Source of the DNA: a virus
Taxonomy: Duplodnaviria; Caudoviricetes
Reading direction: 5' to 3' (one strand)
DNA length: 50,167 nucleotides
IMG/VR virus record: IMGVR_UViG_3300028581_000003
Coordinates: 1 to 50,167 of that record
Shown here: positions 1-50,167 of the stretch, in pieces
Position numbering within the stretch: position 1 is the stretch's first letter
How the letters are laid out: the number at the start of each line of letters is the position of its first letter
The notes under the pieces: model-generated
What the model saw: only the letters and a program-made list of their open reading frames with translations
Told to the model about the DNA's origin: nothing
The model's database searches: none
Made by a program: the position numbers and the translations under genes

Positions 1-127
1 ATATAATTCGAATCAATGTAAGAAGCTGTTCCTGGAACAGTTGTATGTGAAAAGACACTTCCTAAAGAATTATACATTGTCATTGTAATGTTTTTTATCA
101 TAAAGTTATCTGTGATATTGGCAGTAA
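1..127. repeat. Terminal direct repeat copy 1 (circular assembly overlap)
   Basis: Bases 1-127 (atataattcg...gcagtaa) are identical to 50041-50167; 127 is a common assembler k-mer size, implying a 50,040-bp circle. Confidence 0.97.
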
Positions 128-3100
128 GATTTTGACTTCTGTTATTTGAATAAGAATTATTTGCTGGCAATAAGAGAGTTACATTTGGAGAACTTGTGTC
201 TAAATTAATTGTTCTATTCTCTGAAAAAGCAAAATTATTGTTGGTGTTATATGCTTTTGAGAAATAGATATAAGTTCCTTGTGGCAACCCTGTGAAATTT
301 ATGCTTTCTATTTTTGCCACATAAGAAGTTGTGTTTTTCAATCCTGTCGAATTGTAAAGATAATAGGTAACATTTTTGAAATTATCGTCTACTATGGTTG
401 TGTTAAAGAATATCCAAGTCTGCGATTTGTTTGCTGTGTTTTCTTCTGTGGGTGAAACTATATTTATTTCTGGAACAGAAGTTGCTATTGTTAAAGTTGT
501 ATTTTGAGAAACTCCTTCATTTCCATTTATGTCAAAAACAGACCAAAACCATGTGTAAATACCATCTGCTAAGTTTACTAAAATAGATACAACTGTTTGT
601 GTTAAGTCAGCAAAAGAGTCAAAAAATGTTGTGTTTATAATTCCCCCTGTGGAATTATAAATATTCAAAGTAGCATTTGTTATATTGAATTGACTTGTTA
701 TGTTTGCTGAATAATTTTGAGTTTGATTGTTGTATGTTTGATTATCAGGAGTCAAAGTAACTACAACTGGTCTATAAACATCTGAATTTAGTGTAAGTGT
801 GTAATTTATTTCTCCTTCTTCTGAAGAATAAAAAGAAATCGGTATTGAGCAATTATTTCCAATTATTTCACAACCCGAGCAATTGCAATTTCCAAGAGCC
901 AAAGCATCTCTTAATTCTTGAGTAATATTTTCCATTGGAACTTGATAAGTTAAATTAATTGAAGAAAGATTTATCTTTCCTGCTGTGTCTGAATAAATCA
1001 CAATTGGAATTTGACAATTTCCGTTTTCGTCTGCTGTGCAACTTCCTTCTGAAGTAAACCATGTGATGTTTTCTTCGTAAAGTTTTAATCCCGATCCTCC
1101 ACCCGATCCTTCAACATAATCCTGTTCAATCTCATCGATAAGAATCCATTCGTTTTTATATTTGCAACGAGTTTTGATATATGAGTCTCCTTCAAAAGGC
1201 TCTTGATTTGCCACATCAAAATTTAATACCAAATAATTGCTATCATTGAAACAAATATCTTGAATGGCAATACTTTTGTAAACGTCTGTTCCATTGTTAT
1301 AGTGTATGTTAAAATTTGCTCCTGCGAAAGATAAATTGGCAGGTTTTGAGTATGTGATATTAAAAACTGTATTTTCTGAAGGATATGTATAAATTGGATA
1401 TATAAAAGTTGAGTGATTTCCATCTGTAAAATTTCCTATAGAAGAATAACTTCCAAAATATCTATTGTCACAGTCTGTGTCTCCTTCTTTGTTTACATCT
1501 GTTTGCTCTTGATAACAATAAGTTTTTCCATCTCTTAAGTAGTTATTTAATGAAGACTCAATATTTGGAGTTCTAACATTTGTTAAATTTGCTGTCATAT
1601 TGTAAGCAATCCCTTCTCCTACATTTCCTGTTCTAATCTTGATGTTTGATGCATTTGAATATCCTTTCATTGCCCAAGTTATAGCTTCTTCCGAGAAGAT
1701 AAATTTGCTAGTTTCGTCATCCCAATAAACATCATCATAATTAAATGAAATCCAATCTCCTGAATTATTTTTACAAAAAATTTCTATCACATCATTTGGC
1801 ATTTCGTCAATCATAACTGTGGAATTTTTATAGTTTAACTCTAATTTGTTATTGCTTTTTAACAAACATGAATAGGGAATCATTACAATGCTATTGCTAG
1901 AACACTGATCGCTATATCTGTAAGAGTTTTCAAAAGCATAGTTAGAATAAAATTTTTCTCCTACAAAATATTCAGGAGCTTCACTTTCTCCGATAGGGCA
2001 CATATATCCATTTGGAAAAAATACAAGAGTGGATAGAGATGAATTAAAATTTATGTCATAATACGAATGTGTATAATTAAAACTTAATGTGCTAATATTT
2101 GACGGAATTGTGTAATTGATAAAAAAATTGATATTCGAATAAGAATCTTCTTCTATGGTTTCATAATTTCCCCAAACACCATCATTCCAATATCCAGAAG
2201 AAGAATAACTTCCTCCTGTGAAATTAAATGTGCAACCTGCTGTATCATTAACATGAGTTGCATTTGCTTGTTGCTGAACACAGTATTTACTTACAACCTC
2301 TATCTGCTCGGCTGTTAAATTGAAAGACGCTTCTGTTATACTTGCACCTTTTGGAACATTAAAGTAAAAAAATCCAATTCGGTAAACATCCATCCATCTT
2401 GGCAAAGATATTTGGTCATTTTCGATTGAATTATTTGTTTTGTTTAAATAAGCAGAGTTTCCTATTAGTAAAGCATCTTTATACCAGAAGGATTTTATAA
2501 AATCTGAAATTTGTAAATAAATTGAGTAACCTGAACCTGAAATGTTGATTAGAGATTCAAAAACATTCGTAAATTTGTTTAAAGAAAGAAAATCAAGTCT
2601 TGCATTGCAAGTTCCATTTAATTGATATTCAAAAAAAGTTTGATTTGTATAAGTTCCACAGACATTTGCATCATATTGAGTCCAGTTTCTCGACTGATTC
2701 ATTTGATTGGAAGAGCAAGAAATATTTATCCAAGAAGATTTAGACGTGTTGATTAAATTTTGAGAACATACATCAACATTAACTCCATAAGTTCTTATGT
2801 AATTTGGATAACCATCTTCAACATGAACGATAGTGGAAGAGTTTACTGAAGCAATTGTATTTAAATATCCTGAATTTGAAAAATCATCATCTGTAAGAAC
2901 CTGATTAAAAGAAGTCCCGTTCCAATCAAATAAACGCAAATCAGAAGAATCCGATGCAGAGTAAAAAAGACGAGTTTGGTTTAACATAGAAATCTGCCCA
3001 TCAGCAAGAGATTTATTATAAAAATGATTCCACGAAGAACCATTCCAATCATAAATCTGTAAATAATCATCAAAAGACAAAACAATTCTAGAAGAATTTA

Positions 3101-3683
3101 TTTTTGAAAAAGAATGAGATGAATAAGAAACAAAGTTTTCAGAAAGAGTGATATTGGAAATTTTAGAAAATGAAGAACCATTCCAATCAAAAGTAATAAG
3201 ATTATTATCTGATGGATTAATATATAAAACTCGAGAAGAATTAATGGTTAAAAGAGAATCGAGATACCCTGAAAGAGAAGTGGAAAGATTAAATCCGCTC
3301 CCTATGAAATCAAGAGAACTTCCTGTAAAATTAAGAACTCTGAGCTGACGATAACCGCCAATAGAAGAAACAACAAAAAGTTTTGAAGAATCAATGGCAG
3401 AAATAGTGTCATATTTAGTAATAGGAGAAAATCTTTGTTCATAAAAAAAAATCCAGGAAGAGCCATTCCAATCATAAAGTTCTATATCAACTTTATTAAG
3501 ATCAGTGCAAGCACTAGAAATGGCAATTCTAGAAGAATTCATTAATGCCAAAGATAATGTGCACCCTGTATTTTTAACAGAAGAACTTTGTCCAATTTCA
3601 GTAATTGCAGAACTCACGAATCCAATTAAAAAAATGCAAACTAAAAGTAAAAGGATTGTCCTAGCGGTCCTTTCTTTTCTCAT
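1..3683 (-). CDS. N-terminal part of a giant (~2,604 aa) secreted surface glycoprotein; continues across the circular junction into 45909..50040
   Basis: ATG at 3683 overlaps the upstream TGA (ATGA); reads MRKERTARTILLLLVCIFLIGFVSSA (signal peptide); absent from the track, consistent with running off the edge without a stop; in frame with the 45909..50141 ORF (3683 and 101 are both 2 mod 3); ~45-aa repeats with [FY]DWNG[ST]S at ~2910-3480. Confidence 0.9.
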   Translation of the reverse strand, partial: MRKERTARTILLLLVCIFLIGFVSSAITEIGQSSSVKNTGCTLSLALMNSSRIAISSACTDLNKVDIELYDWNGSSWIFFYEQRFSPITKYDTISAIDSSKLFVVSSIGGYRQLRVLNFTGSSLDFIGSGFNLSTSLSGYLDSLLTINSSRVLYINPSDNNLITFDWNGSSFSKISNITLSENFVSYSSHSFSKINSSRIVLSFDDYLQIYDWNGSSWNHFYNKSLADGQISMLNQTRLFYSASDSSDLRLFDWNGTSFNQVLTDDDFSNSGYLNTIASVNSSTIVHVEDGYPNYIRTYGVNVDVCSQNLINTSKSSWINISCSSNQMNQSRNWTQYDANVCGTYTNQTFFEYQLNGTCNARLDFLSLNKFTNVFESLINISGSGYSIYLQISDFIKSFWYKDALLIGNSAYLNKTNNSIENDQISLPRWMDVYRIGFFYFNVPKGASITEASFNLTAEQIEVVSKYCVQQQANATHVNDTAGCTFNFTGGSYSSSGYWNDGVWGNYETIEEDSYSNINFFINYTIPSNISTLSFNYTHSYYDINFNSSLSTLVFFPNGYMCPIGESEAPEYFVGEKFYSNYAFENSYRYSDQCSSNSIVMIPYSCLLKSNNKLELNYKNSTVMIDEMPNDVIEIFCKNNSGDWISFNYDDVYWDDETSKFIFSEEAITWAMKGYSNASNIKIRTGNVGEGIAYNMTANLTNVRTPNIESSLNNYLRDGKTYCYQEQTDVNKEGDTDCDNRYFGSYSSIGNFTDGNHSTFIYPIYTYPSENTVFNITYSKPANLSFAGANFNIHYNNGTDVYKSIAIQDICFNDSNYLVLNFDVANQEPFEGDSYIKTRCKYKNEWILIDEIEQDYVEGSGGGSGLKLYEENITWFTSEGSCTADENGNCQIPIVIYSDTAGKINLSSINLTYQVPMENITQELRDALALGNCNCSGCEIIGNNCSIPISFYSSEEGEINYTLTLNSDVYRPVVVTLTPDNQTYNNQTQNYSANITSQFNITNATLNIYNSTGGIINTTFFDSFADLTQTVVSILVNLADGIYTWFWSVFDINGNEGVSQNTTLTIATSVPEINIVSPTEENTANKSQTWIFFNTTIVDDNFKNVTYYLYNSTGLKNTTSYVAKIESINFTGLPQGTYIYFSKAYNTNNNFAFSENRTINLDTSSPNVTLLLPANNSYSNNRSQNLTANITDNFMIKNITMTMYNSLGSVFSHTTVPGTASYIDSNY

Positions 3684-4093
3684 TTTCGCAATTGGAAAAA
3701 TAGATATTCATTTTCCTTGTTTAATTCTTTATTTTTCATAATCAAATTATAAAAGCAAATAAAACTTATTACAAAAATACTTAATATAATTATTGAAATC
3801 GAGTATGCTTTTGTTTCTGTATACTCGCCGATTTTTTCCACTTCGTCTTTAAGCTCTAGATTATTCTTTGGAAAGTTAAAACTATAATAGCCCATATATC
3901 CACTAGGCGACCAAATACTTCCTTCTGTATCTCCGACAAAAAAACAAAGATCTTCTTTAGTAAAATTCTCACTTAAATGTTTATAATCATTTACATGAGA
4001 ATATTCGTGCCAGATTGTAGAGACTTGCAAAGCACCGATAAATGCAAAAATAAAGAATACAAATAGAAACAATGAACTAAATAGTTTTTTCAT
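3680..4093 (-). CDS. Two-TM membrane protein with HExxH motif (possible metalloprotease-like)
   Basis: Hydrophobic N- and C-terminal segments; WHEYSH right after TM1; translationally coupled on both sides. Confidence 0.6.
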   Translation of the reverse strand: MKKLFSSLFLFVFFIFAFIGALQVSTIWHEYSHVNDYKHLSENFTKEDLCFFVGDTEGSIWSPSGYMGYYSFNFPKNNLELKDEVEKIGEYTETKAYSISIIILSIFVISFICFYNLIMKNKELNKENEYLFFQLRK

Positions 4094-4956
4094 ATAATCA
4101 TACCTTCCTCTTTTTTATTTCTTTTTTTCAAATAAGTTAATCCTAAAAGAACTGCACAGACAACTATAAAAACAACTGTATATAATATTAGTTGGTCGTC
4201 GCTCAAAAGTCCTGCCTTTATCATTTTTGCAAATTCAACATAAGTATTGTTTACACCATGAGCAATAAATGCAGGTATAAAGCTTGCAAATGCCCAAGTG
4301 ATCGCTCCAAGAAAAAACCAAAATTGCAAAACAGTGTTTAATGCCGTTTCCATATTTGAATATCTAAGTTGATGATTTATGAATCCGTATCCTGTAAAAA
4401 CAAGAAGAGTCAAAAGCAGAGACAAGAACATAAAATTTCCTTTGCTCCAATTATTCTTTTTTGCAACTCGTCTTAGCCAAACAATTCCAAATGCACAAAG
4501 TGCAAAAGCTCCCGCATTCTCTGAAGTAACAACCATAAGCCAATTAAATAATATGTTGTCTGTCTGTGTAAACTGTTGCTCTAAGTCACCTATTCCTAAA
4601 TAAGTTTGATCTGCAAAGGTTGCAAACAAGGCAAGAGGACAAAAAAGAATAAAACAAACAAGTATCAAACGCCATGTGTTTTTAAAATAATCAAGAGAAG
4701 GAGAAGGCATTTCTCCAGGAGAATTAAATAAGACTGATGTTCCATAAGATGTTGGCTCAAGGTTTTCAAAGATGTAAAAGAATAAAATTATGAGAAGACT
4801 TCCTACTCCATAAAATCCATAAAAGATAAATTGAGTTCTGATAATTTCAACATTATATCCTTCTCTGCCATAAAGAATGAAGGCACTAAACACCACCATC
4901 AACAGCATAAAAAATGCGATATACCAAATCGTAAACTTTATATTGGCTTTTTCCAT
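4090..4956 (-). CDS. CPBP (Abi/CAAX type II)-like intramembrane protease
   Basis: Multi-TM; motifs SENAG (divergent EExxxR), GFINH (FxxxH-like) and AHGVNN (HxxxN) in canonical order. Confidence 0.6.
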   Translation of the reverse strand: MEKANIKFTIWYIAFFMLLMVVFSAFILYGREGYNVEIIRTQFIFYGFYGVGSLLIILFFYIFENLEPTSYGTSVLFNSPGEMPSPSLDYFKNTWRLILVCFILFCPLALFATFADQTYLGIGDLEQQFTQTDNILFNWLMVVTSENAGAFALCAFGIVWLRRVAKKNNWSKGNFMFLSLLLTLLVFTGYGFINHQLRYSNMETALNTVLQFWFFLGAITWAFASFIPAFIAHGVNNTYVEFAKMIKAGLLSDDQLILYTVVFIVVCAVLLGLTYLKKRNKKEEGMII

Positions 4957-4986
4957 GATTATTATTAATAATTTAACTTTATAAAA

Positions 4987-5733
4987 TTATTTATTAATTA
5001 AAATTTCGATGTCCTCCTGAAATACATCGATATTTGTGTTGTTTATTTCTTTAGAATGAGAAACTCTTGTTAAATCTTCCTCAAGAAAATCTTGGTCGAT
5101 AAGATATATTTTTATAAAATCCTCAGAGGTAAGTTCTTTTAGTTTCAATATTTGAAATCCAAACTCTTGAGTTTCATTGAATTCTTCTAATTTGTGACAT
5201 CTGTCAACAAAATATCTTTCAGGATTTTCATAAGTTGCTGTTAAATTTATAACCTTCAAAGTAATTATGCTATTGCTCCATCTAAAACACATCAGAGGAT
5301 TTTTAAAAATTCCATTTTTTGTTAAGTTAAAGTAAAAGAAATCGTCCGTTATCTTGTTTTCTGTTGAAAAATTCAAAGTTCCGTATTTTTCTAAGTATAT
5401 TTCTTTTCGTATATTCTCAAGTTCAGAAGTTCTAAAAATTTCTATAGATGGATAATATCCTTCTTCTTCTGTAAATATTTGAATTGTAGAGTTTATTGGC
5501 AAAGATTCCAACACATATCCATTTTTAACAGTTTTGTCTTTTGAGTTTTCAAAGCCATTAACATAAATGACATAATTGGCTTCTATTTGTTTTTTATCAG
5601 CAAAAACCGACAGAGTTAGGTTGGCATGCTCAAAAGATTTTTCAATCAAAGGTTTTTCAAAATAAAAATAAGAAAAAACAAAACCAATAGCCAGAACTGT
5701 AATTAGAGAGAAAAACAATAAATATTTATTCAT
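4987..5733 (-). CDS. Membrane-anchored hypothetical protein
   Basis: N-terminal TM helix, N-x-S/T sequons. Confidence 0.75.
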   Translation of the reverse strand: MNKYLLFFSLITVLAIGFVFSYFYFEKPLIEKSFEHANLTLSVFADKKQIEANYVIYVNGFENSKDKTVKNGYVLESLPINSTIQIFTEEEGYYPSIEIFRTSELENIRKEIYLEKYGTLNFSTENKITDDFFYFNLTKNGIFKNPLMCFRWSNSIITLKVINLTATYENPERYFVDRCHKLEEFNETQEFGFQILKLKELTSEDFIKIYLIDQDFLEEDLTRVSHSKEINNTNIDVFQEDIEILINK

Positions 5734-6366
5734 TTAGTTTCCTCCTGGATTTGAAGGAGAAACTCTTTCGAAAGTTCCTGTTTTTTTCTCCTTTAAAGCT
5801 TCTGTAATTTGTTTGATTATGCCTTCATACAAATCTATTATTGTTTCAGAGACTTCACCATCAGGCATCTCTTGTAAAAGTTGAGTTTTTCTCGTAGAGC
5901 CTTCTCTAATAATTTTTTCAACAAGAGCTTGATAATTTCTTTCTTCCGTCAGTTGAGCAAGCATTTTTCCAAACGGATTCTTTAATAACTCTGCAGGAAT
6001 GTCTTCAGGGTCAGGTGGCAAGATTATTTTTATATTGCAATCTTTACTCCACTCTCCTTTTGGAATTATGTAAGCTTTATTTTTTTCATAAATAATTTTT
6101 TCATCTTCAAGCGTTTCTCCTTCTTTTAAATTTCTAACATCTTTTGGAATTCCTCTGCTAATGATTCTATTTGTTCCTGGACAATTGATTGTCTCTTTCT
6201 CTTGAATAATGGCTCTTCCTGTTCCTCCTAAATAACTCGAAACATTCAAAACAATAACATCGTCTGTTTCCTTGTCTTTTTCCTTGAAGTAAACATTTAA
6301 CCACATTATAATCATTGCTGAAGCCACTAAAAAAGCTATTCCAACAAGTATCCAAGCGAAAATCAT
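5734..6366 (-). CDS. Single-TM hypothetical protein
   Basis: N-terminal TM, charged soluble domain, ATGA overlap. Confidence 0.8.
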   Translation of the reverse strand: MIFAWILVGIAFLVASAMIIMWLNVYFKEKDKETDDVIVLNVSSYLGGTGRAIIQEKETINCPGTNRIISRGIPKDVRNLKEGETLEDEKIIYEKNKAYIIPKGEWSKDCNIKIILPPDPEDIPAELLKNPFGKMLAQLTEERNYQALVEKIIREGSTRKTQLLQEMPDGEVSETIIDLYEGIIKQITEALKEKKTGTFERVSPSNPGGN

Positions 6367-7028
6367 TGCAAGTCCTCCTTTGGCTTTTCTGCTTCTTTCG
6401 AATCTTTCTGATGAGTGGTTTCCACAATTGTTTGCTTTCTTCCTGACAGAACATCTTCATTCTCAATAACTCTTTTATTTGGAGCTTCTTTTGGAGATAA
6501 GGATAACTTGTTCTTTGCAGCAGAAATTTCAGCTTTTGTTTTGTTTACCAGAACAGCATATCTTTCGGGATAATGTGAATTAATTAAAATGGCATATTCA
6601 TCCTTAACTCCTTTTCCATTCTTGAAAGCTCCTTTGCCAATGTATGTATAAATAAGATTTTCACTTCCTGGTTCACCAATGCTTTCACTTGATTGAAATT
6701 CCGGTCTATTTAAGTAATCTGCATAAGTAATTCCTCGAACAAGTGATTTTGCAAGAGCTTCTCCTTTCTCAGTAGATATTGGAGCAGGAAGTTTTTGTGA
6801 ATTACTTTGGCTCTCATCATGAATCTTTTTTGGAATTCTTATGTTAATCCACCAGAATCCTCCAATAACAGCAACAAAAAATAAAGTAACCACTCCAAGC
6901 CAAATTACTAAAGCTTTCAATCCGAAAACTTCTGAATTTGCTTTTATCATGAACAAAATAAAAATAAATAAGATGTAAAAAGAAATTCCCCAAAGCATCA
7001 ATCTCTTAAAACTATTTTGCTCTACCAT
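6363..7028 (-). CDS. Two-TM hypothetical protein
   Basis: Two N-terminal hydrophobic helices, operon context. Confidence 0.8.
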   Translation of the reverse strand: MVEQNSFKRLMLWGISFYILFIFILFMIKANSEVFGLKALVIWLGVVTLFFVAVIGGFWWINIRIPKKIHDESQSNSQKLPAPISTEKGEALAKSLVRGITYADYLNRPEFQSSESIGEPGSENLIYTYIGKGAFKNGKGVKDEYAILINSHYPERYAVLVNKTKAEISAAKNKLSLSPKEAPNKRVIENEDVLSGRKQTIVETTHQKDSKEAEKPKEDLQ

Positions 7029-8428
7029 TTTCCGGCTTTCTCCTTTTCTCTTTTCAAGAGATAATATTTTCTAAAGTAAAACGAAAATGTTGCAATTGCT
7101 GATAAAAGAAGAATTAAAAGAAAAGAAGTTATAAGAGTGCTTTCGGTTGCACTTTTATCTTTTGCATCTTCTTGATCTTGAACAATTTTTCCAACATCAG
7201 TTCGGATTTCATTTGTAGATGCAGTTTGATTTGCATCACTTTCTTTTACAGAGTTTAAAACAGTTCGCATTTCTTCTCTGAGTTTATACAGTTCCAAATT
7301 GTAGTCTCTCCACATTTCGTCAGTTATGCTAACATTTGAAACAAGCAAACTATCATTATCGTAATATCTATAAACAACCTGAGGTATACATAACTCGGGA
7401 TATTGAAAGCATAAAATATCTTTAATTGTCATATTTGAATAAAGAGAACTATTTCCGTCAATCACAGCATAAGGAATTTTAACATTAAACTTTAGAGCAA
7501 CAGAATCTATGTTTCCATTTAGATAAATATGTTTTTCATAAGTTTTATTTGTCTGAGATGTATTTGTTATTCCAAATGGTTGAATCGTATATACAATTGT
7601 TTTTGTATATCCGGGATCTAAATCAAAATAATTTGAATTAAAGGAAAACCATTCACCTGATAGTGATAAATTTCTTAAAATTTTTCCACCTGTGTTTGTT
7701 ATTGTAAAAGCTCCTTCGTCTTTTTTATTAAACTCGATATTATAATTAGAAACCAGAACTTGTGTTAAAATATTTGTTTTTTCATAGTTAGACTTTAACA
7801 TCACATTTAACTTTGCATTTTTCAGCGGGTCATTAACATATCCAAAAGATGGATTGACTGTGATTGGACATCTTTCAAATTGCAAAGCTCCAACCTTTCT
7901 TCTAAACCAAAAGTCAGTTCCTGCTTCATTATAATTTACGATATAAGATGTTTTTGCAGGAATAGAAATCTCTCCATAATTCAAAAGCAAGCTTATTTCA
8001 TAATCACCTGTGTTTGTAAAGTTTATCTTATCTCCTTCTATAATGCTCTTTTCGCAAACAGACTGACCATCCCAATCAATGTTAATGTTGTGAGTTTCAT
8101 TCTTTATTCCTACATCATTGTAAAATAATCCATAAACATCAAAAGTTAAATTTTTGTTGAAATCATCTTTTTTCACTGTGGCAGTGATGTTTATTGAATC
8201 TCCTGACATTAATTGTGAAATTTCTGAGAAAGTTATGTAATCATTTGACTGTAAACTTATGTTAAAAAAGCTTTGTGAAAAGTTATTTTTAAGTGTAAAA
8301 ACAAAATTTTGATTTTGTCCAACTGTTTTATTGATCACTTGACCATTGTTCAATATTTCCAAACCACCTGCAGCAGAAACAGAAGTCAAAAACATCAAGC
8401 ATAGAAAAACACAGAAAAAGCTTTTCAT
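7022..8428 (-). CDS. Secreted glycoprotein with coiled coil and C-terminal TM anchor (putative envelope protein)
   Basis: Signal peptide (VSA-A), many sequons, heptad-like region before the C-terminal TM and basic tail; GGTGA SD upstream. Confidence 0.8.
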   Translation of the reverse strand: MKSFFCVFLCLMFLTSVSAAGGLEILNNGQVINKTVGQNQNFVFTLKNNFSQSFFNISLQSNDYITFSEISQLMSGDSINITATVKKDDFNKNLTFDVYGLFYNDVGIKNETHNINIDWDGQSVCEKSIIEGDKINFTNTGDYEISLLLNYGEISIPAKTSYIVNYNEAGTDFWFRRKVGALQFERCPITVNPSFGYVNDPLKNAKLNVMLKSNYEKTNILTQVLVSNYNIEFNKKDEGAFTITNTGGKILRNLSLSGEWFSFNSNYFDLDPGYTKTIVYTIQPFGITNTSQTNKTYEKHIYLNGNIDSVALKFNVKIPYAVIDGNSSLYSNMTIKDILCFQYPELCIPQVVYRYYDNDSLLVSNVSITDEMWRDYNLELYKLREEMRTVLNSVKESDANQTASTNEIRTDVGKIVQDQEDAKDKSATESTLITSFLLILLLSAIATFSFYFRKYYLLKREKEKAGKW

Positions 8429-8604
8429 GTCATCACCTTCTTCATTTTATTTAAGTAAGTCATAATAAATTCTCTAATTTTTTCTGAAGCTCCTTTCATT
8501 TCTTTTTCAGCAACAACTCTGCCAAATTCTTCCCATATTGAATCCTCACATGATATTGAGTGAGATCTTCTCTTTCGCTCTTCAAAAATAAGTCGTCTTG
8601 GCAT
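8425..8604 (-). CDS. Ribbon-helix-helix DNA-binding protein (59 aa, not in ORF track)
   Basis: Hand translation MPRRLIFEERKRRSHSISCEDSIWEEFGRVVAEKEMKGASEKIREFIMTYLNKMKKVMT fits strand-helix-S-helix RHH pattern; heads the membrane-protein operon; ATGA overlap. Confidence 0.7.
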   Translation of the reverse strand: MPRRLIFEERKRRSHSISCEDSIWEEFGRVVAEKEMKGASEKIREFIMTYLNKMKKVMT

Positions 8605-8656
8605 TTTATTGTTATTATTTTATTAATAATATTAATTATTATCTTTTTAAACTTTT

Positions 8657-11600
8657 TTATCTTGAGACATCAAAAGAACTATCTGACTTCTGCTTTGTTT
8701 TGCCACCAATTAACAATAATCCTATAAATAAAACAAGCAAAAACAAACATATAAAGAAAATATAATTATTTGTGATAATCGCGGAGATATTTCTAAAATA
8801 ATATTCAAAATTTGAAAGAATCTTGGTCTTTAAATCTTTTTCAACAATTCTAATTTCAAAAACTTTTTGCAAAACAATCTCGTTTTGCTCAACGATTATT
8901 GTCAAGTTTGCATCACTTGCATTTGTATAAAGTATTTTTGCATACAAAGAATATTTTCCGATATCATCACGAACAACTTTTTCAATTTCTATTATTGCTG
9001 TGGATTCATTTGCAGAAATTAGAGAAACATCGGTTAAATTTCCGTCGGCATCAAATGCATTTATGTTTATAATATAAGTTTGATTTATTATCCAATTTGA
9101 CTCTCCTAACAACTCGGCACGATTTAATTCTTTTTCTTCACTTGTGACTGGAAAAGACCCAGAGCCTTGCACATTATCCAAAGAATAAACATAAAATCCA
9201 ATATTCTTTTGGTCAGAAATATTGTTCTTTGAACAATTCATTATCAAGACATGATCACCATTTGGAATTATTGCAGAGTAATTAAACGATATGTTTGTCG
9301 GAGAAGACAAGAATACATTTGATGAATTGTCTAAATTTATAAAACAATTATCAGCAGCAATATTTGTTTGCAGTCTTATGTCTAAATATTTTGTATTTAC
9401 TAAAGCATTGTTGGTTGGAAAGAAGTCAGTTATACTTATGTTTTCAGAAGACACTTCTGCATCAAGTCCAGTAGAGTTGCTTCGTATTACATTGTATGAA
9501 ACAATAGAAGGAGACAGAGATGTATTTTGAGTTGACAAAATGCTTTTAAATTGAAAGAATTCTGTTATGACTGTTCCGTTTTTCCTAAAATTAGTTTCAT
9601 TAGTAACAGATTCATATGAAATCCAATCTGTAAAATTCAAAAACATATTTTCATATAGACTTGTTATTTCTGTTGAATTTAGAGATTTATTAAATATCAT
9701 AACTTCATCCACGTCTCCGCTTAAATCTCCACCATTTGCTGGAAAACCACCAATATGTATATCATAACCCGAAGTTGAATAAAGAGAAGAAGGAATTGCC
9801 GTTCCACCGTCTGTTGTGTTGTCTATCATTACTCCGTCTTTCCATAATTCCATTCTTGCTGGACTTCCTTGCCAAGTTCCTACGAAATGATGCCACTTTC
9901 CATCATTAAATTTTGCAAGTGAGTTTTGATGTCCACCGACTTTTGGAAAAGTGCTTCCGTCTCCACTTACTAAAAATGTTCCATATCCTCCGAGATGATA
10001 GACGCTAAACTTTCTTTGGTAGGCATTAATTGCATCTGTTATTAAATTTTCATTATCGCTTGATGCTGTTCTAGCCCACAGAGAAACTGATAATCCAGTT
10101 AAAGATTCTAGTCCTTGTGGTTTTGTTGCAGTCGCATAATCATCCGAGCTTTCTAATCCGAATCCGACAACTCCACTTTCATTAATTTTCATTCCATAAT
10201 TAGTTGTTGTTGAATTTCCTACTCTTGAATTTAATCCTTCATTGAACGACCAATGATAAACTAAATTTGCATGAGTTAAATAATTTTGTGCTGTTCGAGT
10301 TGCTATTTTTAGGCTTGTATTTGCAGGCATTGAAGAGTTTAAAAATACAGTAAATGCTGAATCGTTTTTTGTATAATTGTAGGAATTTACTTCTGATAAT
10401 GAACAACCAGTTACTGCAACATCACAGGCTTCTGTTATATTTGTTGCTGTATTTTGACCCGCACATGTAAAACCAGTATTGGTTGGACAATAAGAATAAA
10501 TCTGCCATGAACAAACCACAGAATAGGTTTCACAGTCACCCTGAACATATTGATAATGACATTCTGTAGCTGGTTGGCAATACCCATCCCAATAACAATA
10601 AGGATTTGCTAAATTGCAAGAACTTTCATCTAAGAAGTTATGATAACAATAATCATCCATGCTACTTCCCGAACAATAACCGATGTTTGCCCACGCTCCG
10701 CATCCTCCTTGATGATTACTAAAAGCATTACACGTTTCTTCTGTATAAAATAAAGCCTCACAACCAGCGTTCGGTGAGCCAGAACAATAATCGGATGTTC
10801 CTGTTAATTGCTTAATTATGTTATCAAAAACACCACTTTTAATATCTCCAACGGAAAAGAATGTATTTGCAGAATTATTTAAAAGCATCAATCCAGATGT
10901 TGCATTTTTAACTTGGGTTTGATTGTATTGTAAAAATGGCTGTCTTGTAAAAAACTCTGAAGAGCTTGCAACAAACAAGGGGTCAATCAAAACAGTTCCA
11001 TTTACATTAAGAGCATAAAAATCAACTTCAATATACTTCCCTGTATTTCTTGAAATCTCACACCGTGAATAAGAAACACCACAAATATCATGAAGATAAA
11101 GATATCTATTGTTTCCATCTTCAATAACATAACTTGCATTTTTCTTTTCGTCAAATTTGAAATCTTGAGTGGAATAAAATACATACTTATATTTATTCAA
11201 AGCTTTTCCAACTGGATTTTTATCGATTGCTCCAAATTTTAATCTGTTAAAATTTGCATCGTTCGCAAAAACATCAGTTGGAGAAACAACAAATTCTTTT
11301 CCATTCCACTTTTGCAGTTGAATCGACATATTAAAATCAGAAGTTAGATATTCAATTCGAGTTTCGTTTTGGTAAATCAATTCTGTGGAATTCTCTCCGT
11401 ATTTTAAATATTTTTCATTTGCAACTGTATAACAATATCCAAAATAATCTTTATCTAATTTTGATTTTTTTGCAGAAACTTTTACAGACTTAACTTTTTC
11501 CTTTGTAAATGATTTTGCATCCACAGCTGCTGATTTCTTTAGATCAATATCATTTAGGTCAGAAAGCTTTTTTGCATCATAACTTAAAAAACAAACTTCG

Positions 11601-11806
11601 GACTTATGTTTGTTTTTATCAGAAATCCAAACAAAATAGTCTTTTGCATCTTCGTCCGACATTCTAACAACTTTCCACTCTGCAGAATAGTTTACAACTT
11701 TAAAAGAAGAAGGAATTTCATTTTGTTTTTGAACAGCAGCAAAAGAAAAAGCAAAAAAAGACAATACAAATACAGACAAAACAATTAATGAATATATTTT
11801 TTTCAT
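8657..11806 (-). CDS. Large secreted LamG/concanavalin-like domain protein with Cys-rich segment and C-terminal TM (putative adhesin)
   Basis: Signal peptide; LVYHWSFNEG...SVSLW...DGKWHHFVGTW...GDVDEVMIFNKSL LamG pattern; Cys-rich block; C-terminal TM. Confidence 0.85.
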   Translation of the reverse strand: MKKIYSLIVLSVFVLSFFAFSFAAVQKQNEIPSSFKVVNYSAEWKVVRMSDEDAKDYFVWISDKNKHKSEVCFLSYDAKKLSDLNDIDLKKSAAVDAKSFTKEKVKSVKVSAKKSKLDKDYFGYCYTVANEKYLKYGENSTELIYQNETRIEYLTSDFNMSIQLQKWNGKEFVVSPTDVFANDANFNRLKFGAIDKNPVGKALNKYKYVFYSTQDFKFDEKKNASYVIEDGNNRYLYLHDICGVSYSRCEISRNTGKYIEVDFYALNVNGTVLIDPLFVASSSEFFTRQPFLQYNQTQVKNATSGLMLLNNSANTFFSVGDIKSGVFDNIIKQLTGTSDYCSGSPNAGCEALFYTEETCNAFSNHQGGCGAWANIGYCSGSSMDDYCYHNFLDESSCNLANPYCYWDGYCQPATECHYQYVQGDCETYSVVCSWQIYSYCPTNTGFTCAGQNTATNITEACDVAVTGCSLSEVNSYNYTKNDSAFTVFLNSSMPANTSLKIATRTAQNYLTHANLVYHWSFNEGLNSRVGNSTTTNYGMKINESGVVGFGLESSDDYATATKPQGLESLTGLSVSLWARTASSDNENLITDAINAYQRKFSVYHLGGYGTFLVSGDGSTFPKVGGHQNSLAKFNDGKWHHFVGTWQGSPARMELWKDGVMIDNTTDGGTAIPSSLYSTSGYDIHIGGFPANGGDLSGDVDEVMIFNKSLNSTEITSLYENMFLNFTDWISYESVTNETNFRKNGTVITEFFQFKSILSTQNTSLSPSIVSYNVIRSNSTGLDAEVSSENISITDFFPTNNALVNTKYLDIRLQTNIAADNCFINLDNSSNVFLSSPTNISFNYSAIIPNGDHVLIMNCSKNNISDQKNIGFYVYSLDNVQGSGSFPVTSEEKELNRAELLGESNWIINQTYIININAFDADGNLTDVSLISANESTAIIEIEKVVRDDIGKYSLYAKILYTNASDANLTIIVEQNEIVLQKVFEIRIVEKDLKTKILSNFEYYFRNISAIITNNYIFFICLFLLVLFIGLLLIGGKTKQKSDSSFDVSR

Positions 11807-12906
11807 CTTACAATAAAAACAGTTCCTTTTTCTTTTCGTTTAATTTCTCCTTCATAATAAACTAAGGAATGAAAGTTTGCAACCGAGGAGACTGTATCTC
11901 CAACAACTTCTAATTTTGTTTCTCCAAGTCCTTCTGCTCCACCTTCATCAACTACGGTCTGTTTTGAATAATCATCCGAATTGCAATAAACCAACTTTAA
12001 GCCATTTGAGCAACTTTCTGTCCATTGAACATGGTGCATTCCTTTTGAATCAGTAATAGAAGAGATTGGTTTTCCAACAGGAGTTTCAACATCTTTCTTT
12101 ATAATTTCCTCAACTCCGCTCCCAAGTCTTTTCGTAACAACATCAGCAACTTGCTTGCAAGAAGTTGGTCTAACTTTTGAATTTTTATAAACAACATTTA
12201 CAGAATTATCAGAACCAACACTGATATTTCCATCAAAACTGAACTCTCCTAATTCTGAAACATCTTCCAATCCTTTATTTGTAATTCTTCCTGTGCAAGA
12301 CTTTAAAGTTTTGTCATCGCTCTCTTCCCAAAGGGCATACAATCGGTGATTTTTATCTCTGGCAATTTGTGGATTCTTTTGACTCTTAACTCTTGAAAGT
12401 CTTTGTTTGCTTATTTGAGGTGGAAAGTTTGTAAAATTTGAAGCAGATAATAAATACAGATCATCAGAAGCATCATCGGTTGCCAGAAATGTCTGATGAT
12501 TGCCGTCAACAAGCTGAGCACATCTGTTCGACGATGGTGAAAAAATTTCTCTTGATTTCCAAGTTCTATTTTCTTGATAAACTTGCATTATTCGCCAATT
12601 GTTGGTCGTCGGAGTGTTTAAGTAACTTGTCACTACGGCAACAGGAGAATCTCTTGAAAACTTTAAATCAGAATAAAGTTGCTGTGAAGACATTGGAAAA
12701 CTAACTTGCTGTTTTGCTTCTCCTTTTTGATAATACAATCTGTTGTTTGCAGAATAAAACATATGATTTGTCCCTTGTGAATCTCTTGCATATCCTATCG
12801 AGCTGCTTATGGAATTTGTATCAACAACTCTTGAAGAGAATTGCTGTCCAATGCCAAAAACAGGAAGCAATACCGAAGCCAGCAGGGATGCGAGTGTTTT
12901 TTTCAT
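11803..12906 (-). CDS. Secreted beta-propeller-like protein
   Basis: Signal peptide; repeated DSxGxxHxx[YW]-type blades (RDSQGTNHMFY, RDKNHRLYALW, TDSKGMHHVQW). Confidence 0.65.
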   Translation of the reverse strand: MKKTLASLLASVLLPVFGIGQQFSSRVVDTNSISSSIGYARDSQGTNHMFYSANNRLYYQKGEAKQQVSFPMSSQQLYSDLKFSRDSPVAVVTSYLNTPTTNNWRIMQVYQENRTWKSREIFSPSSNRCAQLVDGNHQTFLATDDASDDLYLLSASNFTNFPPQISKQRLSRVKSQKNPQIARDKNHRLYALWEESDDKTLKSCTGRITNKGLEDVSELGEFSFDGNISVGSDNSVNVVYKNSKVRPTSCKQVADVVTKRLGSGVEEIIKKDVETPVGKPISSITDSKGMHHVQWTESCSNGLKLVYCNSDDYSKQTVVDEGGAEGLGETKLEVVGDTVSSVANFHSLVYYEGEIKRKEKGTVFIVR

Positions 12907-12945
12907 GTTATTATTGATATTTTATAGTTTATATTTTTATTCTTT

Positions 12946-13188
12946 TTAGTTTTTTATACTAATCGAAGGAATAATTTGTTCTTCGACAATTCTTATTATC
13001 TCTTGTGCGGTCGGAGGACAAACCTCGTCGTCAACTTTATCTTCCAATATTCCTTGCTCTAAAGCCCAAAATTTAAGAGTTCTGCAAAGTCTATAATCTC
13101 TATGACCGCAGTCTGCACTTCTATCAAATGTGCAAAAATAATGTTTAGTTTTTTCACTATAACACTGCAACGGACATTCGTTTTTCAT
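12946..13188 (-). CDS. Small Cys-rich hypothetical protein
   Basis: ATGA-coupled, last gene of a run of small genes. Confidence 0.6.
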   Translation of the reverse strand: MKNECPLQCYSEKTKHYFCTFDRSADCGHRDYRLCRTLKFWALEQGILEDKVDDEVCPPTAQEIIRIVEEQIIPSISIKN

Positions 13189-13511
13189 TTTAACCCCTCT
13201 CGTAATCTTTTAGTCATCTCTTCGTTTAATCTCTTTCTCCAGTAGTCTCTTTTTTCTTCCATCTTTTGAAGCTCCTTTTTTAATTCTTTATTTTCTTCGG
13301 ATAGTTTATTTTCTAGAGTTGTATTTATATTTGAAATTACTTCCCATTTATTCATTTCTAATAAAAAGTCTACATGAATTACTGGTCTGTTTCCCGAACT
13401 ATCTACGACAAAACCTTTATCGTTTACATACCAGTAATATCCTTCTTTCCAAGTTTTAATTCTTATTGTTTTATGACTTAGTAGTTCTTGTATTGCTTGT
13501 TTAAAGTTCAT
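13185..13511 (-). CDS. Hypothetical protein (MNFxxA...W N-terminus, C-terminal coiled coil)
   Basis: Coupled gene with AGGAG SD; N-terminus resembles small phage proteins of DUF2829 type. Confidence 0.65.
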   Translation of the reverse strand: MNFKQAIQELLSHKTIRIKTWKEGYYWYVNDKGFVVDSSGNRPVIHVDFLLEMNKWEVISNINTTLENKLSEENKELKKELQKMEEKRDYWRKRLNEEMTKRLREGLK

Positions 13512-13639
13512 TCTTCTTCGCTCCTAATCTCAATTAAATTTGGATTTGATTTTAAATGATTATGAAAAATTGTCTGGGCTACGCCTTCATTTTCTGCTTC
13601 GATTGTTTCTTCGTATTCTAACCATACTTTGAATTTCAT
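13508..13639 (-). CDS. Small hypothetical protein (43 aa, not in track)
   Basis: MKFKVWLEYEETIEAENEGVAQTIF... fills the gap exactly with ATGA overlaps at both ends. Confidence 0.65.
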   Translation of the reverse strand: MKFKVWLEYEETIEAENEGVAQTIFHNHLKSNPNLIEIRSEEE

Positions 13640-14004
13640 TCTTTTTTCTCCGTTATTTTAATTTCAATATTTCTTTTATTGTGTTTTGAGTAATAAATAC
13701 CAAAATGTTCTAAAACTGAATAAAGTAAATCTTTAGTAGTTTCTAGGTCATAACCATTTTCATCTTCGTCTTTATATTCAAATACCTTTTCTCTGATTAT
13801 TTTATTTGTTATAATTTTATCTTCTTCTAATTCTTCTAATTCTTCTAATTCTTCTAATTCTTCGGAAGTTGTTATAAATACATTTTCTCTGATTATTTTA
13901 TTTGTTATAATTTTATCTTCTTCTTCTAATTCTTCTAATTCTTCTAATTCTTCGGAAGTTGTTATAAATCCGTTCTCTGCTTTTCTTATTTTTAGTTCTG
14001 TCAT
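13636..14004 (-). CDS. Acidic hypothetical protein with internal tandem duplication
   Basis: MTELKIRKAENGFI start; duplicated FITTSEE(LEE)n...DKIITNKIIRE block. Confidence 0.7.
   Translation of the reverse strand: MTELKIRKAENGFITTSEELEELEELEEEDKIITNKIIRENVFITTSEELEELEELEELEEDKIITNKIIREKVFEYKDEDENGYDLETTKDLLYSVLEHFGIYYSKHNKRNIEIKITEKKE
13787..13969. repeat. Tandem ~90-bp duplication containing variable numbers of 9-bp TTCTTCTAA units
   Basis: Copies at ~13787-13879 and ~13883-13969 differ mainly in 9-mer count. Confidence 0.9.
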
Positions 14005-14005
14005 T

Positions 14006-14245
14006 TTATCCTTTACTTAATATTAATCCTTTTAATGCTTCGCAGTCACAATCTGCTTCCCATAAGTAAGGACTGATTTGTTTAGTTATTGAGTCTATTG
14101 CGTTACGCATTTTCTTTCCGCAGGTGGGACAAATTAATAATTCCTTTGCTCTGTCGTATTGTTTTAGTTTCATGCAAATATCAAACTTTTTCTGTAAAGT
14201 AAGTTTATCGTCTTCTTCGTTTTTCATTTCTTCATCTCCAGCCAT
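14006..14245 (-). CDS. Small Zn-ribbon-like protein
   Basis: CPTCG and CDC motifs. Confidence 0.6.
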   Translation of the reverse strand: MAGDEEMKNEEDDKLTLQKKFDICMKLKQYDRAKELLICPTCGKKMRNAIDSITKQISPYLWEADCDCEALKGLILSKG

Positions 14246-14604
14246 TGCTCTAATTGTTTTAGTTCGTCATCTGCGTTACAAATAATTGTATGTATTCTAT
14301 TTAACAACATTCCATTGTGGTCTTCTACTCCCATTTCTGCCCAGATGTCATCTATTTTAGCCAATAATCTAGCATAAGTTTTTAACACACTCAAAGCACC
14401 TTCGATTTTGCCTTGCTTTTTAGCTTTTAATTGACTATATTCTCCATATTCAGAACAATCTTCTAATGTTAATCTAATTATATTCTTTTCTTCAAAATTA
14501 TTTCTGTTTCCATATTCTTTATTCTCTTTATAAATTCTATCATAAACAATTTTCATCTCGTTATTGATTTCTTCTATTTCTTTAACGATTGGGTGAGTTG
14601 TCAT
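14224..14604 (-). CDS. Hypothetical protein
   Basis: Coupled ORF in small-gene run. Confidence 0.65.
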   Translation of the reverse strand: MTTHPIVKEIEEINNEMKIVYDRIYKENKEYGNRNNFEEKNIIRLTLEDCSEYGEYSQLKAKKQGKIEGALSVLKTYARLLAKIDDIWAEMGVEDHNGMLLNRIHTIICNADDELKQLEQWLEMKK

Positions 14605-14813
14605 TTTTTACATAAACAATCAGCTAATATATTATAGCCCTTATCTTTTAATTCTTTTAATTTAAAGTGTAAATCATCTAAATCTGTAATCTTTATTGCA
14701 TCTGTTAATCCAACTGTTTCTACTTGACTACTATTTTCAAAACATGTTTTACCAACATTTAATAGGTAATAAGACTTTATTAAGTGATTTACGATTAACT
14801 TTTGGTATTTCAT
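14601..14813 (-). CDS. Hypothetical protein
   Basis: ATGA overlaps, GAGGAG SD. Confidence 0.6.
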   Translation of the reverse strand: MKYQKLIVNHLIKSYYLLNVGKTCFENSSQVETVGLTDAIKITDLDDLHFKLKELKDKGYNILADCLCKK

Positions 14814-15154
14814 TCTAACTCCTCTATGTAGGATTTTAGTTTTATATTATTTTCTTTCGCCAGTTTCTCTACTTCTGAAATGAATGTTGAAAGTTCTTCT
14901 GTTCTTTTTACTAATACTTCTTCAGTTAAACAAGAATTTTCTCCATCTATGTCCTCATTTATAAATCTTAATTCTTCACTCGCCCATTCGTGATATTTTT
15001 GAAGTTTTGTTTTGATTTTAGATTGACATTTGTTACAATACCAGTTTCTTTTACCACAAAACTCTAATTCATCTCCTGCTGGACAACCATCTCGCATACA
15101 TCCTTTTAAATCATTCTTTACATCTTCAAGTTGGTTGGTTAAAAAGGTGTTCAT
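14810..15154 (-). CDS. Cys-containing hypothetical protein
   Basis: CxxxxC, CxxC; ATGA overlaps. Confidence 0.65.
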   Translation of the reverse strand: MNTFLTNQLEDVKNDLKGCMRDGCPAGDELEFCGKRNWYCNKCQSKIKTKLQKYHEWASEELRFINEDIDGENSCLTEEVLVKRTEELSTFISEVEKLAKENNIKLKSYIEELE

Positions 15155-15393
15155 TGTTCTATTCTCTTTCCAAATTTATCACATTGATAAAGCACTTTAC
15201 ATTTCTTAAATACTATTTTATGAATACATGTGGGATTTTTCTTCCATTCAAATAAATCTTCTTTATTTACTTCGATTGCTATATATCTGTCTCCTGTTTT
15301 GTTTCTAAACCCATCGCAAAAGTAAGGTCTTGAACAAGCATGGAATTTACCTTCTCCACATTCTTCTTGTGAGTTTATTATTATTTCTTTCAT
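15151..15393 (-). CDS. Hypothetical protein
   Basis: AGGAG SD upstream; ATGA overlap. Confidence 0.6.
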   Translation of the reverse strand: MKEIIINSQEECGEGKFHACSRPYFCDGFRNKTGDRYIAIEVNKEDLFEWKKNPTCIHKIVFKKCKVLYQCDKFGKRIEQ

Positions 15394-15477
15394 AAGTTGC
15401 TCCTAATTACTTTTTAAGTAAAGTTTATTTGAGTTAATCCATCGTGAAATGTAGAGTAAGCTACTTGCTGTTTACAT

Positions 15478-15660
15478 TTACCGCCGTTGTTTTGGTTTAA
15501 TATATTTCTTTCTAAAATTATTATATATCAATTCATCCGTATTACTTATTTCTTCCCCTTGTTTTATTTTTTCTTTTATATCTTCATATTGTTTCTTTTT
15601 TTGTTTAAAAATAAATATCTCTGATGGAGAATGTGTTCTTTTTATTTTTTCTGTTTTCAT
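15478..15660 (-). CDS. Small basic hypothetical protein (start moved to MKTEK)
   Basis: AGGAG SD before ATG at 15660, overlapping the upstream stop. Confidence 0.55.
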   Translation of the reverse strand: MKTEKIKRTHSPSEIFIFKQKKKQYEDIKEKIKQGEEISNTDELIYNNFRKKYIKPKQRR

Positions 15661-15866
15661 TTTACTTCTCCTTGGCCATAAACTTCTTGGCAGGTTTTGC
15701 AAAGCGATTTACTTTGATCAATTTCTTGTCCACACCAACCACAAAGATTTACAACTTCATTATCAAAGCGATCTTTTATTATTTTTGCGACCTGAACTCC
15801 ATTATACAAAGTATAAATCAATTCTATTTTATCGGAAATAGATGCCAGATTAGATTGTGCTTTCAT
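15657..15866 (-). CDS. Small Zn-finger protein
   Basis: CGWCG...CKTC; AGGAG upstream. Confidence 0.65.
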   Translation of the reverse strand: MKAQSNLASISDKIELIYTLYNGVQVAKIIKDRFDNEVVNLCGWCGQEIDQSKSLCKTCQEVYGQGEVK

Positions 15867-16147
15867 TTTATCGCAACTCTCCTTGTAATTGACAACCTAT
15901 TGAGTTCTTCAATTTATAAAATGTTTTTTTGGTTTGTTGTTTTTGTGCTTTCATTGTAAATTTAAGCCCGCGGGTTTTGTTAAACCCCGTGGTCTTTGGT
16001 TATTGTTATTATTATTAATTTATCAAATTATAAGTTTATAAATATTCTTCTTTGATATAATTTCAAAATGACAAAGAAGAACATTTAGAAAATCTACTAG
16101 TTAGTATCAATCAAAACTATTAAATAAAAAATTCAAACATACAAAAA

Positions 16148-16337
16148 TTAAATAATTTTTTTCTTTTTCAAATCACGCTTTGTATATTTTTCAGTTCCAT
16201 CTTTTGTAAAAATTCTTAAAACTCTTCCATCCCAATCCCGATCATCATAATCTTCTGTCGATTTTTGACAAAACTTGCTATTTTTGATAATTCTTTTTGT
16301 TCTAAATATTGTCGTTTTGAAATTTGATTTTTTTCAT
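16148..16337 (-). pseudogene. Small ORF broken by a frameshift in an A7 run directly after ATG
   Basis: TATA box at the usual spacing; reads MKKIKFQNDNI* as assembled, but removing one A gives a 62-aa ORF (...DYDDRDWDGRVLRIFTKDG...). Confidence 0.4.
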
Positions 16338-16503
16338 AATAATATATAAATTTTAACTTTATAAATATGATTATTAATAATAAAAGTCGGGTTTGCTAGA
16401 ATGTCTAGCTTCTCTTACGATATCGTATATCAGCCCTGTTGAATATTATCGTCGATTTTCTTCAAAAATAAAAAGAAAAATAAAAATAAAATTTGAATTA
16501 TTT

Positions 16504-17016
16504 CTAATCAGATATTCTAAGCCAAAACTTCTCCGGGTTGACTTTATCGGGTGTAGTTCCTAAAACAACAAATTTACCAATTAAATCAGAAAGTTTCTTA
16601 ACTTCCATGTTTCTCATAAATCCCCAAAGCTTTGCTTTTGGATGTTTTGAGATAACCCATTGAACTTTTCCTGCATCATCAACTTCCTTTTTTAAATTGA
16701 AAGTTCTCTTAACAGTAATGTTTGTCAATTTCTCAGTTGGTTTGCCTTCTGCATCTAATTCTGGAATTCTTTCCGTTTCAATTACGATAACTTGAGCTAT
16801 TTCAGTAGACTTTGGATTGTATGTCGGTTGATCATCTTCATCTACCGGACCATTCCAAAAATCAATTTGTTCTTCTTGTCGAACGCCATCTCGAGTTTGT
16901 TCTTTTCCATCAGCATCAATAAAAGTAACTTTATCAGCAATCTTTATTTTCATGCCTTTATATTTTCTTGCATCAATACTTTTGGAGTCTCTTTGTGGTA
17001 TGTCATCAATTCCCAT
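16504..17016 (-). CDS. Hypothetical protein, possibly ssDNA-binding
   Basis: GGAGG SD, downstream T-tract, beta-rich, near replication genes; function is inference. Confidence 0.7.
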   Translation of the reverse strand: MGIDDIPQRDSKSIDARKYKGMKIKIADKVTFIDADGKEQTRDGVRQEEQIDFWNGPVDEDDQPTYNPKSTEIAQVIVIETERIPELDAEGKPTEKLTNITVKRTFNLKKEVDDAGKVQWVISKHPKAKLWGFMRNMEVKKLSDLIGKFVVLGTTPDKVNPEKFWLRISD

Positions 17017-17018
17017 AT

Positions 17019-17249
17019 TTAACCTCCTTTCATTTTTGAATTAAGTTTAGTTACGCGTATGATTTCATTTAGCTCTTTTTGAAAAAAATCAATTCTGTGT
17101 TTTGCAACAAGAAACCGATCTTTGAAATATGATGCACTTGGATTAGTTAAAAACAAATCTTCTTGCATGAGAAAATCATATCCTAGATTTTCTCGCTCTA
17201 CAGCAATTTGAACTCGTAGAGTTTCATCACGGCCTATTTCTTTTGTCAT
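17019..17249 (-). CDS. Hypothetical protein
   Basis: GGAGG SD, ATGA overlap. Confidence 0.65.
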   Translation of the reverse strand: MTKEIGRDETLRVQIAVERENLGYDFLMQEDLFLTNPSASYFKDRFLVAKHRIDFFQKELNEIIRVTKLNSKMKGG

Positions 17250-17485
17250 TTGAGTTCCTCCATCCTTTCACTTCCGCATCTTTTACAATAAGCCTCTTCA
17301 TTTTCTTGAAAAACACATTTTGTTCCACAATCGAAACATTTAAAGTTTTTAACTATTGCAATGTATTTTGAGATATCAATTGAAACAATTTCTTCATCCT
17401 CTAGTTTTAAGAATTGAATGATCTCGCTTGGGATTGTTGCAATAAGTGAATTTCCTGATTTTCTGAGTTTGATGTGTGTTATCAT
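17246..17485 (-). CDS. AbrB/MazE/SpoVT-family DNA-binding protein fused to Zn ribbon
   Basis: KLRKSGNSLIATIPSEIIQFLKL AbrB signature; CFDCG...CKRCG. Confidence 0.8.
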   Translation of the reverse strand: MITHIKLRKSGNSLIATIPSEIIQFLKLEDEEIVSIDISKYIAIVKNFKCFDCGTKCVFQENEEAYCKRCGSERMEELK

Positions 17486-17724
17486 TTTTTCTCCTCTCGT
17501 ATTGAGAATACATTTCTTGGAAAATCAGTTATTGCTTTGTCATGAATTTTTTTCATTCGGGCAACAGTTTCTTCTGTAAGTTTTTCTTCTCGAGCTTTAA
17601 TTGTCCATTTGTATAATCCTTTTGCGGTCAATTCCATTTCTATAGATTCTTTCAATTCCATCATAGGAAAAGATGATTCTTGAGCAATTGGAAGATTTGT
17701 TTGTTCTTCTTTTTCGTTTATCAT
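17482..17724 (-). CDS. Hypothetical protein
   Basis: Leaderless start at fixed spacing from TATA box. Confidence 0.7.
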   Translation of the reverse strand: MINEKEEQTNLPIAQESSFPMMELKESIEMELTAKGLYKWTIKAREEKLTEETVARMKKIHDKAITDFPRNVFSIREEKK

Positions 17725-17787
17725 AAGATCATTAAATGGTATATCTTTTTAAATGTTTCTCTTAATATCATTAAATGATATTAAAAA

Positions 17788-18456
17788 TTAACAATTCGTT
17801 TGATTTTTAAAAAATGAACAAAGTTCAATAACCTTTAAACCAGGAATTTCGCGAAAGTCTCGATCTTTATACCAACAAACCAAATAATCCACTAAAATGT
17901 TTTCTTGACGCATTTGTTTTAAGTGTGATCTAAACTTCGATGACAAAAATTCAAATTCAATCTTTCTAGGATGTTCTTCTTTATCAATTACAACAGCATC
18001 TGGAAATCCTAATTGAACACTTTGAATTTTTGTGAATCCAAATTTTTCTAGACATCTAAAGAACAGGACTACAACCTCTTGTTTATTTTTTGGTTGAAAA
18101 ATAAATCCTTCTTGATTAAAATCTTTAATAGACCTTCTTTTTGCAATAAGTCTTTGCTCAAAACATTCTTTGCAAAAATATTTTGATAGATGTTTAGAGC
18201 CTTGTCCAATAGGAGTTTGACATTTTGAACATTGATGAGGAACAGGAGAATTCTTTTTGATTAAACATTCTTTACAAAGTTTTGAAGCACGTTTTCCTTT
18301 TTCTTGATAAAAGTTTTGTGAACACCACGAACAGATGCTTGGTTGTTGAAAAGAAATGTGATGACTTGAATAGCAAGCTTCACAATAAATACTTTTATGT
18401 AAAGTTTTTTCATTATCAAACAAGATTTTACAATGTGCACAATTTACTTCGGCCAT
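17788..18456 (-). CDS. Multi-Zn-finger PD-(D/E)XK-like endonuclease
   Basis: Three pairs of CxxC, then NKQEVVVLF...GFPDA...IEFEFLSSKF...DYLVCW; own TATA promoter. Confidence 0.7.
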   Translation of the reverse strand: MAEVNCAHCKILFDNEKTLHKSIYCEACYSSHHISFQQPSICSWCSQNFYQEKGKRASKLCKECLIKKNSPVPHQCSKCQTPIGQGSKHLSKYFCKECFEQRLIAKRRSIKDFNQEGFIFQPKNKQEVVVLFFRCLEKFGFTKIQSVQLGFPDAVVIDKEEHPRKIEFEFLSSKFRSHLKQMRQENILVDYLVCWYKDRDFREIPGLKVIELCSFFKNQTNC

Positions 18457-18708
18457 ATTTTATTGAAAAGTTTTATCTTTATAAATATTCTTAGTATAAT
18501 AAAATGATATTGTATTTCGTGATGCTCGTCGTTGGACGACAAACAGCAAAAACCTCCCCCCACTCTGTCTAACTGTATTATTCTTATCTACTGTGTATAC
18601 TTCGTCTAACTGAAACGGACTGTATAAAAATAATAGGTATATATAAATAATAAAATAAATAAGCTTCTTTTTTATTATATACTATAATACACTTTAAAAT
18701 TTAGTCAA

Positions 18709-18733
18709 ACAAGTATCATTTTATGATACTTGT
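18709..18733. repeat. Perfect 11-bp inverted repeat downstream of primase-helicase
   Basis: ACAAGTATCAT-ttt-ATGATACTTGT. Confidence 0.8.
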
Positions 18734-18760
18734 GTTGTAATTACATAAGAATGGTATGAT

Positions 18761-20944
18761 TTAGTTTTCTTTATCAATAATATTTTCAGAAAGGTCCAAT
18801 TGTTCACTTGTCTTTGGTTTTGATTGAATTTCTTGAACAGCGGCATATTTTCCATAACGAGGATTAAATAATTGAGATTCTTTAACTAATTCTTCAATAT
18901 ATTTTAAAATTGTGAATTCTGTTAATTCGGTGGATTCTTTTGCATTATCGACAATCTCCTTTCTTGAGCATTCTTTTTGTTCTTTTACGAAATTTATAAT
19001 TTCTTGTTTAATTTTTTCTTTGTAGTTCAAAATTTTCTTGAATTCACTTGATCTAAATGATGTTTTCTTTTCATTATCATCTTTTGTAACTTCGATCATT
19101 ATATTATTAGCAATATTTCCATCTCTATTCTTTACTCCTAAATTGATGGCTAAATTGAAGTGTAAGACTTTGTTATCGACAGAAATTGACTCATTTCCTT
19201 TTGTAACTAAATAGGCCCCATCAAATAAAGCTACAATATCAGAGGAACCTCGAAAAGCATCCAATAAATCCTCATCTTCGACTTCGCCTAACTTAATTTT
19301 CTTTAAATGATGGATAATAATAATTGTTTTCTTTAATTCGGACAAAGGTTTTAAGAAATTCAAGTAGAATCCATTTGTAATTTCGGAGTCATTTTCAGAG
19401 CCTTCTAAAAATCTTCTAAAAGAATCAAAGACAATTACATCATAGGGAAAACATTTTGCTAATTCTTTTGTTAATTCTTTTTTATCAAAATCAAAAGAAA
19501 AATCAAATGGAGTTGGATTTTCGTTAAACTTTTGTCCTTTCACAAAATATTGAAGTCTTTGTGCATTTCGATCTTCTCCATTTTCTAAATCATAATATAA
19601 GATAGAAGGGTCTGTTGGAATGTCAAATTTATTAAGAAACTTTCGATTTTCTAATTTTGTTCCTACGCACATTGCAAGGACAAAAAGAGATTTGCCCTTT
19701 CCACCTTTTCCACCAATTAAAAGAGTTTTTCCTTTTGGAAGAATTTTGTCAATGATGTATTCATTTTCAATAACTTCTTTATTTGCTAAATTGAAAGCAG
19801 ATATTGGTTTGATCTCCGTTTTTTTATTTTCAATTTTTTTAATTTCTTCAAAGATTGTTTTCTTTGTAATCATTAGCGCATAAGCAACTTTGCCAACTAA
19901 ATATTCTCTTATAATAACATCTTTGATTTTTGCAATTCTTCTAAGAACAGAGTCTCGTTCATCCAGTAGTATTGATTTGTTTGGATTATTAAGTTCTAAG
20001 ATTAAAGCTGTCACATCTTTGTCCAAGTTCAAATCCAAGATTATTCCTTTTAAATCATAAATATCCTCTGTTTCATTAGAGTATTCTCTTGCCCATTTAT
20101 TAATTTCCCATTTATTATATTCTTTTAATTCACCAGTTAAAGCTTTTTTATACCATCCTTCAAATACCTTATAAGGAATATCGGGCATAAGTCTAGTTAA
20201 TAATTCTTGAATTTTTTCTCGAATTTTTTCATTTGATAAACCACTTTTTGCACTTGCAATTGCTAAATTCTTTAAAACAATGTTGTTTCTTGATGTTCCT
20301 AATGGCAAAATTTCTGTTCTTTTCTTTAAATATTTCCAAAATTCGTCTTTTGAGAAAAAGTTTAAAGAATCTTCATTATTACTATCTCCAGAGATTTGAT
20401 TCATTAATTCTAATGATCTTTTATTATTTTCGATATTTTCTTTTGCAATATTAAGAGTTGAAGTTTTCAATTCGTTTATTCCTTCAAAATAGTCTAAGAT
20501 AGGAAGAACTTTATTTATTTTGAAATGAGGTTTTCCTGGAATTGAAATAACACCATTAAGAGAAACCTTTGCCTCATCTGCACCAAAACCTCTTACAAAG
20601 ATTCTTCGAATCTCCTCAATTAATTCATCCGAAAAAGTTTCTAGTTTTTCAAAAGGTGCATAAATATGGTAGCCATGCGGACTTCTATCCGCCAGAAATG
20701 CAGTTATTCCTTTATTGATTAGTCTTTCTCTAAATTCGTGATAATGTAATAGAATTTCTTCTTCTGTTAAATCTTTTAGATCAATATCAAAAACAATATA
20801 TTTTCTTGCTGGAATTCCCAAATTCATTTGTTTTTTGTCGGCTTCTGATAATTCTTCCCATTTTTTCCAAGTAGGCCAGAATGTTTTTGTGATTTCGTTT
20901 CGATATGTAAATTTACCTGTTTTTGTATCAAAATCAAATTCCAT
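18761..20944 (-). CDS. AEP primase fused to RecA-like (AAA_25/RepA-type) helicase with C-terminal winged-helix-like region
   Basis: FDIDLK (DxD) and SPHGYHIY primase motifs; Walker A GGKGGKGKS, YYDLEN, Walker B IVFDS, IIHHLKK, FRGSSDI; likely start MEFDF at 20944. Confidence 0.85.
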   Translation of the reverse strand: MEFDFDTKTGKFTYRNEITKTFWPTWKKWEELSEADKKQMNLGIPARKYIVFDIDLKDLTEEEILLHYHEFRERLINKGITAFLADRSPHGYHIYAPFEKLETFSDELIEEIRRIFVRGFGADEAKVSLNGVISIPGKPHFKINKVLPILDYFEGINELKTSTLNIAKENIENNKRSLELMNQISGDSNNEDSLNFFSKDEFWKYLKKRTEILPLGTSRNNIVLKNLAIASAKSGLSNEKIREKIQELLTRLMPDIPYKVFEGWYKKALTGELKEYNKWEINKWAREYSNETEDIYDLKGIILDLNLDKDVTALILELNNPNKSILLDERDSVLRRIAKIKDVIIREYLVGKVAYALMITKKTIFEEIKKIENKKTEIKPISAFNLANKEVIENEYIIDKILPKGKTLLIGGKGGKGKSLFVLAMCVGTKLENRKFLNKFDIPTDPSILYYDLENGEDRNAQRLQYFVKGQKFNENPTPFDFSFDFDKKELTKELAKCFPYDVIVFDSFRRFLEGSENDSEITNGFYLNFLKPLSELKKTIIIIHHLKKIKLGEVEDEDLLDAFRGSSDIVALFDGAYLVTKGNESISVDNKVLHFNLAINLGVKNRDGNIANNIMIEVTKDDNEKKTSFRSSEFKKILNYKEKIKQEIINFVKEQKECSRKEIVDNAKESTELTEFTILKYIEELVKESQLFNPRYGKYAAVQEIQSKPKTSEQLDLSENIIDKEN

Positions 20945-21215
20945 TTTTTTCTTTCCAAAGTTTAAATATAAGAAGTGCTTCATCTTGTGTAATCTCTTTT
21001 CTTCTTGAGACTTCTAATGTTTGAATACCCGAAAACATGATGGGAAATTCCTTTTCGATAACCACATCAAAAAATTTAATAAAACTTTCTTCAACCTCTG
21101 TTATAAATCCATTGTATGCAAAGACTTTTTGAGAATTAATTCTTTCTTGAATGAAAGAAAATGTTAACTCTTTTTTATATGTCTCGGCTTTTACTTTAAT
21201 ATCGTATAATATCAT
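20934..21215 (-). CDS. Hypothetical protein upstream of primase-helicase (start moved to MILYD)
   Basis: ATG 21215 is at the genome-wide TATA spacing (box at ~21237-21244). Confidence 0.65.
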   Translation of the reverse strand: MILYDIKVKAETYKKELTFSFIQERINSQKVFAYNGFITEVEESFIKFFDVVIEKEFPIMFSGIQTLEVSRRKEITQDEALLIFKLWKEKNGI

Positions 21216-21273
21216 AAACAAATAGTAAATATTATGTTTATAAATATTTTTATTTTTTGTTCTTATTTTAAAA

Positions 21274-21305
21274 TTACAAATAAGAATAAGAAACATTTAT
21301 AAATA
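21274..21305 (+). promoter_or_regulatory. Class A promoter TTACA-N13-AACATTTATAAATA
   Basis: Same architecture at 22135-22166 and 27124-27155. Confidence 0.8.
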
Positions 21306-21368
21306 GATTAATATATAAAATCATATGAAAATAAAAAAAGAAGGTTTAAAACAATCAGGATTCATTTC

Positions 21369-21704
21369 ATGGCTGTAAAATCGAGACATCAACTTGCAAA
21401 GGATGCTGCAAAGGCAAGAAGTGCAAAGAGAGAAGCATTTTTTCAAAAGCAGAAAGTATATGCTAAGTTAGATGAACTTTCAAAGCTTGAGTTATATGCG
21501 GGCGGATTAATTTCACAAATTAAAAATTGTCAAGCTGATTTACAAGGAATGTTCAAAAACAATGAAGTGATTCAAAGAAAACAAGGTCATCTTGAAGCAG
21601 ACTTGAAAAAAACGAATTTACAAATTGCAAAACTAAGAATTGAAAAAGAACAACAAGAACTTGAACAAAGACAACAAAAAGAGGAGATTGTTAACAATGC
21701 CTAA
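21369..21704 (+). CDS. Coiled-coil hypothetical protein
   Basis: Helical K/E/Q-rich; downstream of promoter. Confidence 0.7.
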   Translation: MAVKSRHQLAKDAAKARSAKREAFFQKQKVYAKLDELSKLELYAGGLISQIKNCQADLQGMFKNNEVIQRKQGHLEADLKKTNLQIAKLRIEKEQQELEQRQQKEEIVNNA

Positions 21705-22098
21705 TCAAAAAGCTATTCGAACAAAATATTTGCCTTGTTCAAATTGTAAAAAAATGGTTGAAGTTGGACAATCAACAAAAACTGTTTTATGTGAAGATTG
21801 CACAGAAAAATACATGAGAGAAGCTTATAATCAAGAAATGAAAGGAGGAAAAGAAAATATGGTTGAAAACAAAGTCGTTGCAAAGAAAGTTCCTGCAAAA
21901 ACATCTGTCCCAAAAGCTGAAAAGGTTGATAAGAAACCAAAGTTTGGTCCAGAAGTTGAGGCAAAAGTAATTAAGTTATTTAAGGAAGGAAAGAAATTCA
22001 CTGAAATCTCTAAAGAATTAGGTGGAAGTCCTGCCGTTCCAAAAATCAAGCGAATTATTGCTGCATCAGGAGCACAGGCCCCAAAAAAGAAAGAGTAA
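21697..22098 (+). CDS. Zn-ribbon plus C-terminal HTH-like basic protein (an internal start MVENK with GGAGG is also possible)
   Basis: GAGGAG SD before MPNQK; CSNC...CEDC; VIKLFKEGKKFTEISKELGGS HTH pattern. Confidence 0.7.
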   Translation: MPNQKAIRTKYLPCSNCKKMVEVGQSTKTVLCEDCTEKYMREAYNQEMKGGKENMVENKVVAKKVPAKTSVPKAEKVDKKPKFGPEVEAKVIKLFKEGKKFTEISKELGGSPAVPKIKRIIAASGAQAPKKKE

Positions 22099-22130
22099 TT
22101 ACTTTCAAATTTTTTTTATTTTTTTACTTT
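22099..22130 (+). terminator. Oligo-T terminator
   Basis: Long T-tracts right after the stop codon. Confidence 0.55.
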
Positions 22131-22134
22131 ATAA

Positions 22135-22166
22135 TTACACCAAATAAATGGAAACATTTATAAATA
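22135..22166 (+). promoter_or_regulatory. Class A promoter for repair/modification/polB operon
   Basis: TTACA-N13-AACATTTATAAATA. Confidence 0.8.
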
Positions 22167-22226
22167 AATATCTATTAACAAAAACATGACAATAAAAATA
22201 AATTACATTTCAAAAAAGAGGAACAA

Positions 22227-22694
22227 ATGAATATCTTTGTATTGGACACAAATCCAGAGAAAGCAGCAATTGCACAGTGTAATAAACACGTTGTTAAAAT
22301 GCCTTTAGAGGCTACACAAATGTTATGCACAATTTTTAATTTGCATAATATAAAGGCCCCTTACAAATCGTGTCATTCAAAACATCCTTGCACTCTTTGG
22401 CTATCAAAATCAATGAATAATATCGATTGGCTGATTCTTCACACAAAAACTTTATTTTATGAATATACAATAAGATACAAAAGAGTTCATAAATCTGAAC
22501 AAGTTTTGGATTGGTGTATTAAAAATAAGGACAAACTACAAATTCCTTATATCGGATTGACTCCATTTGCTCAAGCAATGCCTGAGCAATATAAAAATAA
22601 GGATGCTGTTATTGCTTATCGAGCATATTATCAAAATGATAAATTAAAAATTGCAGTATGGCCAGAAAATAAAAGCCCGGAGTGGATAAAATGA
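22227..22694 (+). CDS. Pyrimidine-dimer DNA glycosylase/endonuclease V (DenV)-like protein
   Basis: MNIFVLD..P..AA...NKHVVKMPLEATQML...HPCTLW...FAQAMP...AYRAYY family pattern. Confidence 0.8.
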   Translation: MNIFVLDTNPEKAAIAQCNKHVVKMPLEATQMLCTIFNLHNIKAPYKSCHSKHPCTLWLSKSMNNIDWLILHTKTLFYEYTIRYKRVHKSEQVLDWCIKNKDKLQIPYIGLTPFAQAMPEQYKNKDAVIAYRAYYQNDKLKIAVWPENKSPEWIK

Positions 22695-23002
22695 CAAAAG
22701 ACGCAAAAAATGGCGACTATTTTATAAAAGCTTGTCAAATGGTTTCTGAAAATCCAACTTTTGTTTTTTGTTATGCAAAAGTTCTAGGTCAAGGCCCATT
22801 GACCGGAATTCGATTTCATCATGCATGGGTTGAATTAAGAGATGTTGTTTTTGATTATTCAAATGGAAATAATATTGTTTTAAGAAAAGAATTATATTAT
22901 GAAAAAGCAAATATTGAAGAACAAGATGTTGTTAAACAAACTTCCAATGAAGTTATTTTGTTAATGCTACAAACAGGAACATATGGAGGTTGGATAAAAT
23001 GA
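22691..23002 (+). CDS. Hypothetical protein with HAWVE motif (transglutaminase/papain-like fold; expected catalytic Cys apparently replaced)
   Basis: GDYF (homologues typically GDC[YF])...HHAWVE...VFDYSNG. Confidence 0.55.
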   Translation: MTKDAKNGDYFIKACQMVSENPTFVFCYAKVLGQGPLTGIRFHHAWVELRDVVFDYSNGNNIVLRKELYYEKANIEEQDVVKQTSNEVILLMLQTGTYGGWIK

Positions 23003-23400
23003 ATATTATTGATGTAACTCCCGAAGAAGTTGAAAAAGAAGTTCAAGCTTTACAACCAAAGGACACAATGGATTTACTTTTGAAAATTGGCAAAGAATAT
23101 ATGCAAAAGTATCAATCTGAGCCCATTGATATTGATACAAAAGAAGGTCAAAAAGAATTTAGAAGAATAAGTTGTTATTTAATTGAGGAATTGATGGAAA
23201 TGCAAAATTGTTTAAAAATTAGAGAATGGTCTATTTCTGAATACCCGGTTGATCAACAACATTTCGCCGAGGAATTTGCAGACTTTTTTAATTTTGTTAT
23301 GCAAATCCCTCTGTTGTTAGGATATGAAGAAGAAAAAATTAAAGATATTATTATTCGAAAAAGAATTGTTAATAAATTTAGACAGGAGAGTTCATATTAA
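22999..23400 (+). CDS. MazG-like/dimeric dUTPase-type all-alpha nucleotide pyrophosphatase
   Basis: IEELMEM...W...EEFADF acidic motifs; GGAGG SD. Confidence 0.8.
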   Translation: MNIIDVTPEEVEKEVQALQPKDTMDLLLKIGKEYMQKYQSEPIDIDTKEGQKEFRRISCYLIEELMEMQNCLKIREWSISEYPVDQQHFAEEFADFFNFVMQIPLLLGYEEEKIKDIIIRKRIVNKFRQESSY

Positions 23401-23402
23401 AT

Positions 23403-24137
23403 ATGCGAATTTTTAAGAATTTCAAACAGCTTATTCAAGAATTACCACGAGAAGTTTTTACTAGAGGTCAAGAGGTTTTTGATAAGTCTGTTCAAGGAAA
23501 AATTGTAACACAAGGCGAAGGCTTTGAACAAAAAGAATTATTTGGAATGTCGTATATGATTAATGATTTTTCAGATCGAGACGAAATGATGTTCTTAGCT
23601 CAAAAAATGTTTAACAAAGAGCATTTAACAAAGGAAGTTGCAGAGCAATGGTTTTGGGATATGATTCACAATCCAACAACAAAAGAAACTTGGTTTGATA
23701 AAACTCAATACACAAAAGAATACTTTGAGAAATTTTGTAATGAAAATAATTCCGGGACATCTGCATATGGATATGGAGAAAGAATTATTCCTCAATTAGA
23801 TTCTTTAATAAAAAGATTAAAAGGAAATTTATACGCAAGAGGAGCCTATATTGCAATGCATGATAATCGAGATATTCATAGAATAGGTCGTAGAATCCCC
23901 TGCACGCTGTCTTATGGTTTTGCTGTTAGAAAAACATTAGCCGGGGATAAAATGAATATGTTTTTACATATGCGGAGCCAGGATTTAGTTAATTTTATGA
24001 CTCTTGATTTATATAAGGCAACATTATTTCTGGAATATGTTGCAAAAGAACTAAATGTAAAGACGGGAAAACTTATTGTTTATGTGGATTCACTCCATGC
24101 ATACAAACGGGATGTGCCCTCTAGTGTAACTTGGTAA
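23403..24137 (+). CDS. Thymidylate-synthase-fold enzyme, probable dCMP (hydroxy)methyltransferase
   Basis: YGYGERI, RIPCT (catalytic Cys), MRSQD, SLHAY; Asp (TLDL) at the position equivalent to E. coli TS Asn177. Confidence 0.8.
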   Translation: MRIFKNFKQLIQELPREVFTRGQEVFDKSVQGKIVTQGEGFEQKELFGMSYMINDFSDRDEMMFLAQKMFNKEHLTKEVAEQWFWDMIHNPTTKETWFDKTQYTKEYFEKFCNENNSGTSAYGYGERIIPQLDSLIKRLKGNLYARGAYIAMHDNRDIHRIGRRIPCTLSYGFAVRKTLAGDKMNMFLHMRSQDLVNFMTLDLYKATLFLEYVAKELNVKTGKLIVYVDSLHAYKRDVPSSVTW

Positions 24138-24649
24138 CAAACGATTATTTGAATATTTTAATCTATTTTTGTGAAAAAGCAAAAAAGAAAGGGCAGTTAT
24201 TAATTTTTAATGATGTTTCTTTGCTTTCTTTTGTTCCAAGAATTGTTCACGAAGATGCGATTCTTCCTTTTATTAATATAAATATTGACAAAAAGAAAAA
24301 GTATATCTTAAAAACATATTATAGCGGAGAAATAACAAAAAAGAATCCTTGTATAGAATCCATATCAAATAATAAAATCTATTTTAGAAGTTGTCGAGTT
24401 TTTCCAACATTTTTCATAGATTTACTTGTAATTGAACAGTTACAATACCATAAAAAACTACTTGAAATCAAAAAGATGTTCATCGGTTATCACATCTTAG
24501 GCCTGGAAAAACTTTTCAAAGAATTTGATATTGTGATTCAAAACCCGGACTATTATTTAGTTTTAGAACATTGGAAAAAAAGATTTGCAAATGAGAATTT
24601 GAAACTAGAAATGTTAAAGAAATATAAGGGGTGGTTGAATGGAAAATAA
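24131..24649 (+). CDS. Hypothetical protein, possibly degenerate TS-fold partner
   Basis: NPCI...IYFRSCRVFPTFFIDL mirrors the PC / RSxD....xDL spacing of the upstream gene; start codon uncertain. Confidence 0.5.
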   Translation: MVTNDYLNILIYFCEKAKKKGQLLIFNDVSLLSFVPRIVHEDAILPFININIDKKKKYILKTYYSGEITKKNPCIESISNNKIYFRSCRVFPTFFIDLLVIEQLQYHKKLLEIKKMFIGYHILGLEKLFKEFDIVIQNPDYYLVLEHWKKRFANENLKLEMLKKYKGWLNGK

Positions 24650-27110
24650 AAAAGGTGTTTTCTTCAATGTTGAGCAATGTCAAATAGGAGGAGACTCTTG
24701 TGGATTAAGATTTTTAGGAAGATGGGAAGATAAGTCAAAAATGGATTTTATTACAAAAGGTCAAAAACCATATTTTTATATTTTAGAAGATGAGGCCTCT
24801 TTAATTACTTTTGCCTGTAAAAAAGAATATGGATTCATGAGTATTTACAACGACAAATTGATTAAAATTATTTTCGATAATCCTTTTGATACATGGACTT
24901 TTAAATCTTTATTTACAAAAACATTTGAAGCAGATGTTCATTATTCTTTGAAGTATCTGATCGACAAAGATTTGTATGATGGAATAGAAGTTAAGAATAA
25001 CGAAGTTAAGAATAACGAAGTTTTTCATTCTGAAATTGATGTTGAGCCAAGAGTTATGATTGTAGATATTGAAACAGATTATGTTGGAGGGTCAAACTCT
25101 GATATGATGAGACCAATTATTTCAATTGCTTTTTATGATAATTATACAAATAAATTATATTGCATTGCAACAAAAGATGACAAAGAAGTTTTTGAAAAGA
25201 AATATCTTTCGACTCAAAAAGAATTAAAAACAGAAATTGAAGTTGAATTACAAGTTGTAACTTCAGAAAAACAACTACTGGAAATTTTCAAAAAGTTTGT
25301 AATTGATTTTGATATTGACATTTTTACGGGATGGAATGTCAATTTTGATATGATTTATATTTTACATAGACTTGCAACTTTGAACTTAAATGTCAGTGAA
25401 ATGTCTCCTTTGCGGAAAATTTCATACTCAACAGAGTATGTTGTCTCCGGAGAAAAACAAGCAAAATATGCTACGGGTAAACATGAAAAGAAAGTCAATA
25501 TTAAAGGACGAGCTATTATTGATTTGATGGCGGGTTACAAAAGAATGAAATGGAAGTCTGTTCCTTCCGGTAGTCTGGAGGCTGTTGGACAAGTTGAATT
25601 TAAAACAGGAAAGATTCAATATAAAGGATGGATTCACGACTTTTGGCTTTCTGATTTTGATAAATTTATTGAGTATAATATTCGAGATGTTGAAATTTGT
25701 ATAGCTTTAAACAAAAAATATAATATTCTTAATTCACTATTAGGAATTAAAAAAATGTCTGGTTGTGAATTAGCAGATATTTTACAAAATAGTAGAATTA
25801 TTGACACATACATTTTAAGAAATTGTAAAAATAAAATTATACTTCCATCAAAAAATTACGCAAAAGACTACGATGCAATTGAAGGAGGATTTGTTTTAGC
25901 TCCTAGATCTGGTATAAGTAAAAACATTGTTGTTCTGGATTTAAAGTCTTTATATCCATCTATTATGTTAAGTTTTAATATGTCTCCGGAAACTATTGAT
26001 TTAAATGGTGAAATAAGTGTTGGAAATGGAATCAAATTCAAAAAAGAAACAGGCATACTTAAACATATTTTACAAGATATTTTAGATAAGAGAGATGGGG
26101 TAAGAGCACTTTTGAAAACACCTGAGTATGATAAAGAAAAATATCCCGAAAAATATTTAACAATGTATAAGAAACAATACTATTATAAAACTTTTCAAAA
26201 TTCCTTCTACGGCGCCACGCTTTATCCAGGTTTTAGATTATTTAATCCTGACATTGGAAAATCAATTACATTTGTTGGAAGATTTTTGAATGAAAAGATG
26301 CGAGAACTTTGTATAAAAAAAGGTTATGAAGTTATAACTGCAGATACAGATTCGGTTTATGTTGATGTTCACGAAGAAAATTCTGAAAAAGCAATTGCTA
26401 TTGGAAAACAATTAGAAGATGACATCAATCACTCTTTTGCAACTTGGTTTGCGGATAAGGGAAATGATGCAAGTTTTATTAGTATTAAATTCGAAAAATT
26501 ATACGGAATTTATGCAAATGCCGGTGGCAAAAAGTGCTATGCAGGAAATATTGTCTGGGATTGGGAAAAAGGAATGTTGGATGTTCCAGAAATGGAGATC
26601 AAAGGATTTGCAACGGTTAAGAGTGATCGAAGTTTAGTAAGTAAAAAAATTCAAAAAACTGTGATTCAAATGATTTTAGCAGAAAAAGATACAAAATCAA
26701 TTATTGCTTTTATTTATCAAGAAATTGATAAGATTTATGCAAAAAAATATACTTGGGAAGAAATCGGAATTCCAAAAGCTATTTCAAAGGATTTAGATGA
26801 GTATAAGATTTCAAATCCTTGGATTGATGGAGTAAGATATTCTCTCGCAAATGTAAACGGATTTACATTTTCTCCAAAACCTTATTTGTTATATGTTAAA
26901 AAATCGAATAAATACAAAACATCTTGTTTTTGTTTTAATAATACTTGGGAAGTTCCTGATGATTTGCCAATTGATTGGGAAAGCATGTTATTAAAAAGTA
27001 TTGCAAAAATTGTTGAAAAGCTATTTGAAATGCTTCATGTTGAACCAAAAGTAGTAGACATCTATATAAAAAATAAATTAACAAACCAAAGATTCTTAGA
27101 TTCTTTTTAA
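24639..27110 (+). CDS. polB: Family B DNA polymerase with 3'-5' exonuclease
   Basis: DIETD, GWNVNFD, YNIRD exonuclease motifs; DLKSLYPS, KTFQNSFYG, ADTDS polymerase motifs. Confidence 0.95.
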   Translation: MENKKGVFFNVEQCQIGGDSCGLRFLGRWEDKSKMDFITKGQKPYFYILEDEASLITFACKKEYGFMSIYNDKLIKIIFDNPFDTWTFKSLFTKTFEADVHYSLKYLIDKDLYDGIEVKNNEVKNNEVFHSEIDVEPRVMIVDIETDYVGGSNSDMMRPIISIAFYDNYTNKLYCIATKDDKEVFEKKYLSTQKELKTEIEVELQVVTSEKQLLEIFKKFVIDFDIDIFTGWNVNFDMIYILHRLATLNLNVSEMSPLRKISYSTEYVVSGEKQAKYATGKHEKKVNIKGRAIIDLMAGYKRMKWKSVPSGSLEAVGQVEFKTGKIQYKGWIHDFWLSDFDKFIEYNIRDVEICIALNKKYNILNSLLGIKKMSGCELADILQNSRIIDTYILRNCKNKIILPSKNYAKDYDAIEGGFVLAPRSGISKNIVVLDLKSLYPSIMLSFNMSPETIDLNGEISVGNGIKFKKETGILKHILQDILDKRDGVRALLKTPEYDKEKYPEKYLTMYKKQYYYKTFQNSFYGATLYPGFRLFNPDIGKSITFVGRFLNEKMRELCIKKGYEVITADTDSVYVDVHEENSEKAIAIGKQLEDDINHSFATWFADKGNDASFISIKFEKLYGIYANAGGKKCYAGNIVWDWEKGMLDVPEMEIKGFATVKSDRSLVSKKIQKTVIQMILAEKDTKSIIAFIYQEIDKIYAKKYTWEEIGIPKAISKDLDEYKISNPWIDGVRYSLANVNGFTFSPKPYLLYVKKSNKYKTSCFCFNNTWEVPDDLPIDWESMLLKSIAKIVEKLFEMLHVEPKVVDIYIKNKLTNQRFLDSF

Positions 27111-27123
27111 TGTAATTACAAAG

Positions 27124-27155
27124 TTACAATTTCAATATAGCAACATTTATAAATA
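27124..27155 (+). promoter_or_regulatory. Class A promoter for ligase operon
   Basis: TTACA-N13-AACATTTATAAATA. Confidence 0.8.
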
Positions 27156-27174
27156 AGTATCAATATCTATTAAT

Positions 27175-27351
27175 ATGGTAAACACAATGAAAACTTTACA
27201 AATCATAAGCTCCAAACCCGATGTTCAAATCCTTGGATTCGCAAATAAAAGTGGTTTAATAGTTCGGGGTCTAGAACTCATTTATAAAACTACGATGTCG
27301 ACATTTGGGAATTCGTCTACCCTGGTTAGGACAGGGGGCACCTTAAAATGA
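27175..27351 (+). CDS. Small hypothetical protein (58 aa, not in track)
   Basis: Leaderless ATG at canonical spacing; MVNTMKTLQII...FGNSSTLVRTGGTLK; ATGA overlap with next gene. Confidence 0.5.
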   Translation: MVNTMKTLQIISSKPDVQILGFANKSGLIVRGLELIYKTTMSTFGNSSTLVRTGGTLK

Positions 27352-27584
27352 CAAAAAAAATTATTAAGAGATACGGAACTTCAACAGTTCTGGTGTGGAC
27401 ATCAGAAGAAATGAATATGTATGATATTGAGCCCGGAAAAATTGCTGTTTTTGATAATTTAAGAGTAATTACAAAAAATGATCTTTCAAAAAGTGAATAT
27501 GCAGAGTTGTTAAAACAATCAACAAAAAGAGGTCCTCCTCTGGGCATTAAAAATAAATTTAATGAAAAACATAAAAACAAATGA
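27348..27584 (+). CDS. AbrB-like small DNA-binding protein
   Basis: IIKRYGTSTVLVWTSEEMNMYDIEPG resembles the AbrB swapped-hairpin pattern. Confidence 0.55.
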   Translation: MTKKIIKRYGTSTVLVWTSEEMNMYDIEPGKIAVFDNLRVITKNDLSKSEYAELLKQSTKRGPPLGIKNKFNEKHKNK

Positions 27585-27721
27585 AAACAAAAAAACAAAT
27601 TGAAGAACAAATAAAGATCGTTAAACAACATCAAATAACTTCAAAAAATATTGGAGATATAAGAAATGTTGATTTTCTCCAAGGAGTAATTAACCAATTA
27701 AATTGGGTGATTTCAAAATGA
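27581..27721 (+). CDS. Small hypothetical protein (46 aa, not in track)
   Basis: MKTKKQIEEQI...QGVINQLNWVISK; ATGA overlaps on both sides. Confidence 0.65.
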   Translation: MKTKKQIEEQIKIVKQHQITSKNIGDIRNVDFLQGVINQLNWVISK

Positions 27722-27879
27722 AAGATTGGATATATGTTTTGTGGGCAATCACATCAGGAGTATGTCTTTCATTTTCATTTTACGCTGTTTCTTCTTGGGT
27801 TAGTCTTTCTTGTCTAATTATAGGAACATTTCTTGTTTATACTCTGGGCGTTATAGTAGGATGGGAGACAATGAAATGA
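27718..27879 (+). CDS. Small two-TM membrane protein (53 aa, not in track)
   Basis: MKDWIYVLWAITSGVCLSFSF...; ATGA overlaps on both sides. Confidence 0.6.
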   Translation: MKDWIYVLWAITSGVCLSFSFYAVSSWVSLSCLIIGTFLVYTLGVIVGWETMK

Positions 27880-28799
27880 AAGAATTTCGTCCAATGCTCG
27901 CTCCTAATGACAAGGTCGATTTATCAACTATAAAATATCCTTTACTAGCATCAACAAAGTTAGATGGCATAAGAACAATTTTTATAAATGGAAAAATGCT
28001 TTCAAGAAGTCTGAAAGAAATTCCAAATAAACAATTGCAAGAAAAATTTCAACCGTTAAAAGACTTTAGTAAAGTGCATAATGTAATTCTTGATGGAGAA
28101 ATCTATGGACATGGTTTAACATTCCAACAGATCACACATTTTGTAATGACAGAGGATTTAGAACATGAACAATTGCCTAATGAACTAAAATTTAATTGTT
28201 TTGATTGTATTTATAAAGATCAAATCGATATGGAGTTTTGGACTAGAATCGTATATTGTAATAAACTAGAAATAGAATTTCCATTATTAGTTTTTACATT
28301 AATTCAACAAGAAGTTCGAAATCAACAAGACACAGAAGAATTATTTGAAAATGTATTAAAAGATGGATTTGAAGGTTTAATTCTAAAGAATCCACAATCT
28401 AAATATAAGTTTGGAAGAGCAACATTAAAATCTGGGGATATGTATAAAGTAAAACCATTCTTAACTTTTGATGCAAAGATCATAAGAGTCGAAGAAAGAA
28501 TGGAAAATACTTCAGAAAGTTATAAAAACGAATTAGGAGACTCACAAAAGCATCATTGTAAAGATGCAATGATTCCAACAGGAATTGCCGCATGTTTTGT
28601 AGTTAATTATGAAGGACAAGAACAAAAAGTTTGTTTGACAGGATTAGAAAGTTTTCGAAAAGAAATTTGGAATAACAAAGAAAATTATATTGGAAAAGAA
28701 ATTGAATTTAAAGGAATGTTAGTTGGAGCAAAAGATTTAGTAAGACATCCTACATTTATTCGATTTCGAAATGATAAAGATGGTAACGAAAAAGTTTGA
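27876..28799 (+). CDS. lig: Minimal ATP-dependent DNA ligase
   Basis: PMLA, KLDGIR (motif I), LDGEIY, FNCFD, EGLILK, KVK, RHPTFIRFR; start moved to MKEFR. Confidence 0.93.
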   Translation: MKEFRPMLAPNDKVDLSTIKYPLLASTKLDGIRTIFINGKMLSRSLKEIPNKQLQEKFQPLKDFSKVHNVILDGEIYGHGLTFQQITHFVMTEDLEHEQLPNELKFNCFDCIYKDQIDMEFWTRIVYCNKLEIEFPLLVFTLIQQEVRNQQDTEELFENVLKDGFEGLILKNPQSKYKFGRATLKSGDMYKVKPFLTFDAKIIRVEERMENTSESYKNELGDSQKHHCKDAMIPTGIAACFVVNYEGQEQKVCLTGLESFRKEIWNNKENYIGKEIEFKGMLVGAKDLVRHPTFIRFRNDKDGNEKV

Positions 28800-28980
28800 A
28801 TGCTTTCATTGCAAGAGAATGATGAGATTACGAGCTCTTGTAAAAATCGGAAATGTTAGAGCTTGTCGAGAATGTCTTTATCATTCTTCAAGAGGAATTC
28901 CTTTAAAAATAAGGAGCAAAAAGAAAATAATTAAAAAAAAGAGGGAGAGTGATATGGATGAAGAGATTTCTTTCGCCTGA
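28780..28980 (+). CDS. Small Zn-finger basic protein
   Basis: CFHC...CREC. Confidence 0.55.
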   Translation: MVTKKFECFHCKRMMRLRALVKIGNVRACRECLYHSSRGIPLKIRSKKKIIKKKRESDMDEEISFA

Positions 28981-29158
28981 CGAAAAAAGAATGATAATAT
29001 ATAAGCATATTCAAAACGGGTATACTGCAAGTGAAGCAAGACAGAAAATGGAAGATGATTGCAAAGCTATTTCGGATATAACCAAGAAAGAACGAGTTAA
29101 TAGAATGACCAAACGAAAGAATACCAATAATGATAAATTTTTAGAGGGATTAAAATGA
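28958..29158 (+). CDS. Hypothetical protein
   Basis: Overlapping operon gene; start uncertain. Confidence 0.6.
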   Translation: MKRFLSPDEKRMIIYKHIQNGYTASEARQKMEDDCKAISDITKKERVNRMTKRKNTNNDKFLEGLK

Positions 29159-29604
29159 GAAGTGAAATAGAATCTTTCAAGATAAAAGAAAGTCAAACTG
29201 TTTTCGATTGGAAAGCAAATAAAAGGTCGTATTCTTCTCCGAATAAATATGGAAATTATGCTGTGAGAATAAAAAGAACCAAGCACAAAGATGGCACATA
29301 TTACTCTGCCAACTTATATTTTAGCAAACAATTTCGAAGAGTTTTCAATTCCGGACATTTTGTTGAATTATTTTTCTCTAAAGTAGAAAAGCAAGAATAT
29401 CTTGGGATAAGATTTCTAAAAATTTCTTCTGACGACTCTTACAAAGTATCTTGTGGAACAAAAAGACACGATGGTATTGTTACAAAAGCTTTGGCTCCAT
29501 ACAACGAGCATGTTTATAAAGAAACTGAGCTAGAAATGGATGTTAAGAATAACATGATTGTATTAAAAATAGAAAAAGCAAAGGAGGAAAAATGCAAAAG
29601 CTAG
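29155..29604 (+). CDS. Hypothetical protein
   Basis: ATGA overlap, 149 aa. Confidence 0.7.
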   Translation: MRSEIESFKIKESQTVFDWKANKRSYSSPNKYGNYAVRIKRTKHKDGTYYSANLYFSKQFRRVFNSGHFVELFFSKVEKQEYLGIRFLKISSDDSYKVSCGTKRHDGIVTKALAPYNEHVYKETELEMDVKNNMIVLKIEKAKEEKCKS

Positions 29605-29849
29605 GAGCTCTTGCTCGTCCAAAAGGAGTTGGCTGGATTAAAGTATTTGACTGCAAGTCTAGAAAGCATGTTCATTTTTGTTGGAGAATTGTTAAGAGAA
29701 AAAATTATCTTTTGTATATAAGAAAGGTAGGTGGACTTTCGAAAAAAATTCCTTATGAACTTTGGTGCAAGAAGCCCGATCATGATGAAATTCCCATTCA
29801 AGAGCTAAATAGCTTAATCGAGGAGGTTACTTCCAAGAGGAAGATATGA
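29592..29849 (+). CDS. Hypothetical basic protein
   Basis: AGGAGG SD. Confidence 0.6.
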   Translation: MQKLGALARPKGVGWIKVFDCKSRKHVHFCWRIVKRKNYLLYIRKVGGLSKKIPYELWCKKPDHDEIPIQELNSLIEEVTSKRKI

Positions 29850-29971
29850 GCTTTTTGACTTGTGAACCTCATTTTCATTTCACAAGTGCTAATTGAAAAC
29901 AATGCAAACTCATCATGAAGGGTTAATGAAGAAGATGGATAAATACATCTTTGGAGATCCTTGCTCTTGAT

Positions 29972-29995
29972 AAATTTCTTTATTTAAAGAAATTT
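29972..29995. repeat. 11-bp inverted repeat between convergent genes, next to the recombinase 3' end
   Basis: AAATTTCTTTA-tt-TAAAGAAATTT. Confidence 0.6.
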
Positions 29996-30007
29996 CAACT
30001 TTTGAAA

Positions 30008-30745
30008 TTAAATAAAAGTATCGCCATAGATTTGTCGAATTTGTTCTTTTTCTTTCGGAGTAAATGAATCTGATTGGGAATAATGTTCATATTGTGTAAT
30101 TAAGTTATGTCCAAATCGGGTAGATAATTTCATACTATCAACTCCAATCGACAATGCCCAATTCTCAGACGTTTTTCTTATACTATGAATTGATAACATT
30201 TTATAGTCTTTTACTTTTGCTTTTTCTAGGGCTTTCTTTAAAGCTTTATGTGCGGCAGGTTGTGAAAGTAATCCTAATTCATTTTCTCTATTTAGATTAT
30301 TGTCATTAATTACTTTTCGAAGATCTTTGATCAATTCTCTAGATACACGAATTGTTCTGGTTTTACTTTTATTTTGTATATTGTCGCCATGTCTTCTTTT
30401 AGTTACTTTAAGAACTAATCTTTGATTTGGAAAGTCGATGTCTTCTACTTTAATGTGTTGAGCTTCATTAATTCTGGCACCAGTTAATAATAAGACTTTG
30501 AATGTGAAAACCTGATGCTCTTTTAGATTAGAAAGTAAATTGAACCATTCATCGGGATTAAGTATTCTATCACGATTTGATCTTACACTATATTCTCTTC
30601 CATCCGATTTGATTCCTATTGCTACTTCTTCATTTGAGAAGTCAAGAAAGAGTTTAGTCTTTCCACATTCACAAATTAACTCATTATCTTTTCTGAGCCA
30701 AACATGTTTGTGTGTCGTATCCATTTGTTGTGTTAAAGAATTCAA
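30008..30745 (-). CDS. Tyrosine recombinase/integrase (catalytic domain, short N-terminus)
   Basis: TGARINE (R), KVTK (K), HSIR (HxxR), FGH, EHY (Y). Confidence 0.9.
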   Translation of the reverse strand: MNSLTQQMDTTHKHVWLRKDNELICECGKTKLFLDFSNEEVAIGIKSDGREYSVRSNRDRILNPDEWFNLLSNLKEHQVFTFKVLLLTGARINEAQHIKVEDIDFPNQRLVLKVTKRRHGDNIQNKSKTRTIRVSRELIKDLRKVINDNNLNRENELGLLSQPAAHKALKKALEKAKVKDYKMLSIHSIRKTSENWALSIGVDSMKLSTRFGHNLITQYEHYSQSDSFTPKEKEQIRQIYGDTFI

Positions 30746-30989
30746 AAACGTCCTTTATTCAATAGAACTCCTATAGAACTTGAATTCTTTTATACTAAAA
30801 GAATAACACATTATCTTTATAAATTTTTCCTTTGCAGGCTATTACCTTATATATAATTCTTATTTTGCCCTTTCATTATTAAATGTTTTCAAATATGGAG
30901 ATAATACTTTTTTCAATTATATAATTATAATTATATAATTATAATTTTGTGAAAAACTTTAAAAACATAATATATTATAATATAATGAA

Positions 30990-31244
30990 ATGGCAGAACC
31001 AAAATTTCCAAAAACTCTCGAACAATTCAATTCTTTTCAAATGTATATTCGTGAAGAATTTAAACCTATTTTCAAGAGATGGTGGAAACTTGTTCAAACC
31101 GATCCTAATTTTATAAGTATGATGGTGAAGCCCGGTGCAGGACTAGCTAGTATTGCTTTGCAAGATCACATCTTCAAATATGTAGTTGAAAAAGACCCCG
31201 ACTTTATTCGTAACTTAAGGAGCCAAAATGCACAATCCACTTAA
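30990..31244 (+). CDS. Hypothetical protein
   Basis: First gene of ATPase operon after an AT-rich promoter. Confidence 0.65.
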   Translation: MAEPKFPKTLEQFNSFQMYIREEFKPIFKRWWKLVQTDPNFISMMVKPGAGLASIALQDHIFKYVVEKDPDFIRNLRSQNAQST

Positions 31245-31431
31245 AGGAATCAAAGACATCGTAAACAAGAACTTTTCAATCTTCTTAATTTGGATGCTTT
31301 CTTTCTTGTGTCTTCTGGAAGCTTTCATTGTTGACCAGACAGTTTACACATTTGGACTTATTTTGTTCTTCTATGTCTGTTATCAAATTAAAAAAATCAT
31401 AAGCTTTGAAAGAGCCAAAGAGAATAAATGA
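31228..31431 (+). CDS. Small two-TM protein
   Basis: AAGGAG SD, hydrophobic. Confidence 0.65.
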   Translation: MHNPLKGIKDIVNKNFSIFLIWMLSFLCLLEAFIVDQTVYTFGLILFFYVCYQIKKIISFERAKENK

Positions 31432-31622
31432 AAAAATATAAAAAAGAACTCATTTCCCTAGACAACTCTGAACTTATAGGAGTTGCTTTATTGGGACTTT
31501 TGGGCATGGTTTTTTCTTATTATGGAAATAGCTTATTTTATACAGGATTGAGTTTTTTCTTGATTTTAATCTTAGTTCATGCACCTAGTCAGAACAGGAG
31601 ACACATTTATGAAGCCGATTAA
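31428..31622 (+). CDS. Small two-TM protein
   Basis: Hydrophobic, overlapping neighbours. Confidence 0.6.
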   Translation: MKKYKKELISLDNSELIGVALLGLLGMVFSYYGNSLFYTGLSFFLILILVHAPSQNRRHIYEAD

Positions 31623-32082
31623 ATTAATGATAAAGAAAGGTGGTCCTTTCGGCTATTCTTGGTATAGACATGTTGAAGTTCCAGGAGGAAGACTGTTAAT
31701 CGATGAAACCTCGTCTATAAAAACAGAAGGACAACTAGCAAACTTAATTAGCAAGAAGTGGGGACAAGGAAGATATCAAATACTAGCTTGGCAAGGGGGA
31801 TATGAAGGATTCTGGCTATTTTGGCTTGGAGAAATAGGAGAGAATGGCTTCTTAAGAGAAAAGAATGTCAACAAAGACTTGAAAAAAGCCAAAGAAGAGT
31901 ATCAAAAGCGAATGACAGAAGTCGAAACTTATGAAGAAAAAAAAGAATTGGTCGAAGAGATGGAAGACGATTTAAGCTTTGAAAGAGAGTTTGCAAAAGA
32001 CACAAAATCTTCTAAAAGAAGAGGTCCAATGGGAATTAAAACAAACCGTCCTGGAGAATGGCATAGATTTGAGGAGTATTAA
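31609..32082 (+). CDS. Hypothetical protein upstream of ATPase
   Basis: AGGAG SD before MKPIK; Trp/Gly-rich N-terminal domain and coiled coil. Confidence 0.7.
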   Translation: MKPIKLMIKKGGPFGYSWYRHVEVPGGRLLIDETSSIKTEGQLANLISKKWGQGRYQILAWQGGYEGFWLFWLGEIGENGFLREKNVNKDLKKAKEEYQKRMTEVETYEEKKELVEEMEDDLSFEREFAKDTKSSKRRGPMGIKTNRPGEWHRFEEY

Positions 32083-33530
32083 TGGTTAAGAAATTCTTTA
32101 AAACAACTCCTTTGAAGACTTATTATCCAAATTCAGATTTAGAAGGTCCGATTTTCATTTTTGGTCGTATGGGTGGCGGTAAATCTGTCTCTGCAAAATC
32201 AATAATTGAAGGTTTTCATGACAACAAAGGATATAAGGTTTGGGATTTGTATGGTGGAGAAAGAAATGAGGGATTATATTGGACAACTCCTTCCACTGAA
32301 AAGACTTATTGGGACAAGCTTAAAATACTTGCAAAGTTTTCTGAAGAATTTCCAAAACAATATAAAGTAAACATGTTATATCCTTATTTTGAAAGTGGAG
32401 CTGTAAAAAAGCTTCCAATAAAGAAAGTTGGAGAAGAATTTGTTGTTAATTCAAAGTATTTTACGATATCCATTAAAGACATAACAGTAGATGACATAAA
32501 AATGGTCATTGGAAATCCTTCAGAGAACTCTAAATTTCATTGGGAAGAATTGCAAAACAAATTGGATAAACACGACAATGTTCAAGCTTTGGATTATTAC
32601 TCAGAAAAACAAAAGTGTGATACAACTATTCTTTATAAAAACTTTATTCTTCCAATGATCAGAGAAAGGTTTTTGCAAAGTGAATATTGTTCTACGAACA
32701 TTGATTTAATATCAGAAGCTAAAAATCAAGAAGCAATAACTGTGCTGTGCTTAGATTTTGTTCCTGAAAAGTTTCATCTATTCGTGATTAATTATTTTTG
32801 CAGTCGTTTGTCTGACTTAATTGATGACAATAAAATTCCCAAAAAGAATATTGGATTTATTAGAGAAGCAGCGACATTCTTTAGAGCGACAGATGATGCA
32901 GTCATAGAAGACAGATTGAAAATTTTCAAAAGCAACATGGCTCATTATATACGAATGGGACGTCGTGGTTTCTATTTTTGTCTCGATTGTCAGAGTCCAT
33001 ATGAAGTAAAAGGATTAGTTGAAGGAGCATCTGATTATGTTATGATGTTTAGGACTTCGTCTACAAGAGACAAAGATGAAATGTGTGCTGAACTTATAAA
33101 AACAGGGCGTATGTTAAGAGCACAAGCAAATGAATTGGATATGCTTGAAAAAGGACAGTGTTTTATTGCTGAATCAGGAGCTCCTATAGTTAGAAAAGTT
33201 CAGGTCATATTGCCAAGATCTGCGTTTTGGAAAAAAGAATTTCCTAATTTTTATAAAACCTTTTGGGAAAGTCATGGTGGTGATTGGAAAGTGGTAACAG
33301 AAACAATGGACATGATTGAAGAAGAAACGAAAAAGATTAAAGAAAAATATAAGCAGAAAAGAGAAGAAGAAAGCCAAAAGAAAAAGAATTTAAAAGAAGA
33401 ATACGGAGATGATTCAATGGCTGAAGAAACAGAAGGAGAAGAAGTTGAAACTGAAAACAGTGAAGTTCCAGAAGCAAAAATAATGCCACCTGTTATGAGC
33501 ATGAAAGACTTTTTTGGAGGAAGAAGATGA
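32082..33530 (+). CDS. FtsK/HerA-superfamily P-loop ATPase (putative genome packaging/extrusion ATPase)
   Basis: Walker A GRMGGGKS; Walker B FIREA; arginine-finger-like RMGRRG; conserved Gln in LDCQS; acidic tail. Confidence 0.8.
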   Translation: MVKKFFKTTPLKTYYPNSDLEGPIFIFGRMGGGKSVSAKSIIEGFHDNKGYKVWDLYGGERNEGLYWTTPSTEKTYWDKLKILAKFSEEFPKQYKVNMLYPYFESGAVKKLPIKKVGEEFVVNSKYFTISIKDITVDDIKMVIGNPSENSKFHWEELQNKLDKHDNVQALDYYSEKQKCDTTILYKNFILPMIRERFLQSEYCSTNIDLISEAKNQEAITVLCLDFVPEKFHLFVINYFCSRLSDLIDDNKIPKKNIGFIREAATFFRATDDAVIEDRLKIFKSNMAHYIRMGRRGFYFCLDCQSPYEVKGLVEGASDYVMMFRTSSTRDKDEMCAELIKTGRMLRAQANELDMLEKGQCFIAESGAPIVRKVQVILPRSAFWKKEFPNFYKTFWESHGGDWKVVTETMDMIEEETKKIKEKYKQKREEESQKKKNLKEEYGDDSMAEETEGEEVETENSEVPEAKIMPPVMSMKDFFGGRR

Positions 33531-34003
33531 TTGATTTTAAAAAGTTTTCACAAGCAGAATTTGACTCTTTCAAAGAGCTAGCACAAAAAGTTTTTGAAAA
33601 ATCTCCCATGGAAAGAGATTTCTATCTATTTGATCAAAAGTCAGAAGCATCTGCAAAAATTTATTGCTTTGGAGTTAGAGCTTTAATCAATGTCTTTAAT
33701 TGCACAGAAAATAGTGATTTGAAGGCAGAAATTGAAAGAGAAATTAAAGCCAATGAAGCAACATTCAAAAGCATATCGGACTTGTTAAACTTAATAGACA
33801 AAGCCAATCTTTTTCAGAAGATAAGAATACGAAAACTTTTTCACCTAACTCACAAAAAAGAAGTTTTGGAAGTAATAGACTTGGTTGGATTGCTTGTTGA
33901 AAAGACAAGATTGATTGACACTTCTTTATTCAGAGGAGTATTATATGAAGGAAAGAGCAAAGAAGCTTTTGACAAGATTAATCAGGAGTTTGAACATGTT
34001 TAA
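33527..34003 (+). CDS. Hypothetical protein
   Basis: GGAGG SD, ATGA overlap. Confidence 0.7.
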   Translation: MIDFKKFSQAEFDSFKELAQKVFEKSPMERDFYLFDQKSEASAKIYCFGVRALINVFNCTENSDLKAEIEREIKANEATFKSISDLLNLIDKANLFQKIRIRKLFHLTHKKEVLEVIDLVGLLVEKTRLIDTSLFRGVLYEGKSKEAFDKINQEFEHV

Positions 34004-34385
34004 AGACAAGCAGAAAGATATTTATTTTTTCTCGGTTTGTTTACTTGTCTTGCTTTTATTAACTCTCGGAGACATTCTTTCAACTTATCTGGCTCTAAGT
34101 GTAGGAGCTCAAGAAGGAAATCCAATAATCGCAAAATACTTTGATGATTATGGATTAGAACTTGGATTGATACCAATGTTTTTTCTTCAAGTTAAAACAC
34201 ACTTAATTGTTTTGATTTTGCCTCATTTAATTAATCTCTTGTATGTTTATTTACGAAGAAGTCATCTAGAATATCATGATAGAAAATGGATTCATATTTG
34301 TCAAATAGTTATTGTCTTGCTTGGAATTTATACATTTGTTCCAACCATAATAAACAATTTTAGAATATTTTTTTCGTATTTATAA
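33996..34385 (+). CDS. DUF5658-like membrane protein
   Basis: DILSTYLAL..GAQEGNP motif, multiple TMs, terminal NN; AGGAG SD. Confidence 0.65.
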   Translation: MFKDKQKDIYFFSVCLLVLLLLTLGDILSTYLALSVGAQEGNPIIAKYFDDYGLELGLIPMFFLQVKTHLIVLILPHLINLLYVYLRRSHLEYHDRKWIHICQIVIVLLGIYTFVPTIINNFRIFFSYL

Positions 34386-34455
34386 CAGATGCTGGATTTG
34401 AACCAGACTTCAAGGTTATGAGCCTTGTGTGCTTGCCAGATTACACCACACTGTT
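34383..34455 (-). tRNA. tRNA with CAT anticodon (Met or Ile2), atypical acceptor/T-stem junction
   Basis: AACAGTG TG GTGT-AATCTGGCAA-GCAC A CAAGG-CTCATAA-CCTTG AAGT CTGG-TTCAAAT-CCAG CATCTGTT A; no encoded CCA. Confidence 0.85.
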
Positions 34456-34465
34456 TTGATTTATG

Positions 34466-34506
34466 AAAAAAAGAAAAAAAGAGAGCAAGGCAATCCTTGA
34501 CTCTCT
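34466..34506 (-). terminator. Hairpin plus U-tract after the candidate major virion protein gene
   Basis: AGAGAGtCAAGG-attg-CCTTGCTCTCT followed by ~14 T on the minus strand. Confidence 0.7.
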
Positions 34507-34538
34507 AGACTTTTATAAACACACTAAATTTAGGGAAT

Positions 34539-35432
34539 TTAAGCGTTTATGAAGAAGTCGTAATCAGCTGTGAACTCGTATTTTGTATCTCCGTTCGAGT
34601 TTTCAATTGCAGATTCTAAGAACGCTCCGTTCTTGTCAACAGCAGATTGAGAACCATATACAGTTGTATAAACAGCACCAGTTACAGTTTTATCTGTCTT
34701 AGCTGAAATATCTAAAGTATATTCACTTTGAACACCATTCAATTTAGCTGGTATTAAAAATGCCTTTGTATAAGGAGAAGACAATGTATTAGCATAGAAG
34801 CTTGGCATATCTACTTCAACTAATTCCTTGCCACTAGCATCAGTTACAATAACGTCAGAGACATTTTGAACAGAGGATAGTTCGACAACGAAAATTAAGT
34901 CGGAAGTTGATTTCTTAGAAGCTCCTTTGATTCTTAATGTAGCAGTTTCACTTGAACCAGCTCCAAGAGCAGTTAAGTTAGCAGCTCCACCAGTAGCAGC
35001 ATCTGTTAATGTAGTAGAGTCCTCCAATATTGTTATTGTAGGAGCAGCAGTAGCATATACTTCTGCATATCTATTGTTTGCTTTACATTCGACAGTAAAA
35101 GATTCAAGAGCAGTATCAATATAATTTGATGCGTTTACAAGAATTTCTACTTTATCGCCTTTAGCAGGATTTGTATATGTATATCCTAAGTATTTACCAT
35201 TAACTCTATAAGCTGAGCCAACAGAAACTGTTGTATCGGGGCTTAAAGCGTCAGTAGCAACTACACTCACAGTTGGTGCAACTTGACATCCATCATCTAT
35301 TACGTCGATAGGATTTCCTTCTTCGTCGATCATGGTTTCTTTTACTCCGAATGTTCCGTAAGCTATAGAGCCCGCGATAACAATTCCGATAAGCAAAAAT
35401 GCCATTATTGTCCAATTAATTTGTTTAGCCAT
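34539..35432 (-). CDS. Candidate major virion/envelope protein
   Basis: N-terminal TM/signal, Ala/Thr/Val-rich beta domain, frequent GCT/AAC/TTC codons, own promoter, GAGGT SD and terminator. Confidence 0.6.
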   Translation of the reverse strand: MAKQINWTIMAFLLIGIVIAGSIAYGTFGVKETMIDEEGNPIDVIDDGCQVAPTVSVVATDALSPDTTVSVGSAYRVNGKYLGYTYTNPAKGDKVEILVNASNYIDTALESFTVECKANNRYAEVYATAAPTITILEDSTTLTDAATGGAANLTALGAGSSETATLRIKGASKKSTSDLIFVVELSSVQNVSDVIVTDASGKELVEVDMPSFYANTLSSPYTKAFLIPAKLNGVQSEYTLDISAKTDKTVTGAVYTTVYGSQSAVDKNGAFLESAIENSNGDTKYEFTADYDFFINA

Positions 35433-35626
35433 AATTTATTTAAAAAAAACCTCTTTTCACTCACAGTATTTGTTTTGAGAGCTCTTGTGTGTGCTCTATG
35501 ATTTTTGTTCATAAGATATTATATATTAAAGGCATTATAAATATTTATAAAAAAAGATTATGCAATTTATTTTTTAAATTATAGCATAATAAAAATATTT
35601 AAAAAGATAAAAGAGCACATAATATC

Positions 35627-35959
35627 ATGAAAAAAGACAATGATTTAATGTCCAATGCCCAGATTATGGATTTGAGTCTAAAAGAAATTGATTATCTTAT
35701 CAAAATATTTTTTCTCAAAATGTCAGAGTTTAATCAAACTGATTTGTCAAAAAGATTGCAAATAAGCAGAGGTCATCCTATATTGCAAAAGATTATGGCG
35801 ATTCTAACAAAGAAAAATATAGTTTCTTATAGAAATTCAATTGGATCTTGTAAATTTTATCTTTTGAACAATAGAAAACTCAGAGAATTTATTCTAGAGC
35901 AAAATAAATTGAAGCTTTGGATAGATATAATGCCTTCAAAGTTTGATATTGTAAAATGA
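35627..35959 (+). CDS. Winged helix-turn-helix protein
   Basis: FNQTDLSKRLQISR...L...NIV...IGSCKFYLLN wHTH pattern; divergent from virion protein gene. Confidence 0.75.
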   Translation: MKKDNDLMSNAQIMDLSLKEIDYLIKIFFLKMSEFNQTDLSKRLQISRGHPILQKIMAILTKKNIVSYRNSIGSCKFYLLNNRKLREFILEQNKLKLWIDIMPSKFDIVK

Positions 35960-36516
35960 CTGGATTTGCTCCCGTTGCTGCTGCAACGGCATCTAAAGGA
36001 TTCTTTGCTTCACTAATTGTATTTCTAAAATATGGATTTTGGTTTCTTGTTGTAATTCTTCTTTTTAGCTCTGCAGTTGTTAAGGGAGTTCAACAAAGAA
36101 GTGGCTCTGTATTTTTAATTGAATTGGCAAAAGAAATAGGACTTGCAACTAAGAATTTAGACGAGCAAAGTGAAAAGATAATTCTAAGCGAGAATGATGG
36201 AAAGTTTAAAGAATTGAAAGACTTCTATGGATTGTTTAAAGCTTTCATAATAATTTTTGCATGGTTAAGATTATTTGCTTGGCTGTTTAGCATTTCTCCT
36301 TGGTCAAATAAGCTGAATGTCTTTGCAAACTATTCAGCAGCCATCTTGATATTTTTATTTTTGCAAATACTTATCAACATGATGTATGGCTGGATGTCTG
36401 GTCAAGGCTCGATTGACACAGTTTTGAATGCAATCGGATTGCCCTTCAAGTCATTATATAATTCTTTCAAAGCAATAACTGTGTTTGCAGATAATTTGAA
36501 AGGAGGAATTAAATAA
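35956..36516 (+). CDS. Multi-TM membrane protein
   Basis: Three to four hydrophobic helices. Confidence 0.75.
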   Translation: MTGFAPVAAATASKGFFASLIVFLKYGFWFLVVILLFSSAVVKGVQQRSGSVFLIELAKEIGLATKNLDEQSEKIILSENDGKFKELKDFYGLFKAFIIIFAWLRLFAWLFSISPWSNKLNVFANYSAAILIFLFLQILINMMYGWMSGQGSIDTVLNAIGLPFKSLYNSFKAITVFADNLKGGIK

Positions 36517-36517
36517 A

Positions 36518-36583
36518 ATGGAAGACGAATTCGAAGAGGACGAATCTGAAGATGAAGAACAAGAAGTCAAAGAAGAGGATTAA
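36518..36583 (+). CDS. 21-aa hyperacidic peptide (not in track)
   Basis: AGGAGG SD; MEDEFEEDESEDEEQEVKEED*. Confidence 0.5.
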   Translation: MEDEFEEDESEDEEQEVKEED

Positions 36584-36989
36584 ACAATCTTATTGGATAG
36601 ACGGATTTTTTATTTTTTCTTTTACAAAGGGACAAGCAGAAAGGATTCTCAAAAGAGCAAAGAAAGCAGACATAAAAAGAAGAATCGAAGAGTGGAAATT
36701 ACGAGTTATAGAAAGAGACAATTGGACTTGTCAGAGATGTGACAATAAATTAGAAGACAGAAAGCATTGTCATCCTCATCACATAATTGCTTTGCAAGCT
36801 GTTCTCAGAAGTTATCAGGAGCTCTTGGATGATATCAACAACGGAGTTCTAACATGTTATTCTTGTCACAAGCGTGCACCGTTTTCTGCACACCAAGGTG
36901 GATTTGAATTTTCTTATTTCTTAATGAAGAAAAAGCCTGAGCAATACGAGTTCTTGAAAAGCTATTTAGAGAGCAAAAATAGCCTGTAA
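36552..36989 (+). CDS. HNH endonuclease
   Basis: W...V.ERDNWTCQRC...HPHHI...NGVLTCYSCH. Confidence 0.88.
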   Translation: MKNKKSKKRIKQSYWIDGFFIFSFTKGQAERILKRAKKADIKRRIEEWKLRVIERDNWTCQRCDNKLEDRKHCHPHHIIALQAVLRSYQELLDDINNGVLTCYSCHKRAPFSAHQGGFEFSYFLMKKKPEQYEFLKSYLESKNSL

Positions 36990-37074
36990 ATATATCAAAG
37001 AAGATTAAAATACCCACCTAGAATCGCTTTATTTGGCTTATTTTTGAGTGTTTTTCAAGCTTAAAATGATATAA

Positions 37075-37137
37075 CCTGGAAAAGAGTGCACAAGTAAAGT
37101 GTATCTAAAACCAAATACCTTTGCACTCTCTTCTAGG
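37075..37137. other. Long stem-loop in convergent intergenic region
   Basis: CCTGGAAAAGAGTGCA / TGCACTCTCTTCTAGG, 14 of 16 complementary. Confidence 0.6.
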
Positions 37138-37185
37138 AAAAAAGAGGTGATAATAAAACAAATATTATTATCTTTTTAAATTTAT

Positions 37186-37377
37186 TTATTTATTTAGAAT
37201 AGCATTGATAAGAGCTCTAAACTGCTCTTTCAAAGCGTTTTTTTCTTTTTCAGAAGTCAGAGTTTTTTGCAATTTTTTATATCTGTTTTTTGCTTGTCTT
37301 GCAAGAACTTTTAATGTCTTTTCATTTGATGTCTTTTCAGCAAAGCTTTCAATTTCCTTGAAGTAATTTTTTTTCAT
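37186..37377 (-). CDS. Small basic protein
   Basis: Leaderless start at canonical TATA spacing. Confidence 0.65.
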   Translation of the reverse strand: MKKNYFKEIESFAEKTSNEKTLKVLARQAKNRYKKLQKTLTSEKEKNALKEQFRALINAILNK

Positions 37378-37457
37378 AATAATTTGAATAATTTGATCTT
37401 TATAAATTTATTTATTAAAAAAGAAAAATCTGATGTCTGCACATCAGAGTTGTATAT

Positions 37458-37673
37458 TTATCGCATATATTTGCCCATCAAACTTCTAACTCCAACCCAA
37501 GCACCAGAAATACCTACAAGAGAATATACAAAAGTGGATAACCAAGACATGGAAAGAGCATTTGATAAAGCTTCAACAACATTCATATTTAGAACTTCAA
37601 GTCCCCAATTAAGAGCACCCACAGTCGCTAAAATTCCTGCTGTCAAATCGAGAGCTTTGAATTTTTTTGCCAT
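37458..37673 (-). CDS. DUF378-family small membrane protein
   Basis: VGALNWGL...NVV...VYSLVGIS signature; GGAGG SD. Confidence 0.8.
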   Translation of the reverse strand: MAKKFKALDLTAGILATVGALNWGLEVLNMNVVEALSNALSMSWLSTFVYSLVGISGAWVGVRSLMGKYMR

Positions 37674-37734
37674 CTATTTCGTGTTTCCTCCTTTCAATTT
37701 TTGATAAAATACTTTTTCCATCACATTTCACCTT

Positions 37735-37890
37735 TCATGATATTCTTTTTATCAAATCTTCTTCTTTTGCCATATATTTTCGTGCTTTTACAAAGTCTTT
37801 TTTTATCCCAAGATTTATTATATTTCGATAAATAGAAGTTTTTCTTTTTTGTATCTTTTCCAACTGTTTGATTAAGGATGGAGATGGCAT
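37735..37890 (-). CDS. Small basic protein (51 aa, not in track)
   Basis: MPSPSLIKQLEKIQKRK...; TAATG overlap. Confidence 0.55.
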   Translation of the reverse strand: MPSPSLIKQLEKIQKRKTSIYRNIINLGIKKDFVKARKYMAKEEDLIKRIS

Positions 37891-38114
37891 TAGTTTTTCC
37901 TCATATAAGATTTAGCAAAATTGAGTGCATCTGATTTTTTCTTTGTAGAAATTTGGTCTTTCAAACCTTTGCCATACCAAGAGTCTCCTATTGCAACAAA
38001 CCAGACAAGAGGAGTTTTTGCAGCATATATTGCTACCAATTTTGCCTTTTTCAAGTTTGAGTATTCAATCATATATGGATGATTTCTTATCTTTTTCCAA
38101 TCTTTTAGTGCCAT
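37890..38114 (-). CDS. Small basic protein
   Basis: MALKDWKK...AKSYMRKN; GGAGG SD. Confidence 0.7.
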   Translation of the reverse strand: MALKDWKKIRNHPYMIEYSNLKKAKLVAIYAAKTPLVWFVAIGDSWYGKGLKDQISTKKKSDALNFAKSYMRKN

Positions 38115-38115
38115 G

Positions 38116-38310
38116 TTACTCGTTTATCCTCCAAAGAAATCCTATTAAAATAGACAAGAATACTGGAATATTCCAAAGTCCTGTTCTTAGCATCTGAGTG
38201 TCTCCATTATTAATTCCTGTGTAAATAAGATAAGCTATTTGCAAAAAGAAAGCAGCCAAACCGAGGAAGAAAAGCACTTCAGCAATATTTTTCTTGTTTT
38301 GTTTTTTCAT
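38116..38310 (-). CDS. Small two-TM protein
   Basis: Hydrophobic; coupled. Confidence 0.65.
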   Translation of the reverse strand: MKKQNKKNIAEVLFFLGLAAFFLQIAYLIYTGINNGDTQMLRTGLWNIPVFLSILIGFLWRINE

Positions 38311-38477
38311 TTCACAGTCCTCAATATTTTAGCTTCGACTCTCTTAACGAATTGCTCTTTTTTCATTTTATTCTTTTTTGTTAAAGCTTGAGAAAAACTT
38401 GTTACTGTATGAGTTTCTGAAATAACAGGCTTGTTTTTTTCATCATAAGCAATTAATTGAATTTTGTATTTTGTCAT
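38307..38477 (-). CDS. Small basic protein (56 aa, not in track)
   Basis: MTKYKIQLIAYDEKNKPVISE...; fills the gap, ATGA overlap. Confidence 0.6.
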   Translation of the reverse strand: MTKYKIQLIAYDEKNKPVISETHTVTSFSQALTKKNKMKKEQFVKRVEAKILRTVK

Positions 38478-38478
38478 T

Positions 38479-38688
38479 TTAATAAAGAGCTGGATTTTTC
38501 CTTCCTCCTTTAATTCTTATGTGATTGTCTGGTGCAATTGGAGTTGCTTCAAAATTAAACGCAAGTTTTCTTGCAGTTTTGTGCAAGGATAAATAAACTT
38601 GTTTGATTGCTTGCTTTTCGGTTTTTGCTTCAACAATTCTTTTGTATTCTAATTCGGGTCCTTTGAATGTTACTCTGTAGGTTTTCAT
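38479..38688 (-). CDS. Small basic protein
   Basis: MKTYRV...VEAKTEKQAI pattern common in viral micro-genes. Confidence 0.65.
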   Translation of the reverse strand: MKTYRVTFKGPELEYKRIVEAKTEKQAIKQVYLSLHKTARKLAFNFEATPIAPDNHIRIKGGRKNPALY

Positions 38689-38939
38689 TTCTTTTTATCA
38701 TTCTTACCATATAATTTATTTTGCATTTTCAAATATTTTGGTTTCAATTTTCCATTATCATATAAAGAATTGTTAAACAGATCATACATTCCTGCAATTG
38801 TATAAGAAAATTTGTTGCCCAGTCTATCTCTAAAATCCATGGAATAATGCCAATCAGGATGCAAAGCTGCTTTATACCAGTCCTTGATGTTTTTTGATAT
38901 TTTTATTCCCATTTTCTTAAACTGCTCTTCTGAAATCAT
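38685..38939 (-). CDS. Small hypothetical protein
   Basis: GGTGA SD, ATGA overlaps. Confidence 0.65.
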   Translation of the reverse strand: MISEEQFKKMGIKISKNIKDWYKAALHPDWHYSMDFRDRLGNKFSYTIAGMYDLFNNSLYDNGKLKPKYLKMQNKLYGKNDKKK

Positions 38940-39064
38940 TTTTTCTTCACCTTTTTCTTTCCTCTTGCCATTTTAGCTTCGCAGACATTTCCTTGTCCAT
39001 CTATGTAATATAGAAATCCTGGTTTTCTTACCACTGCATTTTTGACGATTATTTTTGAGACCAT
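38936..39064 (-). CDS. 42-aa basic protein, possible nucleic-acid binder (not in track)
   Basis: MVSKIIVKNAVVRKPGFLYYIDGQGNVCEAKMARGKKKVKKK. Confidence 0.7.
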   Translation of the reverse strand: MVSKIIVKNAVVRKPGFLYYIDGQGNVCEAKMARGKKKVKKK

Positions 39065-39065
39065 G

Positions 39066-39185
39066 TTATTTCTTATAACTCTTCTTTGCAACTTTCATCG
39101 CATCGCTTAATTTAATTGATGAGTCTCTTTTTTTCAAGTCTGCATAAACAGACATTAAGTGTTTTTGCCATTTTGATTGTGCCAT
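39066..39185 (-). CDS. 39-aa basic helical protein, possible DNA-condensing protein (not in track)
   Basis: MAQSKWQKHLMSVYADLKKRDSSIKLSDAMKVAKKSYKK. Confidence 0.7.
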   Translation of the reverse strand: MAQSKWQKHLMSVYADLKKRDSSIKLSDAMKVAKKSYKK

Positions 39186-39547
39186 TTGTTAATCCCAGTC
39201 ATCTTTTAATTTAGTAGCTAAACCTAATAGTTGAATTTTATCTCTTGAAGATATTTTTATATGCGAGATTAGATGAACAAAACTTTCTAAATCCCAAGCA
39301 GTGCCTTGAAAATAATTAATAGCAGAACGAGCATTTTTTATTGTTTTTATGTCTTTAATTTCTGATTTTTCTTCTTCAGAGTTATACCCTGAATTTTTTA
39401 CAACTGATAAAGCCTCCGATTTTAAAATTTTAATTGTTTTCAGAGATAGTGTCATTTAATCAAAGCCAAGTTTTTCAACTTTGGCACCCTTAAATTTATT
39501 TTTAAAAATCTTAATCCATTTTGCCATTTTGATTGTGCCATTTGTTA
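39163..39547. repeat. 29-bp direct repeat (39163-39191 and 39519-39547) spanning a stop codon and gene start
   Basis: Minus strand TAACAAATGGCACAATCAAAATGGCAAAA twice. Confidence 0.9.
39189..39455 (-). CDS. Hypothetical protein between the 29-bp repeats
   Basis: 88 aa ORF in array. Confidence 0.65.
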   Translation of the reverse strand: MTLSLKTIKILKSEALSVVKNSGYNSEEEKSEIKDIKTIKNARSAINYFQGTAWDLESFVHLISHIKISSRDKIQLLGLATKLKDDWD

Positions 39548-39715
39548 GTTCCAAAGTTTCTCCAATATTTTAATTGCATCTTGGACTTCATCTGCTTCCA
39601 AATTATAATGTTCTTCAAGCAACTTTCCCTTTGTTCTTTTTAATTGAGCTATATCTGTCTTTATTAATCTTAAAGATTTTGCAATCGATCCTGATCCCAA
39701 GTCTTTTAATGCCAT
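39545..39715 (-). CDS. Small protein (56 aa, not in track)
   Basis: MALKDLGSGSIAKSLRLIK...LWN*. Confidence 0.6.
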   Translation of the reverse strand: MALKDLGSGSIAKSLRLIKTDIAQLKRTKGKLLEEHYNLEADEVQDAIKILEKLWN

Positions 39716-39717
39716 TG

Positions 39718-39903
39718 TTATAATCTTCCTGTTCTCAAAAGAACATTTAATTTATACATCTTTTCATCGATGTATTCTTGCTCAGAATTAGAGCCTGCTT
39801 TCCATTTATTTAGAGCAACCAAAATACTTTTAATGTAACCTTTTGCATTTGCAACTACCTCTCTTCGATCTTGCAGTTCTTTTTTCGTCGATTGATAACT
39901 CAT
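39718..39903 (-). CDS. Small hypothetical protein
   Basis: GGTGG SD, ATGA overlap. Confidence 0.65.
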   Translation of the reverse strand: MSYQSTKKELQDRREVVANAKGYIKSILVALNKWKAGSNSEQEYIDEKMYKLNVLLRTGRL

Positions 39904-40115
39904 ATTTCCACCACCTTTAAATTACTTTTTAGCATTCTTTTATACAAATGTTTTGGTGACATCTTTCCGAAAGAGCCTTTGGAAGCAATATCTAAAGATG
40001 CATAGAAAATAGCTTGTTTTGAAGAATAAGCTTGAATTTTATAACCATCCAATTCAATTACATCATTTGGCAAAGTCATTTTTATTCGACCTGTGATTTT
40101 GTAAGTGTTTTTCAT
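39900..40115 (-). CDS. Small basic protein, first gene of micro-gene operon
   Basis: Leaderless start downstream of class B promoter. Confidence 0.7.
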   Translation of the reverse strand: MKNTYKITGRIKMTLPNDVIELDGYKIQAYSSKQAIFYASLDIASKGSFGKMSPKHLYKRMLKSNLKVVEI

Positions 40116-40135
40116 GTATATTTATTGTTTTTTTA

Positions 40136-40203
40136 GTTTATAAATATTATTATTAATTTTATTTTAAGAGAAAAACCAATCATTAATAATAATATTTATA
40201 AAC
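40136..40203. promoter_or_regulatory. Back-to-back class B promoters forming a perfect 22-bp inverted repeat
   Basis: GTTTATAAATATTATTATTAAT (40136-40157) / ATTAATAATAATATTTATAAAC (40182-40203). Confidence 0.85.
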
Positions 40204-40223
40204 ATTTGTTTATTTGCACATTA

Positions 40224-40283
40224 ATGAATAAATTAGGAGAAACAATGACAAAGAAAAAAGCAGTCAAAAAGAAAAAGAGATAA
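40224..40283 (+). CDS. Lys-rich micro-peptide (19 aa, or 12 aa from the internal ATG)
   Basis: MNKLGET-MTKKKAVKKKKR*; own promoter, internal AGGAG SD, T-tract downstream. Confidence 0.45.
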   Translation: MNKLGETMTKKKAVKKKKR

Positions 40284-40317
40284 GTAAACTTTTTTCAGAA
40301 AATCTTTTTTTATGTTT

Positions 40318-40632
40318 TTATTTTTTAACATCATAAGCCCAATTCTTTAGAGCAATTTCATTTTTCGTATATCCACAAGCAACAATCTTTGAGGATTTTA
40401 TTTCTCGTGCTCTTGCTAAATAAGAAATTGTTTTCAAAGCTTTTTTGCAAGTCAATTGTGTCCAATCACTTTTATTAAGAGATAATATGTAAAGATTTCG
40501 TCTAACTGGTTCTCTAGAAAGAGATGCTTTTAACGAACATGGGTTTTTGTTCCATGCTAACATTTCGGAATAAGACATGTTTACAGCTGAGCAGTATCTT
40601 CTAAAAATGTCATCAATGTTATATGTATTCAT
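40318..40632 (-). CDS. DUF3140-like protein
   Basis: VNMS..E...W...RR...L...DWT...K.ISY..R...ALKNWAYD pattern. Confidence 0.65.
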   Translation of the reverse strand: MNTYNIDDIFRRYCSAVNMSYSEMLAWNKNPCSLKASLSREPVRRNLYILSLNKSDWTQLTCKKALKTISYLARAREIKSSKIVACGYTKNEIALKNWAYDVKK

Positions 40633-40633
40633 C

Positions 40634-40921
40634 TTAAGAAAGAAGTCCTATAAACTTCTGAAAATAATCAAATATGGTGTTTGGATTAAAGTATATTCCA
40701 AGCAAAAGAATTGCTCCTGCAATGGTGGTTAAAAACCAAATTCCGAGCATTTTAAGCTTGCTTTCTTTTCCATGTATAAATATCATTCCCACTATTAAAA
40801 GTATCAAGGATAGCCCTGCAAACAGTGTTAAAAGTGAAGGTAAAGCCACTGATTGACCAACTTCCGTTATAAACTGCTCTTTTGGAAGAGTGCAAACTTC
40901 TGTGATGTTTAAAGATGTCAT
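40634..40921 (-). CDS. Two-TM membrane protein
   Basis: Hydrophobic helices, ATGA overlap. Confidence 0.7.
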   Translation of the reverse strand: MTSLNITEVCTLPKEQFITEVGQSVALPSLLTLFAGLSLILLIVGMIFIHGKESKLKMLGIWFLTTIAGAILLLGIYFNPNTIFDYFQKFIGLLS

Positions 40922-41046
40922 TTGCTATTTACAGAGAAGAGAACTCTATCTTTGAATTCTTCTGCCTTTCCATCATTCCACTGAGATGTTGGTCTGATAT
41001 ATCCACACACTCGAGAGTAGACTTCGCAGCGAGTTCTTTCTTTCAT
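40918..41046 (-). CDS. Stand-alone glycyl-radical peptide homologous to the class III RNR (NrdD) C-terminus (42 aa, not in track)
   Basis: MKERTRCEVYSRVCGYIRPTSQWNDGKAEEFKDRVLFSVNSK: RVCGY loop and WNxGKxxEFxDR. Confidence 0.9.
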   Translation of the reverse strand: MKERTRCEVYSRVCGYIRPTSQWNDGKAEEFKDRVLFSVNSK

Positions 41047-41219
41047 ATTGCTCGGAGTTTCTCTAATTTATTTAGAAATCTTATGTGATCTTCCTCGTCT
41101 CTGATAATTTTTTTGATTACAGGAATCATTTTAGGATTTTTAACTCCTTGTGCTAAATAAGCTTTGTATGCAGTTATTGCTTCTCTTTCGTCTTTGATTA
41201 AGTCTTTTATTGTTAGCAT
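41043..41219 (-). CDS. Half-ferritin/rubrerythrin-like two-helix protein (58 aa, not in track)
   Basis: DEREAITAY...IIRDEEDH (E..A..Y and ExxH diiron ligands). Confidence 0.75.
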   Translation of the reverse strand: MLTIKDLIKDEREAITAYKAYLAQGVKNPKMIPVIKKIIRDEEDHIRFLNKLEKLRAI

Positions 41220-41296
41220 TTTTCACATGAGATTAAATTCACTGCATCTCTCTGACGGAAGACACAGCAAACTTAAATTTAATTCGTAATTCCCTA

Positions 41297-42745
41297 TCAT
41301 TTTTTCTTCTTGCTTCCTTTTTTAATTTCAGGTCTAAATATAATTAAAGCAGAGACGAGAACAATAACTATTGAGCCAGCAACAATTAAATAAACCAGCC
41401 ATCCAGCAACATTACAAGTTGGAGTTTCTACAACTGTTGGTTTTCCTAGTCCAAAATAATTATACCAAGATCTTGAGATGGTTACTTTTGTTCCTGGAAC
41501 TTGCCACCATAAGGAACATGTGTCAGAATCATTAACCGAACAATCTGACTTGCAAGTATCAATGCTTTCCCAGCTTTCACACTTTCCATTTCCACAAGCA
41601 TTATTAATGTTGCATCCAACACATGTTTCTTTGCACTCAAATCCTGAACAAATTTCTCCTGCATTACATTGAGAATCAAGTGTGCAAGCAACTTGTTTTA
41701 TCTGAGCAACACATTTGCTGTTTACACAAGCATATTTTATAGCTCGCTTTCCAGATGCATCAGAAGCATCTCTTTGCCATTGATCACTTGTACAGGGCTT
41801 TGTTGCCGAGCATTCTGCATTTGCTGTTGATACCCACATATTATTTCTACAAACTTTTGTTGGAGTTGAGTCACCATTACAGCAGTCAACATTTCGTATG
41901 AAGTCACTATAGGAGGGAGAGACAATCTGATAAGTTCCACTCTCTGTTGTAACTTCTTCAATCTGATATAAAGATCCTCCACTTGCAGTCGAAACACAAT
42001 AAGCACCAGCAACATCTGTTCCTCTTGAGAAACTTGGAACTGTAACATGTCTTGTGAAATATGTATAAGCTTCATTTGGCTCTAATCTATCAGGATTTCC
42101 TTCTTTTGCTCCCAAGTCTATAGATGAAGATATAATTATGTCCGAGGATATCTGTGAAGAAATTTCACAAGAAGTTTTTCCTATATTTGTTATTGCTTGT
42201 CCATTTGAAGATGAGAAACTATCATACTTTTTAATAACATAAGGCTGATAATTGTAAAAATACTGAATCGCTTTGTTATCTATTTTCCATTGTAGCAATA
42301 AATTTTGATATTCGACTTTAATGTTATAGTAGATTGGATTTAAATAATCTCCTGGAATTAGAGTTTCAATAATCGCATTTGTTTGAGAGGAAGAACTTCC
42401 AAACATTGAATTAAATTTCTTTTGAAATATTTTATTTCCCAATTGATCAGTTACAGTGACTCTTCTTTCAAAATCGGACCACCAGCTATAATCGGGAGTT
42501 TTAACAACAAGTTGACAATTTGTTGTTGGTCCAACTTCCGAACATCCCACTTGCTTTTCTCCAATCATGGAAAAGACCGATGAAGACTTAACAGTTCCAG
42601 AAGGGTCACATTTTATAAATCCAAACATCGGAGCTTGAACATATCCTTTATCAGAAAGAGTCGTCTGCTGAATTCCAAAAGCAGCAATACCTATTAAAAT
42701 AATTAAAGCAAGAACTCCAATCAATGTTCTGTTGTTTTTTTTCAT
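41297..42745 (-). CDS. Cys-rich secreted protein with C-terminal TM and Lys tail (putative spike/envelope protein)
   Basis: N-terminal TM, many Cys incl. CGNGKCE...CKSDC, C-terminal TM plus KKGSKKKK. Confidence 0.85.
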   Translation of the reverse strand: MKKNNRTLIGVLALIILIGIAAFGIQQTTLSDKGYVQAPMFGFIKCDPSGTVKSSSVFSMIGEKQVGCSEVGPTTNCQLVVKTPDYSWWSDFERRVTVTDQLGNKIFQKKFNSMFGSSSSQTNAIIETLIPGDYLNPIYYNIKVEYQNLLLQWKIDNKAIQYFYNYQPYVIKKYDSFSSSNGQAITNIGKTSCEISSQISSDIIISSSIDLGAKEGNPDRLEPNEAYTYFTRHVTVPSFSRGTDVAGAYCVSTASGGSLYQIEEVTTESGTYQIVSPSYSDFIRNVDCCNGDSTPTKVCRNNMWVSTANAECSATKPCTSDQWQRDASDASGKRAIKYACVNSKCVAQIKQVACTLDSQCNAGEICSGFECKETCVGCNINNACGNGKCESWESIDTCKSDCSVNDSDTCSLWWQVPGTKVTISRSWYNYFGLGKPTVVETPTCNVAGWLVYLIVAGSIVIVLVSALIIFRPEIKKGSKKKK

Positions 42746-42765
42746 GTAATTTAATGCCTTTTTAT

Positions 42766-42788
42766 CTTTATAAATATTATTATTAATT
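42766..42788 (-). promoter_or_regulatory. Class B promoter
   Basis: AATTAATAATAATATTTATAAAG, ATG 21 nt after its last base. Confidence 0.8.
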
Positions 42789-44105
42789 TTATTTTCGTCT
42801 TGACATAAGATTTTTAACGATAAGCATTATCATTATTAGCATAAAGAAGCCAAATCCAATTGCAAAATAAACTCCATATTTTTGAAAGAACCAGTCTATT
42901 CCTTTTTCTGTGCTATCCTCGATAATTATATCTTTTTCACAAGCTTCCTTTGTCGAATATTGAGCTTTATCGTCAACTGATTGACATTTGTTATTTTCTA
43001 AAATATATCCAGGAGTTTTAGAAACTGAGCAAACTGAACACATTGAGCCACCACAATCTATTCCAACTTCGTCTTGATTTCGAGTTCCATCAAAACATGT
43101 TTCTAAAATTATTTCATCTTCATCATCAACAGGAGGTGGAGGAAGAGGAGGAGTGATTATCTCTTCTTTAATAACACAATTCTTTGAACCGCTTCCAGAT
43201 GTTGAAGAAGAAGTTCCTTCAATAACATATCCTGAAGAGCAAATGGTTTTTAATTCTGTGGAAGTTATAGAAACTGTGCAAGAGACAGAGTCAACTGTTT
43301 CATAAGCTCTTCTTTGAACATTGCCATTATCGATAGAAGCAAAGTTTGCCCAACTTGTCCATCCTGATTTCTTAGAACAAGTTGGAGGTGTAACTGTATC
43401 GGTAATTGTTAATTCATTAATAGAAACTCCACCGCTATAACTTGACATAGAACAAGAACTCAAAGCATAAGAAGTTGTTGGACACAGATACAGTTCAGTA
43501 ACTCCTCTATATTTTCCTGCTTGCTGAGCATAGAAAGTCATAGAGACTCTTTTATTTGTTATCCCATCATTTCTATAATCAGGAGTATAAACTCCTAGTC
43601 TTGAATTGTCTTTGTAAATTCCAAAAACAACTTTGCCAACAAATTGATTTCCTATTTTTGCAGGAATTTGATCATATATCGTTGTTTGCTCTCCAACCTT
43701 TAAAGAAGTTGTTCCAAAAGCAGATTGTTGCACTTTGAAAACTGAGAATATTTTATCCCAAATCGTTGGTGTGTAAATTTTATATTCAATCATTCCAATT
43801 TGTGGGTCATCAACATATTCTATTTGGTCGTTGCTAACAAAAGAATTTTGAACAAGCAAAGAAGACGATGCAATAAACATGACTCCAATAAGCAAAAAAA
43901 ACATCATATATTTTCCTTTTGTTTTATTAAAGTCGCCCTTAAAGCCAAATATAAGCGTTAGAACAACAATTGCAGCTCCTATTAATAGAAACTTATTCAT
44001 ATTGATAAAGAATCCAATTCCTAAAACCAAAAATAATATTCCAACAATTAAAGCTATCACCATTCCTAGTGTTAAAACTGGAAAAAATCCTCTTTTATTA
44101 TTCAT
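42789..44105 (-). CDS. Membrane protein with class III-like signal, three N-terminal TMs, Cys-rich region and C-terminal TM
   Basis: MNNKRG-FF prepilin-like start; CFDGTRNQDEVGIDCGG motif; Pro linker; TM plus SRRK. Confidence 0.85.
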   Translation of the reverse strand: MNNKRGFFPVLTLGMVIALIVGILFLVLGIGFFINMNKFLLIGAAIVVLTLIFGFKGDFNKTKGKYMMFFLLIGVMFIASSSLLVQNSFVSNDQIEYVDDPQIGMIEYKIYTPTIWDKIFSVFKVQQSAFGTTSLKVGEQTTIYDQIPAKIGNQFVGKVVFGIYKDNSRLGVYTPDYRNDGITNKRVSMTFYAQQAGKYRGVTELYLCPTTSYALSSCSMSSYSGGVSINELTITDTVTPPTCSKKSGWTSWANFASIDNGNVQRRAYETVDSVSCTVSITSTELKTICSSGYVIEGTSSSTSGSGSKNCVIKEEIITPPLPPPPVDDEDEIILETCFDGTRNQDEVGIDCGGSMCSVCSVSKTPGYILENNKCQSVDDKAQYSTKEACEKDIIIEDSTEKGIDWFFQKYGVYFAIGFGFFMLIMIMLIVKNLMSRRK

Positions 44106-45865
44106 TTTCTTTTCTTCCTCCGAGGTTTACTTAACTTTGTCATAATAACAAGCAGGACTGTAATTCCAATTCCACCGATAATTACATACATCCAAGGAAA
44201 TGGTTTTTCATCTTGACAAAATTGAGTGTTCCATCCACATATGGGATATGCTTGCCATAATGCTTTATCACAAGGTTGCTCTGGTATATCTTCACAGCTT
44301 TGTGGTTTTGGGGTGTCTCTTTCTTTAATATCCAAAGTAAATGCTTTTTCATCTCTTGCCATTGGATTGTTTAAAGAATACATTATCGCCAAGCAATTGT
44401 ATTTTCCGACATCAGCAACGAAATTAAGATTAACATAATCTTTTTCTCCAGCAGCTAAAGACTTTCTAACAGAGCCTAAAGATATTTCATTTCCACAATC
44501 CATATAAATGTCGAATGAATCCAATTCTTTTCCGATATTTTCTATATCAACTTTTACAAAAGAAGCTTCTCCGTCGAATATCTTTGGAGCGACTGTGACA
44601 TCATTTATTTTTGGATTTCCATTTGGAATAACAATTCCGATCCAAGATGCTTTCAAAGTTAATTGTAATTCGGGGTATATTATGTCCTGAGTCGGAGTGC
44701 AAACATATTGCATTCCTTGTATTACACAGTTGTCTTTTATATCCTCATCATAGATATTTCTATGTAAAGCATTTAATGTTGACATTTTATCCCAAAGAAC
44801 ATCAGCTCCAACTCCTGGGTCTGTAGCAACTGTTGCATAATAATTATTATCGAAATTTATCAATTCAAAAAATTTAGATTTGTAGTCATCATAATAATTT
44901 TTGCTTATAACTTTCATTGCGTTGGTGTTTAAATCTCTTACAACAGCTTTATCAACAGATGGCACTCCGCAATATTGCTGTGCAACCAAATTTCCTACCC
45001 ATTTAACTTTTCCAATGTCAGACAAAAATTTTGATGTCTCTTTATTTGATAGCACAGCTGAAACTTTATCACCTTCACTATTCTCGACAATTACCTCAAC
45101 TTCGAAAGTTGGAGAAGCGATTGTTCCAATCTTATATCCTGAAAACCAAGGAATGCCCCCGATGTGTGTAACTCTCCAGTGATCTCCATCCCATCCTTGC
45201 AATATTTCGGCAGGCATTGCATAACACCATTCAGAAGCTTCCATTCCAAGTTCAGGTCTTATTGGAGTTTGTTGTATATTAACAATTGAGTCACAACTTC
45301 CACCAGCTATTGCTGCTCCTGGAGATGCTGTATTTGTTCCTGTTGGTGCAAATACTTTATTGCAGAATTCAGGATTATGAACTCCTGCAACAAACCAATC
45401 TCCTCGACAATTTGCTTTTACAGTCTCTAAATTAATGTCGCCATAAGGACACGAACTTCTATCAGAGCAGCCCGACAAACATCTTTGACCACATAAAGAC
45501 TTTCTAACAGTAGCTTGATACATCTTATATATAGTTAAGTCATCAGCAGCAATATCATAATTGCAAGAAACATTTTTTAAATTAAAATAAACTTTAATTG
45601 GACCAGAAGGAATTTGTGTTAATCCATAACTCTTTAAATCTTCAGGAGTAATTTCTCCAGCCAAAGATTCACCGCCTTTATTAACAACCACATCAATTAA
45701 AAAAGCATTTTCACCTTGTGCATCAGGAGAATTTGTTAGAAACTTTGCATTCGAAATGCTTAAAATTGTTGCTCCTGAATAAGTTTGAGAAACTCCAAAA
45801 GCAAACAAACCTGCTACCACAATTAATGCTAGAGAAATCCATGCGATTTTATTGCTTTTTTTCAT
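44102..45865 (-). CDS. Secreted Cys-containing protein with C-terminal TM and basic tail (putative spike)
   Basis: N-terminal TM, Ig/CARDB-like VDIENIG region, TM plus KPRRKKRK. Confidence 0.85.
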   Translation of the reverse strand: MKKSNKIAWISLALIVVAGLFAFGVSQTYSGATILSISNAKFLTNSPDAQGENAFLIDVVVNKGGESLAGEITPEDLKSYGLTQIPSGPIKVYFNLKNVSCNYDIAADDLTIYKMYQATVRKSLCGQRCLSGCSDRSSCPYGDINLETVKANCRGDWFVAGVHNPEFCNKVFAPTGTNTASPGAAIAGGSCDSIVNIQQTPIRPELGMEASEWCYAMPAEILQGWDGDHWRVTHIGGIPWFSGYKIGTIASPTFEVEVIVENSEGDKVSAVLSNKETSKFLSDIGKVKWVGNLVAQQYCGVPSVDKAVVRDLNTNAMKVISKNYYDDYKSKFFELINFDNNYYATVATDPGVGADVLWDKMSTLNALHRNIYDEDIKDNCVIQGMQYVCTPTQDIIYPELQLTLKASWIGIVIPNGNPKINDVTVAPKIFDGEASFVKVDIENIGKELDSFDIYMDCGNEISLGSVRKSLAAGEKDYVNLNFVADVGKYNCLAIMYSLNNPMARDEKAFTLDIKERDTPKPQSCEDIPEQPCDKALWQAYPICGWNTQFCQDEKPFPWMYVIIGGIGITVLLVIMTKLSKPRRKKRK

Positions 45866-45885
45866 GTAATTACATATATATTTTA

Positions 45886-45908
45886 GTTTTTAAATATTAT
45901 TATTAATT
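45886..45908 (-). promoter_or_regulatory. Class B promoter
   Basis: AATTAATAATAATATTTAAAAAC, ATG 21 nt after its last base. Confidence 0.8.
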
Positions 45909-48900
45909 TTAGATAAAGATAATTGCTATAAAACTTATGATTACAGAGATTGCTATGCTTAAGAACAGTCTTATCTCTTTCAAAATCTTCATCTTTCGAA
46001 AAACAATATAATTGAAGAAAAAATATGAAATTAGAGAAAAGAGTGCAAAAATAATAAAGTAAGGCACTTTAATTACTTTTCCAAATATTGTAAGTTCTTT
46101 GTCTTTTCCAAGTTTAATTACAGTCTCGACGATTTGAGTTCCAGGAGCTCCAACTATTATTTTTAGAGTAATAATTGCATCTTTATTCTTTGCATCAACT
46201 GCTCTAATGTTGAGAAAATATTCTCCTTCTGTAATGTCTATCGGCAACTTTATTGAAAATGTTTTTTCAGTTATAAAATTGGATTGAACAGGCAATACAA
46301 ATGAGCTAGATTCAAAAGATAACCAAGAACAAGAGCTTAAACTTGAATTAGTAACTGAGCACTCTAATTTTATTGTTTGCTCTATCGTTCCTAAGTTTTC
46401 AAATTCAAAAGTTCCTGTTCTTTCTGCTCCTTGTGACATCTGAAAGTCAAATGCTTTTGTTTTTATTGACCATTTGCTTTCATTTGTATCTCCAACAACT
46501 ATTGTTGTTCCTCCGCTACCACCATTACTTCCCGGATTATTAATCACATCATTTTCCTGTGTTATTATAAAATCAGAATATGTTTGTCCAAGCAATCCAA
46601 GTGTATCATTTGCAAAAAGATTTATTCTATATTTCCATCTGCTTTCAGTATCATCCGGAGCTGCTAAAGTTATTGAAATGTTTTCACAATTTGCTAGACT
46701 TGTATTTGAAACTTTAGATTGCAAAGACGAAGTTAAGTTTTCTACATTATACCAACAAGCAGAAACTTGTGAGCGATTGATGGTGTGTTTAATTTGCATA
46801 AGATACTCTGTTAATTGTGAAACAAACACTGCATCGAATTGAGGCGTTGTTATTTCAAATCCAGGAGAGTTAATTTTAACAGATCTATTTGGTGTTATAG
46901 AGCAATAATCCAAGACATCACAAGCTTCTACATTAAACGTGTAATTGCCTGCTGTTAATCCATCAAAATAATGAAAGTTTGTTTCTGAGTTGTAAACTGT
47001 TGTTGCCACATTATTATTTTCATCAAATATTCTATAAGTTATGTTTTTGAAATTGTCATCATAAACAAACACATGAGCAAAGACTTGCCTTGTGTTGTAT
47101 AAATTTCCAAGTGATGATGTTGATAAAAAGTATAACTCCAAAGGTCTATTAATTGTCATTTTTCTCAGTTCTGTTGAATTTTGATTTCCAACAATATCGG
47201 ATGTATTAACTTGATAATAATAAATGTTTGAAGATAAGTTTGTGAAATTGTAAAATAAGGTATCATTTGTGAAACTTACATTTTTGACCAAGGACATGGA
47301 AATGTTGTAAAGACTAAATGTTATATTCTTTGGATTTATTTCTGTTCTGGAAATATTTACAAATATGCTGCTTTGATTTGTTAAAGTGTCATTTGCAGGT
47401 GTGTTTAATCCAAAAGATATTAATGGATTTTGAGAGTTTGTGTTTATTGTAAAGCTTCTTGAAAAATCCTCAGTGGAATAAGATGTATAATTTAAAGAAA
47501 CTTTGCTTAAATTCAAATAACCAGATCTAGAGGAAAATATTTCAATAGGAATTGTGCAATTTGAAAATGAAGTGCAGTTTGCAGATATAAGTGAAACATT
47601 CGTTGAACTTGAATGAAACTCTAAGGATGAAGATGCATTTGAGTATACAGTCTGACCACCAACTTTTATACTTACATTGCTTAATGCTTTGTATGTTGTT
47701 GTTGGAAGCCAAATTCCATCATTGCTCGAAAGCAATCCAGAGTCAACACCTATTAATTGAGCCTGAGTTGCAAAACCATATCTATTACTTCTTTCAGGGG
47801 CAACATATGGAGTTGTTAAGGTTATTGGATTATTTCCTATATTAAAAAAGCTCTTATCCACAGATACACAATACTTTCCAAAATTATAACAAGAACTTCC
47901 GCAAACATCTATTTCCCCACTTGTCCATGTTTTAACATTTACACCATTTACTGCCATGGTTATTGATTGAGAAGACTCTTGACATGCTAACATACAAATG
48001 CTTATATTGTTGTTTTCATATTCATCCCAATATGTATCACTTGAAATTGGTAGATTGTATGAGTTTGAAGTTGAATCAGAATAAGCTCCAATCATGTTAT
48101 CAGGAGCATAAGGAGAACATGTATCAAAAATGGTGTCATTAAATCGTGCAGTTGAAATGTTTGTCTTTTGAGATGAAAAGTTTAATAAGAAATTTGTTGC
48201 ATTGTAAAAGTTATTTGCTTTTATGTAGACTCTTGTTGTTTGATTTGCAGTTATAGGTAAAAATTTAGAAGTTGTCGAATCATTAAAGCCATTCAAAGAT
48301 ATGTTTGATCTGTCAAGTTTTTTCATCTCTACTTCAGAGGATACATCTTTCTTTAGTGAAAATAAAAAGTTAAATATCTTTTCTCCAACTCCAATTAACT
48401 TTTGAACTCCATCGACAAACCATTGAAAAGCACTCTCTTCGTCTTCTTCACCTTGATAAGTAAAGGTTACATTTGCATTTTCTTCCCAAGTTGAATTTCC
48501 CTCAACTTGCAAAACACAAGCTGTTGAGTTGCAAATGTTTGTTTGATACGGTGAATAAAATTCTCTTAATTCGGTCGAGTTTATATTTCCTGCCAAATCT
48601 TGAACATATGCTTTAATTGTATGATTTCCAGATTCAAATGTTTTATTGTAGAAAATGCTTGTTGAATTGTATAGTGCCATTATTTCTTGTGAGTCTAGAC
48701 TTCTATTAAAAATCATTACATCGTCTATTGAGCCGTTATAGGGAGATGCCCCATCACCACGATAACCTATTTGTCTTAAAATAGCAGGATTATCAAAAGT
48801 GTTGTTGATCATAACAGGAGAACCTATTGAACCATCAACACCACCGGTCATATGTGTTCCATTATAAGTATAAGTAATTAAATGCCATCCGGGATTCGTT

Positions 48901-50167
48901 GAAAATGAATAGGTCTTCAATTGGGTTGTATAGATAGACACTCTATTACCCCACAATGAAAATCCGCTTTCAGAAGTATCTCCCCTCATTAAATTCATAA
49001 GTCCGTAAAAGGGAACCCCGCCAGGTATTGGATAAACTGGATTAATCCACATACTTATTGTATATTGTGATAAGTTGTAATATCCAATACTTATATAATC
49101 ATTACTTCCATCAAAGCTAAACGCTTTCCCGAACTTTCCACTCGTAACCTGTGTTGCTCCTCCAATAGCAGTTCCATTATTTCTGCCCATATAATCAATA
49201 ACCTTTGTTCCAGTAGAATCCGTATCATCCATTCTCCACCACGAAACTAAAGAATTATCTATATCCAAAATAGTCGAAGAATTTGGAGCAGAAGCTGTGG
49301 AAAAATTTATTAAAATTTCTCTTTGCTGATAATAAGTATTATTTATAGGAGAATTGAAAATATACAAAGGAGAAATTCTATCAATTGCTAAAGTATTATT
49401 TTGGGTTTGATAGTTATTTCCAGACCAATCAAAGATGGAATAAAACCAATTGTAAGTTCCATCTACAAGTGTTATTACAATTCCTAAAGTTGATTGAGTG
49501 ACTCCCTCCACAAATGTTATTGTTTGATTTAAAACTCCATTTATCCACAGACTTGCGTTTTTAATTCCTGAGTTGTCCGAAACACTTGCTGTGAAATTAT
49601 GAGTTGCATTATTTGAATAAGTATTATTCGCAGGATTAATTAAAGTTCCAGATGGCAAAGATGTATCCAAAGTTATTGTCTGACTTGTCGAGCTTCCACA
49701 ATTATTTGCTAAATCACAAACTGTTGAATTATAAGTGTAAATTTCTGATAAAAGACTTGTCCAATTGATTGAATTTATGTTTGTCAAATAATTTGTTGAA
49801 TTAACCAGACTTGTGGAGTTGTAAAGATTGTAAGTTATATTTTTGAAGTTTATTTCTGTTACAGATGTGGAAATGGCAAACCAATTATTTGATGAGAATG
49901 TATTATTTTCAGGAGAAGTTATTGACACAACTGGATTTGTCGCATCGATTGTTAATGTATTGTTCGGAGAAGTGTATACATTTCCAGCAAAATCGTAAGA
50001 CTTATAATTCCAATACCAAACATTGTCCGAGATTCCTGTTATATAATTCGAATCAATGTAAGAAGCTGTTCCTGGAACAGTTGTATGTGAAAAGACACTT
50101 CCTAAAGAATTATACATTGTCATTGTAATGTTTTTTATCATAAAGTTATCTGTGATATTGGCAGTAA
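45909..50167 (-). CDS. C-terminal part of the giant surface glycoprotein (Ig-like repeats, LamG domain, two C-terminal TMs)
   Basis: Repeated DxxxP...P.N.T...G.Y.W...D.AGN Ig-like units; LVSWWRMD...GKFGKAFSFDG...NGSIDDVMIFNRSL LamG; true start is at 3683 across the junction. Confidence 0.92.
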   Translation of the reverse strand, partial: TANITDNFMIKNITMTMYNSLGSVFSHTTVPGTASYIDSNYITGISDNVWYWNYKSYDFAGNVYTSPNNTLTIDATNPVVSITSPENNTFSSNNWFAISTSVTEINFKNITYNLYNSTSLVNSTNYLTNINSINWTSLLSEIYTYNSTVCDLANNCGSSTSQTITLDTSLPSGTLINPANNTYSNNATHNFTASVSDNSGIKNASLWINGVLNQTITFVEGVTQSTLGIVITLVDGTYNWFYSIFDWSGNNYQTQNNTLAIDRISPLYIFNSPINNTYYQQREILINFSTASAPNSSTILDIDNSLVSWWRMDDTDSTGTKVIDYMGRNNGTAIGGATQVTSGKFGKAFSFDGSNDYISIGYYNLSQYTISMWINPVYPIPGGVPFYGLMNLMRGDTSESGFSLWGNRVSIYTTQLKTYSFSTNPGWHLITYTYNGTHMTGGVDGSIGSPVMINNTFDNPAILRQIGYRGDGASPYNGSIDDVMIFNRSLDSQEIMALYNSTSIFYNKTFESGNHTIKAYVQDLAGNINSTELREFYSPYQTNICNSTACVLQVEGNSTWEENANVTFTYQGEEDEESAFQWFVDGVQKLIGVGEKIFNFLFSLKKDVSSEVEMKKLDRSNISLNGFNDSTTSKFLPITANQTTRVYIKANNFYNATNFLLNFSSQKTNISTARFNDTIFDTCSPYAPDNMIGAYSDSTSNSYNLPISSDTYWDEYENNNISICMLACQESSQSITMAVNGVNVKTWTSGEIDVCGSSCYNFGKYCVSVDKSFFNIGNNPITLTTPYVAPERSNRYGFATQAQLIGVDSGLLSSNDGIWLPTTTYKALSNVSIKVGGQTVYSNASSSLEFHSSSTNVSLISANCTSFSNCTIPIEIFSSRSGYLNLSKVSLNYTSYSTEDFSRSFTINTNSQNPLISFGLNTPANDTLTNQSSIFVNISRTEINPKNITFSLYNISMSLVKNVSFTNDTLFYNFTNLSSNIYYYQVNTSDIVGNQNSTELRKMTINRPLELYFLSTSSLGNLYNTRQVFAHVFVYDDNFKNITYRIFDENNNVATTVYNSETNFHYFDGLTAGNYTFNVEACDVLDYCSITPNRSVKINSPGFEITTPQFDAVFVSQLTEYLMQIKHTINRSQVSACWYNVENLTSSLQSKVSNTSLANCENISITLAAPDDTESRWKYRINLFANDTLGLLGQTYSDFIITQENDVINNPGSNGGSGGTTIVVGDTNESKWSIKTKAFDFQMSQGAERTGTFEFENLGTIEQTIKLECSVTNSSLSSCSWLSFESSSFVLPVQSNFITEKTFSIKLPIDITEGEYFLNIRAVDAKNKDAIITLKIIVGAPGTQIVETVIKLGKDKELTIFGKVIKVPYFIIFALFSLISYFFFNYIVFRKMKILKEIRLFLSIAISVIISFIAIIFI
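50041..50167. repeat. Terminal direct repeat copy 2
   Basis: Identical to 1-127. Confidence 0.97.

Follow-up and report, generated by a model that had tools for sequence, protein, structure and literature searches.

The window, by which we mean the whole 50,167-nucleotide stretch analysed here, is the complete 50-kb genome of a tailed virus from lake water, with a terminal repeat of 127 bp and a G+C content of ~30% (70% A+T). Six open reading frames follow one another on its plus strand between positions 22227 and 27110. They encode a protein resembling Pyr_excise of the T4 DenV family (22227..22694, 155 aa), a small protein, HAWVE (22682..23002, 106 aa from a GTG), a probable all-alpha NTP pyrophosphohydrolase of the MazG/dimeric dUTPase/T4 gp56 type (22990..23400), a thymidylate synthase (TS)-fold enzyme with a dCMP-type active site (23403..24137, 244 aa), a protein of 172 aa that a structure model and synteny mark as a probable TS-fold derivative (ORF5, 24131..24649), and a family B DNA polymerase (polB, 24639..27110, 823 aa). 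Neighbouring genes share 7-13 nt or have a 2-nt gap between them (gene end/next start: 22694/22682, 23002/22990, 23400/23403, 24137/24131, 24649/24639), and all six lie at the coordinates and on the strand given in the original prediction, which had described them as one block coupled to polB.

A core of this block is found again in distant viruses, in the order pyrophosphatase, TS-like gene, ORF5 and then polB, in some cases preceded by UDG. The order pyrophosphatase-TS-ORF5 is common to the window and to the loci L002 and L024. In 5/5 distinct lineages with upstream sequence (the window, L002, L020, L024, and L021 and L022 counted as one) the ORF5 gene is directly preceded by a TS-like gene, and the gene directly 3' of ORF5 is polB or UDG at all eight loci. 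None of 80 polB loci from cellular genomes contained a TS-like, ORF5 or pyrophosphatase gene. The DenV-like and HAWVE genes had also been counted as part of the module, but neither was found in the seven related loci examined (L002, L019-L024), and the former is absent from the L002 record as well.

The Pyr_excise-like gene, which opens the co-oriented block, matches Pfam PF03013 at 25.7 bits (cut-off 23, E 1.5e-5) and phrog_624 with an E value of 7e-52; a PDB sequence search with its product returned no significant match. The true start of the HAWVE gene is likely the ATG at 22691, in an ATGA overlap with the preceding stop, and the ESM Atlas entry of the protein begins at residue 4. HAWVE has no family in Pfam, PHROG or NCBIfam. 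Its nearest ESM Atlas clusters are viral (feature score 0.94-0.95, ~201 of 256 features in common; structure TM 0.83-0.88), and it is a member of a widespread small phage protein family without assigned function. Some of these neighbouring clusters bear the automatic name 'McjB C-terminal domain-containing'.

The pyrophosphatase, whose gene likely starts at the ATG at 22999, matches phrog_12184 ('nucleotide pyrophosphohydrolase', E 4.7e-14) and falls just below the cut-off for Pfam dUTPase_2 (21.6 versus 22.9 bits). Three aligned sequences all keep its metal-binding motifs, EExxE (residues 66-70) and ExxD (95-98), and in both L002 and L024 a homologue directly precedes the TS-like gene. The sole match to this protein in the T4 genome falls in gene 56, the dCTPase, a weak similarity that covers the C-terminal 51 residues (hhalign 76.9%, E 2.1e-5). 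The predicted pairing of a MazG-like pyrophosphatase with a TS-fold enzyme is supported. It also matches the 'dUTPase' encoded in the TS cluster of Clostridium phage CPAS-15 (E 2.5e-6), and in the PDB it has weak matches to dimeric dUTPases (E 0.03-0.3). We propose from these similarities that it acts as a dCTPase, possibly as a dUTPase too, and that it would thereby supply dCMP and deplete dCTP; by sequence it could equally be a dUTPase instead of a dCTPase.

The TS-fold enzyme matches Pfam Thymidylat_synt (PF00303) with 54.4 bits (cut-off 24.3, E 1.4e-14), a six-frame search being in agreement, and stays far below the cut-offs of all NCBIfam ThyA equivalogs (best 48 versus 174.55 bits). Two of its homologues are named 'thymidylate synthase' in public sources. 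An alignment of 20 family members (19 of the 28 homologues and the window protein) shows the equivalents of Cys146, Arg166, Ser167, Asp169, His207 and Tyr209 (E. coli numbering) to be invariant; Tyr94 and Arg126 equivalents are also present in the window enzyme, whose own conserved residues are C167, R191, S192, D194 (E. coli D169), D202 (the N177 position), H232 and Y234. The last Asp of its motif HMRSQDLVNFMTLD aligns, in HMMER comparisons with structures, with Asn229 of L. casei TS, which corresponds to N177 of E. coli. The best TS match by HMMER is 1njc, the N229D mutant of the L. casei enzyme, and a MAFFT alignment with E. coli ThyA likewise places the Asp at the N177 position. Both methods thus confirm what had been read from the sequence, namely an Asp in place of the Asn at the position that distinguishes dUMP from dCMP. 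The Asp is invariant in 20/20 family members and therefore no chance substitution; it is also encoded by the TS-like genes of L002, L021/L022 and L024. Asp occupies this position in the Xp12 enzyme, T4 gp42 and RB69 gp48 as well, whereas Asn177 is kept in 8/8 sampled archaeal cellular TS, in the dUMP hydroxymethylase of SPO1, and in E. coli ThyA and RB69 Td.

N177D is reported to confer a preference for dCMP (PMC13326640), and positions 177 and 147 to show the strongest association with modified-cytosine DNA in metaviromes (PMC8670742). At the H147 position the window enzyme has Thr, as do T4 gp42 and RB69 gp48, which upholds its dCMP-type signature (Asp at 177 and a residue other than His at 147). 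The T4-type dCMP hydroxymethylases are described as combining Asp177 with an acidic residue at the L143 position (PMC13326640); the window enzyme has the Asp, but carries at position 143 an Arg, which sets it apart from ThyA (Leu) as well as from the hydroxymethylases (Asp/Glu). As archaeal TS have Asp/Glu there, position 143 is no predictor of the product, and the rule itself is doubtful. In a tree with the characterised enzymes that could be fetched, the TS-like family forms a clade of its own, apart from ThyA/Td, Xp12, T4 gp42, SPO1 gp29 and RB69 gp48. From these residues we propose that the enzyme carries out a folate-type one-carbon transfer to C5 of dCMP, which would yield 5-methyl- or 5-hydroxymethyl-dCMP.

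ORF5 has no family in Pfam, PHROG or NCBIfam and belongs to a rare, previously undescribed family (20 representative clusters at E<=1e-3 among 1.84 billion) that, judging from its predicted structure, resembles a shortened version of the modifying enzyme. The remnant TS motifs originally claimed for it could not be established by sequence: hhalign against TS gave non-significant values of 1.6% and 2.2%, with the same collinear alignment each time, and a PDB profile search gave no match. The claim survives at the level of the fold. An AF2 model built from an 18-sequence alignment (pLDDT 90.9, pTM 0.87) matched only members of the TS superfamily among the 42 PDB matches listed by Foldseek (best E 0.055, none <=1e-3), and in BFVD it had three matches at E<=1e-3, of which one bears the name thymidylate synthase (best match E 4.3e-5, TMq 0.58), 14 of the 50 matches listed being named TS or dCMP hydroxymethylase. 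ORF5 thus appears, according to this model, to have a TS-derived fold that lacks the N-terminal, cofactor-binding half of TS. Six residues are invariant in the family (K55, I59, Y63, C74, F85 and D97), and the spacing of 11 between R86 and D97 equals that between R166 and N177 of the E. coli enzyme.

Our proposal is that ORF5 works with the TS-like enzyme as a second component that binds cytosine nucleotides. The original prediction saw in it the degenerate subunit of a possible heterodimer with the active enzyme; on this view ORF5 would be a non-catalytic partner, and the pair would replace the homodimer usual for TS. The overlap or abutment of the two genes at every testable locus speaks for such a pairing, as do the TS-like fold without the cofactor-binding half and the loss of the residues corresponding to Ser167 and Asp169 (in its motif, FRSCR, an Arg stands where TS has Asp169). 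However, a purely structural subunit would hardly need an invariant Cys74 and Asp97 in TS active-site placement, and none of the 20 matches of an all-length HMMER search was a TS-ORF5 fusion, so that we regard the non-catalytic heterodimer as rather unlikely. Because the Cys and the Asp are kept invariant, 'degenerate' may be a misnomer.

We favour, with moderate confidence, the reading of 22990-27110 as a module for replacing cytosine before replication, in the manner of T4 and Xp12, whose genes probably replace cytosine in the viral DNA by a C5-modified cytosine and which would add a new accessory protein family, ORF5, to this type of modification. This functional reading draws on residues, modelled folds and gene order, and upholds the originally suggested synthesis of a C5-modified dCTP before replication with respect to the dCMP signature, the gp56-like partner and the recurring gene order, but not to the DenV-like and HAWVE genes, which fall outside the module. 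The pyrophosphatase would cleave dCTP (perhaps dUTP) to the monophosphate, depleting the canonical precursor and feeding the next enzyme. Cys167 of the TS-fold enzyme would then attack C6 of dCMP, with Asp202 reading the 4-amino/N3 face of the cytosine, as the active-site residues suggest, and a one-carbon unit would pass from a methylene-pterin cofactor to C5 to give 5-methyl-dCMP or 5-hydroxymethyl-dCMP. ORF5, a putative truncated TS-fold paralogue with Cys, Arg and Asp in TS-like register, might itself be a second catalyst that converts the cytosine nucleotide, or else a partner of the TS-like enzyme, a functional coupling suggested by the strict synteny. Host kinases or an unrecognised viral kinase would make the triphosphate, and the adjacent polB is the presumed consumer that would incorporate the modified dNTP.

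In agreement with what had been noted at first, Pfam and PHROG scans of 70 window ORFs revealed no kinase or glycosyltransferase; nor was a deaminase, a methyltransferase or any gene for sugar activation detected. Because there is no glycosyltransferase, a simple C5 group is expected rather than a glycosylated hypermodification. The missing dNMP kinase weighs against the favoured reading. In assays of 5hodC incorporation the phages' own dNMP kinases were co-expressed, although the synthase alone left an MS-detectable trace (PMC13326640).

An ordinary thymidylate supply would explain part of the locus in another way: a dUTPase would provide dUMP, a divergent ThyA would convert it to dTMP for a 70% A+T genome, and ORF5 would be unrelated to nucleotide metabolism. 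Pairs of dUTPase and ThyA are common in phages, and the weak Pfam and PDB matches of the pyrophosphatase, the low G+C content and the public names of the two homologues all fit this scheme. It is nevertheless improbable, given the Asp177 of 20/20 family members versus the Asn of all eight archaeal TS and both bacterial/phage dTMP-forming enzymes, the Thr in place of His147, a feature shared with T4 gp42 and RB69 gp48, the position of the family outside ThyA/Td, and the strict synteny of the TS-like gene with an ORF5 of TS-like fold. A flavin-dependent 5-hydroxy-dCMP synthase of the AfhB/RB69 gp48 type is a highly improbable identity for the TS-fold enzyme, even though the dCMP hydroxylase AfhB of phage HY126 is the solved structure closest by sequence (9iqu, E 4e-8), is of similar length and shares HMRSQ, Thr147 and Asp177 with it: the mark reported for these synthases is D169N (PMC13326640), and we rejected this identity because Asp169 is retained (Asp194, invariant in 20/20), the enzyme moreover not grouping with RB69 gp48 and no glycosyltransferase or sugar-activation genes having been found.

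Among the systems that the cytosine-replacement module resembles, that of T4, with gp56 and gp42 acting in pre-replicative 5hmC synthesis, combines an all-alpha pyrophosphatase, the type predicted for the window protein too, with a TS-fold enzyme likewise carrying Asp177 and Thr147, close to a replicative family B polymerase. Unlike gp42, which has Asp at the L143 position, the window enzyme has Arg there; it does not group with gp42, which a phmmer search started from it misses at E<=1, and the window has no detected dNMP kinase or glucosyltransferase but the additional putative TS-fold paralogue ORF5. The dCMP methyltransferase of Xanthomonas phage Xp12 makes 5-methyl-dCMP, and 5-methyl-dC replaces dC in this phage. 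The window enzyme shares with it the TS fold, Asp177, a retained Asp169 and a presumed pathway that needs no glycosyltransferase, whereas the Xp12 protein branches beside ThyA/Td, far from the window clade, and carries Asn143 and Pro147. HY126 AfhB and RB69 gp48 are also small enzymes (about 235-245 aa) acting on dCMP, the substrate predicted for the window enzyme, and have HMRSQ and Thr147; unlike the window enzyme they carry D169N (RB69 gp48 has N there in our alignment), and the window contains no genes for arabinosylation or glycosylation. The nearest outgroup in the tree, with a support of 91/76 that lies below the support mark of the tool, consists of P0028 and the uncharacterised TS homologue of Clostridium perfringens phage CPAS-15, for whose DNA a literature search found no paper. 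This homologue, too, has Arg at L143 and Asp at N177, with a homologous pyrophosphatase nearby and an adjoining DNA polymerase gene; its cluster differs from the window by a kinase-like gene and a glycosyltransferase, by polA, and by having no ORF5-sized gene after the TS gene.

Some palindromes containing C are strongly avoided in the genome (observed versus expected: GTAC 1 vs 46.6, GCGC 2 vs 8.7, ACGT 12 vs 34.4, GATC 69 vs 143). Such avoidance would be unexpected if all C were shielded from restriction, and is compatible with a small C5 group tolerated by many enzymes.

The virus had been assigned to an archaeal host, which is plausible. Genome scans detected neither a provirus nor a relative. 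PolB (PF00136, DNA_pol_B, E 4e-43; PF03104, E 6e-18; phrog_262, E 2e-111) falls into a clade with an SH-aLRT of 100 whose 21 rows comprise 16 archaeal, four viral/metagenomic and one bacterial-labelled short MAG contig, and its best full-length matches in the phage database are haloarchaeal tailed viruses, at ~25% identity. The related locus L002 encodes a PriS-type primase as well as ERCC4-HhH and TrmB domains.

Six ORFs on the + strand fill positions 22227-27110, with neighbouring ends that either share 7-13 nt or are separated by 2 nt, and the six-gene block of the original prediction therefore stands. The first gene (22227-22694) matches Pfam Pyr_excise (25.7 versus 23 bits) and phrog_624 (E = 7e-52), and the second, 'HAWVE' (22682-23002), has no curated family and falls in a widespread group of small proteins from viruses. 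The third (22990-23400) matches phrog_12184, 'nucleotide pyrophosphohydrolase' (E = 4.7e-14), and falls narrowly below the Pfam dUTPase_2 cut-off; the fourth (23403-24137) encodes a thymidylate synthase (TS)-like enzyme that is a clear member of PF00303. For ORF5 (24131-24649), neither Pfam nor PHROGs nor NCBIfam gave a family, and the last gene is polB (24639-27110). Genes 2 and 3 probably start at an internal ATG at residue 4, because this codon overlaps the upstream stop as ATGA and is consistent with an Atlas record and with relatives. The best reading of the block is a predicted pre-replicative dCMP C5-modification module supplying the viral polB, as had been proposed, given the dCMP-type residues of its TS-like enzyme, a gp56-like pyrophosphatase and a conserved unit ahead of polB.

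A search of 5.8 billion clusters yielded 28 homologues of the TS-like enzyme (228-249 aa), 19 of which were aligned with the window protein. Residues invariant in this family include C167, R191, S192, D194, D202, S230, H232 and Y234 (window numbering). We built a reference alignment with E. coli ThyA, RB69 Td, T4 gp42, RB69 gp48 and the Xp12, SPO1, CPAS-15 and BF486P2 homologues, in which the invariant residues align to E. coli C146, R166, S167, D169, N177, H207 and Y209. The N177 position is occupied by Asp in the TS-like family as in T4 gp42, RB69 gp48 and Xp12, and by Asn in the dUMP-using enzymes ThyA, Td and SPO1 gp29; the Asp originally read at the dUMP-specific Asn position is thus confirmed by alignment with E. 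coli ThyA. For an archaeal control, 41 Methanobacteriota genomes were searched, giving 11 matches at E <= 1e-10; Asn177 was present in all eight cellular TS of the best 8 loci. According to one study, N177D shifts preference to dCMP (PMC13326640), and another presents positions 177 and 147 as the best discriminators in metaviromes selected for modified cytosine (PMC8670742). Position 147 of the TS-like enzyme is Thr.

In a maximum-likelihood tree of 26 rows, the window TS-like family comes out as a clade of 16 rows with good support (97/96), separate from the characterised TS, dCMP and dUMP enzymes, all of which sit outside it on long branches; its nearest outgroup consists of the CPAS-15 protein and the homologue P0028 (91/76, under the tool's support mark). 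From the residues at 177 and 147 and from this tree, dCMP can reasonably be inferred as the substrate class, an assignment that does not extend to the product. Unlike the enzymes of well-known systems, the window protein falls in none of the T4 hydroxymethylase, Xp12 methylase and AfhB hydroxylase clades. Among solved structures, 9iqu is the nearest to it in sequence (E = 4e-8); the fold library gives this entry as the dCMP hydroxylase AfhB of phage HY126. 5-Hydroxy-dCMP synthases are marked by D169N (PMC13326640), and this substitution is absent from the TS-like enzyme. The same paper proposes the L143 position as a separator of methyl from hydroxymethyl products; it is an invariant Arg in the TS-like family, shared in the reference alignment only with CPAS-15 and P0028. 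We do not trust this position as a product predictor because archaeal TS have Asp or Glu there. The eight Methanobacteriota cellular TS (loci L110-L117; 210-222 aa), all with Asn177, carry Asp or Glu in seven cases and Tyr in one, and the rule that an acidic residue at L143 means hydroxymethyl may thus fail outside bacteria and phages, provided that the alignment is right.

Searches of viral contigs found no related locus with the TS-like protein alone or with alignment A2, and with the TS-family alignment only L002, an IMG/VR contig encoding a TS-like protein with 36% identity to that of the window. A genome-contig scan with the TS-family alignment found no relative, and a search of metagenome contigs with alignment A6 gave six loci carrying ORF5 relatives. 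Since the ORF5 genes of L021 and L022 are identical and those of L023 and L024 are 98% identical, six distinct ORF5 lineages can be counted, including the window. The gene order in L002 is pyrophosphatase, TS-like gene, ORF5 homologue (hhalign 96%, E = 1e-9), uracil-DNA glycosylase (UDG) and polB. A TS-like gene with the signature PC...RS.D...D lies immediately 5' of ORF5 in the window, L002, L020 (where the contig covers no more than its C-terminal end), L021/L022 and L024; the contigs of L019 and L023 start less than 100 nt before ORF5 and were left out of this count. Directly 3' of ORF5 comes polB in the window, L019, L020 and L022, and UDG in L002, L023 and L024, while the contig of L021, with the same gene as L022, ends 0.7 kb further on. 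In the window, L002 and L024, the gene before the TS-like one encodes the pyrophosphatase. This synteny defines a conserved unit of pyrophosphatase, TS and ORF5 with polB, in some loci after UDG, behind them; none of the first three genes occurs in the best 80 cellular-genome polB loci. The DenV-like and HAWVE genes, originally counted as part of the coupled operon, adjoin the unit in the window but were found in none of the related loci.

The UDG of the more distant relatives is of the family-4 type (PF03167; L002:7378-7980, L023:746-1363, L024:2313-2570), versus the Pyr_excise-like gene that heads the window block. In L021/L022, the polB ORF (L022:1590-4142) is itself weakly similar to UDG (E = 5e-5 to 8e-5), suggestive of a UDG-polB fusion. 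Among annotated phages, the nearest TS homologue, with Arg143 and Asp177 in common with the window, belongs to Clostridium phage CPAS-15 (MN417334.1, 7460-18206), in a cluster annotated as 'shikimate kinase', dUTPase, glycosyltransferase and TS, followed by polA, that looks like an uncharacterised cytosine hypermodification cluster. Bacteroides phage BF486P2 (OP172667.1) has two divergent TS-fold genes 2 kb apart with dut between them, both encoding Asp at the N177 and L143 positions.

The acidic motifs EExxE and ExxD are invariant in the pyrophosphatases of the window, L002 and L024. In a six-frame search of T4, the window protein gave a single marginal match (E = 0.04), inside gene 56 (annotated dCTPase/dUTPase), and a profile of the three viral proteins matched the C-terminal 51 residues of gp56 with a probability of 76.9% (E = 2e-5). 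The window protein also matches the 'dUTPase' gene of the CPAS-15 TS cluster (E = 2.5e-6), and the PDB profile matches are weak, to dimeric dUTPases. The context would point to dCTP specificity.

The novel element of the module is ORF5, a rare protein with a predicted truncated TS fold, strictly coupled to the TS-like gene. A word-indexed search found three relatives, and a search of 1.84 billion proteins gave 20 representative clusters at E <= 1e-3, one of which, a 1432-aa Ig-repeat protein, looks spurious. An 18-row alignment was built from 15 of these clusters together with P0031, the L002 homologue and the window protein; P0036, P0038 (a fragment), P0047, P0048 and P0049 were excluded. In P0036 (387 aa), the C-terminal portion of one ORF5-like protein runs into a second, complete copy, so that it is either a duplication in tandem or two neighbouring paralogues read through as one. 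K55, I59, Y63, C74, F85 and D97 are invariant, F91 and P92 nearly so, with Arg at position 86 in 15 of the 18 rows. Both profile alignments of ORF5 with the TS family give the same collinear pairing: C74 falls on the catalytic Cys, R86 on R166, and D97 on the Asp that occupies the N177 position. The spacing from R to D is 11 residues in ORF5, the window TS-like enzyme and E. coli ThyA alike.

An initial AlphaFold2 model of ORF5 from three sequences, confident in one of five models, was replaced by a run with 18 sequences (pLDDT 90.9, pTM 0.87; five models each at about 90). This model had no PDB match at E <= 1e-3; all 42 PDB matches listed are TS, DHFR-TS, MilA or AfhB, the best TM by query among them being 0.49 (AfhB). 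Three BFVD matches reached E <= 1e-3 (4.3e-5, 2.3e-4 and 4.3e-4), the third named thymidylate synthase, and 14 of the 50 BFVD matches listed are named TS or dCMP hydroxymethylase. We conclude that ORF5 has a predicted TS-derived fold without roughly the N-terminal cofactor-binding half, and that, as aligned, it would keep the Cys/Arg/Asp triad without the Ser167/Asp169 pair. The remnant TS motifs reported for 24131-24649 hence agree with a fold-level match of the predicted model, but the profile similarity to the TS family is only 1.6% and 2.2% by hhalign (not significant), and a PDB profile search gave no match. Nucleotidyltransferase-like ESM Atlas clusters (0.92-0.94) were rejected for ORF5, with only 102-131 of 256 features in common and an Atlas model pLDDT of 0.36.

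ORF5 may be either a second catalyst or a partner of the TS-like enzyme; complex prediction for the originally proposed heterodimer of the two, from the TS-family and ORF5 alignments, scored 0.00 in two runs and weighs neither way. We consider it rather improbable, as a specific form of the former, that ORF5 founds a new family of minimal TS-fold enzymes without a cofactor domain, and that it would re-attack C6 via Cys74/Asp97 and turn the C5 hydroxymethyl or exocyclic methylene of the TS-like product into an undescribed C5 substituent; the virus, probably one of DPANN-type archaea, would then replace cytosine with a new base that two TS-fold proteins make wholly on the mononucleotide.

Scans of 70 window ORFs against Pfam and PHROGs revealed no kinase, glycosyltransferase, deaminase or DNA methyltransferase, in keeping with the original prediction for the first two; a kinase of a novel type may be present, because many ORFs match nothing. 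Under a trinucleotide Markov model, GTAC is extremely avoided (1 observed versus 46.6 expected), and GCGC (2/8.7), ACGT (12/34.4) and GATC (69/143) are also below expectation; CpG stands at 0.59 of expectation, TpG at 1.15 and CpA at 1.17. This suggests that host restriction systems target GTAC, GCGC, ACGT and GATC. Such avoidance of C-containing palindromes implies continuing selection by restriction enzymes, which argues against a bulky modification blocking all restriction and fits 5-methyl or 5-hydroxymethyl groups.

Pre-replicative cytosine replacement is well understood in a few bacteriophages (T4, Xp12, RB69/HY126), and a Halobacterium phage reportedly has a fully cytosine-methylated genome. 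The window module adds a distinct TS clade (Asp177, Asp169, Arg143) outside all characterised enzymes compared, and a cytosine-replacement candidate in a lineage with a polymerase of archaeal affinity. It also reveals a rare family (about 20 clusters in 1.84 billion) with a predicted truncated TS fold and a Cys/Arg/Asp triad, located directly 3' of a TS-like gene wherever checkable and followed by polB or UDG, which is a testable candidate for a new DNA base-modification step or subunit. The enzymes of the module could serve in making modified DNA. A literature search, with supplements outside its scope, found no paper on this TS clade or the ORF5 family and none tying a ThyA-fold dCMP-modifying enzyme to archaeal viruses.

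An archaeal host is somewhat favoured. In the phage database, the window polB finds its best full-length counterparts among haloarchaeal tailed viruses (about 25% identity), and DPANN archaea prevail at the top ranks of the best 80 polB genome loci. The top genome match (30% identity) lies on L025 (JBAZEO010000096.1), a 7.7-kb contig binned as Dehalococcoidia, with no TS-like gene, ORF5 gene or pyrophosphatase within 5.5 kb upstream of polB. A quick polB tree places the window in a clade of 21 rows (SH-aLRT 100), made up of 16 archaeal sequences, L025 and four viral or metagenomic ones; L025 is probably a mis-binned viral contig, because it groups with viral sequences inside an otherwise archaeal clade. 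L002 encodes PriS-type primase, ERCC4-HhH and TrmB domains. The putative terminase of the window (32082-33530; weak phrog_2666 match, E = 3e-4) was found neither in the phage database nor in 401 genomes from the phylum of a Woesearchaeota MAG. The designation as an archaeal virus is thus made plausible by the polB clade, but the genome-contig scan and the terminase search found no provirus or host link.

The record belongs to the IMG/VR class with direct terminal repeats (completeness 100%, 50,167 bp), with a G+C content of about 30% throughout, and its sequence is present in 10 lake-water metagenome runs, all from 2019 and possibly from one campaign, four of which are possible sources. It further encodes an AAA_25 primase-helicase-like protein (18761-20983), an ATP-dependent DNA ligase (27810-28799), a tyrosine integrase (30008-30745), an HNH endonuclease and tail-fibre-like proteins that bear a Laminin_G_3 domain. 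Family matches are absent for most of the structural proteins. The single tRNA, tRNA-Met (CAT; 34383-34455, - strand), has A1:U72 as its first pair; its acceptor stem is mismatched at the base. An exact repeat of 127 bp is found at the window ends, and the open-ended ORFs 3-3683 and 45909-50165 (both - strand) form one frame across it. The record thus appears to end where the assembly did, not at physical termini; joined in a circular or concatemeric form, the two ORFs would yield a single gene for a protein of about 2,600 aa that carries Ig-like and Laminin_G-type domains.
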